IMG/VR virus record: IMGVR_UViG_3300037483_001818
DNA from: a virus
Taxonomy: Duplodnaviria; Heunggongvirae; Uroviricota; Caudoviricetes
Strand: one strand, 5' to 3'
DNA length: 35,991 bases
Shown: piece by piece, positions 1 to 35,991 of the stretch
Numbering within the stretch: position 1 is the first letter of the stretch
Layout of the letters: the number at the start of each line of letters is the position of its first letter
Notes under the pieces: generated by a model
Database searches by the model: none
The model's input: only the letters and a program-made list of their open reading frames with translations
Told to the model about the DNA's origin: nothing
Translations under genes and position numbers: made by a program

Positions 1-462
1 TCAGAGCCCCAGGAAGCGGAGCTCGTCGTATCCGAGCCGGTGAGAGGTTCGAACGATTCCGCGCTCGTCGGTGTAGTCGCGGAGGTTGCGTGCGATCACG
101 GACAGCTTGTCCGCCTGCGCCTTTTCGCCGTCGATGAAGTCGCGCTCGGTCAGGAGCATGTTGACGACACCGGCGCCGACCGTGACCTGTACGGGTTCGC
201 CACTTTCGTTCTGTCCGGGCACGCTGCTGGAGTAGTTCATCAGCGCGTCGTTGCGCTTCGACGCGGCGCGGGCCTGCGAGAGCAGGTCGATCAAAACTGA
301 GTCGGTGATCTTGTACTCGGCGCGAACGCGCGAGACGCGACCTTCACGCTCCTCGATCTTGGTGCGGAGTGCGGACTCTTTCTGGCGACATGCGCCGATG
401 ATCTCGGTTGTGGACTTCTCGAACGCGAATGAGAACATATGGCTGATGTTTTGAACTTGCAT
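1..462 (-). CDS. Hypothetical protein with coiled-coil N-terminal half
   Basis: 153-aa ORF, ATG preceded by GGGAGA RBS; stop at window positions 1-3; no family recognised. Confidence 0.8.
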   Translation of the reverse strand: MQVQNISHMFSFAFEKSTTEIIGACRQKESALRTKIEEREGRVSRVRAEYKITDSVLIDLLSQARAASKRNDALMNYSSSVPGQNESGEPVQVTVGAGVVNMLLTERDFIDGEKAQADKLSVIARNLRDYTDERGIVRTSHRLGYDELRFLGL

Positions 463-547
463 GGTCAGTCTCCCTTGTTGTTTCGTTTGCCAACGCGAGC
501 GCGTAGGTGTCGAGCGCGCTCCCGTAGCTCAAAGATTGGATCGATGC

Positions 548-724
548 TCACTGAGGTTCGATTCCGCGTTGTCGGGCAGCTAAGGCAATCGCCAAATAGC
601 AAGTCCACCGCCACCACAGCTCACGAGTTGACGCGATCACTTCTGCTGCTGCTGCCAGCCGATGAAGAAGGCTAGGAACCAACCCTTCAAAAAACGCGTG
701 CATCAGCTGGTCGAACTGGGTCAT
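548..724 (-). CDS. Possible small hypothetical protein (58 aa)
   Basis: MTQFDQLMHAFFEG... fills the gap between the helicase and the first ORF; no clear RBS. Confidence 0.3.
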   Translation of the reverse strand: MTQFDQLMHAFFEGLVPSLLHRLAAAAEVIASTRELWWRWTCYLAIALAARQRGIEPQ

Positions 725-759
725 CCGTTTACGCGCTGGCTCGGGATCGCGCGTTGCGT

Positions 760-2607
760 CTAGCTCAACATAGATGCGTCTTGCGACGATCCAAGTCTTC
801 CCTGCGGCGAGCTTTCCCTGACCTCGATCGTCGGCCAGTCGACGGGCAAGCCGCCGATGTGCTGCTCGAAGCCCGTACGGCATGCGCTGAGCGGAGGGAA
901 CTCCCACCAGACCGTGCTTCCGTTTTGCGGGTTGCCGCTCGTATCCTTTCCGCGAAAGGCTCCCGAGAACGCGTGCAGACCGGGCGTGCAGCACTTTTCC
1001 AAGAAGCGCGCGAGCCGCGTCGCGCTCGTTCGACGATTAGCGGAGATGCGTTGAGCGTAGGTCAGGTAGTCGTCGACGAGGGCGTCCTTGGGAATCGGAC
1101 TTGTCCAGTTCGGATGAGCTGGACGCAAATGGCCGTCGCGAAGCTTGCCGTACCACCACTCCTCATGGGGCTCCATGGAGTGGAGCTTTTGATCTTGCAG
1201 GGCATCGGTTGTCGGCACGTCGCGATGATTGAAGTGACTTAGATCCATGGTCTGGAGCATGTAGAGCAGATTTGCGAACCCGCCGTCTTCCAGCTCCTTC
1301 ATGATCGCGTTGAAGTACGCCTTGTCACCTTGACGGGTCTTCGCGACATCGAGCACGAGAAACCGACGCTCGTCGTAGCTTGCCGGGACGACCCATTCAG
1401 CGTTGCTCGCCATGATGAGGTGCACCTTGTTGCCGGCCATGCCGGCGTCAACGCCCTTGGCTTCGATCACGAGGGTCTTGCCCGTAATCAGCGCTTTGAG
1501 GACGCTTTCGTGCTTGCGATCTCCCGCCCAGAACGCCTCATCACCGAATAGGACGACGCAGTCACGCAGGTGTGCGTTGAAATTTCCGACGATGTATTTG
1601 GCGTCGGCCACCGCCCAATAGTGCCTCCCAAACAAACGACCGAATACATCAGCGAAGACGGTCTTACCGGTCCCCTTACCGCCGCGGAGGATGATCGCAA
1701 CCTCGCCAGGCACGTTCGGCTTCTGGACGGCACGCGCCATCCAGCAGAGCAGGTACGTGAGCGCATTCTCGTCGCCTCCACAGATGTTGGTCTTGATGTG
1801 CTCGAGATAGCGAAGATGGCGATCTCCTGGCATTGCTTTCATCGCGAAGCCTCTCCAGAGGTTGTACACGCCGGGTTTTTCATCCTTGCCGGGTGAGAAT
1901 GTAATGTTGTGGTACTGGCGTCGGGCGGCATGATCGAGCCACCAGGTGCCGAGTGGTTTCTCCGTCGGGTTGCCATTCTTGTCATAGCCGACCAAGACCT
2001 TTCGGTTGTTATAGCGATTTTTGAAATCGTCGAACGTCTGTAGTGTGATCGCACCGTCACCGCCCTCCCCGTCTAGGCTCTCCTCGTTGCCTGGATCCTC
2101 CATCACGCGGCAGCATCCGCCGTGGTTCTCGATGACGGCGTGCTTTTCGTTGAGCTCTAAGAGGCGCTTGTCCTGAGCGTACTCACGTCCCCGCCGGATC
2201 TGACGCAGGACGTAGCGTTCGATCTCTTCCTGCGCCAGGACGTGCTTGGAAATCTCGTAGCGATCGTCGACGAGGATGCCGTAGATCAACTCGTCGCTGA
2301 CGTTGGCTCGGATCAGGTTGATGCAGACGCGTACGACGAGCTTGTCGGGATCTTCGATCTCGTTGGTCGGATCTCGTCCCTGGACGATATAGACGCGTGT
2401 GCGCTCGTTGATGGTTTCGGGCAGCGCGCTGATCGATTTCAGGCGCTCGGCACCACTCTTGACCTTCGGGATCGTCGGTGACTCGCGGTTCACCGCCGAC
2501 ATGCGGCGAATCTCTTCGCGGATGCGATCGACGGGACTTACCTCCTCGATCGGCTTCTTTGAAGAGGTGCCGTTGGTCCCGTTGCCGTTGGTGCCGTTCG
2601 TGGTCAC
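760..2607 (-). CDS. SF3-type replicative helicase (DUF5906/NrS-1-like P-loop domain) with primase-C-terminal-like helical region
   Basis: Walker A RGGKGTGKT, FNAHL..VLFGDEAF, IMASN and ERRF motifs. Start set at GTG 2607, which overlaps the primase TGA (GTGA); the ORF track extends to 2655. Confidence 0.9.
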   Translation of the reverse strand: MTTNGTNGNGTNGTSSKKPIEEVSPVDRIREEIRRMSAVNRESPTIPKVKSGAERLKSISALPETINERTRVYIVQGRDPTNEIEDPDKLVVRVCINLIRANVSDELIYGILVDDRYEISKHVLAQEEIERYVLRQIRRGREYAQDKRLLELNEKHAVIENHGGCCRVMEDPGNEESLDGEGGDGAITLQTFDDFKNRYNNRKVLVGYDKNGNPTEKPLGTWWLDHAARRQYHNITFSPGKDEKPGVYNLWRGFAMKAMPGDRHLRYLEHIKTNICGGDENALTYLLCWMARAVQKPNVPGEVAIILRGGKGTGKTVFADVFGRLFGRHYWAVADAKYIVGNFNAHLRDCVVLFGDEAFWAGDRKHESVLKALITGKTLVIEAKGVDAGMAGNKVHLIMASNAEWVVPASYDERRFLVLDVAKTRQGDKAYFNAIMKELEDGGFANLLYMLQTMDLSHFNHRDVPTTDALQDQKLHSMEPHEEWWYGKLRDGHLRPAHPNWTSPIPKDALVDDYLTYAQRISANRRTSATRLARFLEKCCTPGLHAFSGAFRGKDTSGNPQNGSTVWWEFPPLSACRTGFEQHIGGLPVDWPTIEVRESSPQGRLGSSQDASMLS

Positions 2608-3731
2608 GCGGCAGCGTCCTTTGACCATTGCCACCGCCACCAGCTGCACTTCCACGCGTCTGCAAGGTCGTGATGTCGTTGGCCAGCTAGGTTTTTGCCT
2701 AGATCGACGATTTGCATCGTGGCCTCGTCGTGCGGCTTCACGTGGTAACGATCAAACGTCCGCGCCGCTGCCCACGCGCGGTCTTCGCGGCCATTTCGAC
2801 CGTGTCCCAGTTGCTCTGTCAGCTCAAGTCCCGCAGCCGTTGCCGCCATCACTGCGCGTGCCGTGTTCTTGATTCCGACATCGTCGTTGTCTGGAACGAT
2901 CAAGAGGACGCCTCTTCGTTGAGCGACGACAGCACCTACAGCGACTGCGATAGCTTCAAGCTGCGCCGCACCTGCCGCACCGAACACAGCCGCCTCGGGC
3001 CAGATCAGATGCGCCACCAACGTATCGGCGAGTCCTTCGACGATGATCGCGACGCGGACCTCTTCTAGCTTTGCCAGCCGCCCGAGCAGGCTCGCGCCCG
3101 CTGTTTGAGATCCGGGGTGTACCAGGAGCTTGCTGTCGCCTCGTAGCATCCGGTACTGGATTCCAGTGAGGTTGCCGGTGGCAAGATCGTGGAGTCGCAC
3201 GGCCGGATCGCCGAACTTTGAGTAGCGGACGGCGTCGTGCTTGAACAAAGGATCCGGATCGATGCCTCGATCGCGGAGGTAGCTCTCACCCGCGACATGT
3301 CGACGATCCAGTGAACTCCAGATGAAGGGCATGCGCGCGCGCGCGCGGTCACGCCTGGCGGTCTCGGCAGCACTCTGCGCTGCACGTCGCGCACGGTGCT
3401 CTTCTAGTAGCTTCGCGTAGTCTTCGTTCGGGATACCGTGGGGAACACCTGCGATTGTGGCGGCGATGCCGAGCGTGCGTTGGAAGTCTTGCTTGGGATC
3501 AATGCCGGCGTAGCCAGCGACGAGATCGAAGATGCCACCGCGTGCGGAGCAATGATGACATGTCCACAAGCCCGTTTCTGGGTGGATCGACACGCTGCCG
3601 CGCTTGAGCTGGCCGCACTTCGGACAGTTCTGGACGCTCCACTGCGAGTTACCACGGTGCTTGATCTCGTAGTAGTCGAGCACCATGGCAGGCGTCAGGA
3701 GCGCGCGTATCGAGACCGCGTCGAGTTTCAT
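2604..3731 (-). CDS. Zn-finger + TOPRIM DNA primase
   Basis: CPKC...CHHC Zn-binding domain, YLRDRGI, TOPRIM IVEGLADTL and VPDND (DxD), C-terminal HDLAD; GGAG RBS. Confidence 0.85.
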   Translation of the reverse strand: MKLDAVSIRALLTPAMVLDYYEIKHRGNSQWSVQNCPKCGQLKRGSVSIHPETGLWTCHHCSARGGIFDLVAGYAGIDPKQDFQRTLGIAATIAGVPHGIPNEDYAKLLEEHRARRAAQSAAETARRDRARARMPFIWSSLDRRHVAGESYLRDRGIDPDPLFKHDAVRYSKFGDPAVRLHDLATGNLTGIQYRMLRGDSKLLVHPGSQTAGASLLGRLAKLEEVRVAIIVEGLADTLVAHLIWPEAAVFGAAGAAQLEAIAVAVGAVVAQRRGVLLIVPDNDDVGIKNTARAVMAATAAGLELTEQLGHGRNGREDRAWAAARTFDRYHVKPHDEATMQIVDLGKNLAGQRHHDLADAWKCSWWRWQWSKDAAA

Positions 3732-3796
3732 CGCGCACGCTCCAAGATCAGCGCGCGCGCGTGTGAAGGAAGCGCAAGCACGGGGTGCTAGGCGGC

Positions 3797-4105
3797 CTAC
3801 AAGGTTACGGGATGGAGCTGTCCGTCGATTTTGACATGGAGCACGAGCTCGCCGCCGAGCGCGGTGACGTAGCGCTCAAGTGTCGAGACAAGACAGTCCT
3901 CACGCAGCTCTGTGCGCGAGACTTCGCTTTGCGTGATCTTGGCGCGCTTCGCAAGCTTCTCTTGTGTGAGCCCTCGCTTTTCGCGGAGAAGGGCAAGCTT
4001 GCAAGGCTTAACGCGTGCGTCGTCCTTCATGAGCCCAGCACAATGCTTTTTAAGTGCTAGCGCGTCAAGTTTCTGCGAAGACGCGCCGAGATCTTTTTCC
4101 TTCAT
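3797..4105 (-). CDS. XRE-family HTH transcriptional regulator (HigA-like)
   Basis: LREKRGLTQEKLAKRAKITQSEVSRTE...STLERYVTALGGEL; GGAG RBS. Confidence 0.9.
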   Translation of the reverse strand: MKEKDLGASSQKLDALALKKHCAGLMKDDARVKPCKLALLREKRGLTQEKLAKRAKITQSEVSRTELREDCLVSTLERYVTALGGELVLHVKIDGQLHPVTL

Positions 4106-4329
4106 GCGTGCACTCCCTTACCAAACACGATCTTGATCGGCGTGCGTCTCCGTTTTCGTGCGCTACGGATGGTGCTTACTCCCGAAATGGTTCTGCGCGC
4201 GAAGGACGAAGGTGCAAACGTGATGCGGGAGTGGATCCACTGCACCCCGAGATCTGCTCATCTTGTTTTGAAAAGACAGACCGATCCCCCTTGTTCCAAC
4301 TTTCGTGAAACTGCTAACGAAGCTCTCGC
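4106..4329. promoter_or_regulatory. Divergent promoter region with 12-bp palindrome AGTGGATCCACT (4230-4241)
   Basis: Only strand-switch point in the window, next to the XRE gene; palindrome read directly; operator role is inference. Confidence 0.45.
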
Positions 4330-4638
4330 GTGGACGAGCTTCCCGACAACGCGTTCGAGCTGGTGTTGGAGCGGCTGCGCGCCGCGCTCGTCGACTCACG
4401 CGGCAAGCTCCGGGCGATGGATGCCCTCGCGTTGGCAGGCTTCGAGAGCCCAAGCTACCATCGCACGCAGCTCGTGGCGCGCGCGCTGCGCGAGCTGGGC
4501 TGGGAGCGTGGGCGCTATCGGTTCCACGGAAGTTTGTTGTACGCGTACGCGCGCGGGACGCGGCTCGAGCGCGAAGTGCTGCTCGAAGTTGAGCGTGGCG
4601 GCGACGATCGTCTCGTCGTGAAGCGGAGAGCGCCGTGA
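4330..4638 (+). CDS. Small winged-helix-like protein resembling the C-terminal domain of VirE/VapE-type helicases
   Basis: TQLVARALRELGWERGRYRFHGSLLYAYARG resembles the R..L..LGW.R.R....G....Y.R pattern; GTG start with weak RBS. Confidence 0.6.
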   Translation: MDELPDNAFELVLERLRAALVDSRGKLRAMDALALAGFESPSYHRTQLVARALRELGWERGRYRFHGSLLYAYARGTRLEREVLLEVERGGDDRLVVKRRAP

Positions 4639-4696
4639 TCGATCGAGCAGATGAAAAGCACGAGGCAGCCGTCAACGGCGGCGCGAACGGAGATGG

Positions 4697-5821
4697 GTGA
4701 TGAAGGTCAAGCAGCTGATCGCTGACAACCCGCAGTGGCTCGAGTACCTCCAGAGCGAGCTGAAGATCGACGTAGTTCGCGACGGCGACCTGGCCAGCCT
4801 CAAGTACAACCAGATCGAGTCTCCGATGCACGATCCGATCGTGCAGGAGTGTCGCGGCATGGTCGTGCATGTGCCGACCGGGAAGATCCTCGCGCATCCG
4901 TACAACAAGTTCTGGAACTACGGTGAGGCGCTTGCCGCCGTGATCGACTGGGACACGGCGCGCGTGCTGGAGAAGCTCGACGGCTCGCTGATGATCCTCT
5001 ACTGGGACCCATCGGCGGAGAAGTGGGCGGCGGCATCGAGTGGAACGCCGCGCGGCTCGGGGACGTTCGGCAACAACGAGGGAGAGACGTTCGGCGCCGC
5101 ATTCTGGCGCACGTTCGACGCGCTCAGGATGGAGTTGCGCGAGGGGCACCGCGGCACCACGTTCACGTTCGAATTTTGCGATCAGCCTAACCGCATCGTG
5201 GTGCGCCACGAGAGGGCGCGGATCGTGTTGCACGGCGCGCGCGACCTTTCTACCGGCCAAGAGTGGGGACCGGATGAGCCTGCAAAGGCCGCCGACAACT
5301 GCAACTGGGAGCTCGTCCGCAGTTTCCCGATCTCGTCCATCGCCGACTGCCTCGCCGCTGCCGAAGCGCTGAACCCGATCGAGTGCGAGGGATTCGTCGT
5401 CGTCGACGCGAACCACAATCGCGTCAAAATCAAGTCGCCGCGCTACGTGATCTTGCACCACATGAAGGGCGCGGCGACGCCGCGGCGTGCGATCGAACTT
5501 TGGCAGACCGGAGAAACGGCGGAGCTGCTCGCGCATTTCCCAGAAATGACGGCACAGATCATGCCGATCCACGAGCTGCTCGACGGCTTCGCGGCGAAAG
5601 TGATTGACGACATGATCGCGCACGCCTCCGCGCCGACCAGAAAGGATTTCGCCCTGGCAATCAAGGACCGGCCGTGGTCGGCGGCGTGTTTTCGCCTGTA
5701 CACGGGTGATGCAGGTTCTATGTTGTCCGTGGCGAAGGCGAAGGAAGTGCTGCGCGCGCAGTCGCTGGCGTCGCTTGAACGCTTGCTTGAATCTGTCGGT
5801 GTGCGGGTTGTGGAGTCGTGA
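4697..5821 (+). CDS. T4 Rnl1-like RNA ligase
   Basis: ECRG, PYNKFWN, motif I EKLDGS, motif III FEF, motif IV EGFVV, motif V RVKIKS; GGAGA RBS. Confidence 0.92.
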   Translation: MMKVKQLIADNPQWLEYLQSELKIDVVRDGDLASLKYNQIESPMHDPIVQECRGMVVHVPTGKILAHPYNKFWNYGEALAAVIDWDTARVLEKLDGSLMILYWDPSAEKWAAASSGTPRGSGTFGNNEGETFGAAFWRTFDALRMELREGHRGTTFTFEFCDQPNRIVVRHERARIVLHGARDLSTGQEWGPDEPAKAADNCNWELVRSFPISSIADCLAAAEALNPIECEGFVVVDANHNRVKIKSPRYVILHHMKGAATPRRAIELWQTGETAELLAHFPEMTAQIMPIHELLDGFAAKVIDDMIAHASAPTRKDFALAIKDRPWSAACFRLYTGDAGSMLSVAKAKEVLRAQSLASLERLLESVGVRVVES

Positions 5822-6681
5822 AGCGCATGACGACCAAGCGCATGAAGAAGCGAACAACTCGACCGAGCAAGCAGTCCACCCGCGCGCGCGTGGTCGAGCG
5901 GCCGTCGCTCGCTCTGCACAGCGCAGCGTCGCCTGAATGGGGAACTCCGCCGATCCTGCGTCGTTTCGGTGCGGCCGTGCTGAGCCCCGCTGCGATGGGC
6001 CGTGTGATCGATCTCGATTACGCCAGCTCGTCGTACTGGCAGCAGTGGTGGGACGACGCGGATCGTCCGCATGAGTTTCTCGACGGTAGCAAAGGTCGTG
6101 ACGTGCTCGTCGAGGCTGATCGTCGTGCGGCTGCACCGCGGCTGGGCTCTGGCTTCTTCAACGCGCCGGGAATTGGCGGCGGTGAGATGGTGCAGCTGTG
6201 CTGGGAGCTGTTCGAGAAAGATCACCGCGAAGAGACGCTTGGATCTGGATGCTGGATCGGTTTCTCGGTGGAGCAGTTCGGCAGTCTCCAGAATGTTGGT
6301 GAGCGCAACCCGCTCACGACTGCCGAGGATGATCTCATCACGACGATCGTGCCGAGCCGCCGAGCGCACTACGTCGTACGCCCCGAGCAGCTCATCGCGA
6401 TCACGCAGCGCAAGACGAAGAAACGTGAGCGCGGCAGCAAGCAGAGGCTCGCCGAGCAGAGGCTGATCGCGAAGATTCGTGCTCGTACCGACGAACGTCC
6501 TTGGGACGGCGGCGCGCCCTCGCATCTCTCCTACGTGACATTTCTGTGGCACCGCGAGCGAGTAGTACGGCGAACGCAAATGGCGGCTGCGGTTGCGTTC
6601 CTGGAGGAGCAACAGGCTGATCCGAAGTCGCTGTTCCGCAAGTTCGAGGTGATCGGACCTCTTGAGCTGGAGGCGCGATGA
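5818..6681 (+). CDS. Divergent phage Dam-like N6-adenine methyltransferase homolog
   Basis: EWGTP...VIDLDYASS (cf. W.TP...DLDPAS) and GFFNAPG at the NPPY position; catalytic motif degenerate. Confidence 0.55.
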   Translation: MKRMTTKRMKKRTTRPSKQSTRARVVERPSLALHSAASPEWGTPPILRRFGAAVLSPAAMGRVIDLDYASSSYWQQWWDDADRPHEFLDGSKGRDVLVEADRRAAAPRLGSGFFNAPGIGGGEMVQLCWELFEKDHREETLGSGCWIGFSVEQFGSLQNVGERNPLTTAEDDLITTIVPSRRAHYVVRPEQLIAITQRKTKKRERGSKQRLAEQRLIAKIRARTDERPWDGGAPSHLSYVTFLWHRERVVRRTQMAAAVAFLEEQQADPKSLFRKFEVIGPLELEAR

Positions 6682-7109
6682 CGCGAACCGATGGACCGAT
6701 CCGCTGGAATACGAAGGCTGAACAGATTCCGAACCGCGAAGGCGCACGCTTCCGTGTACTTGCAAAGGACGGTAACTCGTTTACGGAATTCGTCTACGTC
6801 GTCGCGAAGGACGGCGACGGCCAACACTTTCTCTCTATTGACGGGACGCCCGAAGAGGAGCTGCCGCTTCATTTGGTGATCGCGTGGCGGGCGGAGGTTC
6901 CAGCAACGATGGAGGCCCCTGTGGAAACGAACGATTCTCGTGACGAAGCCGTTTCTTACGTGGTGATCGATAGCCGCTTAGGTCCGGTGGCGACGGGGGA
7001 CAAGAACATGTGCCTGGTTTTCATCCAGGCAGCCCTCGCACAGCAGTGCGAGGACCACACGCTCTTGAATCCTGCGAGCTTCCGTCTCAAGAAGGTCAAG
7101 CAGCTCTGA
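6678..7109 (+). CDS. Hypothetical protein
   Basis: 143 aa, ATGA coupling to upstream gene, GGAGG RBS. Confidence 0.7.
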   Translation: MTRTDGPIRWNTKAEQIPNREGARFRVLAKDGNSFTEFVYVVAKDGDGQHFLSIDGTPEEELPLHLVIAWRAEVPATMEAPVETNDSRDEAVSYVVIDSRLGPVATGDKNMCLVFIQAALAQQCEDHTLLNPASFRLKKVKQL

Positions 7110-7132
7110 CGTCGGCGACCGCGAGTATTTCT

Positions 7133-7600
7133 ATGAACCAAGACGAACGACAGAAGCTTCGTGAAGCCGCGCTGGCTGCTGCGCACAGCACGCGCTCACG
7201 TTCGCCCGTCCCTCGCCCTGCGGACTGGAAACTTCAGACCTCGAACTCGTTTCGCCGCATCGGCAGCGACGGCGACGGCGACGTGCTGTGCGGGACGAAA
7301 CATCCGATCGACGCGCACCCTGATCTCCTCGCCGCGTCGGGGGTACTCGACTATGTCGTCGCGGCACAACCGCGCGTCGTGCTCGCACTGCTCGACGATC
7401 TCGACGCCGCGGCGTTGGCGCTCCAGCAGATACCGAGGATCGCCGATGCGATCGACACTATTCAAACGCGGCTCGACACTCTTCGTGAAGCGCTCGGCGC
7501 CGCGGTGGTGAAGCTTTCGGCGACTGATGGAGTTTCGCTCGACGAGGTTCGCGGCGCGCTGGAGACCTTTCTTGCAGCCCTCTTGGAGGTTCAGCAATGA
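7133..7600 (+). CDS. Ead/Ea22-like phage protein
   Basis: Start moved to ATG 7133; LDYVVAAQPRVVLALLDDL resembles the Ead/Ea22 IAAANP..VLALLDE motif; paralogous to both halves of 7842-8543. Confidence 0.75.
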   Translation: MNQDERQKLREAALAAAHSTRSRSPVPRPADWKLQTSNSFRRIGSDGDGDVLCGTKHPIDAHPDLLAASGVLDYVVAAQPRVVLALLDDLDAAALALQQIPRIADAIDTIQTRLDTLREALGAAVVKLSATDGVSLDEVRGALETFLAALLEVQQ

Positions 7601-7845
7601 TCGAAGCGCACGCCCCCATCGGTGACAAGCCGCCGAGCACCTGCACAGGTTGCGGCGGCACCAAGGAGGCGCCCATCGCGACCATCCTCTCGGTCTACCA
7701 CCGCGCTTTGGGCGTCACGCTTGCTCTCTGCGAGTCGTGCGGGCGCGATGTTGCAAACGCGGTCGGCTTCATGTGCATCCGTGACGGCGGTTGGTCCAAG
7801 CTCGAACCGCGTAAGCGCCAAGCGGATCGGAATCCGCGCCTATGA
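7597..7845 (+). CDS. Small Zn-ribbon protein (CTGC...CESC)
   Basis: Two CxxC pairs; ATGA coupling at both ends. Confidence 0.65.
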   Translation: MIEAHAPIGDKPPSTCTGCGGTKEAPIATILSVYHRALGVTLALCESCGRDVANAVGFMCIRDGGWSKLEPRKRQADRNPRL

Positions 7846-8543
7846 CCGCCGAGCAGGCACACAAGCTCCGTGAGTTGGTGCTCGTGAACACGCGCGGCGA
7901 ACTGCGGCGTCCGTGGCGCGTGCAGACATCGAACGCGTTGCGTTGCATTGGCACGGACTATGGCGACGGTGATGTCCTGCGTGCGGTAACGCAGTCATCC
8001 GACGGGCAACCTGATCTACTCGCCCCTCCAGCTGTCCTCGACTACATCGTCGCGGCACAGCCGTTGATCGTGCTTGAGCTATTCGAGCAGCGCAAGCGTG
8101 CGTGGAATGCGATCGACCACCTCCGGAACAAGATTGAAGGGCCTGCCCGCGTGTTCGCCGAGGCTGAAGCCATGCGCCGCGGATGGTCGCACATGACCGT
8201 CGAGCAGACGCACAAACTCCGTGCGTTGGCACTCGCGATCCCAAAGGAAACCCGGCGGCCGTGGAGCGTGCAGACGTCGAACTCGTTTCGTCGCATCGGT
8301 ACGGATCGTGGTGACGGCAATGTGCTGTGCGGGGTGACCCGATCCGGTGGACAGGCGGACCTCCTCGCGCCTCCTGGCGTCCTCGACTACATCGTCGCCG
8401 CGCATCCGTTCGTTGTGTTCGAGCTGCTTGACCAGCGCGATCGCGCGGGGCATGCGATCGACTACCTCCGGCACAAGATCGAAGGGTATGACGAGACCTT
8501 CGCCGAGGCCGAGGCGATGCGACTTGGAGGTACAGCAGCGTGA
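7842..8543 (+). CDS. Tandem-duplicated Ead/Ea22-like protein (2 x 117 codons)
   Basis: Halves start MTAEQAHKLR (7842) and MTVEQTHKLR (8193), 351-bp period, both with QTSN..R.IGTD.GDG.VL and VLDYIVAA.P. Confidence 0.8.
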   Translation: MTAEQAHKLRELVLVNTRGELRRPWRVQTSNALRCIGTDYGDGDVLRAVTQSSDGQPDLLAPPAVLDYIVAAQPLIVLELFEQRKRAWNAIDHLRNKIEGPARVFAEAEAMRRGWSHMTVEQTHKLRALALAIPKETRRPWSVQTSNSFRRIGTDRGDGNVLCGVTRSGGQADLLAPPGVLDYIVAAHPFVVFELLDQRDRAGHAIDYLRHKIEGYDETFAEAEAMRLGGTAA

Positions 8544-10447
8544 AGATCCGCATTTCACCCGACCTCGTGCTTGGCGCGGACTTCGTCACGTCGACATCGG
8601 CGATTCTCGCGAAGAAGCGCGTTGGCAAGACCTACCTCGCGCAGAAGATTGCCGAGGGCCTCCTCGCAGCGAACCAGCAAGTGGTCGTGATTGACCTGAC
8701 CTCGGCCTGGTGGGGCTTGCGTTCCAGCGCAGACGGCAAGTCAGCTGGCTATCCGATCACGATCTTTGGTGGCAGGCATGGCGATGTGCCGTTGGAGGCG
8801 ACGGCTGGCGAGATGCTCGCGGAGGCGATCGTCAAAGATCGCTTTTCTGCGGTGCTCGATGTCCGGCTCTTGAAGAAGAGCCAGCGCATCCGCTTCATCG
8901 CCGACTTCCTGGAAGCGCTCTACGACAAGAACACCAAGGCCATGCATCTGTTCATGGACGAAGCGGACGCTTACATCCCGCAGCGCTCGTTCTCTCCAGA
9001 GGAGGCCCGTGCGTTGGGCGCGGCCGACGAGCTCGTACGGCGTGGCGGCATCGGCGGCATTGGTGTGACGATGATCAGCCAACGCGCGCAGGTCTTGAAC
9101 AAGAACGTGCTCTCGCAGGTCGATACGCTATCGATTCTTCGCATGAACCATCCGAAGGACATCGACGCGGTCGAGGATTGGATGAAAAATCATGCGGACG
9201 GGCCACTGATCAAGGAGATCCTGTCCTCGCTGTCATCACTGCCGCGCGGTGATGCATGGCATCTCGATCCCGAGCACAAGGCGTTCAAGCGAATCTCCGT
9301 ATCGGCCAAGAGCACGTTCGACAGCGGCCGAACGCCGAAGGTCGGTGAGCGGATCAAGCCCCCGAAGGTGCTCGCGAAGGTCGACCTCGAGCGCTTGGGT
9401 GAGAGTATCCGCGAAACTGTCCAGCGCGCGCAGGACAACGATCCCAAGGTTCTCCGCGCGAAGATCGCCGATCTGATCAAGGAACGCGATCAGCTCTCTC
9501 GCACCGTGAACGCCGCACCGACGGTGAAGGTAGCTGCAAAGACCGTCGAGAAGACCAAAATCGTCGAGAAACCCGTCCTCAAGGACGGCCAGCTCGCTCG
9601 TACCGAGAAGCTGATCGAACGTGTCGAGGGAATTCTCACCGGGACGACCAAGCGCGTCGAGAAGACCGTCGAGGATGTACGTGAGACGTTCGGTGAAGCG
9701 CTTGCGCGCGCGGAGCGTTCGCTGGACGAGTTGCGCGGTGTGGTCAAGCTCGTCAAGGCAGCCGCTTTGGTGCCTACCTCGGCGCCTATCGAGAAGTCGT
9801 GGTCGAAGGGCGATCCGCTGCACCACGCGTACACCTCGCATCCGCCGACGAAGGCGACGAAGGCGACGAAGGCCGCGAAGACGTCGAAGTCTTCCGCCGC
9901 GGCGAAGAATGGTACCGCGAGCACTGTTCTGAACGGTCAGGCGATCGAGCCGCCTGAGGGTCTCCAGCCTGTGCATTTGCGTCTCCTCTCTTCGATCGCA
10001 TGGTGGGAGAGCATGGGCGTGCAGACGCCGGATCTTGAGGGCGTTGCATTCATTGCCAAGACGTCGTCGAAGTCGTCCGCGTTCGGCAACAATCGCTCGC
10101 GCCTGCGCGCTGGGGGATATATCGATTATCCGAGGACCGGCTGCATGGCGTTGACTGAAGCAGGTCGTGCTGTTGCTCCTCCACCCGAGCTGCCTCGGAC
10201 CAACGAGGCCCTGCACGAAGCGATTCTCCAGAAGATTTCGCCGGTGCTGGGTCGGATGTTGCGTGTTCTGATCGAGGCGTATCCACGCGATCTGCCGCTT
10301 GACGAGCTTGCTACACGCGCGGGCACGAGCCCCACGTCGAGCGCGTTCGGCAACAACCGTTCATGGTTGCGTGCACGTGGTCTAGCCACGTATCCGCGCA
10401 CGGGCTTCGCTCGCGCGACGGAGCTGCTGTTCCCGGAGGGATCGTGA
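8540..10447 (+). CDS. HerA/FtsK-like (DUF87-type) ATPase with coiled coil and two C-terminal winged-helix repeats
   Basis: Walker A AKKRVGKT, Walker B LFMDEAD, GIGVTMISQR..LNKNVLSQ; repeated SSAFGNNRS.LRA.G...YPRTG; GGAGG RBS and GTGA coupling. Confidence 0.88.
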   Translation: MKIRISPDLVLGADFVTSTSAILAKKRVGKTYLAQKIAEGLLAANQQVVVIDLTSAWWGLRSSADGKSAGYPITIFGGRHGDVPLEATAGEMLAEAIVKDRFSAVLDVRLLKKSQRIRFIADFLEALYDKNTKAMHLFMDEADAYIPQRSFSPEEARALGAADELVRRGGIGGIGVTMISQRAQVLNKNVLSQVDTLSILRMNHPKDIDAVEDWMKNHADGPLIKEILSSLSSLPRGDAWHLDPEHKAFKRISVSAKSTFDSGRTPKVGERIKPPKVLAKVDLERLGESIRETVQRAQDNDPKVLRAKIADLIKERDQLSRTVNAAPTVKVAAKTVEKTKIVEKPVLKDGQLARTEKLIERVEGILTGTTKRVEKTVEDVRETFGEALARAERSLDELRGVVKLVKAAALVPTSAPIEKSWSKGDPLHHAYTSHPPTKATKATKAAKTSKSSAAAKNGTASTVLNGQAIEPPEGLQPVHLRLLSSIAWWESMGVQTPDLEGVAFIAKTSSKSSAFGNNRSRLRAGGYIDYPRTGCMALTEAGRAVAPPPELPRTNEALHEAILQKISPVLGRMLRVLIEAYPRDLPLDELATRAGTSPTSSAFGNNRSWLRARGLATYPRTGFARATELLFPEGS

Positions 10448-10794
10448 GCGGAGATCTCACGTGTCCGACCTGCTCGTCAAACGAGCGTGGTCATCGAGAG
10501 CGTCTGCGCGACGGGGACGCGCCGTGGACCTGCTTATGCTTGGATGCGTGGCATGACGTCGATGCAGGTATTCAGAACAAAACCGGAGCTGTGCGCGCGC
10601 GTTCGCAACGCGATCAGCAGCTTGCTGTGTTCGAGACAATCGGGTGTGCGCTGGCGACGCTGCGTCGGCTCGACTCCGTGTGGTACGACGAGGACCTTCG
10701 TACGACGATCACGGCGGTGCGATCGAGCTTGTCAGTCGCGCAGTCCAAGGTCAAAGAGAGGATCGAAACGATCGTGGAAAGGACACCAGCATGA
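10444..10794 (+). CDS. Hypothetical protein with N-terminal Cys motif (CPTC...CLCLDAWH)
   Basis: GTG 10444 overlaps the HerA-like stop; ATGA overlap with next gene. Confidence 0.65.
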   Translation: MSGDLTCPTCSSNERGHRERLRDGDAPWTCLCLDAWHDVDAGIQNKTGAVRARSQRDQQLAVFETIGCALATLRRLDSVWYDEDLRTTITAVRSSLSVAQSKVKERIETIVERTPA

Positions 10795-11033
10795 AGATCT
10801 ATTCCATCGAGGTCGAGACTGACCTCGGCCGTCGCGTCTATTCCATCGAGGTCGAGACTGACCTCGGCCGTCGCGTCGTGAAGCTTGCAGCGCCGCTGGA
10901 CATGCCGCTGGACATCGAACCGCAGGGTGACATGGCGCCGGCCTTCCGCTCGCTCACCGAGCTGCTGTGGGGCGTACTCTGCGAGGTCGCGAGCCAGGGA
11001 GCAGCGCTCTCTCCATCGCGGGCGGAGGCGTAG
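10791..11033 (+). CDS. Hypothetical protein containing an internal 13-aa duplication
   Basis: ATG 10791 coupled to upstream TGA; YSIEVETDLGRRV twice. Confidence 0.65.
   Translation: MKIYSIEVETDLGRRVYSIEVETDLGRRVVKLAAPLDMPLDIEPQGDMAPAFRSLTELLWGVLCEVASQGAALSPSRAEA
10798..10877 (+). repeat. Perfect 39-bp tandem duplication; a 12-bp duplication GCCGCTGGACAT x2 follows at 10892-10915
   Basis: TCTATTCCATCGAGGTCGAGACTGACCTCGGCCGTCGCG read twice. Confidence 0.95.
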
Positions 11034-11552
11034 ATGACGCAGCCAGGTTATCAGGCCGGAAGCGAGCCAATGTGGTGGTGGAAGGTGGCGTTGCACCTCG
11101 ACGAGGCACAGCTCGCGCTCTCCAACGCGATGGCGCACAACCTCGATGATCAGCGGCCCGTGTTTGCTCTCCAGGACAGGCTCCGTGAAGGCCAGGCGAT
11201 CTTGCTCGAGATCTTCCGCATGAAGGGTCTCTTGCCCGTTGCGCCAGTGCCGATGCCCGGGATGCCGATGCCGGGAATGCCGATGCCGGGAATGCCGATG
11301 CCTGGAGTTCCGGCACCCGTCAGTGCAGACGTCGCCGTCGATGTCGCCGTCGAGGTTCCGGTCGAGCAAGGGCAGCCGATGGCGGCTGATGAAGCGGTCG
11401 CTCCCAAGGCGGATCAGACTGCCGTCGTATCCGAGCCGGCGGAGCCGGTTGTGCTTGCACCCGAGGCCGCGGCTACTGGTCCGGTGGTGTTGTCGGCGCC
11501 GCTCACGACACCGTCGGCGAATTCAGGTGCTGGAGGCGTCGCAGGTCGATGA
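11034..11552 (+). CDS. Hypothetical protein with Pro/Ala-rich low-complexity C-terminus
   Basis: 172 aa; GGAGG RBS; (PMPGM)n repeat. Confidence 0.65.
   Translation: MTQPGYQAGSEPMWWWKVALHLDEAQLALSNAMAHNLDDQRPVFALQDRLREGQAILLEIFRMKGLLPVAPVPMPGMPMPGMPMPGMPMPGVPAPVSADVAVDVAVEVPVEQGQPMAADEAVAPKADQTAVVSEPAEPVVLAPEAAATGPVVLSAPLTTPSANSGAGGVAGR
11248..11307 (+). repeat. Four copies of a 15-bp repeat (TGCCGATGCC[C/G/T]GG..)
   Basis: Read directly; encodes PMPGM repeats. Confidence 0.9.
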
Positions 11553-11950
11553 AGCTCTCGCCGGACGAGTTCGAGGATACGGTTGACGTTGCGCGCGAAT
11601 ACCTTCAGGGAAGCTCTGCGAATGTGGTGCATGGCCACTGGGACGCCGAGCTTCTCGCGAAAGACTTCGCCGAGGTCCTCGTCAAGCTGGCCGACGTCTG
11701 CGTCGTGGGGGTGCCGTGCGAGCGGCATGGCGGCGCGGTGCACGGGCAGGAGGCCGAGGAGCTGCGTGCGGGCGTCGAGCAGATCCTCAAGAACACTTCC
11801 GACGTCGACGAGGACGAGTCGCCCGACGTACTTCGTTCCCTCCGCAAGGCGCTCATCTTCTTGCTCGATCGTATCGACGCCCGCGACAGCCTCGCGTTTC
11901 GCGAGGTCACGGATTCTTCTGGTGTGGATGGCACAGCGCCGCCCACGTGA
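11549..11950 (+). CDS. Hypothetical protein
   Basis: 133 aa, ATGA coupling, GGAGG/GCAGGT upstream. Confidence 0.7.
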   Translation: MKLSPDEFEDTVDVAREYLQGSSANVVHGHWDAELLAKDFAEVLVKLADVCVVGVPCERHGGAVHGQEAEELRAGVEQILKNTSDVDEDESPDVLRSLRKALIFLLDRIDARDSLAFREVTDSSGVDGTAPPT

Positions 11951-11957
11951 TCTTTCT

Positions 11958-11988
11958 ACGCCGCGACGGCATGTTTTCGTCGCGGTGT
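11958..11988 (+). other. Intergenic stem-loop (about 11 bp including one G-U pair)
   Basis: ACGCCGCGACG-loop-CGTCGCGGTGT; no U tract, so not called a terminator. Confidence 0.35.
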
Positions 11989-12014
11989 TCAACCAACAAC
12001 CGGAGACAAGGACC

Positions 12015-12185
12015 ATGACGACGACTACGAACACCGATTCTTCCACGACCAACGGCAACGGCAAGCGCGAGGCCAAGACACCGAACGCGATCGAGGCGCT
12101 CGCCAAGATCAAGAAGATCCTCGATCAGCTGACGCCGGCGGATCAGAAGCGCGTGCTGGCCTTCGTTAACGAGGGCGCCGAGTAA
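12015..12185 (+). CDS. Small helical protein (56 aa)
   Basis: ATG 12015 after GGAGACAAGGA; C-terminal amphipathic helices AIEALAKIKKILDQLTPADQKRVLAFV. Confidence 0.7.
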   Translation: MTTTTNTDSSTTNGNGKREAKTPNAIEALAKIKKILDQLTPADQKRVLAFVNEGAE

Positions 12186-12210
12186 CGTCGGTCTACGTCG
12201 AGTCGAACGC

Positions 12211-13461
12211 GTGCGCGCAATCTTCCTTGACATCGACGGGGTGCTGAACAGCGAGGCGTTTCTGCGTCGGCTCGAAGCGCGGCATCGCGCGCTCGGGCAC
12301 GAGGGACCGCCCCGTCCCAAGCGCGCGACGACGTGCGACTGCTTCAAGGTTCATCACCAGATCGATCGGGACGCAGTAGCGCGCCTCAATCGTCTCGTCG
12401 CGGCGACCGAAGCGAAGCTTGTGATTTCTAGCTCGTGGCGCAAGACGTTCGACGCGCCCGAGCTGGAGCGGATCCTCGTCGAGCATGGACTCGTCGCCGA
12501 GATCATCGGCTCAACACCTGAAGGGCACGACGAGCCCGAGATGTTGGAGGTGTTTGGTCCCCTCGATCGGATCTTTCGTGGCCACGAGATCGACTTCTGG
12601 CTGCGCAAGCATCCCGAGATCGATCAGTTCGTGATCCTCGATGATGGATCCGACATGGCGATGCACATGAACCGGTTGGTGCAGACCGACTGCGAAGAGG
12701 GGCTGCTCGACGAGCACGTCGAGCTGGCCATCCAGGTGCTAGCGTGGGACGGCAAGAGCGCGCCCTCTCCGATCGCCGTGTTCGAGGATCAGGATGACGA
12801 CGAGGACGAGCCGTCCAATGCAATCGTGAGCACGCGGTCAGCCGCGAACGAGGATGCACGTCGTGACTTCGACGGCTTCGACGTCGACGAGGAGCTGCGC
12901 CGTCTTCGGCGCGCGTTGCGGGACAGGCAGTGGCGCACCGCGGCCGAGCTCGCGGCGAACCTCGACGAGCATCTTTGTCGCGGAGGATCGCTACCCGTGG
13001 CGTGGCTCGGTCCGGCGTGCATGCAGGAGACGGGCGATCTCCACGCCCGCCTTCGGTCCTCGATCGAGGCCGCAGCGAAGATGTCGTCGCAAGAGCGGCA
13101 GGATACGCGCACCGGTTACGTCGCGGTGGCACCACCTGCTGCTTCTCCGCCATCGTCGTCCTGGGGTCTGCACTGCTACGAGCAGGGATGCGTGGAGATG
13201 CTCACGCTTACGTGGACGACGTCGGTACCGATCACGGATGAAGAGGCGTACGAGCGCCTCTGTCCGGCGCATAGCACGGCAGCTGTGGCGCTTGGTTGGC
13301 GCGTCTGGCATTGGGTCTGGTGGTGCCCCACGCACACCGTCGCCAAGCGTCTCTCGTGTGCGAGCTGCCTGTCGCCATGTCCCGCGTGTTCTTGCGTGGG
13401 TGGTCCGGGAATCGAGGCGATCGACGAGGCGATCATCGACGTGCCGGAGCCGCAGTCATGA
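12211..13461 (+). CDS. HAD phosphatase of the Swiss-Army-Knife RNA-repair-like type, fused to extra helical and Cys-rich modules
   Basis: IFLDIDGVLN (DxD motif I), VISSSWR (motif II), RGHEIDFWL, FVILDD (motif IV), LVQTD..EGL within the first about 190 aa. Confidence 0.88.
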   Translation: MRAIFLDIDGVLNSEAFLRRLEARHRALGHEGPPRPKRATTCDCFKVHHQIDRDAVARLNRLVAATEAKLVISSSWRKTFDAPELERILVEHGLVAEIIGSTPEGHDEPEMLEVFGPLDRIFRGHEIDFWLRKHPEIDQFVILDDGSDMAMHMNRLVQTDCEEGLLDEHVELAIQVLAWDGKSAPSPIAVFEDQDDDEDEPSNAIVSTRSAANEDARRDFDGFDVDEELRRLRRALRDRQWRTAAELAANLDEHLCRGGSLPVAWLGPACMQETGDLHARLRSSIEAAAKMSSQERQDTRTGYVAVAPPAASPPSSSWGLHCYEQGCVEMLTLTWTTSVPITDEEAYERLCPAHSTAAVALGWRVWHWVWWCPTHTVAKRLSCASCLSPCPACSCVGGPGIEAIDEAIIDVPEPQS

Positions 13462-14054
13462 TGGACTTCGGCTGGAAGAAAAAAGCAGAGCTGTTACGGA
13501 GGGTGGTCTTGGCCGGCGGTCATCAGATCGCCAAGGAGCTATCCCCCGGCATCGTGGCGATCCTCGACCTGTTCAAGCGCACGGCAACGACCGGGGACGG
13601 GAGCAACCTCAAGGAGGAGTTCGATCGCATCTGCGTCGTGCACGCTGGCGAGTCGCAGCCGTTGTGGGAACCCGTCGACATTTATGGCTGGAAGATCCAG
13701 GCCACGATGTATCTCCAACATGGTCAGCATTGGTGGCTCGTGAACGCTGCGCGGCGCAACGAGAAGGAGCCGAGTGAAAAGGACATGGCCTTCCTCGACA
13801 AGGTCCTTGAGCACCTTGGCGCCGATCCGAAACGCGACACGATCATCGGCCCGCGCAGCAGTCCCTCCGGTGAACCCCGCCTGATCTTCGGCTGGTGGAC
13901 CTGGTTCAACCGTTGGCCGCTCTACGAGATCCAGACGAACAAGGCGAAACGCGGCAAGGCCAGGATGCGTTTCGTCCCGCACGGAACACCTGCGTCCGAT
14001 GGCTATCAAGCCGTCGATCTAGTCAACGACGTCGACGTCAAGGACAAGCCGTGA
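13458..14054 (+). CDS. Hypothetical protein
   Basis: ATG 13458 overlaps upstream TGA; GGAG RBS. Confidence 0.7.
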   Translation: MMDFGWKKKAELLRRVVLAGGHQIAKELSPGIVAILDLFKRTATTGDGSNLKEEFDRICVVHAGESQPLWEPVDIYGWKIQATMYLQHGQHWWLVNAARRNEKEPSEKDMAFLDKVLEHLGADPKRDTIIGPRSSPSGEPRLIFGWWTWFNRWPLYEIQTNKAKRGKARMRFVPHGTPASDGYQAVDLVNDVDVKDKP

Positions 14055-14152
14055 GCGCGTACAAGCGCGACGATGTGTGCGGCTGTATTCCGAGCATGCA
14101 CGTGCTGCTCACGGCCTACTTCGAGAAGCACGGCGGGAGACTCGTTCCGTGA
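14051..14152 (+). CDS. Possible 33-aa mini-protein
   Basis: GTGA-coupled at both ends; no other support. Confidence 0.35.
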   Translation: MSAYKRDDVCGCIPSMHVLLTAYFEKHGGRLVP

Positions 14153-14388
14153 CTGATCCTGCTGACCAGGCTGACCAGGCGAGTGATCAGGGCCGGTTCG
14201 CCGCACGCGCATTCATCGCGCGCTACGTACGCGAGACGGGTCAACAACCGCCCGCGGCGTTCGCCTACGAGATGGGTTATCTGCGTGGTCGAAGCGACGC
14301 CGCGCTGGAGACCATGAAGATGTTCGACGAAAGTTCACCCGCACGTGAGGAAGCGAGGAAGGAAAGCGATGACGACGACACCGAGTAA
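14149..14388 (+). CDS. Hypothetical protein
   Basis: GTG 14149 coupled, GGGAGA RBS; AYEMGYLRGRSD motif. Confidence 0.6.
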   Translation: MTDPADQADQASDQGRFAARAFIARYVRETGQQPPAAFAYEMGYLRGRSDAALETMKMFDESSPAREEARKESDDDDTE

Positions 14389-14692
14389 TCCTAACCAGGC
14401 TCCGGGCCTGACTCCAGACAGTCTGGTGAACCAGTTGTTCGACGTCGCTCTCATGCAGAGCACGACGAAAAACCCCCACGAGATCGCTCAGCAGGTGATC
14501 GACTTCTTGGGCGCTGCGCTGGTCTATGCGCTGACATCATCAAAACGCGATGTGGTCGTGTTCTTGACCGAGACGCTCATCTACGTGGTCTCGGCATCGT
14601 CCGTCGATGAGAACGCACGCAAGGAGATGCTCAAGCAGGTTGGGGAGACGATCCTTTCGGCGGGGAGCAAGCCCATGGCTGGCAAGCCCTGA
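14369..14692 (+). CDS. Hypothetical helical protein
   Basis: ATG 14369 after AAGGAAAG; 107 aa. Confidence 0.7.
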   Translation: MTTTPSNPNQAPGLTPDSLVNQLFDVALMQSTTKNPHEIAQQVIDFLGAALVYALTSSKRDVVVFLTETLIYVVSASSVDENARKEMLKQVGETILSAGSKPMAGKP

Positions 14693-14700
14693 GGTCCGCG

Positions 14701-14961
14701 ATGAAGAGTAAAAAGGATCGACCTGAGCCTGCTCGGCCACTCTGCATGTGTGGATCTCCGGGTGCGTTCCAGATTCAGATCGACGTCCAGGAGCTTGTGC
14801 TCGATCGTGAAGCGGGCATTGCGGCACGTCCGTATTGGACCGCGAAGTATCGGACCGGCACGAGGATCGAGGCGATCATGTGCCAGCAGTGCGTGCGGTC
14901 GAACGTGCAGCTTCAGGTCGTCGCGACGGCGAAGGTCGAGAAGGCGCGCGAGGTGCCGTGA
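14701..14961 (+). CDS. Small Zn-finger protein (CMC...CQQC)
   Basis: GAGGT RBS; Cys pairs. Confidence 0.65.
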   Translation: MKSKKDRPEPARPLCMCGSPGAFQIQIDVQELVLDREAGIAARPYWTAKYRTGTRIEAIMCQQCVRSNVQLQVVATAKVEKAREVP

Positions 14962-15242
14962 CGCTCGCGGCTCTAATCCTCTTGGACGTCGTCCTCATCG
15001 CGCTGCTTGATGTTGTACGCGTCCGACCGATCGCTCATTGGCTCCGACGACGGCTCGGCGAACAGCGTCTTGGGCGCCTGCCGAGCGTGAGCGTACCGAC
15101 GGCCGAGGGGCTCCGGCAAGATCAATTCCGCCAGCTTGGCGAAGCAGGCACGTACGACCAGCTCACCGCGCCCGTAGTCGACGTGCAGGATCGTGCCGCA
15201 GTTGTGGACGCGGTCGCACGCGAAGGGCGAGGTCGCGGATGA
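14958..15242 (+). CDS. Small protein with N-terminal hydrophobic segment
   Basis: GTGA coupling; LAALILLDVVLIALLDVV. Confidence 0.55.
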   Translation: MTLAALILLDVVLIALLDVVRVRPIAHWLRRRLGEQRLGRLPSVSVPTAEGLRQDQFRQLGEAGTYDQLTAPVVDVQDRAAVVDAVAREGRGRG

Positions 15243-16915
15243 TCACGCCGGACAAAGAGCCTCCGCCACTGTTTCGGCACCAGCAGGAGCTGTTCGACGA
15301 GACGTGCGATCAGGTCGCGTGGGCCATCTTCTTCGAGCAGGGTTTGGGCAAGACCGCTCCGACGATCCGTACGATCGAGCACCTCTACCGTACGAACCGT
15401 ATCGACGCTGCGGTCATCGTGGCGCCCAATGGCGTGCACCGCAATTGGGTGAGCGACGAGCTGCCCAGGCATTCGGGGATGCCGTGGCGGGGTTTCGACT
15501 GGCACTCCGATCGCGCCAAGGGTCAGGACACGGCGCTCGAGAGACTGCTCGCTCCGACGCCGGGCAGGCGCACCGAGCTGGCGTACTTCGCGATCACCTA
15601 CGACGCGGTCTTGACGCCGCGTGGTCGTGCCGCGGTGCTCAAGTTCAAAGAACGTTTCCCGCGGTTCATGCTCGTGATCGACGAGGCGAGCAAGGTCAGA
15701 AATCCCGAGGCGTTGCGCACCAAGAAGGTCGCCGCTCTGCGCCAGTTCGCCTCGCACGTGCGCCTGCTCAACGGTACGCCGATCGGCAACTCAGCGCTCG
15801 ACGTCTACTCGCAGATGAAACTCCTCGACGATCGTTTTTGGATTCGTCATGGCATCGGATCGTTCGTGTCATTCAAAGCGCGCTTCGCGATCGTGCGTAG
15901 GATTCCGGTCGGAGGCGAGGATGATCGCGTCGGCCGTGTTCGGCAAAGCCACGAGCCGATCGTTCCGCACGATGCGACGGCTGAGGGCATTGCCGCGTAC
16001 GAGCAGCTCGATTTCGATCTCGACGAGATCCTGACTGCGGACGAGAAGCGCGCGGTGATGAGACCTGCGGCGACGACGTCGACGTCCGAACCCGTGAAGA
16101 AGACAGTTGGGCGCACGATCGAGGTCGTTGTCGGCTTCCGCGAGCTCGCCAAGCTTAAAGAGATGATCGCGCCGATCTCGACGCGCCTTACCAAAGAGGA
16201 CTCGGGCGTCGAACTGCCACCCAAGCTCTATAGCCGTCTCTTGTTCGATCTGCCTGTCGAACAGCGTCGTGCGTACGATCAGCTTCGCAAGGAGTACATG
16301 ATCGAGCTGGAGTCGGGCACGCTCATCACGGCACCGCTCGCCCTCGTGCGCGTACTGCGTCTCCAGCAGATCGCGTGTGGTTACCTCCCGAACCCTGACG
16401 ATCCCGAGAACCCCAAGCTCTTCTACAACGACGACGGTAAGAACGCGCGGCTCCAGCTCCTGCTTGAGCGGCTCGAAGACACGCCGCACCAGGCGATCAT
16501 CTGGGCGCGTTTCACGCACGACGTCGATTCGATCTGCCGAGCACTCGGGCCACCGAAGTGCACGCGTTACGACGGGTTGGTCAGCCAGAAGGAGCGCGAT
16601 GCGGGGATCGACGCGTTCAAGCAGGGTAAGAAGAAGTTTTGCGTCGCGAAGGGATCGTCGATGGGCATGGGCCATTCGCTGCCCATGGGAAAGTCCGTTT
16701 TCTACTATTCAAACACGTTCTCCTATATCGAGCGGCTTCAGAGCGAAGACCGATCACATCGCCTCGTGGGTGGCGGCATGTATCCGGTTTGCTACTACGA
16801 CTTTGTCGCGGCGCGGACGGTGGACGAGAAAATCTTGCGCTCGTTTCGCGAATGCCGAGACGTCGCGAATCAAGTTACGGGTGACAGCTACAGGGCTTGG
16901 TTAGAAGAAACGTGA
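15239..16915 (+). CDS. SNF2-family (SF2) helicase
   Basis: FEQGLGKT (I), IVAP (Ia), VIDEASKV (II), LLNGTP (III), IIWARF (IV), GMGHSL (V), QSEDRSHR (VI); start moved to ATG 15239 (ATGA coupling, GAGG RBS). Confidence 0.92.
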   Translation: MITPDKEPPPLFRHQQELFDETCDQVAWAIFFEQGLGKTAPTIRTIEHLYRTNRIDAAVIVAPNGVHRNWVSDELPRHSGMPWRGFDWHSDRAKGQDTALERLLAPTPGRRTELAYFAITYDAVLTPRGRAAVLKFKERFPRFMLVIDEASKVRNPEALRTKKVAALRQFASHVRLLNGTPIGNSALDVYSQMKLLDDRFWIRHGIGSFVSFKARFAIVRRIPVGGEDDRVGRVRQSHEPIVPHDATAEGIAAYEQLDFDLDEILTADEKRAVMRPAATTSTSEPVKKTVGRTIEVVVGFRELAKLKEMIAPISTRLTKEDSGVELPPKLYSRLLFDLPVEQRRAYDQLRKEYMIELESGTLITAPLALVRVLRLQQIACGYLPNPDDPENPKLFYNDDGKNARLQLLLERLEDTPHQAIIWARFTHDVDSICRALGPPKCTRYDGLVSQKERDAGIDAFKQGKKKFCVAKGSSMGMGHSLPMGKSVFYYSNTFSYIERLQSEDRSHRLVGGGMYPVCYYDFVAARTVDEKILRSFRECRDVANQVTGDSYRAWLEET

Positions 16916-16949
16916 AGTGTCACATCCATCTTGTAGCCTCGGAGACGTC

Positions 16950-17564
16950 ATGGCCAAGCGAAAGAAAAAACAGAAGAAGGCGAAGCAGCCGCGCGATGAC
17001 CACGGCGACACGAAGGTGATGCGGCTCGTTCACAAGATTCTGACCCAGACTATCTGGCCTGCGAACCTCCAGCTCGACGAGGCGGTCGAGGTCTTGACCA
17101 ACGTTGCCAAGGCGCTCGTCCTTTCGAACACGTCTGACGAGGATCTGGAGGATCGTTCTGAAATGATCGCGTGGATCGAGGAGAGCTTTGTCACGGGCCT
17201 TGCTGCGATCGATCCCTTCGCCGAGCCTGCCCACGCTTGGATCGTTCCGCCGCAGGGCTCGATCACAGAGCCTGTCGGCATCTTCTGGACAGGATCGTTC
17301 GATGATGCGGAGGAGGGCGTGCAGGTCATGCTCGGCGCCGACCTGGCGCTGCTCCAGGCTGAGATCGCTGCGAATCCGGCCGGCGTGATCGTGACCGAGG
17401 GCGTTGATGGAATCGCAGTCATCGATCCTGAATGGGATGGAGAGCCGACCATTACGTGCGCGAATCCGCAGTGTGGGGAGGTGCACGACGCGCACTTGAA
17501 GGTGGCGGAGAACCTCTTTCAACAAGCTGTCGATCGCCGTCGACAAGTGACGGCGGCGAACTGA
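16950..17564 (+). CDS. Hypothetical protein with C-terminal C/H cluster (CANPQC...H..H)
   Basis: ATG 16950 after GGAGA. Confidence 0.75.
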   Translation: MAKRKKKQKKAKQPRDDHGDTKVMRLVHKILTQTIWPANLQLDEAVEVLTNVAKALVLSNTSDEDLEDRSEMIAWIEESFVTGLAAIDPFAEPAHAWIVPPQGSITEPVGIFWTGSFDDAEEGVQVMLGADLALLQAEIAANPAGVIVTEGVDGIAVIDPEWDGEPTITCANPQCGEVHDAHLKVAENLFQQAVDRRRQVTAAN

Positions 17565-17598
17565 TCGCACAGTCAGACTCAATGGCTATGGTGGACAC

Positions 17599-18147
17599 AT
17601 GAGCGAAGCCAAGAAGAGCACAGTGAAGGACGCGTTCTTCGTTGCAACAAAGGCGACCTCGCTTGAGGACGCCAAAAAATGGCTCCGCGCGCGTTTCGGC
17701 AAGGGCGCTAGCTGCCCGTGCTGCAACCAGTTCGTGAAATTGTACCGTCGACCCTTTAACAAGAGCATGGCCTACGTGCTGCTCCTGATGGAGTGCTACT
17801 TTCGCGGGGATTCCGTCGAGGAATGGCTGCACGTTCCGAGCTACATCGCCGAAATGGTGTCCGACCATCCGCGTCGCGCCGCAGCCGTGCGTGGCGACTG
17901 GGCGAAGCTGAAGTTCTGGGGTCTCATCGAAGAGAAGCCGGACGTCCGCGCGGACGGCAGTCCTCGCGTCGGCTACTGGCGCCTAACGACGCTCGGCCGT
18001 CAGTTCGTCAAGCGCCAGGTGAAGGTCCCGTCGCACGTCTTCATTTATAACGGTGAGCCTCTCCAGCGCACCGTCGAGCAGCAGATCACGATCGACGACG
18101 CGCTCGGCACGGAGTTTAGCTATGCCGAAATAATGGGGGAGGCGTGA
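17599..18147 (+). CDS. Conserved-looking phage protein, CPCC plus probable winged helix
   Basis: CPCCNQFVKLYRR...WAKLKFWGLIE...GYWRLTTLGRQFV. Confidence 0.78.
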   Translation: MSEAKKSTVKDAFFVATKATSLEDAKKWLRARFGKGASCPCCNQFVKLYRRPFNKSMAYVLLLMECYFRGDSVEEWLHVPSYIAEMVSDHPRRAAAVRGDWAKLKFWGLIEEKPDVRADGSPRVGYWRLTTLGRQFVKRQVKVPSHVFIYNGEPLQRTVEQQITIDDALGTEFSYAEIMGEA

Positions 18148-18305
18148 AGAAGAAGGTGCGCGCTCACAACCTGACGATTCGGATCTCGTCCGACGACTAC
18201 GACACGCTTGTTGCGCGCGCGGAGGAAGCCGGCATGACGCAGTCGGAGTACATCCGCTTCCTGATCCGTCGCGCACGGATCCGCGTGAGCGTGGAGGTCG
18301 AGTGA
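18144..18305 (+). CDS. Ribbon-helix-helix DNA-binding protein (53 aa; below the ORF-track cutoff)
   Basis: My translation: VKKKVRAHNLTIRISSDDYDTLVARAEEAGMTQSEYIRFLIRRARIRVSVEVE; CopG/MobC-like pattern; GGAGG RBS and GTGA coupling. Confidence 0.75.
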   Translation: MKKKVRAHNLTIRISSDDYDTLVARAEEAGMTQSEYIRFLIRRARIRVSVEVE

Positions 18306-18722
18306 TGCCGGCCGACGAAGAAGATCGCTTCGACCGTGCGGTCTGCGGTCGGCATAATCGTCACGACGGCGAAGTTAGCAACTCTCGACGAATGTGCCGT
18401 CATGACGGCTGTCTTGTTGGACGCAGTGACCCTGCGCAATGAGTTTCGCTACGCCAACATGATCGCGTCGCAGCGCGCGTTGTGGTGCCGGGATTATCCG
18501 GGAGCCGAACCGGACACGTGCCGTTACTGTGGTCGGCATTGGCGGCAGTGGGCAGGCAGCAAGCTCGACGGTCACGCGGCGTGCATCGTAACCGAGGACT
18601 TCAAGCAGCGACTCATGGAGCTTCTGCGGTCGCCGACGGTGACATACACCGCGATTGCAGCAGCGATCGGTGTGACACCCGCGGTTGTTCGTTCGTGGAC
18701 CTACCCGATCAGGAGTGGCTGA
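18305..18722 (+). pseudogene. Zn-finger + HTH regulator, apparently frameshifted just after its start codon
   Basis: GGAGG plus TGATG-coupled ATG at 18305 is out of frame with the CRYC/HTH ORF (18336-18722); removing one GCCG of GCCGGCCG (18307-18314) gives MPTKKIASTV.... It could instead be an intact gene starting at GTG 18336. Confidence 0.5.
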
Positions 18723-18727
18723 GCCAG

Positions 18728-18916
18728 ATGAGCGAGATGAGCGAGATGGGATTCACGCTTCATGTTGAGTGCAAGGCATGTCGCGCGCGCCTTGAGCTGG
18801 TGACAGCACCACAAGGGCACGATCGCCACCTACATCTACGGTGTCGTTGCATGCCCGACGACGGGATGCTCTGCGTGATGATGACGCCGCACCAAGCGAA
18901 GGCGGTACGGGCGTGA
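18728..18916 (+). CDS. Small Cys-rich protein (CKAC...CRC)
   Basis: ATG 18728, with ATGAGCGAG repeats giving alternative starts; GTGA coupling downstream. Confidence 0.5.
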   Translation: MSEMSEMGFTLHVECKACRARLELVTAPQGHDRHLHLRCRCMPDDGMLCVMMTPHQAKAVRA

Positions 18917-19305
18917 TCACGTACGCTGAGCGCTCGTGCTTCCACGCCTCGCACCTCCGCCTGTTTTCTCGTGTCGAGGCAGTTGTAGCCCGCATTTCGA
19001 ATGCGTGGGGCAACGAGCTGCGCTGTCATGAACTGGTGCGTGCGGTGCACGTGGTTGTCTACCGTGTCTACGAGCGCGAGCACAAGCTCGACGTCGTCGA
19101 CGGCAAGTGTGGACCGATCGAGCACAGCTGGCTCCGTTTCGCTGACGGTGTGATCCTCGATCCGTACACGCCGGGTCGGCTACCGTCTGTGCAGATCGTC
19201 GATCCGATCGTCGGTATCGCGTATCGACCAGGCTCTCCGCGTTGCGATATCCGGCAAGCGATCGTCGATCGGCTCGTGCTCGAGATGCGCGGCGTCGTCA
19301 GCTGA
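18913..19305 (+). CDS. Hypothetical protein (HSW...ILDPY motif)
   Basis: GTG 18913 coupled; 130 aa. Confidence 0.7.
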   Translation: MITYAERSCFHASHLRLFSRVEAVVARISNAWGNELRCHELVRAVHVVVYRVYEREHKLDVVDGKCGPIEHSWLRFADGVILDPYTPGRLPSVQIVDPIVGIAYRPGSPRCDIRQAIVDRLVLEMRGVVS

Positions 19306-19325
19306 GCAGCCGCATCACAGCAGTG

Positions 19326-19395
19326 CGCGTGCAGTTGCAGTACAATCGCGTGCAAACAATTGCAGTCGCGTACAACTGCACATGCGCAGTGCAGC
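19326..19395. repeat. Phased imperfect repeats CGCGT(G/A)CA with dense TGCA motifs
   Basis: CGCGTGCA at 19326 and 19347, CGCGTACA at 19367 (20-21 bp spacing). Confidence 0.7.
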
Positions 19396-19482
19396 TTTGG
19401 CGTGGTGCTGCACTCATGCTTCTGCGCTGGCGAAAAAAGTCAGCTCCGGGATCGCTCCGGGATTTCTTCGCGGGCGTACAAC

Positions 19483-19579
19483 TTGTTCACAGGGGTTGTG
19501 GAGAATTTAGGCGCGGCTATCGGACGTGATTCCGACGAGGATCTGTTCTCAAGGCATGCTCCATCCACAGTCATCCACA
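19483..19579. promoter_or_regulatory. Cluster of four DnaA-box-like 9-mers
   Basis: TTGTTCACA (19483-91), TTCTCCACA (minus strand, 19497-505), CCATCCACA (19561-69), TCATCCACA (19571-79) versus consensus TTATCCACA. Confidence 0.4.
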
Positions 19580-19646
19580 GGGCTGTAATCTTCGTGCACA
19601 CTTGATCGGCGCCAGTGCGCGGTGTGACCTGGCCGCCCACTCCCGC

Positions 19647-19676
19647 TTGACGGATTGTTCGCAGATTCGCTACGAG
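19647..19676 (+). promoter_or_regulatory. Possible sigma70-type promoter for the replication operon
   Basis: TTGACG-18 bp-TACGAG; weak -10. Confidence 0.25.
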
Positions 19677-19735
19677 TGCGTTCCATGTCGGAACGGTCGA
19701 GCGTTGATGTCAGCCCCGCATGCGAGGCTCTGCCA

Positions 19736-20362
19736 ATGGATCGCTCTGCCAACATCGCGCACCTCGCCGACGTCGCTATCCCGAATGGCGTGACGGACGA
19801 TCCGTTCGACTACGGCGCTGACGCTGATCCGGACCAGGAAGTCGTCGCCCGCGCGTTTGCCGATCTGGACAAGCTGACGCTCCAGGCCGAGCGCCTGACC
19901 GAGCAGCGCAAGAAGGCCGAGGAGCACGCTCAGAAGCTCAAGCAGGCCGAGGAGCAGTTGCTCAACAAGGATATTCCCGAACTGCTCGGCAAGATGCGCC
20001 TCGACGAGTGCGTGACTGCCTCGGGCATCCAGATCAAGGTTAAGCGGGAGATCAAGGCGTCGCTGCCCGGCCACGAGCGTGTCGAGGCACGCATGGGCGC
20101 ACTGCGTTGGCTCATCGAACACGGCCATGGCGGTGTGATCAAGAACCAGGTCTCGGTGGCTCTTGACCGCGGCGAGGACTCGCGCGCCGACGAACTGGTC
20201 GTCGAGCTGCGCGGCAAGGGCTTTGATGTCGAGTCCAAGAAGGACGTCAACCACATGACGCTCGGCGCGCTCGTACGCGAGCTTGTTGCCGATGGCAAGA
20301 TCGTGCCGCGCGATCTGTTCAACATGTTCGACATGCGGATCGCGAAGCTTTCGAGAAAGTAA
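19736..20362 (+). CDS. Conserved phage replication-module protein (gp33-like)
   Basis: Coiled coil, then WLIEHGHGGVIKNQVSVALDRGED...VNHMTLGALVRE...DLF, a pattern I recognise from phage PolA modules; ATG 19736 has a GAGG RBS (alternative start 19685). Confidence 0.82.
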   Translation: MDRSANIAHLADVAIPNGVTDDPFDYGADADPDQEVVARAFADLDKLTLQAERLTEQRKKAEEHAQKLKQAEEQLLNKDIPELLGKMRLDECVTASGIQIKVKREIKASLPGHERVEARMGALRWLIEHGHGGVIKNQVSVALDRGEDSRADELVVELRGKGFDVESKKDVNHMTLGALVRELVADGKIVPRDLFNMFDMRIAKLSRK

Positions 20363-20374
20363 CTCTCGTCTCCA

Positions 20375-20394
20375 GGCGGCGCTTCGGCGCGGCC
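20375..20394 (+). other. cUUCGg tetraloop hairpin
   Basis: GGC-G-GCGC-TTCG-GCGC-G-GCC in the intergenic gap. Confidence 0.4.
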
Positions 20395-20436
20395 ATGAAC
20401 AAACGAAGCAACGAACACAGGAAGGAACGAAGGACT

Positions 20437-21432
20437 ATGCAGAAGCAGGAAGCGGCCAAGAATGGTGGAAGCAAGGACAAGGCCCCGGTGACGGCTCTGA
20501 CGCCTCCGCCGGAGACCCAGGCAATCGAAGTCGTCGATTTCGACTATGGCGATGACGCCGGCCAGGGCTTCGAGAACCAGGACATGTCTGATCGGAAGCT
20601 GCCGATCATCGAGCTGCTTCAGTCGAACTCGCCCGAGGTCGCCGAGAGCAAGGGCAAAGTGTACGCGGGCCAGTTCCGCAACACCGTGACAGGCGAGATC
20701 TACGACGAGGTCTTCTTCACCCCAGCGCTCACGGACCACTGCTGGACGGAGTGGATTCCACGCGACGATGGTGGCGGCTACAAGGGGCGGCACCGCAAGG
20801 ATGCCAAGATCGTCGCAGAGGCAGTCGCCCGCAACGACGGCCGCGCGATCGGCAAGCTCAAGGTGCCGCAGCAGCCGGATTCGAAGGGCAAGCCCCAGCC
20901 CGATCACGAGTTGGTGGAGAGCTTCGAGATCTACAGCATCCTCTACGACGCCAAGACAGGCGAGGTGCTCGGTTTCGCGATGATCCCGTTCACTTCGACG
21001 AAGATCAAGATCTACCGTGCGTGGAACACGGCGATGGGCAACTTCGCTCCGACGTTCTACGGCGTCAAGGACGCCGCGGGGAAGTCGCACGGGCAATTCC
21101 CGTTCGCCGAGGTCGCGGAGAAGAAGGCCGCCGCGGTCGGCGGCACCGTGTATCCGATCAAGTTCGCACCCGGCAAGACGCCGATCTTTAGTCACCGCGT
21201 GAAGATGACGTCGGAGGTCGAGAACAAGGGTCCGCTCACGTATCAGGTCCCGGTGCTCTCGCCGGCCGATGGCGGCGACGATCTCAAGAACTCCCTCATG
21301 GGCAGGAACGATCCGCGCTACGTCGCCGCCAAGAAGCTGCACGACGACGTGCTCGCGGGCCTCGCGAAGGCGGCCTACGAGACGACGAAGCAGGAGCCCA
21401 GCGCTGATCCCGAGTCCGGCGTCCCGTTCTGA
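20437..21432 (+). CDS. Putative phage ssDNA-binding protein
   Basis: LPIIELLQSNSPEV...GQFRNTVTGE...EWIPRDDGGG pattern and acidic C-terminus ending GVPF; AAGGA RBS; SSB function inferred. Confidence 0.8.
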   Translation: MQKQEAAKNGGSKDKAPVTALTPPPETQAIEVVDFDYGDDAGQGFENQDMSDRKLPIIELLQSNSPEVAESKGKVYAGQFRNTVTGEIYDEVFFTPALTDHCWTEWIPRDDGGGYKGRHRKDAKIVAEAVARNDGRAIGKLKVPQQPDSKGKPQPDHELVESFEIYSILYDAKTGEVLGFAMIPFTSTKIKIYRAWNTAMGNFAPTFYGVKDAAGKSHGQFPFAEVAEKKAAAVGGTVYPIKFAPGKTPIFSHRVKMTSEVENKGPLTYQVPVLSPADGGDDLKNSLMGRNDPRYVAAKKLHDDVLAGLAKAAYETTKQEPSADPESGVPF

Positions 21433-21537
21433 GGACCTAACGGTCCGCAAAGTTGCTCGCTGTGCCTGCACGGATGATCGTGCGGGCATTCAACTGTTTC
21501 TCGCTCGCACGGCGAGCGTAGCAAGCGCTACCCGCAC
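21433..21537 (+). ncRNA. Candidate structured intergenic RNA/leader
   Basis: GGACC/GGTCC hairpin; outer stem GTGCGGG (21480-86)/CCCGCAC (21531-37) enclosing CGCTCGC-ACG-GCGAGCG and TAGC-AAGC-GCTA hairpins. No Rfam family recognised. Confidence 0.3.
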
Positions 21538-21558
21538 TCACGAAAAGGAACGGACACC

Positions 21559-21771
21559 GTGAATACGTCCCAGTACCCCGCAGAGACTCGCAAGAGCTAC
21601 AAGCGCGACCAGCGCTCCCCCGCCTACCGCGAGCTTCAGCGTCGCTCGTCCGAAGAGCGCACGAAGCTCGAGACCAAGCTGCGCGAGCGCAACGAAGCTA
21701 TCGAGCGGCTCAAGAAGAAGCTCCTCGAAGCAGGCTTCAAAGAGGACGAGGTCGCGAAGCTCGCGGCCTGA
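21559..21771 (+). CDS. Small coiled-coil protein
   Basis: AAGGA RBS, GTG start, 70 aa highly charged. Confidence 0.7.
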   Translation: MNTSQYPAETRKSYKRDQRSPAYRELQRRSSEERTKLETKLRERNEAIERLKKKLLEAGFKEDEVAKLAA

Positions 21772-21781
21772 GCTACGTTTT

Positions 21782-21854
21782 GGCGGCGTAGATCTCCGAT
21801 GAAGTCGATACCGTGTCCTCCCTAGGGGCGGCGTAGAGAAGGAGATCGATACCG
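21782..21854 (+). repeat. Two bipartite repeats GGCGGCGTAGA-N8/12-TCGATACCG
   Basis: GGCGGCGTAGA at 21782 and 21827; TCGATACCG at 21805 and 21846. Confidence 0.75.
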
Positions 21855-21858
21855 CTAC

Positions 21859-21900
21859 GGCCTCGTCGTCGTGAACAGGACGACGACGAGGCCCCTTATT
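21859..21900 (+). terminator. Perfect 14-bp hairpin, possible terminator or processing site
   Basis: GGCCTCGTCGTCGT-GAACAGG-ACGACGACGAGGCC followed by a weak CCTTATT tail. Confidence 0.5.
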
Positions 21901-21933
21901 ACCCCTGTGGCCTCAACCTGTCTTGAGGTGATC

Positions 21934-22191
21934 GTGAAGTATTCGCCTGAACAAGCGATGTCGGACGGCGGCGTATCACGCTCTCGCGTGAATGCTGACG
22001 ATCGCGTGCTTCGTCTCCATCCGGCTGTCGGTGTCGTGTGCCCGGGCTGCGGCTCGCGGATCGGTAAGCCCTGCGTTTCGACCGTACGCTCATTCAATGT
22101 TGGTACGATTGGCACGCCGATCGAGGGTGTTCACGTCGAACGAATCGCCGCGGCGCGTGAGCGCGCGGAACGCGACCAAGGGGTCACGTGA
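21934..22191 (+). CDS. Small Zn-finger protein (CPGC..GKPC...H.ER)
   Basis: GTG 21934 with GAGGTG RBS (the ORF-track start at 21871 lies inside the hairpin); GTGA coupling to the helicase. Confidence 0.65.
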   Translation: MKYSPEQAMSDGGVSRSRVNADDRVLRLHPAVGVVCPGCGSRIGKPCVSTVRSFNVGTIGTPIEGVHVERIAAARERAERDQGVT

Positions 22192-23420
22192 AGTTCTCTC
22201 CCAACCAAGCAAAGGCACTCGCCGCGATCACGGCATGGCGCCTTGATCCAAACGCAAAGAAGACGTTTTATCTCGCGGGCGTCGCGGGCAGCGGTAAGAG
22301 TACGCTCACGCAGCACGCAGTCGCGGACGTGCGTGGCCGCGTTGTCTACTGCGCGCCGACCGGCAAAGCAGCTCTCGTGATGCAAAGGAAGGGCTGCGAC
22401 GGAGCGAAAACGGTCCACCAGACGATCTATCGGCCGGCCGGCGATCCTCCGTCACCGGAAGTGATCGCGAAGCTACGCGAGGAGATCAAACGGCTCTACG
22501 CGGTGAACGATCCGGGTGCTCGTGCGACGGCCGAGAAGCTCGGCGAGCAGCTGAAACGCTCCGAGGAAGACAGCAAGCGCAAGGGCCCCAGGTTCTCGCT
22601 GAATCTTGAGAGCGCATTGAAGACGGCCGCTATTGGCGTGGTCGATGAATGCTCGATGGTCGATAAGTTCATGGGCCAAGACCTTGAGTCGTACGGCGTC
22701 AAGCTTCTCGTGATCGGGGATCCGAACCAACTGCCGCCGGTCTATGGCTCGGGTTATTTCACGAGCCGGGAGCCGGATGCCTACCTCGACGAGATCCACC
22801 GTCAGGCACTCGACAGCCCGATCTTGCGTCTCGCGGACCTCGCCCGTCGCGGCGAACGTCTGCCGGTCGGTTTAACCGGCGATGGCGTTGACGTGCGTCG
22901 CTACGGAGATCCGACGCTGGAGGAGCGGGCTCTCAAGGCCGAGATGATCATCGTCGGCCGCAACCAGACGCGTCACGCGACCAACCACAAAATTCGGCGG
23001 CTGCTTGGTCGCAACGATCAGCCGTCTCCGGTCCAGGGCGATCGTGTGATCTGTCGTCGCAACAACCACGATCTGGGTCTGCTCAACGGCTCGTCATGGA
23101 TGGTCGACCGCTGTGTTGCGGATCTGGAGAAGATGACGGCGAAGATTGAAGTGATCTCCACGGAGGAGGATCACGAACGCATCGAGTGCTCAACGTGGCT
23201 GCACCACTTCATGGCGCGCGAGAAAGAACTGCCCGATCACAAGCGTCGCGAGCACGACGAGTTCTCGTATGGGTGGGCGATCACCGCGCACTCCGCGCAA
23301 GGCTCCCAGTACGATGACGTTCTCGTCTTCGACGAGTCGCGGCAGTTCGGCAAGGATGCTCCCAAGCACCTTTACACGGCGATCACGAGGGCAGCAAAGA
23401 CGCTGACGGTGGTGGTGTGA
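22188..23420 (+). CDS. Dda/RecD-like SF1B DNA helicase
   Basis: GVAGSGKST, APTGKAA, VDECSMV, GDPNQLPPV, EIHRQA, WAITAHSAQGSQY, YTAITRA. Confidence 0.95.
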   Translation: MKFSPNQAKALAAITAWRLDPNAKKTFYLAGVAGSGKSTLTQHAVADVRGRVVYCAPTGKAALVMQRKGCDGAKTVHQTIYRPAGDPPSPEVIAKLREEIKRLYAVNDPGARATAEKLGEQLKRSEEDSKRKGPRFSLNLESALKTAAIGVVDECSMVDKFMGQDLESYGVKLLVIGDPNQLPPVYGSGYFTSREPDAYLDEIHRQALDSPILRLADLARRGERLPVGLTGDGVDVRRYGDPTLEERALKAEMIIVGRNQTRHATNHKIRRLLGRNDQPSPVQGDRVICRRNNHDLGLLNGSSWMVDRCVADLEKMTAKIEVISTEEDHERIECSTWLHHFMAREKELPDHKRREHDEFSYGWAITAHSAQGSQYDDVLVFDESRQFGKDAPKHLYTAITRAAKTLTVVV

Positions 23421-23484
23421 TGGAGATGACTGACCGCATCCTCTTGATCGCGCCGCGAAAACGCTCACCGTCGTGGCGCCGTGA
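23420..23484 (+). other. Duplicated gene-junction remnant
   Basis: 23420-23449 encodes MEMTDRILLI (cf. VTSRILLL of 24227); 23449-23484 encodes RAAKTLTVVAP-stop (cf. helicase end RAAKTLTVVV-stop). Confidence 0.8.
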
Positions 23485-24230
23485 TGAAAGTGGCTGGTGG
23501 AGGATCAATGCCTGAAAAGATTCGGCGAAGATCCAGATTGGAGATTGTTGCACGTAGTGTCAAAGGCACCTTCATGTCCAAAAAGGAGAAGGAATGTAGA
23601 CACTGTCGGGCAATTAAGTCGATTGATCAGTTTCCAGTTAAACTTGACACGCGACAGAAGTCTTATGGTCCATTTTGCGTGCCATGCCTGGAACTGTTGA
23701 CTAAGCGTGTGTGTGCTTGTGGATGTGGCGAAAGTCTGTCCTCGACCGGAGGCAGCAGTTATGTGTTTGGGCATGATCCGACACTTGTTCGCCATCGACC
23801 TCTTGCCAGGCGGGAAGCTGTGTACAAATGGCACAGCCAGCATCCAGAGAAAATGTTTGGCTATCGAATCAAATATAAATTTGGAATGACAGTCGATGTT
23901 TATAATAAGCTAGTTGAGGCACAAGGCAATTGTTGTGCGATCTGTCGCGCGGATTCTCCAGGGCGCCGTTATCGTTACTGGTGTATCGATCATGATCATA
24001 CGACTGGCGTCGTACGCGGTCTTCTCTGCGGTCGCTGCAACAGCGGAATTGCGGCATTAGGCGATACAGCAGAAGGTATCAAACGTGCGCTCTCTTATTT
24101 TGCGCAGCCAGCTCCGACTTTTCCATGTTCGTCGCCGATCCTCGTTGAAAAGACGGACACTCAGGTTGCTCGTGGTGCTCAGCAGCTGTGCGGTGCGCTC
24201 GATGGACTTTCTACGGGGTTTTTGCTGTGA
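23481..24230 (+). CDS. Free-standing HNH endonuclease, EndoVII family (probable homing endonuclease)
   Basis: QGNCCAIC...IDHDHTTGVVRGLLCGRCNSGI; N-terminal CRHC/CVPC and CACGCG..YVFGH; visibly AT-richer than flanks. Start may be 23481, 23484 or 23508. Confidence 0.9.
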   Translation: MMKVAGGGSMPEKIRRRSRLEIVARSVKGTFMSKKEKECRHCRAIKSIDQFPVKLDTRQKSYGPFCVPCLELLTKRVCACGCGESLSSTGGSSYVFGHDPTLVRHRPLARREAVYKWHSQHPEKMFGYRIKYKFGMTVDVYNKLVEAQGNCCAICRADSPGRRYRYWCIDHDHTTGVVRGLLCGRCNSGIAALGDTAEGIKRALSYFAQPAPTFPCSSPILVEKTDTQVARGAQQLCGALDGLSTGFLL

Positions 24231-24709
24231 CGTCTCGCATTCTTCTCCTAGGTGAAAGCAATCCACTGTCGGGTGACCCGGAGTACGCGCTCTACTGCTA
24301 TCCGCCCGGCTGCTCTGGCCATCGCCTTCACCGCATCCTCGGGCTACCGGAGGAGCAGTACCTCTCGCTTCACCGCAAGAACCTTTGCGACGGCGACTGG
24401 TCGAAAGCTGAGGCGAAGACGCGCGCGTCGGAGTTGCTCGATCCCACGGCGCCGTGGCGTGTGATGGTGCTCCTCGGCCGCAAGGTCACCGAGGCGTTCG
24501 AGAAGGCGGCATGTCTCGACGCGCCGCTGATCGCTTTCTCGACGCGTGCGTGCTGCCCGGGCATGACCCTCGTTTCGCTACCGCACCCGAGCGGCAGGAA
24601 CGCGGCCCTGTGGAACCCCAAGGCGCGCGACCGTGCACGCCAGATCCTGCGCGAGCTTGTTCCCGAGCTGCCGTGGGGCTCGATCGTCGGCGAGGAAGCG
24701 GCGGCGTGA
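24227..24709 (+). CDS. Uracil-DNA glycosylase-superfamily protein
   Basis: LLLGESNP, SGHRL, VLLGRKV, LPHPSGRN motifs; GTG 24227 coupled to HNH stop. Confidence 0.72.
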   Translation: MTSRILLLGESNPLSGDPEYALYCYPPGCSGHRLHRILGLPEEQYLSLHRKNLCDGDWSKAEAKTRASELLDPTAPWRVMVLLGRKVTEAFEKAACLDAPLIAFSTRACCPGMTLVSLPHPSGRNAALWNPKARDRARQILRELVPELPWGSIVGEEAAA

Positions 24710-24900
24710 TCGAGATGGAGCAGCAGCGGCGCCGCGACGGTGCGGAGACGGCACGGGCGATCCGCGCCTTCTTGGCGACGTACGATGGCCGCGTCTCGAC
24801 GTGGCAGGTGGCGATGCGGATTCGTCAGCGGCTGCACAGCGATCTGTACCGTCGTGAGCGCGAGTATCCCGAGTGGGTCGACTACGGCGGTGAAGGATGA
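24706..24900 (+). CDS. Small hypothetical protein
   Basis: GTGA-coupled, GAGGA RBS, 64 aa. Confidence 0.6.
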   Translation: MIEMEQQRRRDGAETARAIRAFLATYDGRVSTWQVAMRIRQRLHSDLYRREREYPEWVDYGGEG

Positions 24901-25187
24901 TCGCCTGCCCGCGCTGCGGAGCCAAGACACGCGTCCTCGAGACACGCGTGACGGCGACGAGCGCGCGGCGTCGCCGCGGCTGCACGGCCAGCGGCTGTTC
25001 CGGTAAGGTTACGACCGTCGAGGTTGTCGTGCCGGAGGGTCGCGCCTCGGCCCTTGCCACGGGGAGCATCGTGGTGTCCGCGCGACAGATCGCGAAGCTG
25101 CGTGAGCTGGTCGCGGCGATCGAGGGAGGGCGGCAGATCGCGAAGCTGCACAAGCTTGTCGCTGCGATCGAGGAAGGCGCGTTGTGA
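24897..25187 (+). CDS. NrdR-like N-terminal Zn ribbon without ATP-cone
   Basis: CPRCGAKTRVLETR...RRRRGC...C..KVTTVE; C-terminus is a 16-aa imperfect duplication (48-bp period, 25086/25134). Confidence 0.78.
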   Translation: MIACPRCGAKTRVLETRVTATSARRRRGCTASGCSGKVTTVEVVVPEGRASALATGSIVVSARQIAKLRELVAAIEGGRQIAKLHKLVAAIEEGAL

Positions 25188-27193
25188 AGGACGCTGGGTG
25201 GCTTCAGACACCACTCTGGTCGCCAGAGATCACGTGGAAGCCTACGCCGGTCTCGGAGCTGCCAGCTTGGACCGATGCGAAGCGGATCTGTGTCGATGTC
25301 GAGTGCCGCGACGACGATCTCTACGAGCTGGGCCCTGGTGTTCGCCGCGGCGGCTACGTCTGCGGCATCGCGTTCGCGATCGAAGATGGTCCGGCGCACT
25401 ACCTGCCGATCCGCCACGAGGGTGGCGGCAATCTGCCCGAGCAGCAGGTGTGGTCCTACCTCCACGATCAGGCACGCGATTTCACTGGTGAGGTCGCGTT
25501 CAACTCAGCGCCGTACGACCTCGACTATTTGTGGGAGAACAAAGTCGAGTTCAAGAAGGCCAAGGCGCACCGGGATGTTCAGGTCGCCGAGCCGCTGCTC
25601 GACGAGCTCCAGAAGACGTACGGCCTTGATGCGATCTGCGCCCGTCGCGGCCTAGTCGGTAAGGACGAGACTACGCTGCGTGAGCATGCGAAGGCGTGGG
25701 AGGTCAACGCGAAGAAAAGCTTGTGGCGCCTTCACTCCGGTGCGGTAGGCGCTTACGCGATCGGCGACGTCCGCGCTCCGCTGCCGCTGCTCCGCGTGCA
25801 GGAAAAGGAGATTGACGAGCAGAATCTTCGCGAGACGTATGATCTCGAGTCTGCGGTGACGCCTGCTCTCGTGCGCATGACGCGCCGGGGGATGCGCATC
25901 GACCTCGACGAGATGGATCGCGTCGAGGCGTGGGCCAAGGAGCGTCTCCAGAACTACATCGACCAGATCCATCATCTGACCAACGTTCGGATCGGATCGA
26001 TCAGCAACGCAGAAGAGGTAGCTCGCGCCCTTCGGGCTCGCGGCCTCGATGTGCCGACCCGCACTCGCAAGGGTACGGGCCCCGGTACAGGCAAAGCCGC
26101 GAAGGTGGAGGCGTCGGTCACCAAGATCTGGCTCCAGCAGCAGACGGACGAGGTTGCCAAGGCCGTGGTATCCGGCCGCGAGTTCGTCAAGCTCTTGGGA
26201 ACGTACGTCGCGGGTTTCCGCAAGCATCTCGTCGGCGATCGGATCAATCCGACGTTCAAGCAGCTCGTCGGGGCCAGCGACGAGGATGATGGCGACGATG
26301 AGGATGCTGAGGGTGCGCGGTTCGGTCGTTGCTCTGCCAAGCATCCCAATGTTCAGGCACAGATGAAGCGGAGTAAGGAGATCCTGAAGCGCTGGCGAAA
26401 AGTGATCATTCCGGACGAGGGGAAGCGCTGGTTCAAGGCGGATCTAGGCCAACAAGAACCGCGCATTACCGTTCATTATGCGGAGCTGGTCGGGCTGCCT
26501 GGTGCGACGAAGGCCGGAAACGCGTTTCGCGACGATCCGTGCTTCGACCCGTACCAGCTCATGGTCGAGCTGTGCAAGACGCCCGCTGATACCGACCTCA
26601 AGCAGTTGCGTGATGACCTCAAGGAAATCTATCTCGGCCGCTGCTACGGCATGGGTGGCGGCAAGCTCGCGAAGAAGCTCAAGTTGCCTACGGTGTGGAA
26701 AACCAACGAGCGTACCGGATTTACCTACGAGGCCGCGGGTCCCGAGGCGCAGAGTAAGATCGATCGTTTCGACCGCGGCGTCTCCTACGTCAAGGCACTC
26801 TCGCGACGCTGTACTAAGAGGGCGCAAGAAAAGAAGTACATCGTCGCTCTCGGCGACCGGCGTGTCCGCTTCGAGCTAGGCGAGAACGGCGAAATTCTAG
26901 ATGAACACAAAGCGCTGAACAAGTTGATCCAAGGTTCTGCGGCACATCAGACGAAGACGGCGCTCGTTCGCCTCGACGCGGAAGGGTTTCCCCTTCAGCT
27001 CACTGTTCACGACGAATTTGGTTATTCGGGGGACAATGAGGACGAGGCACGCCGCATGGGCGAGATCACTTGCGACGCTGTCGTGATCCGCGTGCCGTTC
27101 CGCTGCGACATCGAAGCAGGACCAAACTACGGTGAGCTGACGAAACTGTTCACGGTGGCGAGCAAGCACACGACGCTTTCGATGGCTGCGTAG
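25184..27193 (+). CDS. polA: Phage family A DNA polymerase with 3'-5' exonuclease, no 5' nuclease
   Basis: Exo I DVE, Exo II FN..YDL, Exo III YAIGD; GARFGR..AKHPNVQ; motif A DLGQQEPR; motif B KEIYLGRCYGMG; motif C VHDE. Confidence 0.96.
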   Translation: MKDAGWLQTPLWSPEITWKPTPVSELPAWTDAKRICVDVECRDDDLYELGPGVRRGGYVCGIAFAIEDGPAHYLPIRHEGGGNLPEQQVWSYLHDQARDFTGEVAFNSAPYDLDYLWENKVEFKKAKAHRDVQVAEPLLDELQKTYGLDAICARRGLVGKDETTLREHAKAWEVNAKKSLWRLHSGAVGAYAIGDVRAPLPLLRVQEKEIDEQNLRETYDLESAVTPALVRMTRRGMRIDLDEMDRVEAWAKERLQNYIDQIHHLTNVRIGSISNAEEVARALRARGLDVPTRTRKGTGPGTGKAAKVEASVTKIWLQQQTDEVAKAVVSGREFVKLLGTYVAGFRKHLVGDRINPTFKQLVGASDEDDGDDEDAEGARFGRCSAKHPNVQAQMKRSKEILKRWRKVIIPDEGKRWFKADLGQQEPRITVHYAELVGLPGATKAGNAFRDDPCFDPYQLMVELCKTPADTDLKQLRDDLKEIYLGRCYGMGGGKLAKKLKLPTVWKTNERTGFTYEAAGPEAQSKIDRFDRGVSYVKALSRRCTKRAQEKKYIVALGDRRVRFELGENGEILDEHKALNKLIQGSAAHQTKTALVRLDAEGFPLQLTVHDEFGYSGDNEDEARRMGEITCDAVVIRVPFRCDIEAGPNYGELTKLFTVASKHTTLSMAA

Positions 27194-27219
27194 GAAACCA
27201 ACTTGAGAGGAAACTACAC

Positions 27220-27501
27220 ATGATCAAGCGTGACGAGATCGAGGACACCGAGTCTTGCTTCAACAAGGCCAGCGACGGAGAGCGCCTCTTCGTCATGCTC
27301 GCCCGTGATCCAGCCGTGCCGGTCGCCATTCATGCCTGGATCGCCGAGCGGATCCGCCTGGGTAAGAACGTGCCCGGCGACGAGAAGATCCGCGAGGCGT
27401 ACGAGTGCGCCGCCCTCATGGAGATGGAGCGCGCCGAGATCGAGTCGGCGCGCCGCCAGCAGCAGATGCGCTGGGCTGAGAGCGGTGGGGCAGCACAGTG
27501 A
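27220..27501 (+). CDS. Conserved-looking phage hypothetical protein
   Basis: GAGAGG RBS; LFVMLARDP...AW motif. Confidence 0.75.
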   Translation: MIKRDEIEDTESCFNKASDGERLFVMLARDPAVPVAIHAWIAERIRLGKNVPGDEKIREAYECAALMEMERAEIESARRQQQMRWAESGGAAQ

Positions 27502-27917
27502 AGATCCCCTATATCTTCCTGCTACATCCCGTCGGCACGGGGTCGACGCGTGCCATGAACGTGTTCTCGGCCAAGCTGTGGCTCCGCGCTCTCGTCGACA
27601 TATTGCCAAACGTTTCGATCTCGGCACCGTGGCTGCCGTATGCCGAGGTCAACATTGACCGCGAGCGGGGGCTGCGGGATGCGCTCGTGGCCATCGAGCG
27701 TCACGACGGCGCCGTCGCGGTCGGAGGTGAGTTCTCGCTCGGCATGCGCAGCGAGTGGGACAAGTTCGGCGTGCTCAAGCTGCCGAGGATCGACCTCACC
27801 AAAGCACCGCTGCCTGGGCTGCTGACCCAGGAGACATTCAGCGAGACGTGTACGTCCTCGTTCCGTCAGGCAGTGACCCATGCGTTCGAGTCCTTGATCG
27901 TGAGGGCTGCGGCGTGA
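27498..27917 (+). CDS. Nucleoside 2-deoxyribosyltransferase-like protein
   Basis: YIFLLHP...SAPW...IERHDGAVAVGGEFSLGMRSE matches the NDT-like S.G...E layout. Confidence 0.62.
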   Translation: MKIPYIFLLHPVGTGSTRAMNVFSAKLWLRALVDILPNVSISAPWLPYAEVNIDRERGLRDALVAIERHDGAVAVGGEFSLGMRSEWDKFGVLKLPRIDLTKAPLPGLLTQETFSETCTSSFRQAVTHAFESLIVRAAA

Positions 27918-28486
27918 TGACAGTGATTGGACACCTGAGGGCGGGCTGCACATGCGACTTGCGAGATCGTGCGTGGAATTCGAACACCGGACGTTGTGAG
28001 ACGTGTGGCTCGAGGTTCGAGGACCGTCGTGACGGCCAACTTCGTTCTCGGGCGTCTGATCGTCGTCCCACGTGGGAAATCATCGTTGCGTACGTCGAGC
28101 AGCTCCAGCGGGACAGCACGCACGTGACTCTTGGCGTCGGCGACAACGTCATTCCTCTCGTGCTCGCCGACATGCGCGATCGCGACGTGGTGGGCCGTCA
28201 GTGCTACGGGGCCCCACTGACGTCTGGCAACGGCCGCGATCACCTGATCGACGCTTACCAGGAGATGCTCGACGCGTGCGCGCATCTCATGAACGAATTG
28301 GACGCGCATGGTGTTGATTTGACGACGCACCTCACCAAGGAAGCCTTCCCCGATAAGGTTGGTCGCTGGTATCTGGTCGACGTGCAGCAGCTCTGCACGG
28401 CTCAGATTCGCGCATCGATCCACCTGCGCGCAATCATGGAGGAGCGTAGCCGACGCGCCTCCTCTACCGAGGAGCAGATGTCGTGA
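27914..28486 (+). CDS. N-terminal Zn finger + MazG-like (all-alpha) nucleotide pyrophosphohydrolase
   Basis: CTC...CETC, then RDVVGRQCYG.PL...NGRD.LIDAYQEMLDA. Confidence 0.65.
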   Translation: MMTVIGHLRAGCTCDLRDRAWNSNTGRCETCGSRFEDRRDGQLRSRASDRRPTWEIIVAYVEQLQRDSTHVTLGVGDNVIPLVLADMRDRDVVGRQCYGAPLTSGNGRDHLIDAYQEMLDACAHLMNELDAHGVDLTTHLTKEAFPDKVGRWYLVDVQQLCTAQIRASIHLRAIMEERSRRASSTEEQMS

Positions 28487-28731
28487 GGCGACCCAACGCG
28501 TGGCATCAGGCGATCGTCTCTCAACTGCATGACGCAGGCATACCTTTGCCCGTCCAGCAGATCTGGCAGGGCATGCAGGCCGCGGGCTTTCAGCACTCCA
28601 GCAAGATGCCGCGGAGCACGCTCGCTGCTCGGATCGCAGAGCTGGTGCAGAGGAAGGAGCTACGTCGTGTTGGGCCGGCGACGTATGGGCTCGTGCTGAA
28701 TCCCGCGAGAGAAAGAGAGCGCGCGTCGTGA
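28483..28731 (+). CDS. Stand-alone HARE-HTH-like winged-helix protein
   Basis: PLPVQQIW...SKMPRSTLAARI...LRRVGPATYGL. Confidence 0.65.
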   Translation: MRRPNAWHQAIVSQLHDAGIPLPVQQIWQGMQAAGFQHSSKMPRSTLAARIAELVQRKELRRVGPATYGLVLNPARERERAS

Positions 28732-29348
28732 GGAAACTTCAGATTGCCCTCGACGCGGATGGCGTGCTTCGTAACTTCACGGCCGGAGCGCTTCTCATTG
28801 TCGAAGAGGTGACCGGCAAGAAGTTCACGCCTGCGAACGTCACCGCGTTCAACTTCACCAGGGCACTCGGCCTTGCTGAAAGTGAGGCAGGCGGGGTCAT
28901 GAAGGCGATCACGGCACGTTGCGGCTTCGTCACCGCGCTACCTCCGTATCCGCAGGCACGCCAGGGCGTGCGTCGGCTACGCGAGCTAGGCGACGTGTTC
29001 TGCGTGACGGCTCCATGGGACGGCCCGCTAGGAATCAACCCTTGGTGGTGCGATGAAAGTGAACGGTGGCTCGCCCTCCATTTCGGGATCGATCGTGTCC
29101 ACCACGCAGCGGACAAGGCCGAATACGAAGCCGACCTTTTCGTCGACGACAGGTCATCGAACGTGCGTGACTGGATGTCCCGCTGGCCGGGTCGCACCGC
29201 GGTGTTCTGGCGCACGCTCCACAACATGTCCGAGTCCGTGCCGTGTGGCGCCCATGCGACGAGTTCGTGGGATGAGCTCTATGAGATCGGGCGAGAGACG
29301 GCGCTCGGTCCTGTTCAAACTTCGTTGCCGATGTTGGAGGAAGCCTGA
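28728..29348 (+). CDS. HAD 5'(3')-deoxyribonucleotidase (NT5C-like)
   Basis: IALDADGVL, VTAPW, KAEYEADLFVDDR. Confidence 0.88.
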   Translation: MRKLQIALDADGVLRNFTAGALLIVEEVTGKKFTPANVTAFNFTRALGLAESEAGGVMKAITARCGFVTALPPYPQARQGVRRLRELGDVFCVTAPWDGPLGINPWWCDESERWLALHFGIDRVHHAADKAEYEADLFVDDRSSNVRDWMSRWPGRTAVFWRTLHNMSESVPCGAHATSSWDELYEIGRETALGPVQTSLPMLEEA

Positions 29349-29548
29349 TGACAGCAACTACGCTTCCTACGATGATCGTCGAGGACGTCGAGCTGCGCGC
29401 TCGGCCCGGTTTCCACGGTGATTCGCTGGCCTGTGATCACGTCTGGGAACCGCATCTTCCGGATACCGGACGCGCGTACTGCCCGCGCTGTGGGTCGTTC
29501 GCCCGCTGGGTGAACGATCCACGCGCAGCAGACGAGGAGGCGTCGTGA
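29348..29548 (+). CDS. Small Zn-finger protein (CDH...CPRC)
   Basis: TGATG coupling; GGAGG RBS. Confidence 0.6.
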   Translation: MTATTLPTMIVEDVELRARPGFHGDSLACDHVWEPHLPDTGRAYCPRCGSFARWVNDPRAADEEAS

Positions 29549-30444
29549 GCGACGTGCAAAGTGATCACACGATGAACGTCGTGGTGCTGGACGTGGAGAC
29601 AACCGGCAAGGAGCGCGCGACGGATCAAATCATCGAAATGTGCATCCGTTTCGGCGTCGGACCGAACGCGGATGCACGCACATGGCGCATCAAGCCTGAG
29701 GTCCCGATCCACCCCGAGGCGATGGGGGTGCACGGCATTACGATGGAGGCGCTCGCTGACTGCCCGCTGTTTCCTGCCGTGGTCTCCGAGTTCCTTCCGC
29801 TGATCGTGAAGGCTGACGTGATCGTCGGTTACAACGTGGTCTTCGATCTGGATATGATCCAGGCCGAGCTCGCGCGCGCGGAGATGCCGCCGTTTAGTCT
29901 CGCCGGCAAGCAGATCGTCGATGTGCTCAGGCTTTGGCACTACGTCGAACCCAGAACCCTCGTCGCGGCGCACGCCAAGTTTTGCGGCGAGGCGTTGGTC
30001 GACGCGCACCAGGCCACGGCGGACGTGGCAGCGACCGCACGTGTGCTGTCTTCGATGTTGGCGACGTTCGGGCTCTCCGGGAAGCCGTGGGATGAAATTG
30101 CTGTCCTCTCAGATCCGTACACCAGTCGTGCCGCGTGGCTCGGGCCGTCGCCGCACATTCAATGGGACGCAAGCGGTGCTGTCGTATTTGGCTTCGGCAA
30201 GTACAAGGGGCAACAGGTGGTCCACGCCGATGGGGGATTCCTCCGGTGGGTACTTGGCAAGGACTTCCCTCCACACGTCAAGAAAATCTGCCGCGTCGCT
30301 CACGAGCGGCGTCGAAAATTCGACGAGTGGATCGCGACCTACTATCCACGGCCTGAAGCGAAAGGCGCTGACTCGACGTCCTCGGTACAGGAGCCTGATC
30401 CATTCGTGACGGACGACTCTTCCGCGCAGGGGAGTGTGCCGTGA
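29545..30444 (+). CDS. DEDDh 3'-5' exonuclease (DnaQ/ExoX-like)
   Basis: VLDVETTG, HGIT, GYNVVFD, AHQATADV; C-terminal FGFGKYKG module. Confidence 0.9.
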   Translation: MSDVQSDHTMNVVVLDVETTGKERATDQIIEMCIRFGVGPNADARTWRIKPEVPIHPEAMGVHGITMEALADCPLFPAVVSEFLPLIVKADVIVGYNVVFDLDMIQAELARAEMPPFSLAGKQIVDVLRLWHYVEPRTLVAAHAKFCGEALVDAHQATADVAATARVLSSMLATFGLSGKPWDEIAVLSDPYTSRAAWLGPSPHIQWDASGAVVFGFGKYKGQQVVHADGGFLRWVLGKDFPPHVKKICRVAHERRRKFDEWIATYYPRPEAKGADSTSSVQEPDPFVTDDSSAQGSVP

Positions 30445-30794
30445 TTCAGACGTGGATCGTATGGTCGGTGACTCCGCCGGAATGCCGGGAACGCGTCTCT
30501 TGCGCGTCGATATACGACGCTGCGCGTGCATGGGCCGAGCGACAATTTCGTAAGGGCATGCTGGCCCGCAGCGGTATTGAAGTGCTCGTGCGCTGCGAAA
30601 ACGATCCTGCGCTCATGCGTCCTCAGCCACCGGGAGAGACTCGCCCGGCAAGTGCGCTGCCGAACGCCATCGCTGCAACGACCTATCAAGTGAAGCTTAC
30701 GATCGTGAATGCTCCAGCGTTCCGCGCGAGCCTTGTTGGCGTCCTCTATGAGGCAGTCCAGGACGCGCCGAATAATGGGGCCCGACATGGCTAG
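30441..30794 (+). CDS. Hypothetical protein
   Basis: GTGA-coupled, GGGGAG RBS. Confidence 0.6.
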   Translation: MIQTWIVWSVTPPECRERVSCASIYDAARAWAERQFRKGMLARSGIEVLVRCENDPALMRPQPPGETRPASALPNAIAATTYQVKLTIVNAPAFRASLVGVLYEAVQDAPNNGARHG

Positions 30795-31023
30795 CCGCCG
30801 AACACCTCGCCCGTGCGTATGCGGATGCACGTACGAGGCATTCCGGCTCGGCATGACGTTTGCCGAGGTACGCCGCATGCTGTGGGACCAGGAGGATCGC
30901 AACCGGCCGGGCTGGTGGCGGCAGAAGCGCCGCAGCAGCGTACTGGGTTACGCGCGCGAGCTAAAAATCCATGCGTGGGACATGACGCACGGTTACTGCA
31001 CGCAGATGCAGGAGGTCGCATGA
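30787..31023 (+). CDS. Small hypothetical protein (CVCGC)
   Basis: ATG 30787 overlapping the upstream stop region; ATGA coupling downstream. Confidence 0.6.
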   Translation: MASRRTPRPCVCGCTYEAFRLGMTFAEVRRMLWDQEDRNRPGWWRQKRRSSVLGYARELKIHAWDMTHGYCTQMQEVA

Positions 31024-31133
31024 ACCTCACGGTGCTGGTAACGAATTTTTCGGATGCGCGCATCAAACGTGCTGCCCGTCGGCGCTTCGTTGAGCGAACC
31101 TGTGTCCTGCTCGAGGTGGAGGCAACGTCGTGA
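31020..31133 (+). CDS. Possible 37-aa mini-protein
   Basis: GGAGG RBS; coupled at both ends. Confidence 0.45.
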   Translation: MNLTVLVTNFSDARIKRAARRRFVERTCVLLEVEATS

Positions 31134-31324
31134 CCAAGCACGTTCTCGTGAAGGAGCAGGCGATCTGCGAGACGACCTTCTTCATCGCGGCGCTCGACGA
31201 GAGCACGCGTTCGGCGTTTCGGGATATCGACTGCGCGGTGTGCCTTCGTCAGGCGCTCGCCGCGGCAGAACAGCGGGTGCGGGCCCTTCGCGAGTTCCTC
31301 GCGAAGGTAGAGGGCACGCCGTGA
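31130..31324 (+). CDS. Small Cys-containing protein
   Basis: GGAGG RBS, GTGA coupling; C...CAVC. Confidence 0.55.
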   Translation: MTKHVLVKEQAICETTFFIAALDESTRSAFRDIDCAVCLRQALAAAEQRVRALREFLAKVEGTP

Positions 31325-31875
31325 TGACGAAGGTCCGTGCACCGCTGAGCGTGGAGGATCTCGCGACGCTGCGTGATATCCGCAACGATCTTCAACGTGA
31401 AGGCGAGCGAATGGGGATGCCGTTCGTACAGCGCGGGCTTGATGTGCTCGACAAGCTTCTAGAAGGGGACGTTGTGGCCGTGAACGAGGGGGAGCTCTGC
31501 GAGACGTCGCACTATGTGGCGATCGTCGAGGTGCACAAGGACACCGAGATCTACCAACGTGGGGACGTCGAGTGTCTGAGCTGTTTGCGACGCATGGCGG
31601 ACAAGCACCAGGCGGTCGTCGCCGTGTTTCACGCCAGGCTTGCTGTGTTTTCACCGGATGAAGACGCCGGAGATCTGGCACGGGCTCTGTGCCACGAGTG
31701 CTCGGAGATGGTCGAGGTCGTCGCGGGCAAACTCTCACCGCACCACGGCATGTCTGGTGATGGCTGTTCTCAGAACGACGCTGACGCACAAATCTATCTG
31801 CATCCACGGGTCTCCGATCGGATCGCGGAGCTGGAGGCAGCACTGGTGTTCGGTGCGTCTGGAGGACCACGGTGA
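31321..31875 (+). CDS. Hypothetical multi-Zn-ribbon protein
   Basis: CETSH...CLSC and CHEC...HH...C; GTG 31321/ATG 31324 coupled. Confidence 0.62.
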   Translation: MMTKVRAPLSVEDLATLRDIRNDLQREGERMGMPFVQRGLDVLDKLLEGDVVAVNEGELCETSHYVAIVEVHKDTEIYQRGDVECLSCLRRMADKHQAVVAVFHARLAVFSPDEDAGDLARALCHECSEMVEVVAGKLSPHHGMSGDGCSQNDADAQIYLHPRVSDRIAELEAALVFGASGGPR

Positions 31876-32081
31876 AGCGTCGCGTCGTGACGAAAGTTCG
31901 TCCGAAGACTCGCCGCACACTGCGAGCGCTTGGAGGGCGTCGCATCGTGGTCGAGGGCTTCGGCCGGCGTGCGCCGACGTTCATGGCGATCTCGGGCGGC
32001 AGCGACGCGCCGATTGGTGCATGGCTCTCGCCGGCAGTGTTGCGGCAGCTCGTGGCCGCGGCCAGGAGGATCCTGCGGTGA
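31872..32081 (+). CDS. Small basic protein
   Basis: GGAGGA RBS, GTGA coupling. Confidence 0.6.
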   Translation: MKRRVVTKVRPKTRRTLRALGGRRIVVEGFGRRAPTFMAISGGSDAPIGAWLSPAVLRQLVAAARRILR

Positions 32082-32461
32082 CGTTGTTTCCGGCCAGCAG
32101 CTTGAAGCAAGCGGCACGTCCACCTGCCTGTGATAAGAGGCCGCTCGTTCGCATTCCGACTGGCGTGCCGCGCTTGGTAGAGTCGTCGACGGATCGTACG
32201 TCGCGAGCGGGAATCGAGACGTTTGCTGCTCTTCTTGCCGCCGTCCGCCGATCGGCGTCGGCGCGGCTCATGTTGCTTGCAGGCCGTCCCGGGCGTGATC
32301 GGATCGCGTGTCCTTGGGAGCGAATCACGGGCTGCGCCGGCAGCTGCCGTTGTGGTGGTGCAGGAACAGTGACGGTCGAATTTCTCCGTACGCACTACGA
32401 GCAGCTGGCGGCGGAGATCGAGACGATCGTGCAGCCTACTTCGATAAGGAGGGCGTCATGA
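32078..32461 (+). CDS. Hypothetical protein with Cys cluster (CPW...CAGSCRC)
   Basis: GTG 32078 coupled, AGGAGG RBS. Confidence 0.5.
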   Translation: MTLFPASSLKQAARPPACDKRPLVRIPTGVPRLVESSTDRTSRAGIETFAALLAAVRRSASARLMLLAGRPGRDRIACPWERITGCAGSCRCGGAGTVTVEFLRTHYEQLAAEIETIVQPTSIRRAS

Positions 32462-32685
32462 CGGCGGCCACCAAAATTTCGTTCTGCGTTGACTGCGCGA
32501 CTCCAATCATTGGCGCGCGGCTTCGTTGTTCGGCATGTCACGACTGGCACACCGTTACGGTGTCGGTCCCGAGGTCGACGCGGTCGTTGTCGGGTCGCGA
32601 GGAGCTGGTAGCGTGGCTGGGCGCTGCGCTCATCGTCGTTGTCATCGTGATTCTCCTGGTGGTTGCAGGAAGGAGTTGTTCGTGA
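32458..32685 (+). CDS. Zn-finger + C-terminal transmembrane-helix protein
   Basis: AAGGAGG RBS; CVDC...CSACH; LGAALIVVVIVILLVVA. Confidence 0.62.
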   Translation: MTAATKISFCVDCATPIIGARLRCSACHDWHTVTVSVPRSTRSLSGREELVAWLGAALIVVVIVILLVVAGRSCS

Positions 32686-33653
32686 CGTCTCTTGCACAGG
32701 TGACTGCTCTCGTTGACGCGCACGTGCATCGGGACGACTGTCGCTTCCGGGTGATCACGCACCAGATCGCGGCGCACGTTGCATCGAGATCCGAACGTGG
32801 TGCTGATCAACTACGCAAGCTCGTGGACAACCAACAGGCGATGACTCTCGTCCCGCTGCCGAGCGCGAGCGGTCTGTTGTCCTCACCGGCGGATCTATCC
32901 ACGCTGGATGACATGACTCTCACGCCCGCGGTGCGTGATCGGCTCGACCGCGTCGTGCTGGAGCATTCGCGTCGGTTCGACCTTTTCGTCCGCGGTCTCC
33001 GTCCCGCAAGCAAGCTTCTTTTCACGGGACCGCCGGGAGTGGGTAAGACGATGGCGGCGGGCGCGCTCTCAAGGGCGCTTGGCATGCCGATGTTCCGCGT
33101 CGACCTGCATGGAGTGATCTCGCAGCATCTTGGCGAGACAGCCGGCAAGCTTGCCAAGGTCTTCGAGCATGTGCGATCGATGTCGGCTGTGTATTTGTTT
33201 GATGAGTTTGACGCGCTCGGCGCGGAGCGCTCGTCGCTCGGCAGTGAGGGCGGTGGCGGTAGTGAGATGCGGCGCGTTGTCAACTCGCTCCTTCAATTTA
33301 TCGAGGATGATCGGTCGGAAAGCCTGATTGTGGCCGCAACCAACCATGATCAGATGCTGGACTCCGCGCTCTTCCGACGGTTCGACGAGGTCGTCACGTT
33401 CGGCAGTCCGACGAGGGACGAAGTGATCGCCCTCGTTGGCCGCAAGCTCGTCGATATCGACGCGAGCCAACTCGACGCGAACGCCATCTATTCAGCGGTC
33501 GCCAATCCAAAGCTCGGGCATGCGGACGTGTGCACCGCCCTCGATCGCGTGCGGAAAGATCACATGCTCGTGGGAACCGCGATCGATACCCATGCGATCG
33601 TTGCGGCTCTTGTGACGCGAACGCGTGCACCTTCGTCGGAGGTGCTCTCGTGA
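32682..33653 (+). CDS. AAA+ ATPase, IetA-like
   Basis: GPPGVGKT, YLFDEFD, EMRRVVNSLLQ, AATNH...LDSALFRRFD; N-terminal H..DD.RF....QIAAH helix I recognise from ATPases normally paired with S8 peptidases. Confidence 0.9.
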   Translation: MTSLAQVTALVDAHVHRDDCRFRVITHQIAAHVASRSERGADQLRKLVDNQQAMTLVPLPSASGLLSSPADLSTLDDMTLTPAVRDRLDRVVLEHSRRFDLFVRGLRPASKLLFTGPPGVGKTMAAGALSRALGMPMFRVDLHGVISQHLGETAGKLAKVFEHVRSMSAVYLFDEFDALGAERSSLGSEGGGGSEMRRVVNSLLQFIEDDRSESLIVAATNHDQMLDSALFRRFDEVVTFGSPTRDEVIALVGRKLVDIDASQLDANAIYSAVANPKLGHADVCTALDRVRKDHMLVGTAIDTHAIVAALVTRTRAPSSEVLS

Positions 33654-33904
33654 GCGATCAGCTAGCACACACCGTGGTCCGCTGCACGCGCGTCGGCGAT
33701 GACGGCTCGTGCGGTCGCGAACAAGCGGTGGCTTTGAATGATGCGGGCATCGGCGTCCGTGTGGCGACGACTGTTTCCGACGAGATCGAGGCATGGCTGT
33801 CCTCCTTCGGATGGCGCCGTGTGGATGGCTCCTTCGGATGGCGCCGTGTGGATGGCGGTCGTTGGCTGTTCCCGTTCTGCGCACGGTGGGAAGGTTCATC
33901 GTGA
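33650..33904 (+). CDS. Small hypothetical protein (C...C...GW...W...C)
   Basis: GTGA-coupled at both ends; GGAGG RBS. Confidence 0.55.
   Translation: MSDQLAHTVVRCTRVGDDGSCGREQAVALNDAGIGVRVATTVSDEIEAWLSSFGWRRVDGSFGWRRVDGGRWLFPFCARWEGSS
33802..33856 (+). repeat. Perfect 27-bp tandem duplication (SFGWRRVDG x2)
   Basis: CTCCTTCGGATGGCGCCGTGTGGATGG read twice. Confidence 0.95.
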
Positions 33905-35520
33905 GCACACTCGATGTTGTTGCCGATGTTCTGCGTGAAGTTGCGCCACGGGCGCTCAAAGCTCGCGAAATCGCTGCATTGGCCGGCGATCGACTGCCGA
34001 CCGCGTCTCGTACTCCTGAGACCGTGGTCCGTCGTGATCTCTCGATCGACGTGAAAGGCCGGGGCGCAGCCTCACGTTTTCTCCGCGTTGATCGCGGGGC
34101 GTTCGTGCTCAAGGAAGCGTTGCCGACTGCGTTCTATAACGATGTCGATCCATACGTCGCGCAATGGACCCGCAACTTGATCGAGGCTGGACACCTTGCA
34201 CCAGGAGTCGTCGATGAACGATCGATCCGAGATCTCAAGCCCGCAGACGTTGCCAGCTACCGACAGTGCCATTTCTTCAGCGGTCTCGGTGTCTGGAGTC
34301 GAGCGCTCCGCGACGCAGGCTGGCCCGACGATATCCACGTGTGGAGTGGAAGTTGTCCATGCCAGCCGATTTCCTCGGCCGGCAAGCGCCTCGGCTTCGC
34401 CGACGAACGTCACCTCTGGCCCGAGTGGTTCCGACTCATCCGAGCGTGCCGACCTGCTGTACTCTTTAGCGAGCAGGTTGCGAGCAAGGATGGACGGGCT
34501 TGGCTCGACGCTGTACTCAATGACCTGGAAGGAGCAGGTTACGCCTGCCAAGCGTACGATCTGCCAGCTTGTGGCGTCGGTGCGCCGCACCGACGCCAAC
34601 GTCTCTACATCGTGGCTTACGCCCGTGAGAGAGGACGCACGATCCTCGGCGCGTCATGGCTACATGATCGAGGGCAATCAAGGCACGACGCTGCTCGACG
34701 CTGCTCGGCTCACGGCGGAGCACCCGCTGCCCTATCCGACGCCGCAAGCGCACGATGCACGTCCTCCCAAGACACCGGATCAGATCGAGGCGATGCGAGC
34801 ACGCGCACCGAAGCGTATCTCTGGCGGCCCGCCGGGGATCTCGAACCTCAACGAGGTAGTGCAGACCATGAGGACGGCGTCGTATCCGATGCCGAACGCA
34901 TCGTGCGGCACCCAGGACAACCAGAGGTCGATCGACACGGTGAAGTTGATGGAGCCGAACTCGATGGAAGCGGTGCCGGCGAGCTGGGCTACGCCTGTCT
35001 CGACGGAGCTGGGGAACACGGTCGAGAACTATCTTGCGATGAAGCGCAACATGAAGAGCGGTCCGCGCAAGGCGATCACGCACCCGTCTTTGCAGGCACA
35101 GCTTACCGCCCCGGCGATCGCGTCCGCATCGTCGGAGATCCCACCTGGGGAGGAGCTGTCGCAGGATTCTGGGCCGAACAAGTCGAGTGGATCTATTGCC
35201 GGCCGGTCCCGGGGCACGAAAACGGGTGCTTCAGGCCAGCTGAATCCGGCACACAGCCGTTGGTTGCAGGGCCTTCCCCGGAGCTGGGACGAACTCGCTC
35301 CAAGCGACTAAAGGGATTTGGCAACGCAATCGTGAGGCCGCTCGCGGTTGCCTTCATCGAATCGGCGATTGAGTCGTTCGTCGACGCGGCGCAAGCATTG
35401 GGTCTTCATGCGATTCACGGCAGTCACGATCCTGGGGCCTTTACGGAAGTCGAAGGCGCCACAGACGTGCACGCGGAGGAAGCTACAGCCGCGCACGTGG
35501 AGAAGGAGAACGCTGCGTGA
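33901..35520 (+). CDS. C5-cytosine DNA methyltransferase alpha chain with N-terminal HARE-HTH
   Basis: Motif I FFSGLG, IV SCPCQ, VI EQV, VIII HRRQRLYIV, X RLKGFGNAIV; motif IX absent from this frame; GTG 33901 coupled. Confidence 0.9.
   Translation: MSTLDVVADVLREVAPRALKAREIAALAGDRLPTASRTPETVVRRDLSIDVKGRGAASRFLRVDRGAFVLKEALPTAFYNDVDPYVAQWTRNLIEAGHLAPGVVDERSIRDLKPADVASYRQCHFFSGLGVWSRALRDAGWPDDIHVWSGSCPCQPISSAGKRLGFADERHLWPEWFRLIRACRPAVLFSEQVASKDGRAWLDAVLNDLEGAGYACQAYDLPACGVGAPHRRQRLYIVAYARERGRTILGASWLHDRGQSRHDAARRCSAHGGAPAALSDAASARCTSSQDTGSDRGDASTRTEAYLWRPAGDLEPQRGSADHEDGVVSDAERIVRHPGQPEVDRHGEVDGAELDGSGAGELGYACLDGAGEHGRELSCDEAQHEERSAQGDHAPVFAGTAYRPGDRVRIVGDPTWGGAVAGFWAEQVEWIYCRPVPGHENGCFRPAESGTQPLVAGPSPELGRTRSKRLKGFGNAIVRPLAVAFIESAIESFVDAAQALGLHAIHGSHDPGAFTEVEGATDVHAEEATAAHVEKENAA
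34214..35311 (+). CDS. Overlapping alternative-frame methyltransferase beta chain (365 aa; motif IX + TRD-like repeats)
   Basis: AGGAG RBS 6 nt before ATG 34214; QLNPAHSRWLQGLPRSW motif IX-like; repeated (W/Y)xTP modules; nested entirely within the alpha gene. Confidence 0.8.
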   Translation: MNDRSEISSPQTLPATDSAISSAVSVSGVERSATQAGPTISTCGVEVVHASRFPRPASASASPTNVTSGPSGSDSSERADLLYSLASRLRARMDGLGSTLYSMTWKEQVTPAKRTICQLVASVRRTDANVSTSWLTPVREDARSSARHGYMIEGNQGTTLLDAARLTAEHPLPYPTPQAHDARPPKTPDQIEAMRARAPKRISGGPPGISNLNEVVQTMRTASYPMPNASCGTQDNQRSIDTVKLMEPNSMEAVPASWATPVSTELGNTVENYLAMKRNMKSGPRKAITHPSLQAQLTAPAIASASSEIPPGEELSQDSGPNKSSGSIAGRSRGTKTGASGQLNPAHSRWLQGLPRSWDELAPSD

Positions 35521-35759
35521 ACGTCAACGCTGCCGACAACTTCCACGTGATCGCCCAGGACGTTCATGGCAGACCCGTGTGTTGTTCGTACTGCGCACGT
35601 GGCGTGAAGCATGTTGTCGTGCTGCCGATCACTGATCGGCCCGGGTCTGCTCATCTAGCTCGCGCGGCTGACGGCGAGGAGCTGTGGATGGGCCTATGCG
35701 CGTACTGCGTGCTCGCGATGGCGAAGGCGCTCGCTCGCGCAGAGGAAAAACGCCCGTGA
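35517..35759 (+). CDS. Small Zn-finger protein (CSYC...CAYC)
   Basis: AAGGAG RBS, GTGA coupling. Confidence 0.6.
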   Translation: MNVNAADNFHVIAQDVHGRPVCCSYCARGVKHVVVLPITDRPGSAHLARAADGEELWMGLCAYCVLAMAKALARAEEKRP

Positions 35760-35991
35760 AGCACGAGAGCCTCATGTGGCGCAAGCTTCGGCCGGCCCTG
35801 ATGGAGGCCAAGCTTGATCCCGTGCGCGTCGAGAATCCGATTCATCCGGGAACGCCGGACGTGAACCTCTCCAACGGGAAGTGGATCGAGCTGAAGTGCA
35901 TCCTGAGGTGGCCTGTCCGGGATACGACCATCGTCAGGATCTCGCACTTTACGCCACAGCAGCGCGTTTGGCTTTATCGACGCTGGAAGTA
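35756..35991 (+). CDS. PD-(D/E)XK nuclease, VRR-NUC/resolvase-like (3' truncated by window edge)
   Basis: My translation: VKHESLMWRKLR...RVEN...GTPDVN...WIELK...FTPQQRVWL. Confidence 0.8.
   Translation, partial: MKHESLMWRKLRPALMEAKLDPVRVENPIHPGTPDVNLSNGKWIELKCILRWPVRDTTIVRISHFTPQQRVWLYRRWK

Follow-up and report, generated by a model that had tools for sequence, protein, structure and literature searches.

The Duplicated Helicase-UDG Junction

The junction between a helicase gene and the UDG-like gene downstream of it is present twice in this viral DNA (the window, that is, the whole stretch of 35,991 nt analysed), and a free-standing endonuclease gene with an Endo VII motif lies within the duplication. 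The most likely history, and probably the correct one, is one-sided double-strand break repair by an incoming homing endonuclease gene, which would have brought pieces of both neighbours with it.

All features discussed here are on the + strand. The helicase gene (22188..23420; Dda/RecD-like SF1, 410 aa) is the resident allele, with the C-terminus ITRAAKTLTVVV-TGA, its native tail RAAKTLTVVV-TGA occupying 23388-23420. The stop codon overlaps an ATG at 23420 (as TGATG), which opens a fossil of the resident UDG-like gene start (23420..23450): MEMTDRILLI (30 nt, 23420-23449) and the first base of a Gly codon. A second, recoded helicase 3′ end of donor origin, RAAKTLTVVAP-TGA, follows at 23449..23484; it is untranslated in its own frame, which has a stop directly upstream (23431-23433) and no start codon after it. 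Read from the fossil ATG, the two pieces form a chimeric dead-end ORF of 31 codons (23420..23515), out of frame after MEMTDRILLI and entering the tail copy in another frame, whose stop (23513-23515) overlaps the nuclease start (ATGCCTGA). This ORF may be translated, or have a coupling role.

The nuclease gene (23508..24230, 240 aa) is preceded by a GGAGGA ribosome-binding site at 23499..23504, as read from the sequence; a gene caller run on a second contig (L001, below) chose the ATG equivalent to 23508, and an alternative in-frame start at 23484 overlaps the stop of the tail copy. Neither a promoter nor a terminator of the cassette's own was found on the + strand, so the nuclease gene sits inside the operon. 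Its stop codon overlaps, as GTGA, the GTG start (VTSRILLLGESNP) of the working UDG-superfamily-fold gene (24227..24709, 160 aa), the first 48 nt of which (24227..24274, VTSRILLLGESNPLSG) are a replacement head borne by the cassette. The inserted block amounts to 801 nt (23451-24251); deleting it in silico yields a 162-aa ORF of family-typical length, with an MEMT start coupled to the helicase via TGATG. The original prediction of a twice-present junction that leaves both neighbours intact thus holds: every element was found in its place, and the helicase and UDG-like ORFs are whole. A 12-nt inverted repeat across the join (23379-23390 / 23440-23451, 11 of 12 matching) is no better than chance level.

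The Neighbouring Genes and the Nuclease

The helicase matches Pfam AAA_30, AAA_19, and UvrD_C_2, and PHROG 325 (Dda-like helicase). The UDG-like gene has 251 homologues, and its GE.NP (G9, E10, N12, P13) and HPSGRN motifs are invariant; its match to the Pfam UDG family is sub-threshold (E 0.02, 15.4 bits vs. a 24.3-bit cut-off). A sequence-profile search of the family against the PDB returned nothing, and only a fold search gave matches: with an AF2 model (pLDDT 83) as the Foldseek query, the top 30 are MUG, TDG, UDG4/5, UdgX, and SMUG1 structures, at TM 0.55-0.66, the best of them (MUG, TDG, family 4/5 UDG, and UdgX) at 0.6-0.65. The model thus places the protein in the UDG-superfamily fold, with an N-terminal loop resembling motif A and a motif B of the HPS type, and it is here considered a putative glycosylase.

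The nuclease had been labelled HNH, a name that needs correcting: residues 120-198 of 240 match Pfam PF02945 (Endonuclease_7, the DHHRN family; E 5e-20), and relaxing the cut-off to E 5 adds no other family, Pfam HNH (PF01844) included. The two families are usually placed together in the His-Me finger superfamily. Seven homologues share invariant CAIC (143-146), DHDH (161-164), R170, and CGRC-N (174-178), that is, the CX2-4C, central DHDH, Arg, and CX2C-then-Asn of the DHHRN motif, defined with T4 Endo VII residues D40, H41, H43, R54, and N62 (PMC6083498). This catalytic motif is in the C-terminal half of the protein, with an additional Cys-rich region N-terminal to it. The best PDB match, aligning over both regions, is not T4 Endo VII but the restriction endonuclease Hpy99I, a member of the "endonuclease clade" of the DHHRN family (PMC6083498); by the clade logic of that paper, a C-terminal motif in a protein not resolvase-like over its full length is what sets such enzymes apart. 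The closest homologues of the nuclease are P0122, P0123, and P0125-P0127. A likeness between its C-terminus (..GFLL) and the UDG-like head is too weak for use.

Origin of the Second Helicase Tail

The native tail and its copy share 21 of 30 nt and all 9 residues, and 7 of the 9 nucleotide differences are at third codon positions, as expected from the synonymous-type divergence originally described. RAAKTLTVV occurs only these two times in all six frames of the window, and none of 600 shuffles produced a 9-residue match (the best reached 8 residues, once). Since the copy is untranslated here yet differs almost only at third positions, it appears to have diverged inside a working helicase gene elsewhere; the comparison supports its evolution under protein-level constraint in the helicase gene of another genome. 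Its GC3 of 0.91 indicates a donor that was also GC-rich. Among helicase homologues, a natural tail resembling it (...TLTVVVP) is found in P0214. The resident pieces are of common types: ITRAAKTLTVVV is conserved among 120 helicase homologues, the fossil head is identical at 25 of 30 nt to the gene start in one relative (L004), and MEMTGRVLLLGE (MEMTGRVLL...) is the commonest UDG-like N-terminus among 120 homologues.

The presence of both gene ends twice within 850 nt could also suggest that the junction was duplicated in tandem on the spot and the copies then diverged, or that two strains were fused into a chimera during assembly. Either is very improbable. An untranslated duplicate would not gather almost only synonymous differences, and the copies are 30% diverged while an independent assembly from a second sample (L001, Logan SRR35148032) is identical across the region, with the same structure throughout and a single mismatch in 6415 nt, outside the junction. 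The overlap at the join is moreover only about 2 nt, from which a k-mer (de Bruijn) chimera cannot arise.

Alleles in Relatives

At the DNA level, alleles were compared with three distinct relatives from other metagenomes; the helicase is 78-81% and the UDG-like body 77-83% identical to each. The direct junction predicted for nuclease-less relatives is seen in L002/L003, which read "...TVVV(QQ)-stop/M(E)MTGRVLLLGE" with no duplication. In L002, where the genes meet at a direct TGATG and no nuclease gene is present in the slot, homology to the window runs through the helicase, stops precisely at 23450, and starts again at ~24276; for all relatives, BLAST matches pick up again only at 24270-24276. 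L004/L005 have a different, unrelated 88-codon ORF in the slot. In L006/L007 it is occupied, and the L006 nuclease, 61% identical, is not accompanied by a duplicated junction, so the scar is one particular event and not a property of the element. The same slot is filled or empty among close relatives, as looked for in a free-standing homing gene, and these comparisons support the cassette being an insertion relative to the nuclease-less relatives.

The donor allele itself was sought widely. None of 120 helicase homologues ends in ...TVVAP, and the degenerate pattern "...TLTVVAP-TGATG" has no match in IMG/VR, where single-protein and alignment-based scans found only relatives of <50% identity lacking helicase/UDG synteny. 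Matches in JGI metagenome contigs were confined to distant Endo VII domains and GTDB genomes gave two distant matches, with no close relative in either; a collection of phage records contains no DNA relative of the window. The carrier of the cassette is a GC-rich, Mesyanzhinovviridae-like element, its closest PolA (44% identical) being that of Pseudomonas Ab18/PaMx11-like siphophages.

Composition and the Mosaic Head

A GC and codon profile bears out the claim that the nuclease gene is AT-richer than its surroundings: its GC of 0.503, vs. 0.619 ± 0.025 for the window, makes it the lowest-GC stretch in the whole sequence, and GC3 is 0.45 in the nuclease and 0.44 in the 48-nt head, vs. 0.75-0.91 in all flanks. 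The shift falls inside the UDG-like gene, with a GC3 of 0.44 in the first 16 codons and 0.85 in the remainder. The protein comparisons divide similarly. The replacement head is nearest to P0026 (14 of 16 residues), which together with P0008 and P0086 shares the MTSR...NPLS head of the window; the body is nearest to P0002 and P0003, whose heads match at just 8-10 of 16. This supports a different lineage for the opening 16 codons of the working gene than for the rest of it. The 48-nt head and the recoded helicase tail copy form a foreign co-conversion tract of the kind associated with intronless homing, and the low GC3 and separate lineage of the head point to a crossover at homology on the right, with the left side joined non-homologously.

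The polarity might also be reversed. The resident would then have had the nuclease and the ...TVVAP tail, and an incoming nuclease-less relative would have overwritten it on the helicase side, up to a point 30 nt inside the relative's own UDG-like head. Direction is not readable from a single genome, and the tail copy matches the resident genes in its high GC content. Three observations make this history improbable, if somewhat less so than a duplication: helicase and UDG-like body are similar in identity to each relative (the ranges given above), only the 0.8-kb block and its 48-nt head stand out in composition and phylogeny, and a break in the helicase tail would be required with no nuclease to explain it.

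A Proposed History

In the preferred history, one-sided repair by an incoming nuclease gene, the ancestral state would have been a direct, translationally coupled junction (helicase-TGATG-MEMT...GE.NP) in a recipient phage or prophage. The source would be a moderately diverged relative, also GC-rich, in which the nuclease gene travels with the recoded first ~16 codons of the UDG-like gene. The nuclease would first cut both strands of the empty allele within nt +31 to ~+58 of the UDG-like gene, where the invariant G-E-x-N-P motif is encoded. The right end would then recombine homologously with the donor UDG-like gene, crossing over at ~24270-24276; synthesis would run through the nuclease gene and into the donor helicase, copying its final 36 nt; and the copied strand would be joined without homology to the unresected left end, with at most CG (23449-23450) in common. 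The result would be a gain of 801 nt, a stranded 30-nt resident head, a stranded donor tail, and two intact neighbours.

Several parts of the original prediction are narrowed by this. The arrival of a homing endonuclease from a related phage agrees with the insertion relative to nuclease-less L002/L003 and with the foreign tail copy, while the cutting by the enzyme is something we infer. A homologous right side and a non-homologous left join likewise stand, while the microhomology proposed at "TCG" does not demonstrably extend beyond CG: the recipient-type match runs to 23450 and the donor tail begins at 23449, and as searches found no donor sequence, the overlap can be bounded only. The scar had also been expected to predict the target site; what it yields is only an interval for the cut, from gene nt +31 to ~+58. 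A simple reconstructed allele lacking the nuclease would keep the donor-derived right half, and is probably immune to cleavage; the natural empty alleles are thus the correct substrates.

One argument against a homing reading is the distance, often hundreds of bp, between the gene of a free-standing endonuclease and the site that the enzyme cuts (PMC2988022); the place of the join may therefore differ from that of the cut. The same product could have formed with the nuclease uninvolved, by illegitimate recombination between co-resident related phages or prophages, the nuclease being cargo or a non-homing enzyme. Novel joints with leftover sequence are general in phage mosaicism, and the unrelated 88-codon ORF of L004, in the very same slot, means that the junction accepts insertions without this nuclease. 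Against this, the odd block comprises a single endonuclease gene with short flanks and nothing else; the join lies directly before the most conserved codons of the neighbour (G9, E10, N12, P13), as is typical of homing targets; and the replacement of the head suits a co-conversion tract that confers immunity. An uninvolved nuclease is accordingly considered unlikely, though a more serious competitor than reversed polarity.

A fuller version of the one-sided repair history is only tentatively offered, and is itself rather doubtful. Here the scar would be natural, one-sided, intronless homing, with the G-E-x-N-P catalytic-loop codons of a phage UDG-superfamily gene as the target of a DHHRN-family enzyme; the mobile unit would be the nuclease gene with a 48-nt recoded, cleavage-immune 5′ head; and the stranded head would now act as a leader ORF, receiving ribosomes at the helicase stop (TGATG) and handing them on to the nuclease start (ATGCCTGA). 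To our knowledge, few targets of free-standing homing endonucleases are known, and very few members of the Endo VII-motif homing family have been characterised. From the scar, the likely cut can be placed within ~28 nt of a conserved gene, with natural empty and occupied alleles named, and a one-sided route accounts for the entry of such genes into tightly overlapping operons with neither neighbour broken.

Comparison With Known Systems

The scar belongs to a known kind, of which it is a clear example from nature, the principle being already established. With the F-CphI/DHHRN family (cyanophage S-PM2; Fang et al., 2018, PMC6083498) the nuclease shares the catalytic motif, its position in the C-terminal half, and an extra N-terminal region, and both are encoded by free-standing phage genes. 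No full-length similarity to F-CphI itself is detectable, and the slots differ, a psbA intron site there and a helicase/UDG-like junction here, as do the carriers, the present one being the GC-rich, Mesyanzhinovviridae-like element.

T4 SegF, SegG, and MobE (PMC2988022, PMC2790892) likewise lie between conserved genes, are variably present, and have a co-converted flank; those are clean gene conversions, whereas here one side is non-homologous and both gene ends are duplicated. For the T4 td intron, experiments have demonstrated one-sided homing with microhomology junctions (Parker et al., 1999, summarised in PMC2988022). As described there, those events likewise have homology on one side and a minimal-microhomology junction on the other, so that the present scar would be a natural instance of a repair route made in the laboratory by Belfort's group. 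By the same account, the td case is a laboratory construct with an intron-encoded enzyme, whereas the present scar arose naturally and its gene is free-standing; and resection in the T4 events is extensive, whereas almost none took place here, 30 nt being kept at the left end, which counts against the proposed history.

Comparable scars are found in fungal mitochondrial mORF hybrids (Allomyces atp6; Glomus atp6, atp9, cox2, and nad3; PMC3630166) and yeast WHO elements (PMC7282813). There too, an endonuclease gene is mobile together with a foreign, recoded end of its target gene, and the native end stays behind as a fossil. Those elements replace the 3′ end of the target and the present one, in mirror image, the 5′ end. 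Unlike them, it has also duplicated a piece of the upstream gene's 3′ end, because the helicase and UDG-like genes overlap.

A duplicated junction between the helicase and UDG-like genes

All genes in this module are on the + strand and are linked through overlapping stop and start codons. A gene for a Dda/RecD-like helicase (22188-23420) ends ITRAAKTLTVVV-TGA, and on the A of this stop codon begins a stranded start of the UDG-like gene, MEMTDRILLI (the "fossil head," 23420-23449; ATG GAG ATG ACT GAC CGC ATC CTC TTG ATC). It is followed in another frame by a recoded second copy of the helicase 3′ end, RAAKTLTVVAP-stop (the "tail copy," 23449-23484; CGC GCC GCG AAA ACG CTC ACC GTC GTG GCG CCG TGA), a GGAGGA site (23499-23504), a 240-codon nuclease ORF (23508-24230) whose stop overlaps the next start as GTGA, and the working UDG-like gene (24227-24709; 160 codons), which has a GTG start and begins VTSRILLLGESNPLSG. 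With both tails, the fossil head, and the working head found at these positions, the original observation that the junction is present twice is confirmed.

Neither chance nor assembly accounts well for this arrangement. The native tail and the tail copy are identical in 9 of 9 residues and 21 of 30 nt, with seven of the nine nucleotide differences at third codon positions; RAAKTLTVV has just two sites in a six-frame translation of the window, and a 9-residue tail match was reached in none of 600 shuffles. Relative L004 has a gene start that agrees with the fossil head at 25 of 30 nt, and the most frequent N-terminus of the downstream protein among 120 homologues is MEMTGRVLLLGE. A near-identical copy assembled separately (L001, from Logan run SRR35148032) has the same structure, with one mismatch in 6415 nt (at 26170). 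A k-mer assembly chimera is ruled out, since the overlap at the join, about 2 nt, is insufficient.

Read from the fossil head, a dead-end ORF (23420-23515) starts at a TGATG on the helicase stop and ends 5 nt past the nuclease ATG, its out-of-frame stop (23513-23515) overlapping the nuclease start (ATGCCTGA). The chain of overlapping ORFs is thus unbroken from the helicase through the fossil ORF, the nuclease, and the UDG-like gene (GTGA) to the next gene (GTGA, 24706); this could permit termination-reinitiation coupling, or may be fortuitous. TGATG also recurs after the tail-copy stop (23482-23498), followed by AAA GTG GCT GGT (MKVAG) in frame with the nuclease. This stretch is like the family head ATG GAG ATG ACC GGC at 9 of 15 nt, too short for significance; it may be what is left of the start of the donor's UDG-like gene, or else a coupled upstream start that the nuclease used in the donor. 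A 12-nt inverted repeat (23379-23390 and 23440-23451, 11 of 12 complementary) pairs the helicase codons for AITR with DNA across the illegitimate join; it is given no weight, because by our estimate chance alone would yield about one such pair in the 951-nt region.

The nuclease, its neighbors, and the host element

The inserted gene had been called an HNH. It does encode a putative nuclease, matching Pfam Endonuclease_7 (PF02945, E 5e-20, residues 120-198), but no second family, Pfam HNH included, is matched even at E 5; its PHROGs label is endonuclease VII. The Endo VII motif is in the C-terminal half, with a Cys-rich region N-terminal to it. The protein carries CAIC, DHDH, R170, and CGRC-N178, each invariant across seven homologues; these features define the homing-endonuclease family to which F-CphI belongs, DHHRN (PMC6083498). 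The sole solved relative found by sequence, the restriction enzyme Hpy99I, aligns in both regions and has been assigned to the "endonuclease" rather than the "resolvase" clade (PMC6083498). A 28-residue insertion near the C-terminus (residues ~205-232, 24120-24205; the PTFPCSSPILVEKTDTQVARGAQQLCG region) is missing in all six closest homologues, which otherwise end ...LDGLSMGFLL likewise.

The product of the working UDG-like gene has no above-threshold Pfam family (best UDG, E 0.02), and a profile search of the PDB gave no match. Its AlphaFold model (pLDDT 83) matches UDG-superfamily structures only (MUG, TDG, family 4/5 UDG, UdgX, and SMUG1; TM 0.55-0.66), so the model supports the name "UDG-like" at the level of the predicted fold. 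G-E-x-N-P and HPSGRN, invariant in this family, appear to occupy the places of UDG motifs A and B. A protein of 96 aa containing an NrdR-like zinc ribbon (24897-25187; PF22811, E 1e-7) is encoded between this gene and that for a family A DNA polymerase; relative L002 has it, whereas L004 lacks it there.

This polymerase shares 44% identity with its counterparts in Pseudomonas Ab18/PaMx11-type siphophages, and the element is therefore a distant uncultured relative of these. An identical helicase protein is recorded on three contigs in the database, the longest of 328,796 nt, which suggests that the element also exists as a prophage or inside a much larger assembly.

Relatives with and without the nuclease

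Comparison at the DNA level rests on three distinct relatives, each a pair of metagenome contigs. A direct junction had been predicted for relatives without the nuclease and is seen in L002 (a 68-kb ENA contig) and L003: the helicase end ...TVVVQQ-TGA overlaps ATG ATG ACC GGC CGC GTC (MMTGRVLLLGEQNP). In these, neither tail nor head is duplicated. Homology of L002 to the window by BLAST runs through the helicase and fossil head, breaks off exactly at 23450, and picks up again at 24276. Deleting 23451-24251 (801 nt) in silico gives MEMTDRILLIGESNP..., a protein of 162 aa, which is the most common length in the family, TGATG-coupled to the helicase.

In L004/L005 the slot holds an unrelated 88-codon ORF (MTTDDVVKLKIAVQQ...; L004:2735-3001, L005:370-636), with TGATG coupling its left side and TAATG its right side, where the UDG-like head is MEMTGRVLLLGEQNP; insertion at this junction is therefore recurrent and not specific to the nuclease. 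L006/L007 have a nuclease homologue (214 aa, 61% identity) with its ATG 7 nt after the helicase stop, an identical GTGA overlap, and a shortened UDG-like head (VTLLLVGESNP). Despite the nuclease in the slot, they have no duplicated tail or head.

Origin and possible route of the insertion

The nuclease gene, originally noted as AT-richer, has the lowest GC in the 36-kb window (0.503, vs. 0.619 ± 0.025). The nuclease has a GC3 of 0.45 and the opening 48 nt of the working gene one of 0.44, rising abruptly to 0.85-0.92 from 24275 onward. Among UDG-like homologues, residues 1-16 are closest to P0026 (14 of 16), though this is only ~75% identical overall; residues 17-160 are closest to P0002 and P0003 (~90%), which match the head at just 8-10 of 16. 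Composition, BLAST boundaries, and nearest neighbors therefore place a crossover at ~24270-24276.

With a GC3 of 0.91, the tail copy is GC-rich. It is untranslatable in the window, yet nearly all its differences from the native tail are synonymous; judging from this pattern, it must have diverged within a functional helicase gene of another genome that was likewise GC-rich. A helicase homologue, P0214, ends ...TLTVVVP, while ...TVVAP is found in none of the 120 best helicase homologues. The other collections searched (IMG/VR, JGI metagenome contigs, and GTDB genomes) yielded no close relative of the window.

In the simplest account, an empty allele would first have been broken rightward of nt +30 in the UDG-like gene. 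The right side would have been repaired by homology with a nuclease-carrying relative as template, synthesis copying the nuclease gene together with 36 nt of helicase sequence from the donor, and the product would then have been joined without homology to a barely resected left end. Recipient-type sequence runs to 23450 and donor sequence from 23449; the two can therefore have no more than CG in common, which is only an upper bound. If the conversion tract ended at the right crossover, the cut would fall between +31 and ~+58, a stretch encoding G-E-x-N-P in which the working allele differs from the empty ones (GGT GAA AGC AAT CCA CTG TCG GGT in the working allele, vs. GGC GAG CAA AAC CCG TAC GGC TCC in L002). 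From the position of the join, family membership, and patchy distribution, we infer that the nuclease made the break; free-standing enzymes frequently cleave at sites remote from the genes encoding them (PMC2988022), which weakens the target prediction. Insertion from a related phage, as originally proposed, is largely right in architecture and origin, given the mosaic head, composition, and empty alleles; the role of the nuclease, the microhomology, and the target site are putative.

Comparison with known systems

For the T4 td intron, one-sided homing with microhomology junctions is established (Parker et al., 1999, as described in PMC2988022). Intronless homing by the T4 Seg and Mob genes results in clean conversions. 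The product in the window is like the mitochondrial mORF gene hybrids of Allomyces atp6 and Glomus atp6, atp9, cox2, and nad3 (PMC3630166) and the yeast WHO elements (PMC7282813), in which an endonuclease gene moves together with a recoded substitute, of foreign origin, for one end of its target gene and the native end persists as a fossil (PMC3630166; PMC7282813). Here, however, the target gene has had its 5′ end replaced and not its 3′ end, and a piece of the upstream gene is also duplicated, because the two neighboring genes overlap.

Follow-up and report, generated by a model that had tools for sequence, protein, structure and literature searches.

The closest precedent for the locus described here is M.EcoHK31I of E. 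coli HK31, an alpha/beta cytosine-C5 methyltransferase with the YGGCCR target, described by Lee, Kam and Shaw in 1995 (PMC2836561, PMC3404938). Methylation by M.EcoHK31I requires both nested chains, and the loss of the beta start codons abolishes activity (PMC2836561); the predicted recognition domain is reported on the alpha chain and only motif IX on the beta chain (PMC3404938, PMC2836561). The DNA analysed here, hereafter the window, is a prophage-like viral record of 35,991 nucleotides (IMGVR_UViG_3300037483_001818, Caudoviricetes). Like M.EcoHK31I, it contains a beta gene (34214-35311) lying wholly within an alpha gene (33901-35520) in another frame (+1), with motifs I–VIII and X on alpha and a motif IX-like element, called by eye and by conservation, on beta. 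In contrast to the published account of M.EcoHK31I, the conserved modular region of the window is on beta, the part of alpha that separates motif VIII from motif X is free of constraint and predicted to be disordered, and no adjoining gene encodes a restriction partner. The comparison is with the published description of M.EcoHK31I, not with its sequence, and the plasmid collection yielded no labelled copy of it. A single-chain isoschizomer, M.EaeI, also exists. The parallel with M.EcoHK31I, drawn in the original prediction, holds for the nested second chain with its motif IX-like element; it does not extend to the recognition region, which appears to lie wholly on beta here and is reported on alpha there.

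M.AquI (CYCGRG) is a two-subunit C5 methyltransferase (PMC3404938). The window gene resembles it as a naturally split C5 methyltransferase with the chain break within the variable region; however, the small chain of M.AquI carries motifs IX and X, whereas motif X of the window is in alpha, and its beta is nested at full length. In Bacillus phages, multispecific C5 methyltransferases of the SPR, phi3T and rho11s type are single chains with tandem, short, distinct modules, which are combined differently among related phages and have each been tied experimentally to one target. Likened by layout and not by sequence, the window gene shares with them the tandem distinct modules in the variable region, but it carries the array on a second, nested polypeptide, and its modules have a common (W/Y)PTP start. 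Bacillus phage methyltransferases with several target sequences are also mentioned in PMC8936443; M.BatI from the same publication was considered and set aside as an unrelated, short single-chain enzyme.

Catalytic Chain

All features described below are on the plus strand. The alpha gene (33901..35520, 539 aa) was delimited by its ORF, motifs, matches to PF00145 and phrog_363, and the starts of relatives. Its frame is uninterrupted from 33793 to 35520; the start was placed at GTG 33901, with GGAAGG located 6 nt 5′ of it, because the close relatives L164–L167 and L169 start at residues encoded there. The N-terminal extension of about 75 aa (33901..34125) is conserved in these relatives and restricted to the close clade of the window. 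It is possibly a winged helix; the search against Pfam returned nothing at E ≤ 1, and the only match among PDB sequences is weak (4ham_A, E 0.99). These results did not confirm a reading of the alpha N-terminus as HARE-HTH.

As originally predicted, the main frame contains motifs I (HFFSGLG, 34270-34290), IV (SCPCQPIS, 34351-34374), VI (FSEQV, 34465-34479), VIII (HRRQRLYIVAY, 34588-34620) and X (GFGNAIV, 35314..35334), and no motif IX was seen in it by inspection of the sequence. Motif X is downstream of the beta stop, and its G and N are invariant in profile A2; many of the alpha motif residues are invariant or nearly invariant across 64 relatives. PF00145 matches alpha with 69 bits (cut-off 22), covering only positions 59-165 of the 324 in the profile, and TIGR00675 gives 48 bits, which is under its cut-off of 100.65. 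Alpha matches phrog_363 at 3e-71, and a profile search with it reached M.HhaI at 2e-16. Foldseek aligned about 190 columns with M.HaeIII (1dct) and with M.HhaI, in both cases at about 1e-7. The AlphaFold2 (AF2) pLDDT of the catalytic domain is 85-97, whereas that of alpha residues 198-323 is 30-39; the predicted fold is a C5-methyltransferase catalytic domain followed by a disordered linker.

Nested Chain

The beta gene (34214..35311, 365 aa, +1 relative to alpha) is defined by its ORF, ribosome-binding site, a match to phrog_1008 (1e-20) and homologues. Its AGGAG (34203-34207) is 6 nt before ATG 34214, and its stop is at 35309-35311, which reproduces the coordinates of the second frame of 365 open codons predicted earlier. 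The first part of beta (34214..34440) is a leader of about 75 aa, rich in Ser, Pro and Thr, which overlies alpha motifs I–VI and was distinguished by codon-position differences and pLDDT (40-49 in AF2). The leader is followed by a doubly constrained stretch (34448..34620), in which a predicted helix and hairpin of beta (residues 79-126) overlie alpha motifs VI–VIII; the AF2 pLDDT of beta residues 76-123 is 76-90.

In the second doubly constrained stretch (35164..35311), the pre-X element of alpha (GFW...C...RP...PL, 35164-35262) overlies the motif IX-like end of beta. The latter reads QLNPAHSRWLQGLPRSWD (35237-35290), with the motif IX-like QLNPAHSRWLQGLP, called by eye and by conservation, sitting on beta; the motif IX-like element expected on the second chain was located there. 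Alpha W, C, R, P and L and beta L, S, R, W, L and W are invariant within this stretch. Searches with beta against Pfam, NCBIfam and PDB sequences gave only a chance match to a dipeptidyl aminopeptidase (E 0.35), and an ESM Atlas search returned only unnamed clusters, mostly viral. The AlphaFold2 model of beta alone has a mean pLDDT of 54.8. From the position of beta, its short motif, its conservation and the predicted complex, we infer that it comprises the recognition region and motif IX.

Comparative Evidence for Dual Coding

Long same-strand overlaps in bacteria and phages are usually met with doubt. Related loci were collected by beta patterns alone from genomes of many phyla and from viral contigs, and three annotated phages were added. 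Beta is at +1 of the N-terminal alpha match in all 163 loci; the alpha ORF extends across the beta region in nearly all, the C-terminal alpha match being inside that ORF in 120 of them, outside it in 6, and not located in 37. In four of these 163 loci one frame is broken: that of alpha in L033, L073 and L143 and that of beta in L156. Members of low G+C content also keep both frames, among them epsilon15 and a prophage of E. coli in which 404 and 343 codons are open.

A comparison of constraint in both frames across homologues showed that the selected frame alternates by segment (13 sequence pairs). Counted at positions 1/2/3 of the alpha codons, the differences amount to 0.12/0.10/0.33 over motifs I–VI and to 0.29/0.17/0.15 over the linker and modules; the fastest-changing position passes from the third position of alpha to that of beta. 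At 34448-34620 the differences are low at all three positions (0.16/0.09/0.22), and at 35164-35311 they are 0.17/0.11/0.20, all in the same 13 pairs. G+C content by codon position and protein identities are consistent with this switch of frame. Judged by these differences, selection within the beta leader stretch is on the alpha frame.

Stop avoidance was assessed against a null in which beta codons were resampled synonymously for the alpha linker. Pooled landmark statistics cover a subset of 69-111 usable loci out of about 160, the regular-expression landmarks having missed some. The alpha linker is free of stops in 111 of 111 loci, with 2.3 expected under synonymous resampling, and the 207-codon linker of the window remained stop-free in 0.3% of the resampling trials. 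An open beta leader is retained by 98 of the 111 loci, compared with 30.8 expected. An ATG in the beta frame is found at -59, -53, -35 or -23 nt from motif I in 131 of 140 loci, and alpha encodes its Asp at -36 by GAT in 102 of 134 cases, compared with 36% GAT elsewhere; only 72 of the 131 loci have a Shine–Dalgarno-like 4-mer ahead of this ATG. Among the best 150 beta cluster representatives, most called proteins start at profile position 3 or 9, which we equate with two of the conserved ATG sites. With frames selected in alternating segments and both kept open, conserved beta starts and a universal layout, the comparison shows that the dual coding is real.

Alpha Linker and Module Array

The alpha linker (34621..35163, about 180 aa) overlies the beta modules and is delimited by codon positions, identity, pLDDT and stop avoidance. 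The four (W/Y)x(T/M)P modules expected on the nested chain were all found, starting with WLTP at 34613, YPTP at 34733, YPMP at 34883 and WATP at 34985, and were assigned to types H-J-L-C. Identity to three close relatives is 0.64 in the alpha linker and 0.83 in the beta modules. About 15 module types in 226 arrangements can be noted among the cores of 337 beta proteins, and single modules have been gained and lost inside the window's own clade; the relative P0008 has an additional module of no assigned type. In a sister clade, an entire endonuclease VII/HNH domain is inserted in beta; the longer of the best beta matches (500-610 aa) are beta chains bearing an inserted endonuclease domain. The suggestion that modules expand in one frame while the other tolerates them as a linker is supported by the codon-position switch, by the linker, which is free of stops yet unconstrained and predicted to be disordered, and by the module turnover among close relatives.

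Combinatorial arrays of this kind are compatible with multispecificity. It can be proposed only tentatively, as a rather doubtful extension, that the modules are independent recognition units of a multispecific enzyme and that the nested layout is an evolvability device allowing free insertion, deletion and shuffling in beta. Phages would then be free to shuffle beta modules with no damage to the catalytic chain, because alpha reads the module DNA only as a disordered stop-free linker. If true, this would account for the 226 arrangements among 337 proteins, and the overlap would be among the longest and most widespread conserved same-strand overlaps in prokaryotic viruses. Separate recognition units would also make a compact and easily re-targeted phage counter to restriction.

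Predicted Complex

The predicted complex of alpha and beta has a score of 0.90, whereas the best of three controls has 0.00; of 80 solved complexes 58 attain the mark applied to this score, as do 2 of 110 mismatched pairs. The prediction runs have 55% or more of their contacts in common, with a partner pLDDT of 49 or higher. The beta helix-hairpin and motif IX are predicted to face alpha motifs I, VI–VIII, pre-X and X across the interface. Contacts are predicted between beta residues 79-123 and alpha residues 121-176, and between alpha motif X and beta residues 349-354; the module region of beta has low confidence in the complex too. The high score may derive from resemblance to C5 methyltransferases whose structures were solved as single chains.

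Proposed Organisation and Alternative Explanations

The locus very probably encodes an orphan phage or prophage cytosine-C5 methyltransferase made of two polypeptides read from the same DNA in two reading frames. That a C5 methyltransferase here has its second chain nested in the other frame had been predicted earlier, and both the selection on the two frames and the predicted complex speak for it. Assembly of the chains, methylation of cytosine, reading of DNA by the modules and protection of phage DNA from restriction are inferred functions. The catalytic half of alpha and the part with motif X would be connected by a linker of about 180 residues lacking both conservation and fold; it would exist only because ribosomes have to pass through the DNA encoding the beta recognition region. 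Beta would be translated from its own AGGAG-ATG slightly upstream of motif I. Its leader of about 75 residues looks dispensable, the subsequent helix-hairpin would dock onto alpha, and the four modules, which open with (W/Y)x(T/M)P and span about 30-60 residues apiece, would stand in for the target-recognition domain. The motif IX-like end of beta would then pack on motif X and the N-terminal helix of alpha. The order in the DNA (I–VIII, recognition region, IX, X) is that of an ordinary single-chain enzyme, with only the middle read one base later.

The same segment order and alternating selection would also suit one polypeptide made by recoding, in which ribosomes enter the beta frame by a +1 shift once past motif VIII and return before motif X. 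This is very improbable. It leaves unexplained the absence of stops from the alpha linker in all 111 loci (2.3 expected), the open beta leader, the conserved beta-frame ATGs beside motif I and the biased GAT codon. The pre-X element of alpha would be skipped by such a chain, and yet it has invariant residues and a constraint common to beta. In addition, two efficient shifts would be required, and an unsystematic reading noticed no signal for them. An artefact, namely an assembly error or a broken gene in the form of a methyltransferase pseudogene with two compensating indels and a second open frame produced by high G+C content, might be suspected from the 62% G+C of the window, where long spurious ORFs are common, and from the NCBI pipeline annotating an E. 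coli copy as two pseudogene pieces. Its probability is negligible, as the same +1 offset with both frames open recurs in 163 loci down to 51-53% G+C, the selected frame switches, stop avoidance is far above expectation and beta-like proteins make 25,198 clusters; the diversity of these loci also excludes copies of a single assembly error.

Beta could also be a real overprinted protein that is not a methyltransferase subunit, for instance an accessory or counter-defence protein, with alpha working alone or with a host factor. The absence of detectable likeness to known recognition domains and the mostly low confidence of beta alone in AlphaFold2 would fit this explanation, which we consider improbable. 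From motif VIII to motif X, alpha has nothing that is conserved or folded, and it lacks motif IX; the motif IX-like end of beta sits exactly at the position of motif IX in single-chain enzymes. Beta was found without alpha in none of the 163 loci, and the predicted complex puts the end of beta on motif X (score 0.90; best control 0.00).

Spread and Annotation of the Family

There are at least 2876 beta homologues, and an exhaustive profile search gave 25,198 clusters of beta-like proteins at 50% identity. No single chain joining a beta core in frame with a catalytic domain was found among the best 120 word-index matches and the best 150 exhaustive profile matches, and the search for shorter forms returned only fragments. 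Neither Pfam nor NCBIfam has a model of beta. Phrog_363 and phrog_1008 are both labelled DNA methyltransferase, being database groupings without a stated mechanism. Our literature search found no paper on this family or on a WPTP motif in methyltransferases. The nested layout is conserved across thousands of phage genes and overlooked by standard annotation.

About 365 codons (about 1.1 kb) appear to be read in two frames, with comparative support as strong as sequence alone allows. The locus can serve as a natural test case for the sharing of one sequence by two proteins: zones under single constraint alternate with zones under double constraint, and a free zone tolerates domain-sized insertions. 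Gene callers give alpha or beta and rarely both; because of this, and because beta has no model, many phage "cytosine methyltransferases" in databases would be half enzymes with a meaningless middle. Codon-optimised cloning of the annotated alpha alone would destroy beta and lead to false negatives in methylome work. Both nested coding sequences are annotated in the GenBank record of Xanthomonas phage PhiXhv-5.

Nested Genes of the Putative Two-Chain C5 Methyltransferase

The catalytic chain, alpha, is encoded by the plus strand at 33901-35520 (539 aa), within a frame that is open from 33793 to 35520 in a window with a G+C content of about 62%. Its start was set at GTG 33901, with GGAAGG located 6 nt upstream, because close relatives begin at residues encoded from there. 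Alpha contains motif I HFFSGLG (34270-34290), motif IV SCPCQPIS (34351-34374), motif VI FSEQV (34465-34479), motif VIII HRRQRLYIVAY (34588-34620), and motif X GFGNAIV (35314-35334); a linker of some 180 residues with a high content of G, D, R, E, and A separates motif VIII from motif X. The match to Pfam PF00145 (69 bits) is confined to the stretch from motif IV to motif VIII, corresponding to positions 59-165 of the 324 in the profile. Alpha matches phrog_363, labelled DNA methyltransferase, at 3e-71, and its sequence profile matches M.HhaI at 2e-16. The 75-residue N-terminal extension (33901-34125) is conserved only in the close clade of the window (loci L164-L167 and L169); it has no Pfam match at E<=1, and among PDB sequences only 4ham_A was found, at E 0.99.

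The second gene, beta (34214-35311, plus strand), begins with ATG 34214 behind AGGAG 34203-34207 and stays open for 365 codons, one base downstream in phase relative to alpha. It contains WLTP, YPTP, YPMP, and WATP and ends with QLNPAHSRWLQGLPRSWD, resembling motif IX. Every sequence element described in the original prediction (both frames, the motifs, the ribosome-binding site, the modules, and the motif IX-like end) was found at the coordinates given there. Beta matches phrog_1008, also labelled DNA methyltransferase, at 1e-20. In a word-index search, beta had 2876 or more homologues, all of them lacking a Pfam domain, and an exhaustive profile search revealed 25,198 beta-like clusters (50% identity) with E<=0.001 and 8,829 with E<=1e-30.

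Conservation of the Nested Layout

In a tblastn search, matches to alpha and to beta coincided in position, with an offset of one base, in phages of Burkholderia, Xanthomonas, Ralstonia, Rhodobacter, Erwinia, and Salmonella. Both frames are open in epsilon15, PhiXhv-5, and vB_E264, and phage annotators variously called alpha only, both genes, or beta only. For comparison, 160 loci were picked with patterns of beta peptides as the sole criterion; 80 came from genomes spanning many phyla and the other 80 from viral contigs. Together with three annotated phages, the alpha N-terminal match lies at -1 of the beta match in 163 of 163 loci. Nearly all alpha ORFs traverse the beta region: a single ORF includes the C-terminal alpha match as well in 120 loci but not in 6, and 37 loci gave no C-terminal match. 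One frame is interrupted in four of the 163 loci.

Gene calling obscures this layout. In the assembly of the window, the caller kept just the last 215 beta residues, from an internal Met (protein P0010), and in L164-L167 beta was called and alpha dropped; under either way of gene calling, half of the enzyme is missing from protein databases. In the prophage of E. coli ECCTRSRTH03 (L168, 1147-2361), both frames are intact, with 404 and 343 codons stop to stop; RefSeq presents alpha as two "incomplete" pseudogene pieces (NCBI pipeline) and leaves beta unannotated. An MT-A70 family methyltransferase gene is located directly upstream in this prophage.

Selection in Two Frames

Differences by codon position were compared between related loci in 13 pairs, among them the window paired with three relatives whose alpha is 65-75% identical to its own. 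Over motifs I-VI, the differences at alpha positions 1/2/3 are 0.12/0.10/0.33; alpha's third position is the fastest, and therefore the beta leader, the N-terminal part of beta lying over these motifs, is free. Over the linker and modules, the values are 0.29/0.17/0.15, the fastest position is beta's third, and therefore the alpha linker is free. Two stretches in which both proteins are conserved give 0.16/0.09/0.22 and 0.17/0.11/0.20, and downstream of the beta stop the values are 0.27/0.29/0.44. The fastest position therefore switches from alpha's third to beta's third between the first two regions. The same switch is seen in protein identity to three close relatives (alpha N part 0.82, alpha linker 0.64, beta leader 0.56, beta modules 0.83), and GC by codon position agrees.

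The alpha linker is stop-free in 111 of 111 loci, against 2.3 expected with the beta protein fixed and codons resampled; the beta leader is open in 98 of 111, against 30.8 expected with the alpha protein fixed. A beta-frame ATG occurs at -59, -53, -35, or -23 nt from motif I in 131 of 140 loci, the window using the -53 site. These conserved ATGs are made from conserved Asp-Glu and Asp-Val codons of alpha, and for the alpha Asp codon at -36, GAT is used in 102 of 134 cases, compared with 36% in the rest of these genes. Of the called proteins among the 150 best cluster representatives, most start at profile position 3 or 9, which are equated with two of the conserved ATG sites.

The second frame might be a chance ORF, a pseudogene, or an assembly error; these explanations are contradicted by the offset, codon positions, identities, stop avoidance, and start sites together and are therefore excluded. 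A single chain made by double frameshifting could dispense with an open alpha linker and with a beta leader that is open and headed by ATG; the presence of both argues against it. A two-chain methyltransferase encoded by nested genes is strongly supported.

Predicted Structure of the Complex

The alpha model (64-row alignment; chain from 34120) has the fold of a C5-methyltransferase catalytic domain, with pLDDT 85-97 at residues 1-197, 30-39 at residues 198-323, and a confident C-terminal helix after motif X. A Foldseek search with it found M.HaeIII and M.HhaI at about 1e-7. Modelled alone, beta is mostly of low confidence (mean pLDDT 54.8), except for helix 76-96 and hairpin 101-123. The predicted complex of alpha with beta 78-365 scored 0.90, 0.90, and 0.89 (best of three controls, 0.00), with contact agreement of at least 55% between runs and partner pLDDT of at least 49; in calibration, 58 of 80 solved complexes attained this mark, as did 2 of 110 mismatched pairs. 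Because alpha and beta act as two parts of a fold that is already known, the high score may reflect resemblance to single-chain enzymes of solved structure. In the predicted interface, beta 79-123 and 339-365 lie on the N-terminal helix, motif I, motifs VI-VIII, the pre-X region, motif X, and the last helix of alpha. The modelling supports binding of the two chains as a prediction.

Module Arrays and Insertions

The 337 distinct beta cores were cut at each (W/Y/F)x(T/S/M)P, and the 1204 pieces were clustered into about 15 module types of 16-75 residues with a median spacing of 36. With one to nine modules per core, 226 different arrangements occur, such as BA, DBA, BMEA, CEKA, and HJLC; the final module, leading into motif IX, belongs to type A in 232 cores and to type C in 77. 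The window has the order H-J-L-C. Its clade mostly has HJLC; HJILC, H.JLC, HJLLC, HLC, JLC, GLC, GC, and JC also occur, and therefore modules are gained and lost between close relatives.

In a sister clade (L167 and L169), the beta frame carries an additional domain of the endonuclease VII/HNH type, placed between leader and core (about 3300-3900 and 2560-3160, respectively; phrog_3322, 1e-27 to 7e-30; phrog_1035, 1e-24 to 3e-29). This domain may represent a homing endonuclease, domesticated or mobile, that is joined to beta. The insert falls inside the alpha catalytic domain, between motifs VI and VIII, and alpha stays open through the extra ~200 codons in these two diverged loci (904 and 856 codons stop to stop). 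By sequence comparison, this and the module turnover within the clade of the window directly support the earlier suggestion that one frame can gain modules which the other accommodates. The arrays are compatible with a multispecific enzyme, although multispecificity is less likely than not.

Comparison with Known Systems

M.EcoHK31I, originally cited as precedent, agrees in having its beta chain encoded within the alpha gene in a different frame; both of its chains are needed, and loss of the beta start codons abolishes activity (PMC2836561, PMC3404938). The precedent differs in the putative recognition region, which is on beta in the window; in M.EcoHK31I, compared by published description, the predicted recognition domain reportedly belongs to alpha, and beta contributes just motif IX (PMC2836561, PMC3404938). 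M.AquI has another kind of split, its small chain carrying both motif IX and motif X. No published description of the nested alpha/beta family was found in the literature searched, and databases recognise it only in part, through two PHROGs and one phage record annotating both CDS. This analysis adds the combinatorics of module types, the turnover of modules within a clade, the endonuclease insert through which alpha stays open, and the N-terminal extension restricted to the clade of the window.

Genomic Surroundings

The window is a phage-type replication module and is probably a prophage or phage-derived island, because its called protein sits on a 328,796-base contig. PHROG matches identified a primase (760-2655, minus strand), a weak terminase-like match (8540-10447), a helicase (15038-16915), a Dda-like helicase (22188-23420), a DNA polymerase (25184-27193), and a polymerase exonuclease subunit (29545-30444). 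An AAA ATPase gene (32526-33653) precedes the methyltransferase and is syntenic in all close relatives. No restriction gene is adjacent to the methyltransferase in the window. Orphan enzymes of this type are usually taken to guard phage DNA against restriction, and the present enzyme may do so as well.

The upstream ORF (33530-33904) contains an exact 2 x 27-bp tandem duplication (33802-33855, unit CTCCTTCGGATGGCGCCGTGTGGATGG) doubling the peptide FGWRRVDG(S/G), which is present in a single copy in the relatives L164 and L167. The stop TGA 33902-33904 of this ORF overlaps the alpha GTG 33901 (GTGA), which suggests that the two genes may be translationally coupled. Downstream, GTG 35517 of the next ORF (35517-35759; 80 residues, two CxxC pairs) overlaps the alpha TGA 35518-35520; this ORF is conserved downstream of the methyltransferase in L165. 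The ORF at 35684-35989, which runs off the window end, contains GTPDVN...GKWIELK, by eye like a PD-(D/E)xK or VRR-NUC-type nuclease motif, and is conserved downstream in L165 and L166.
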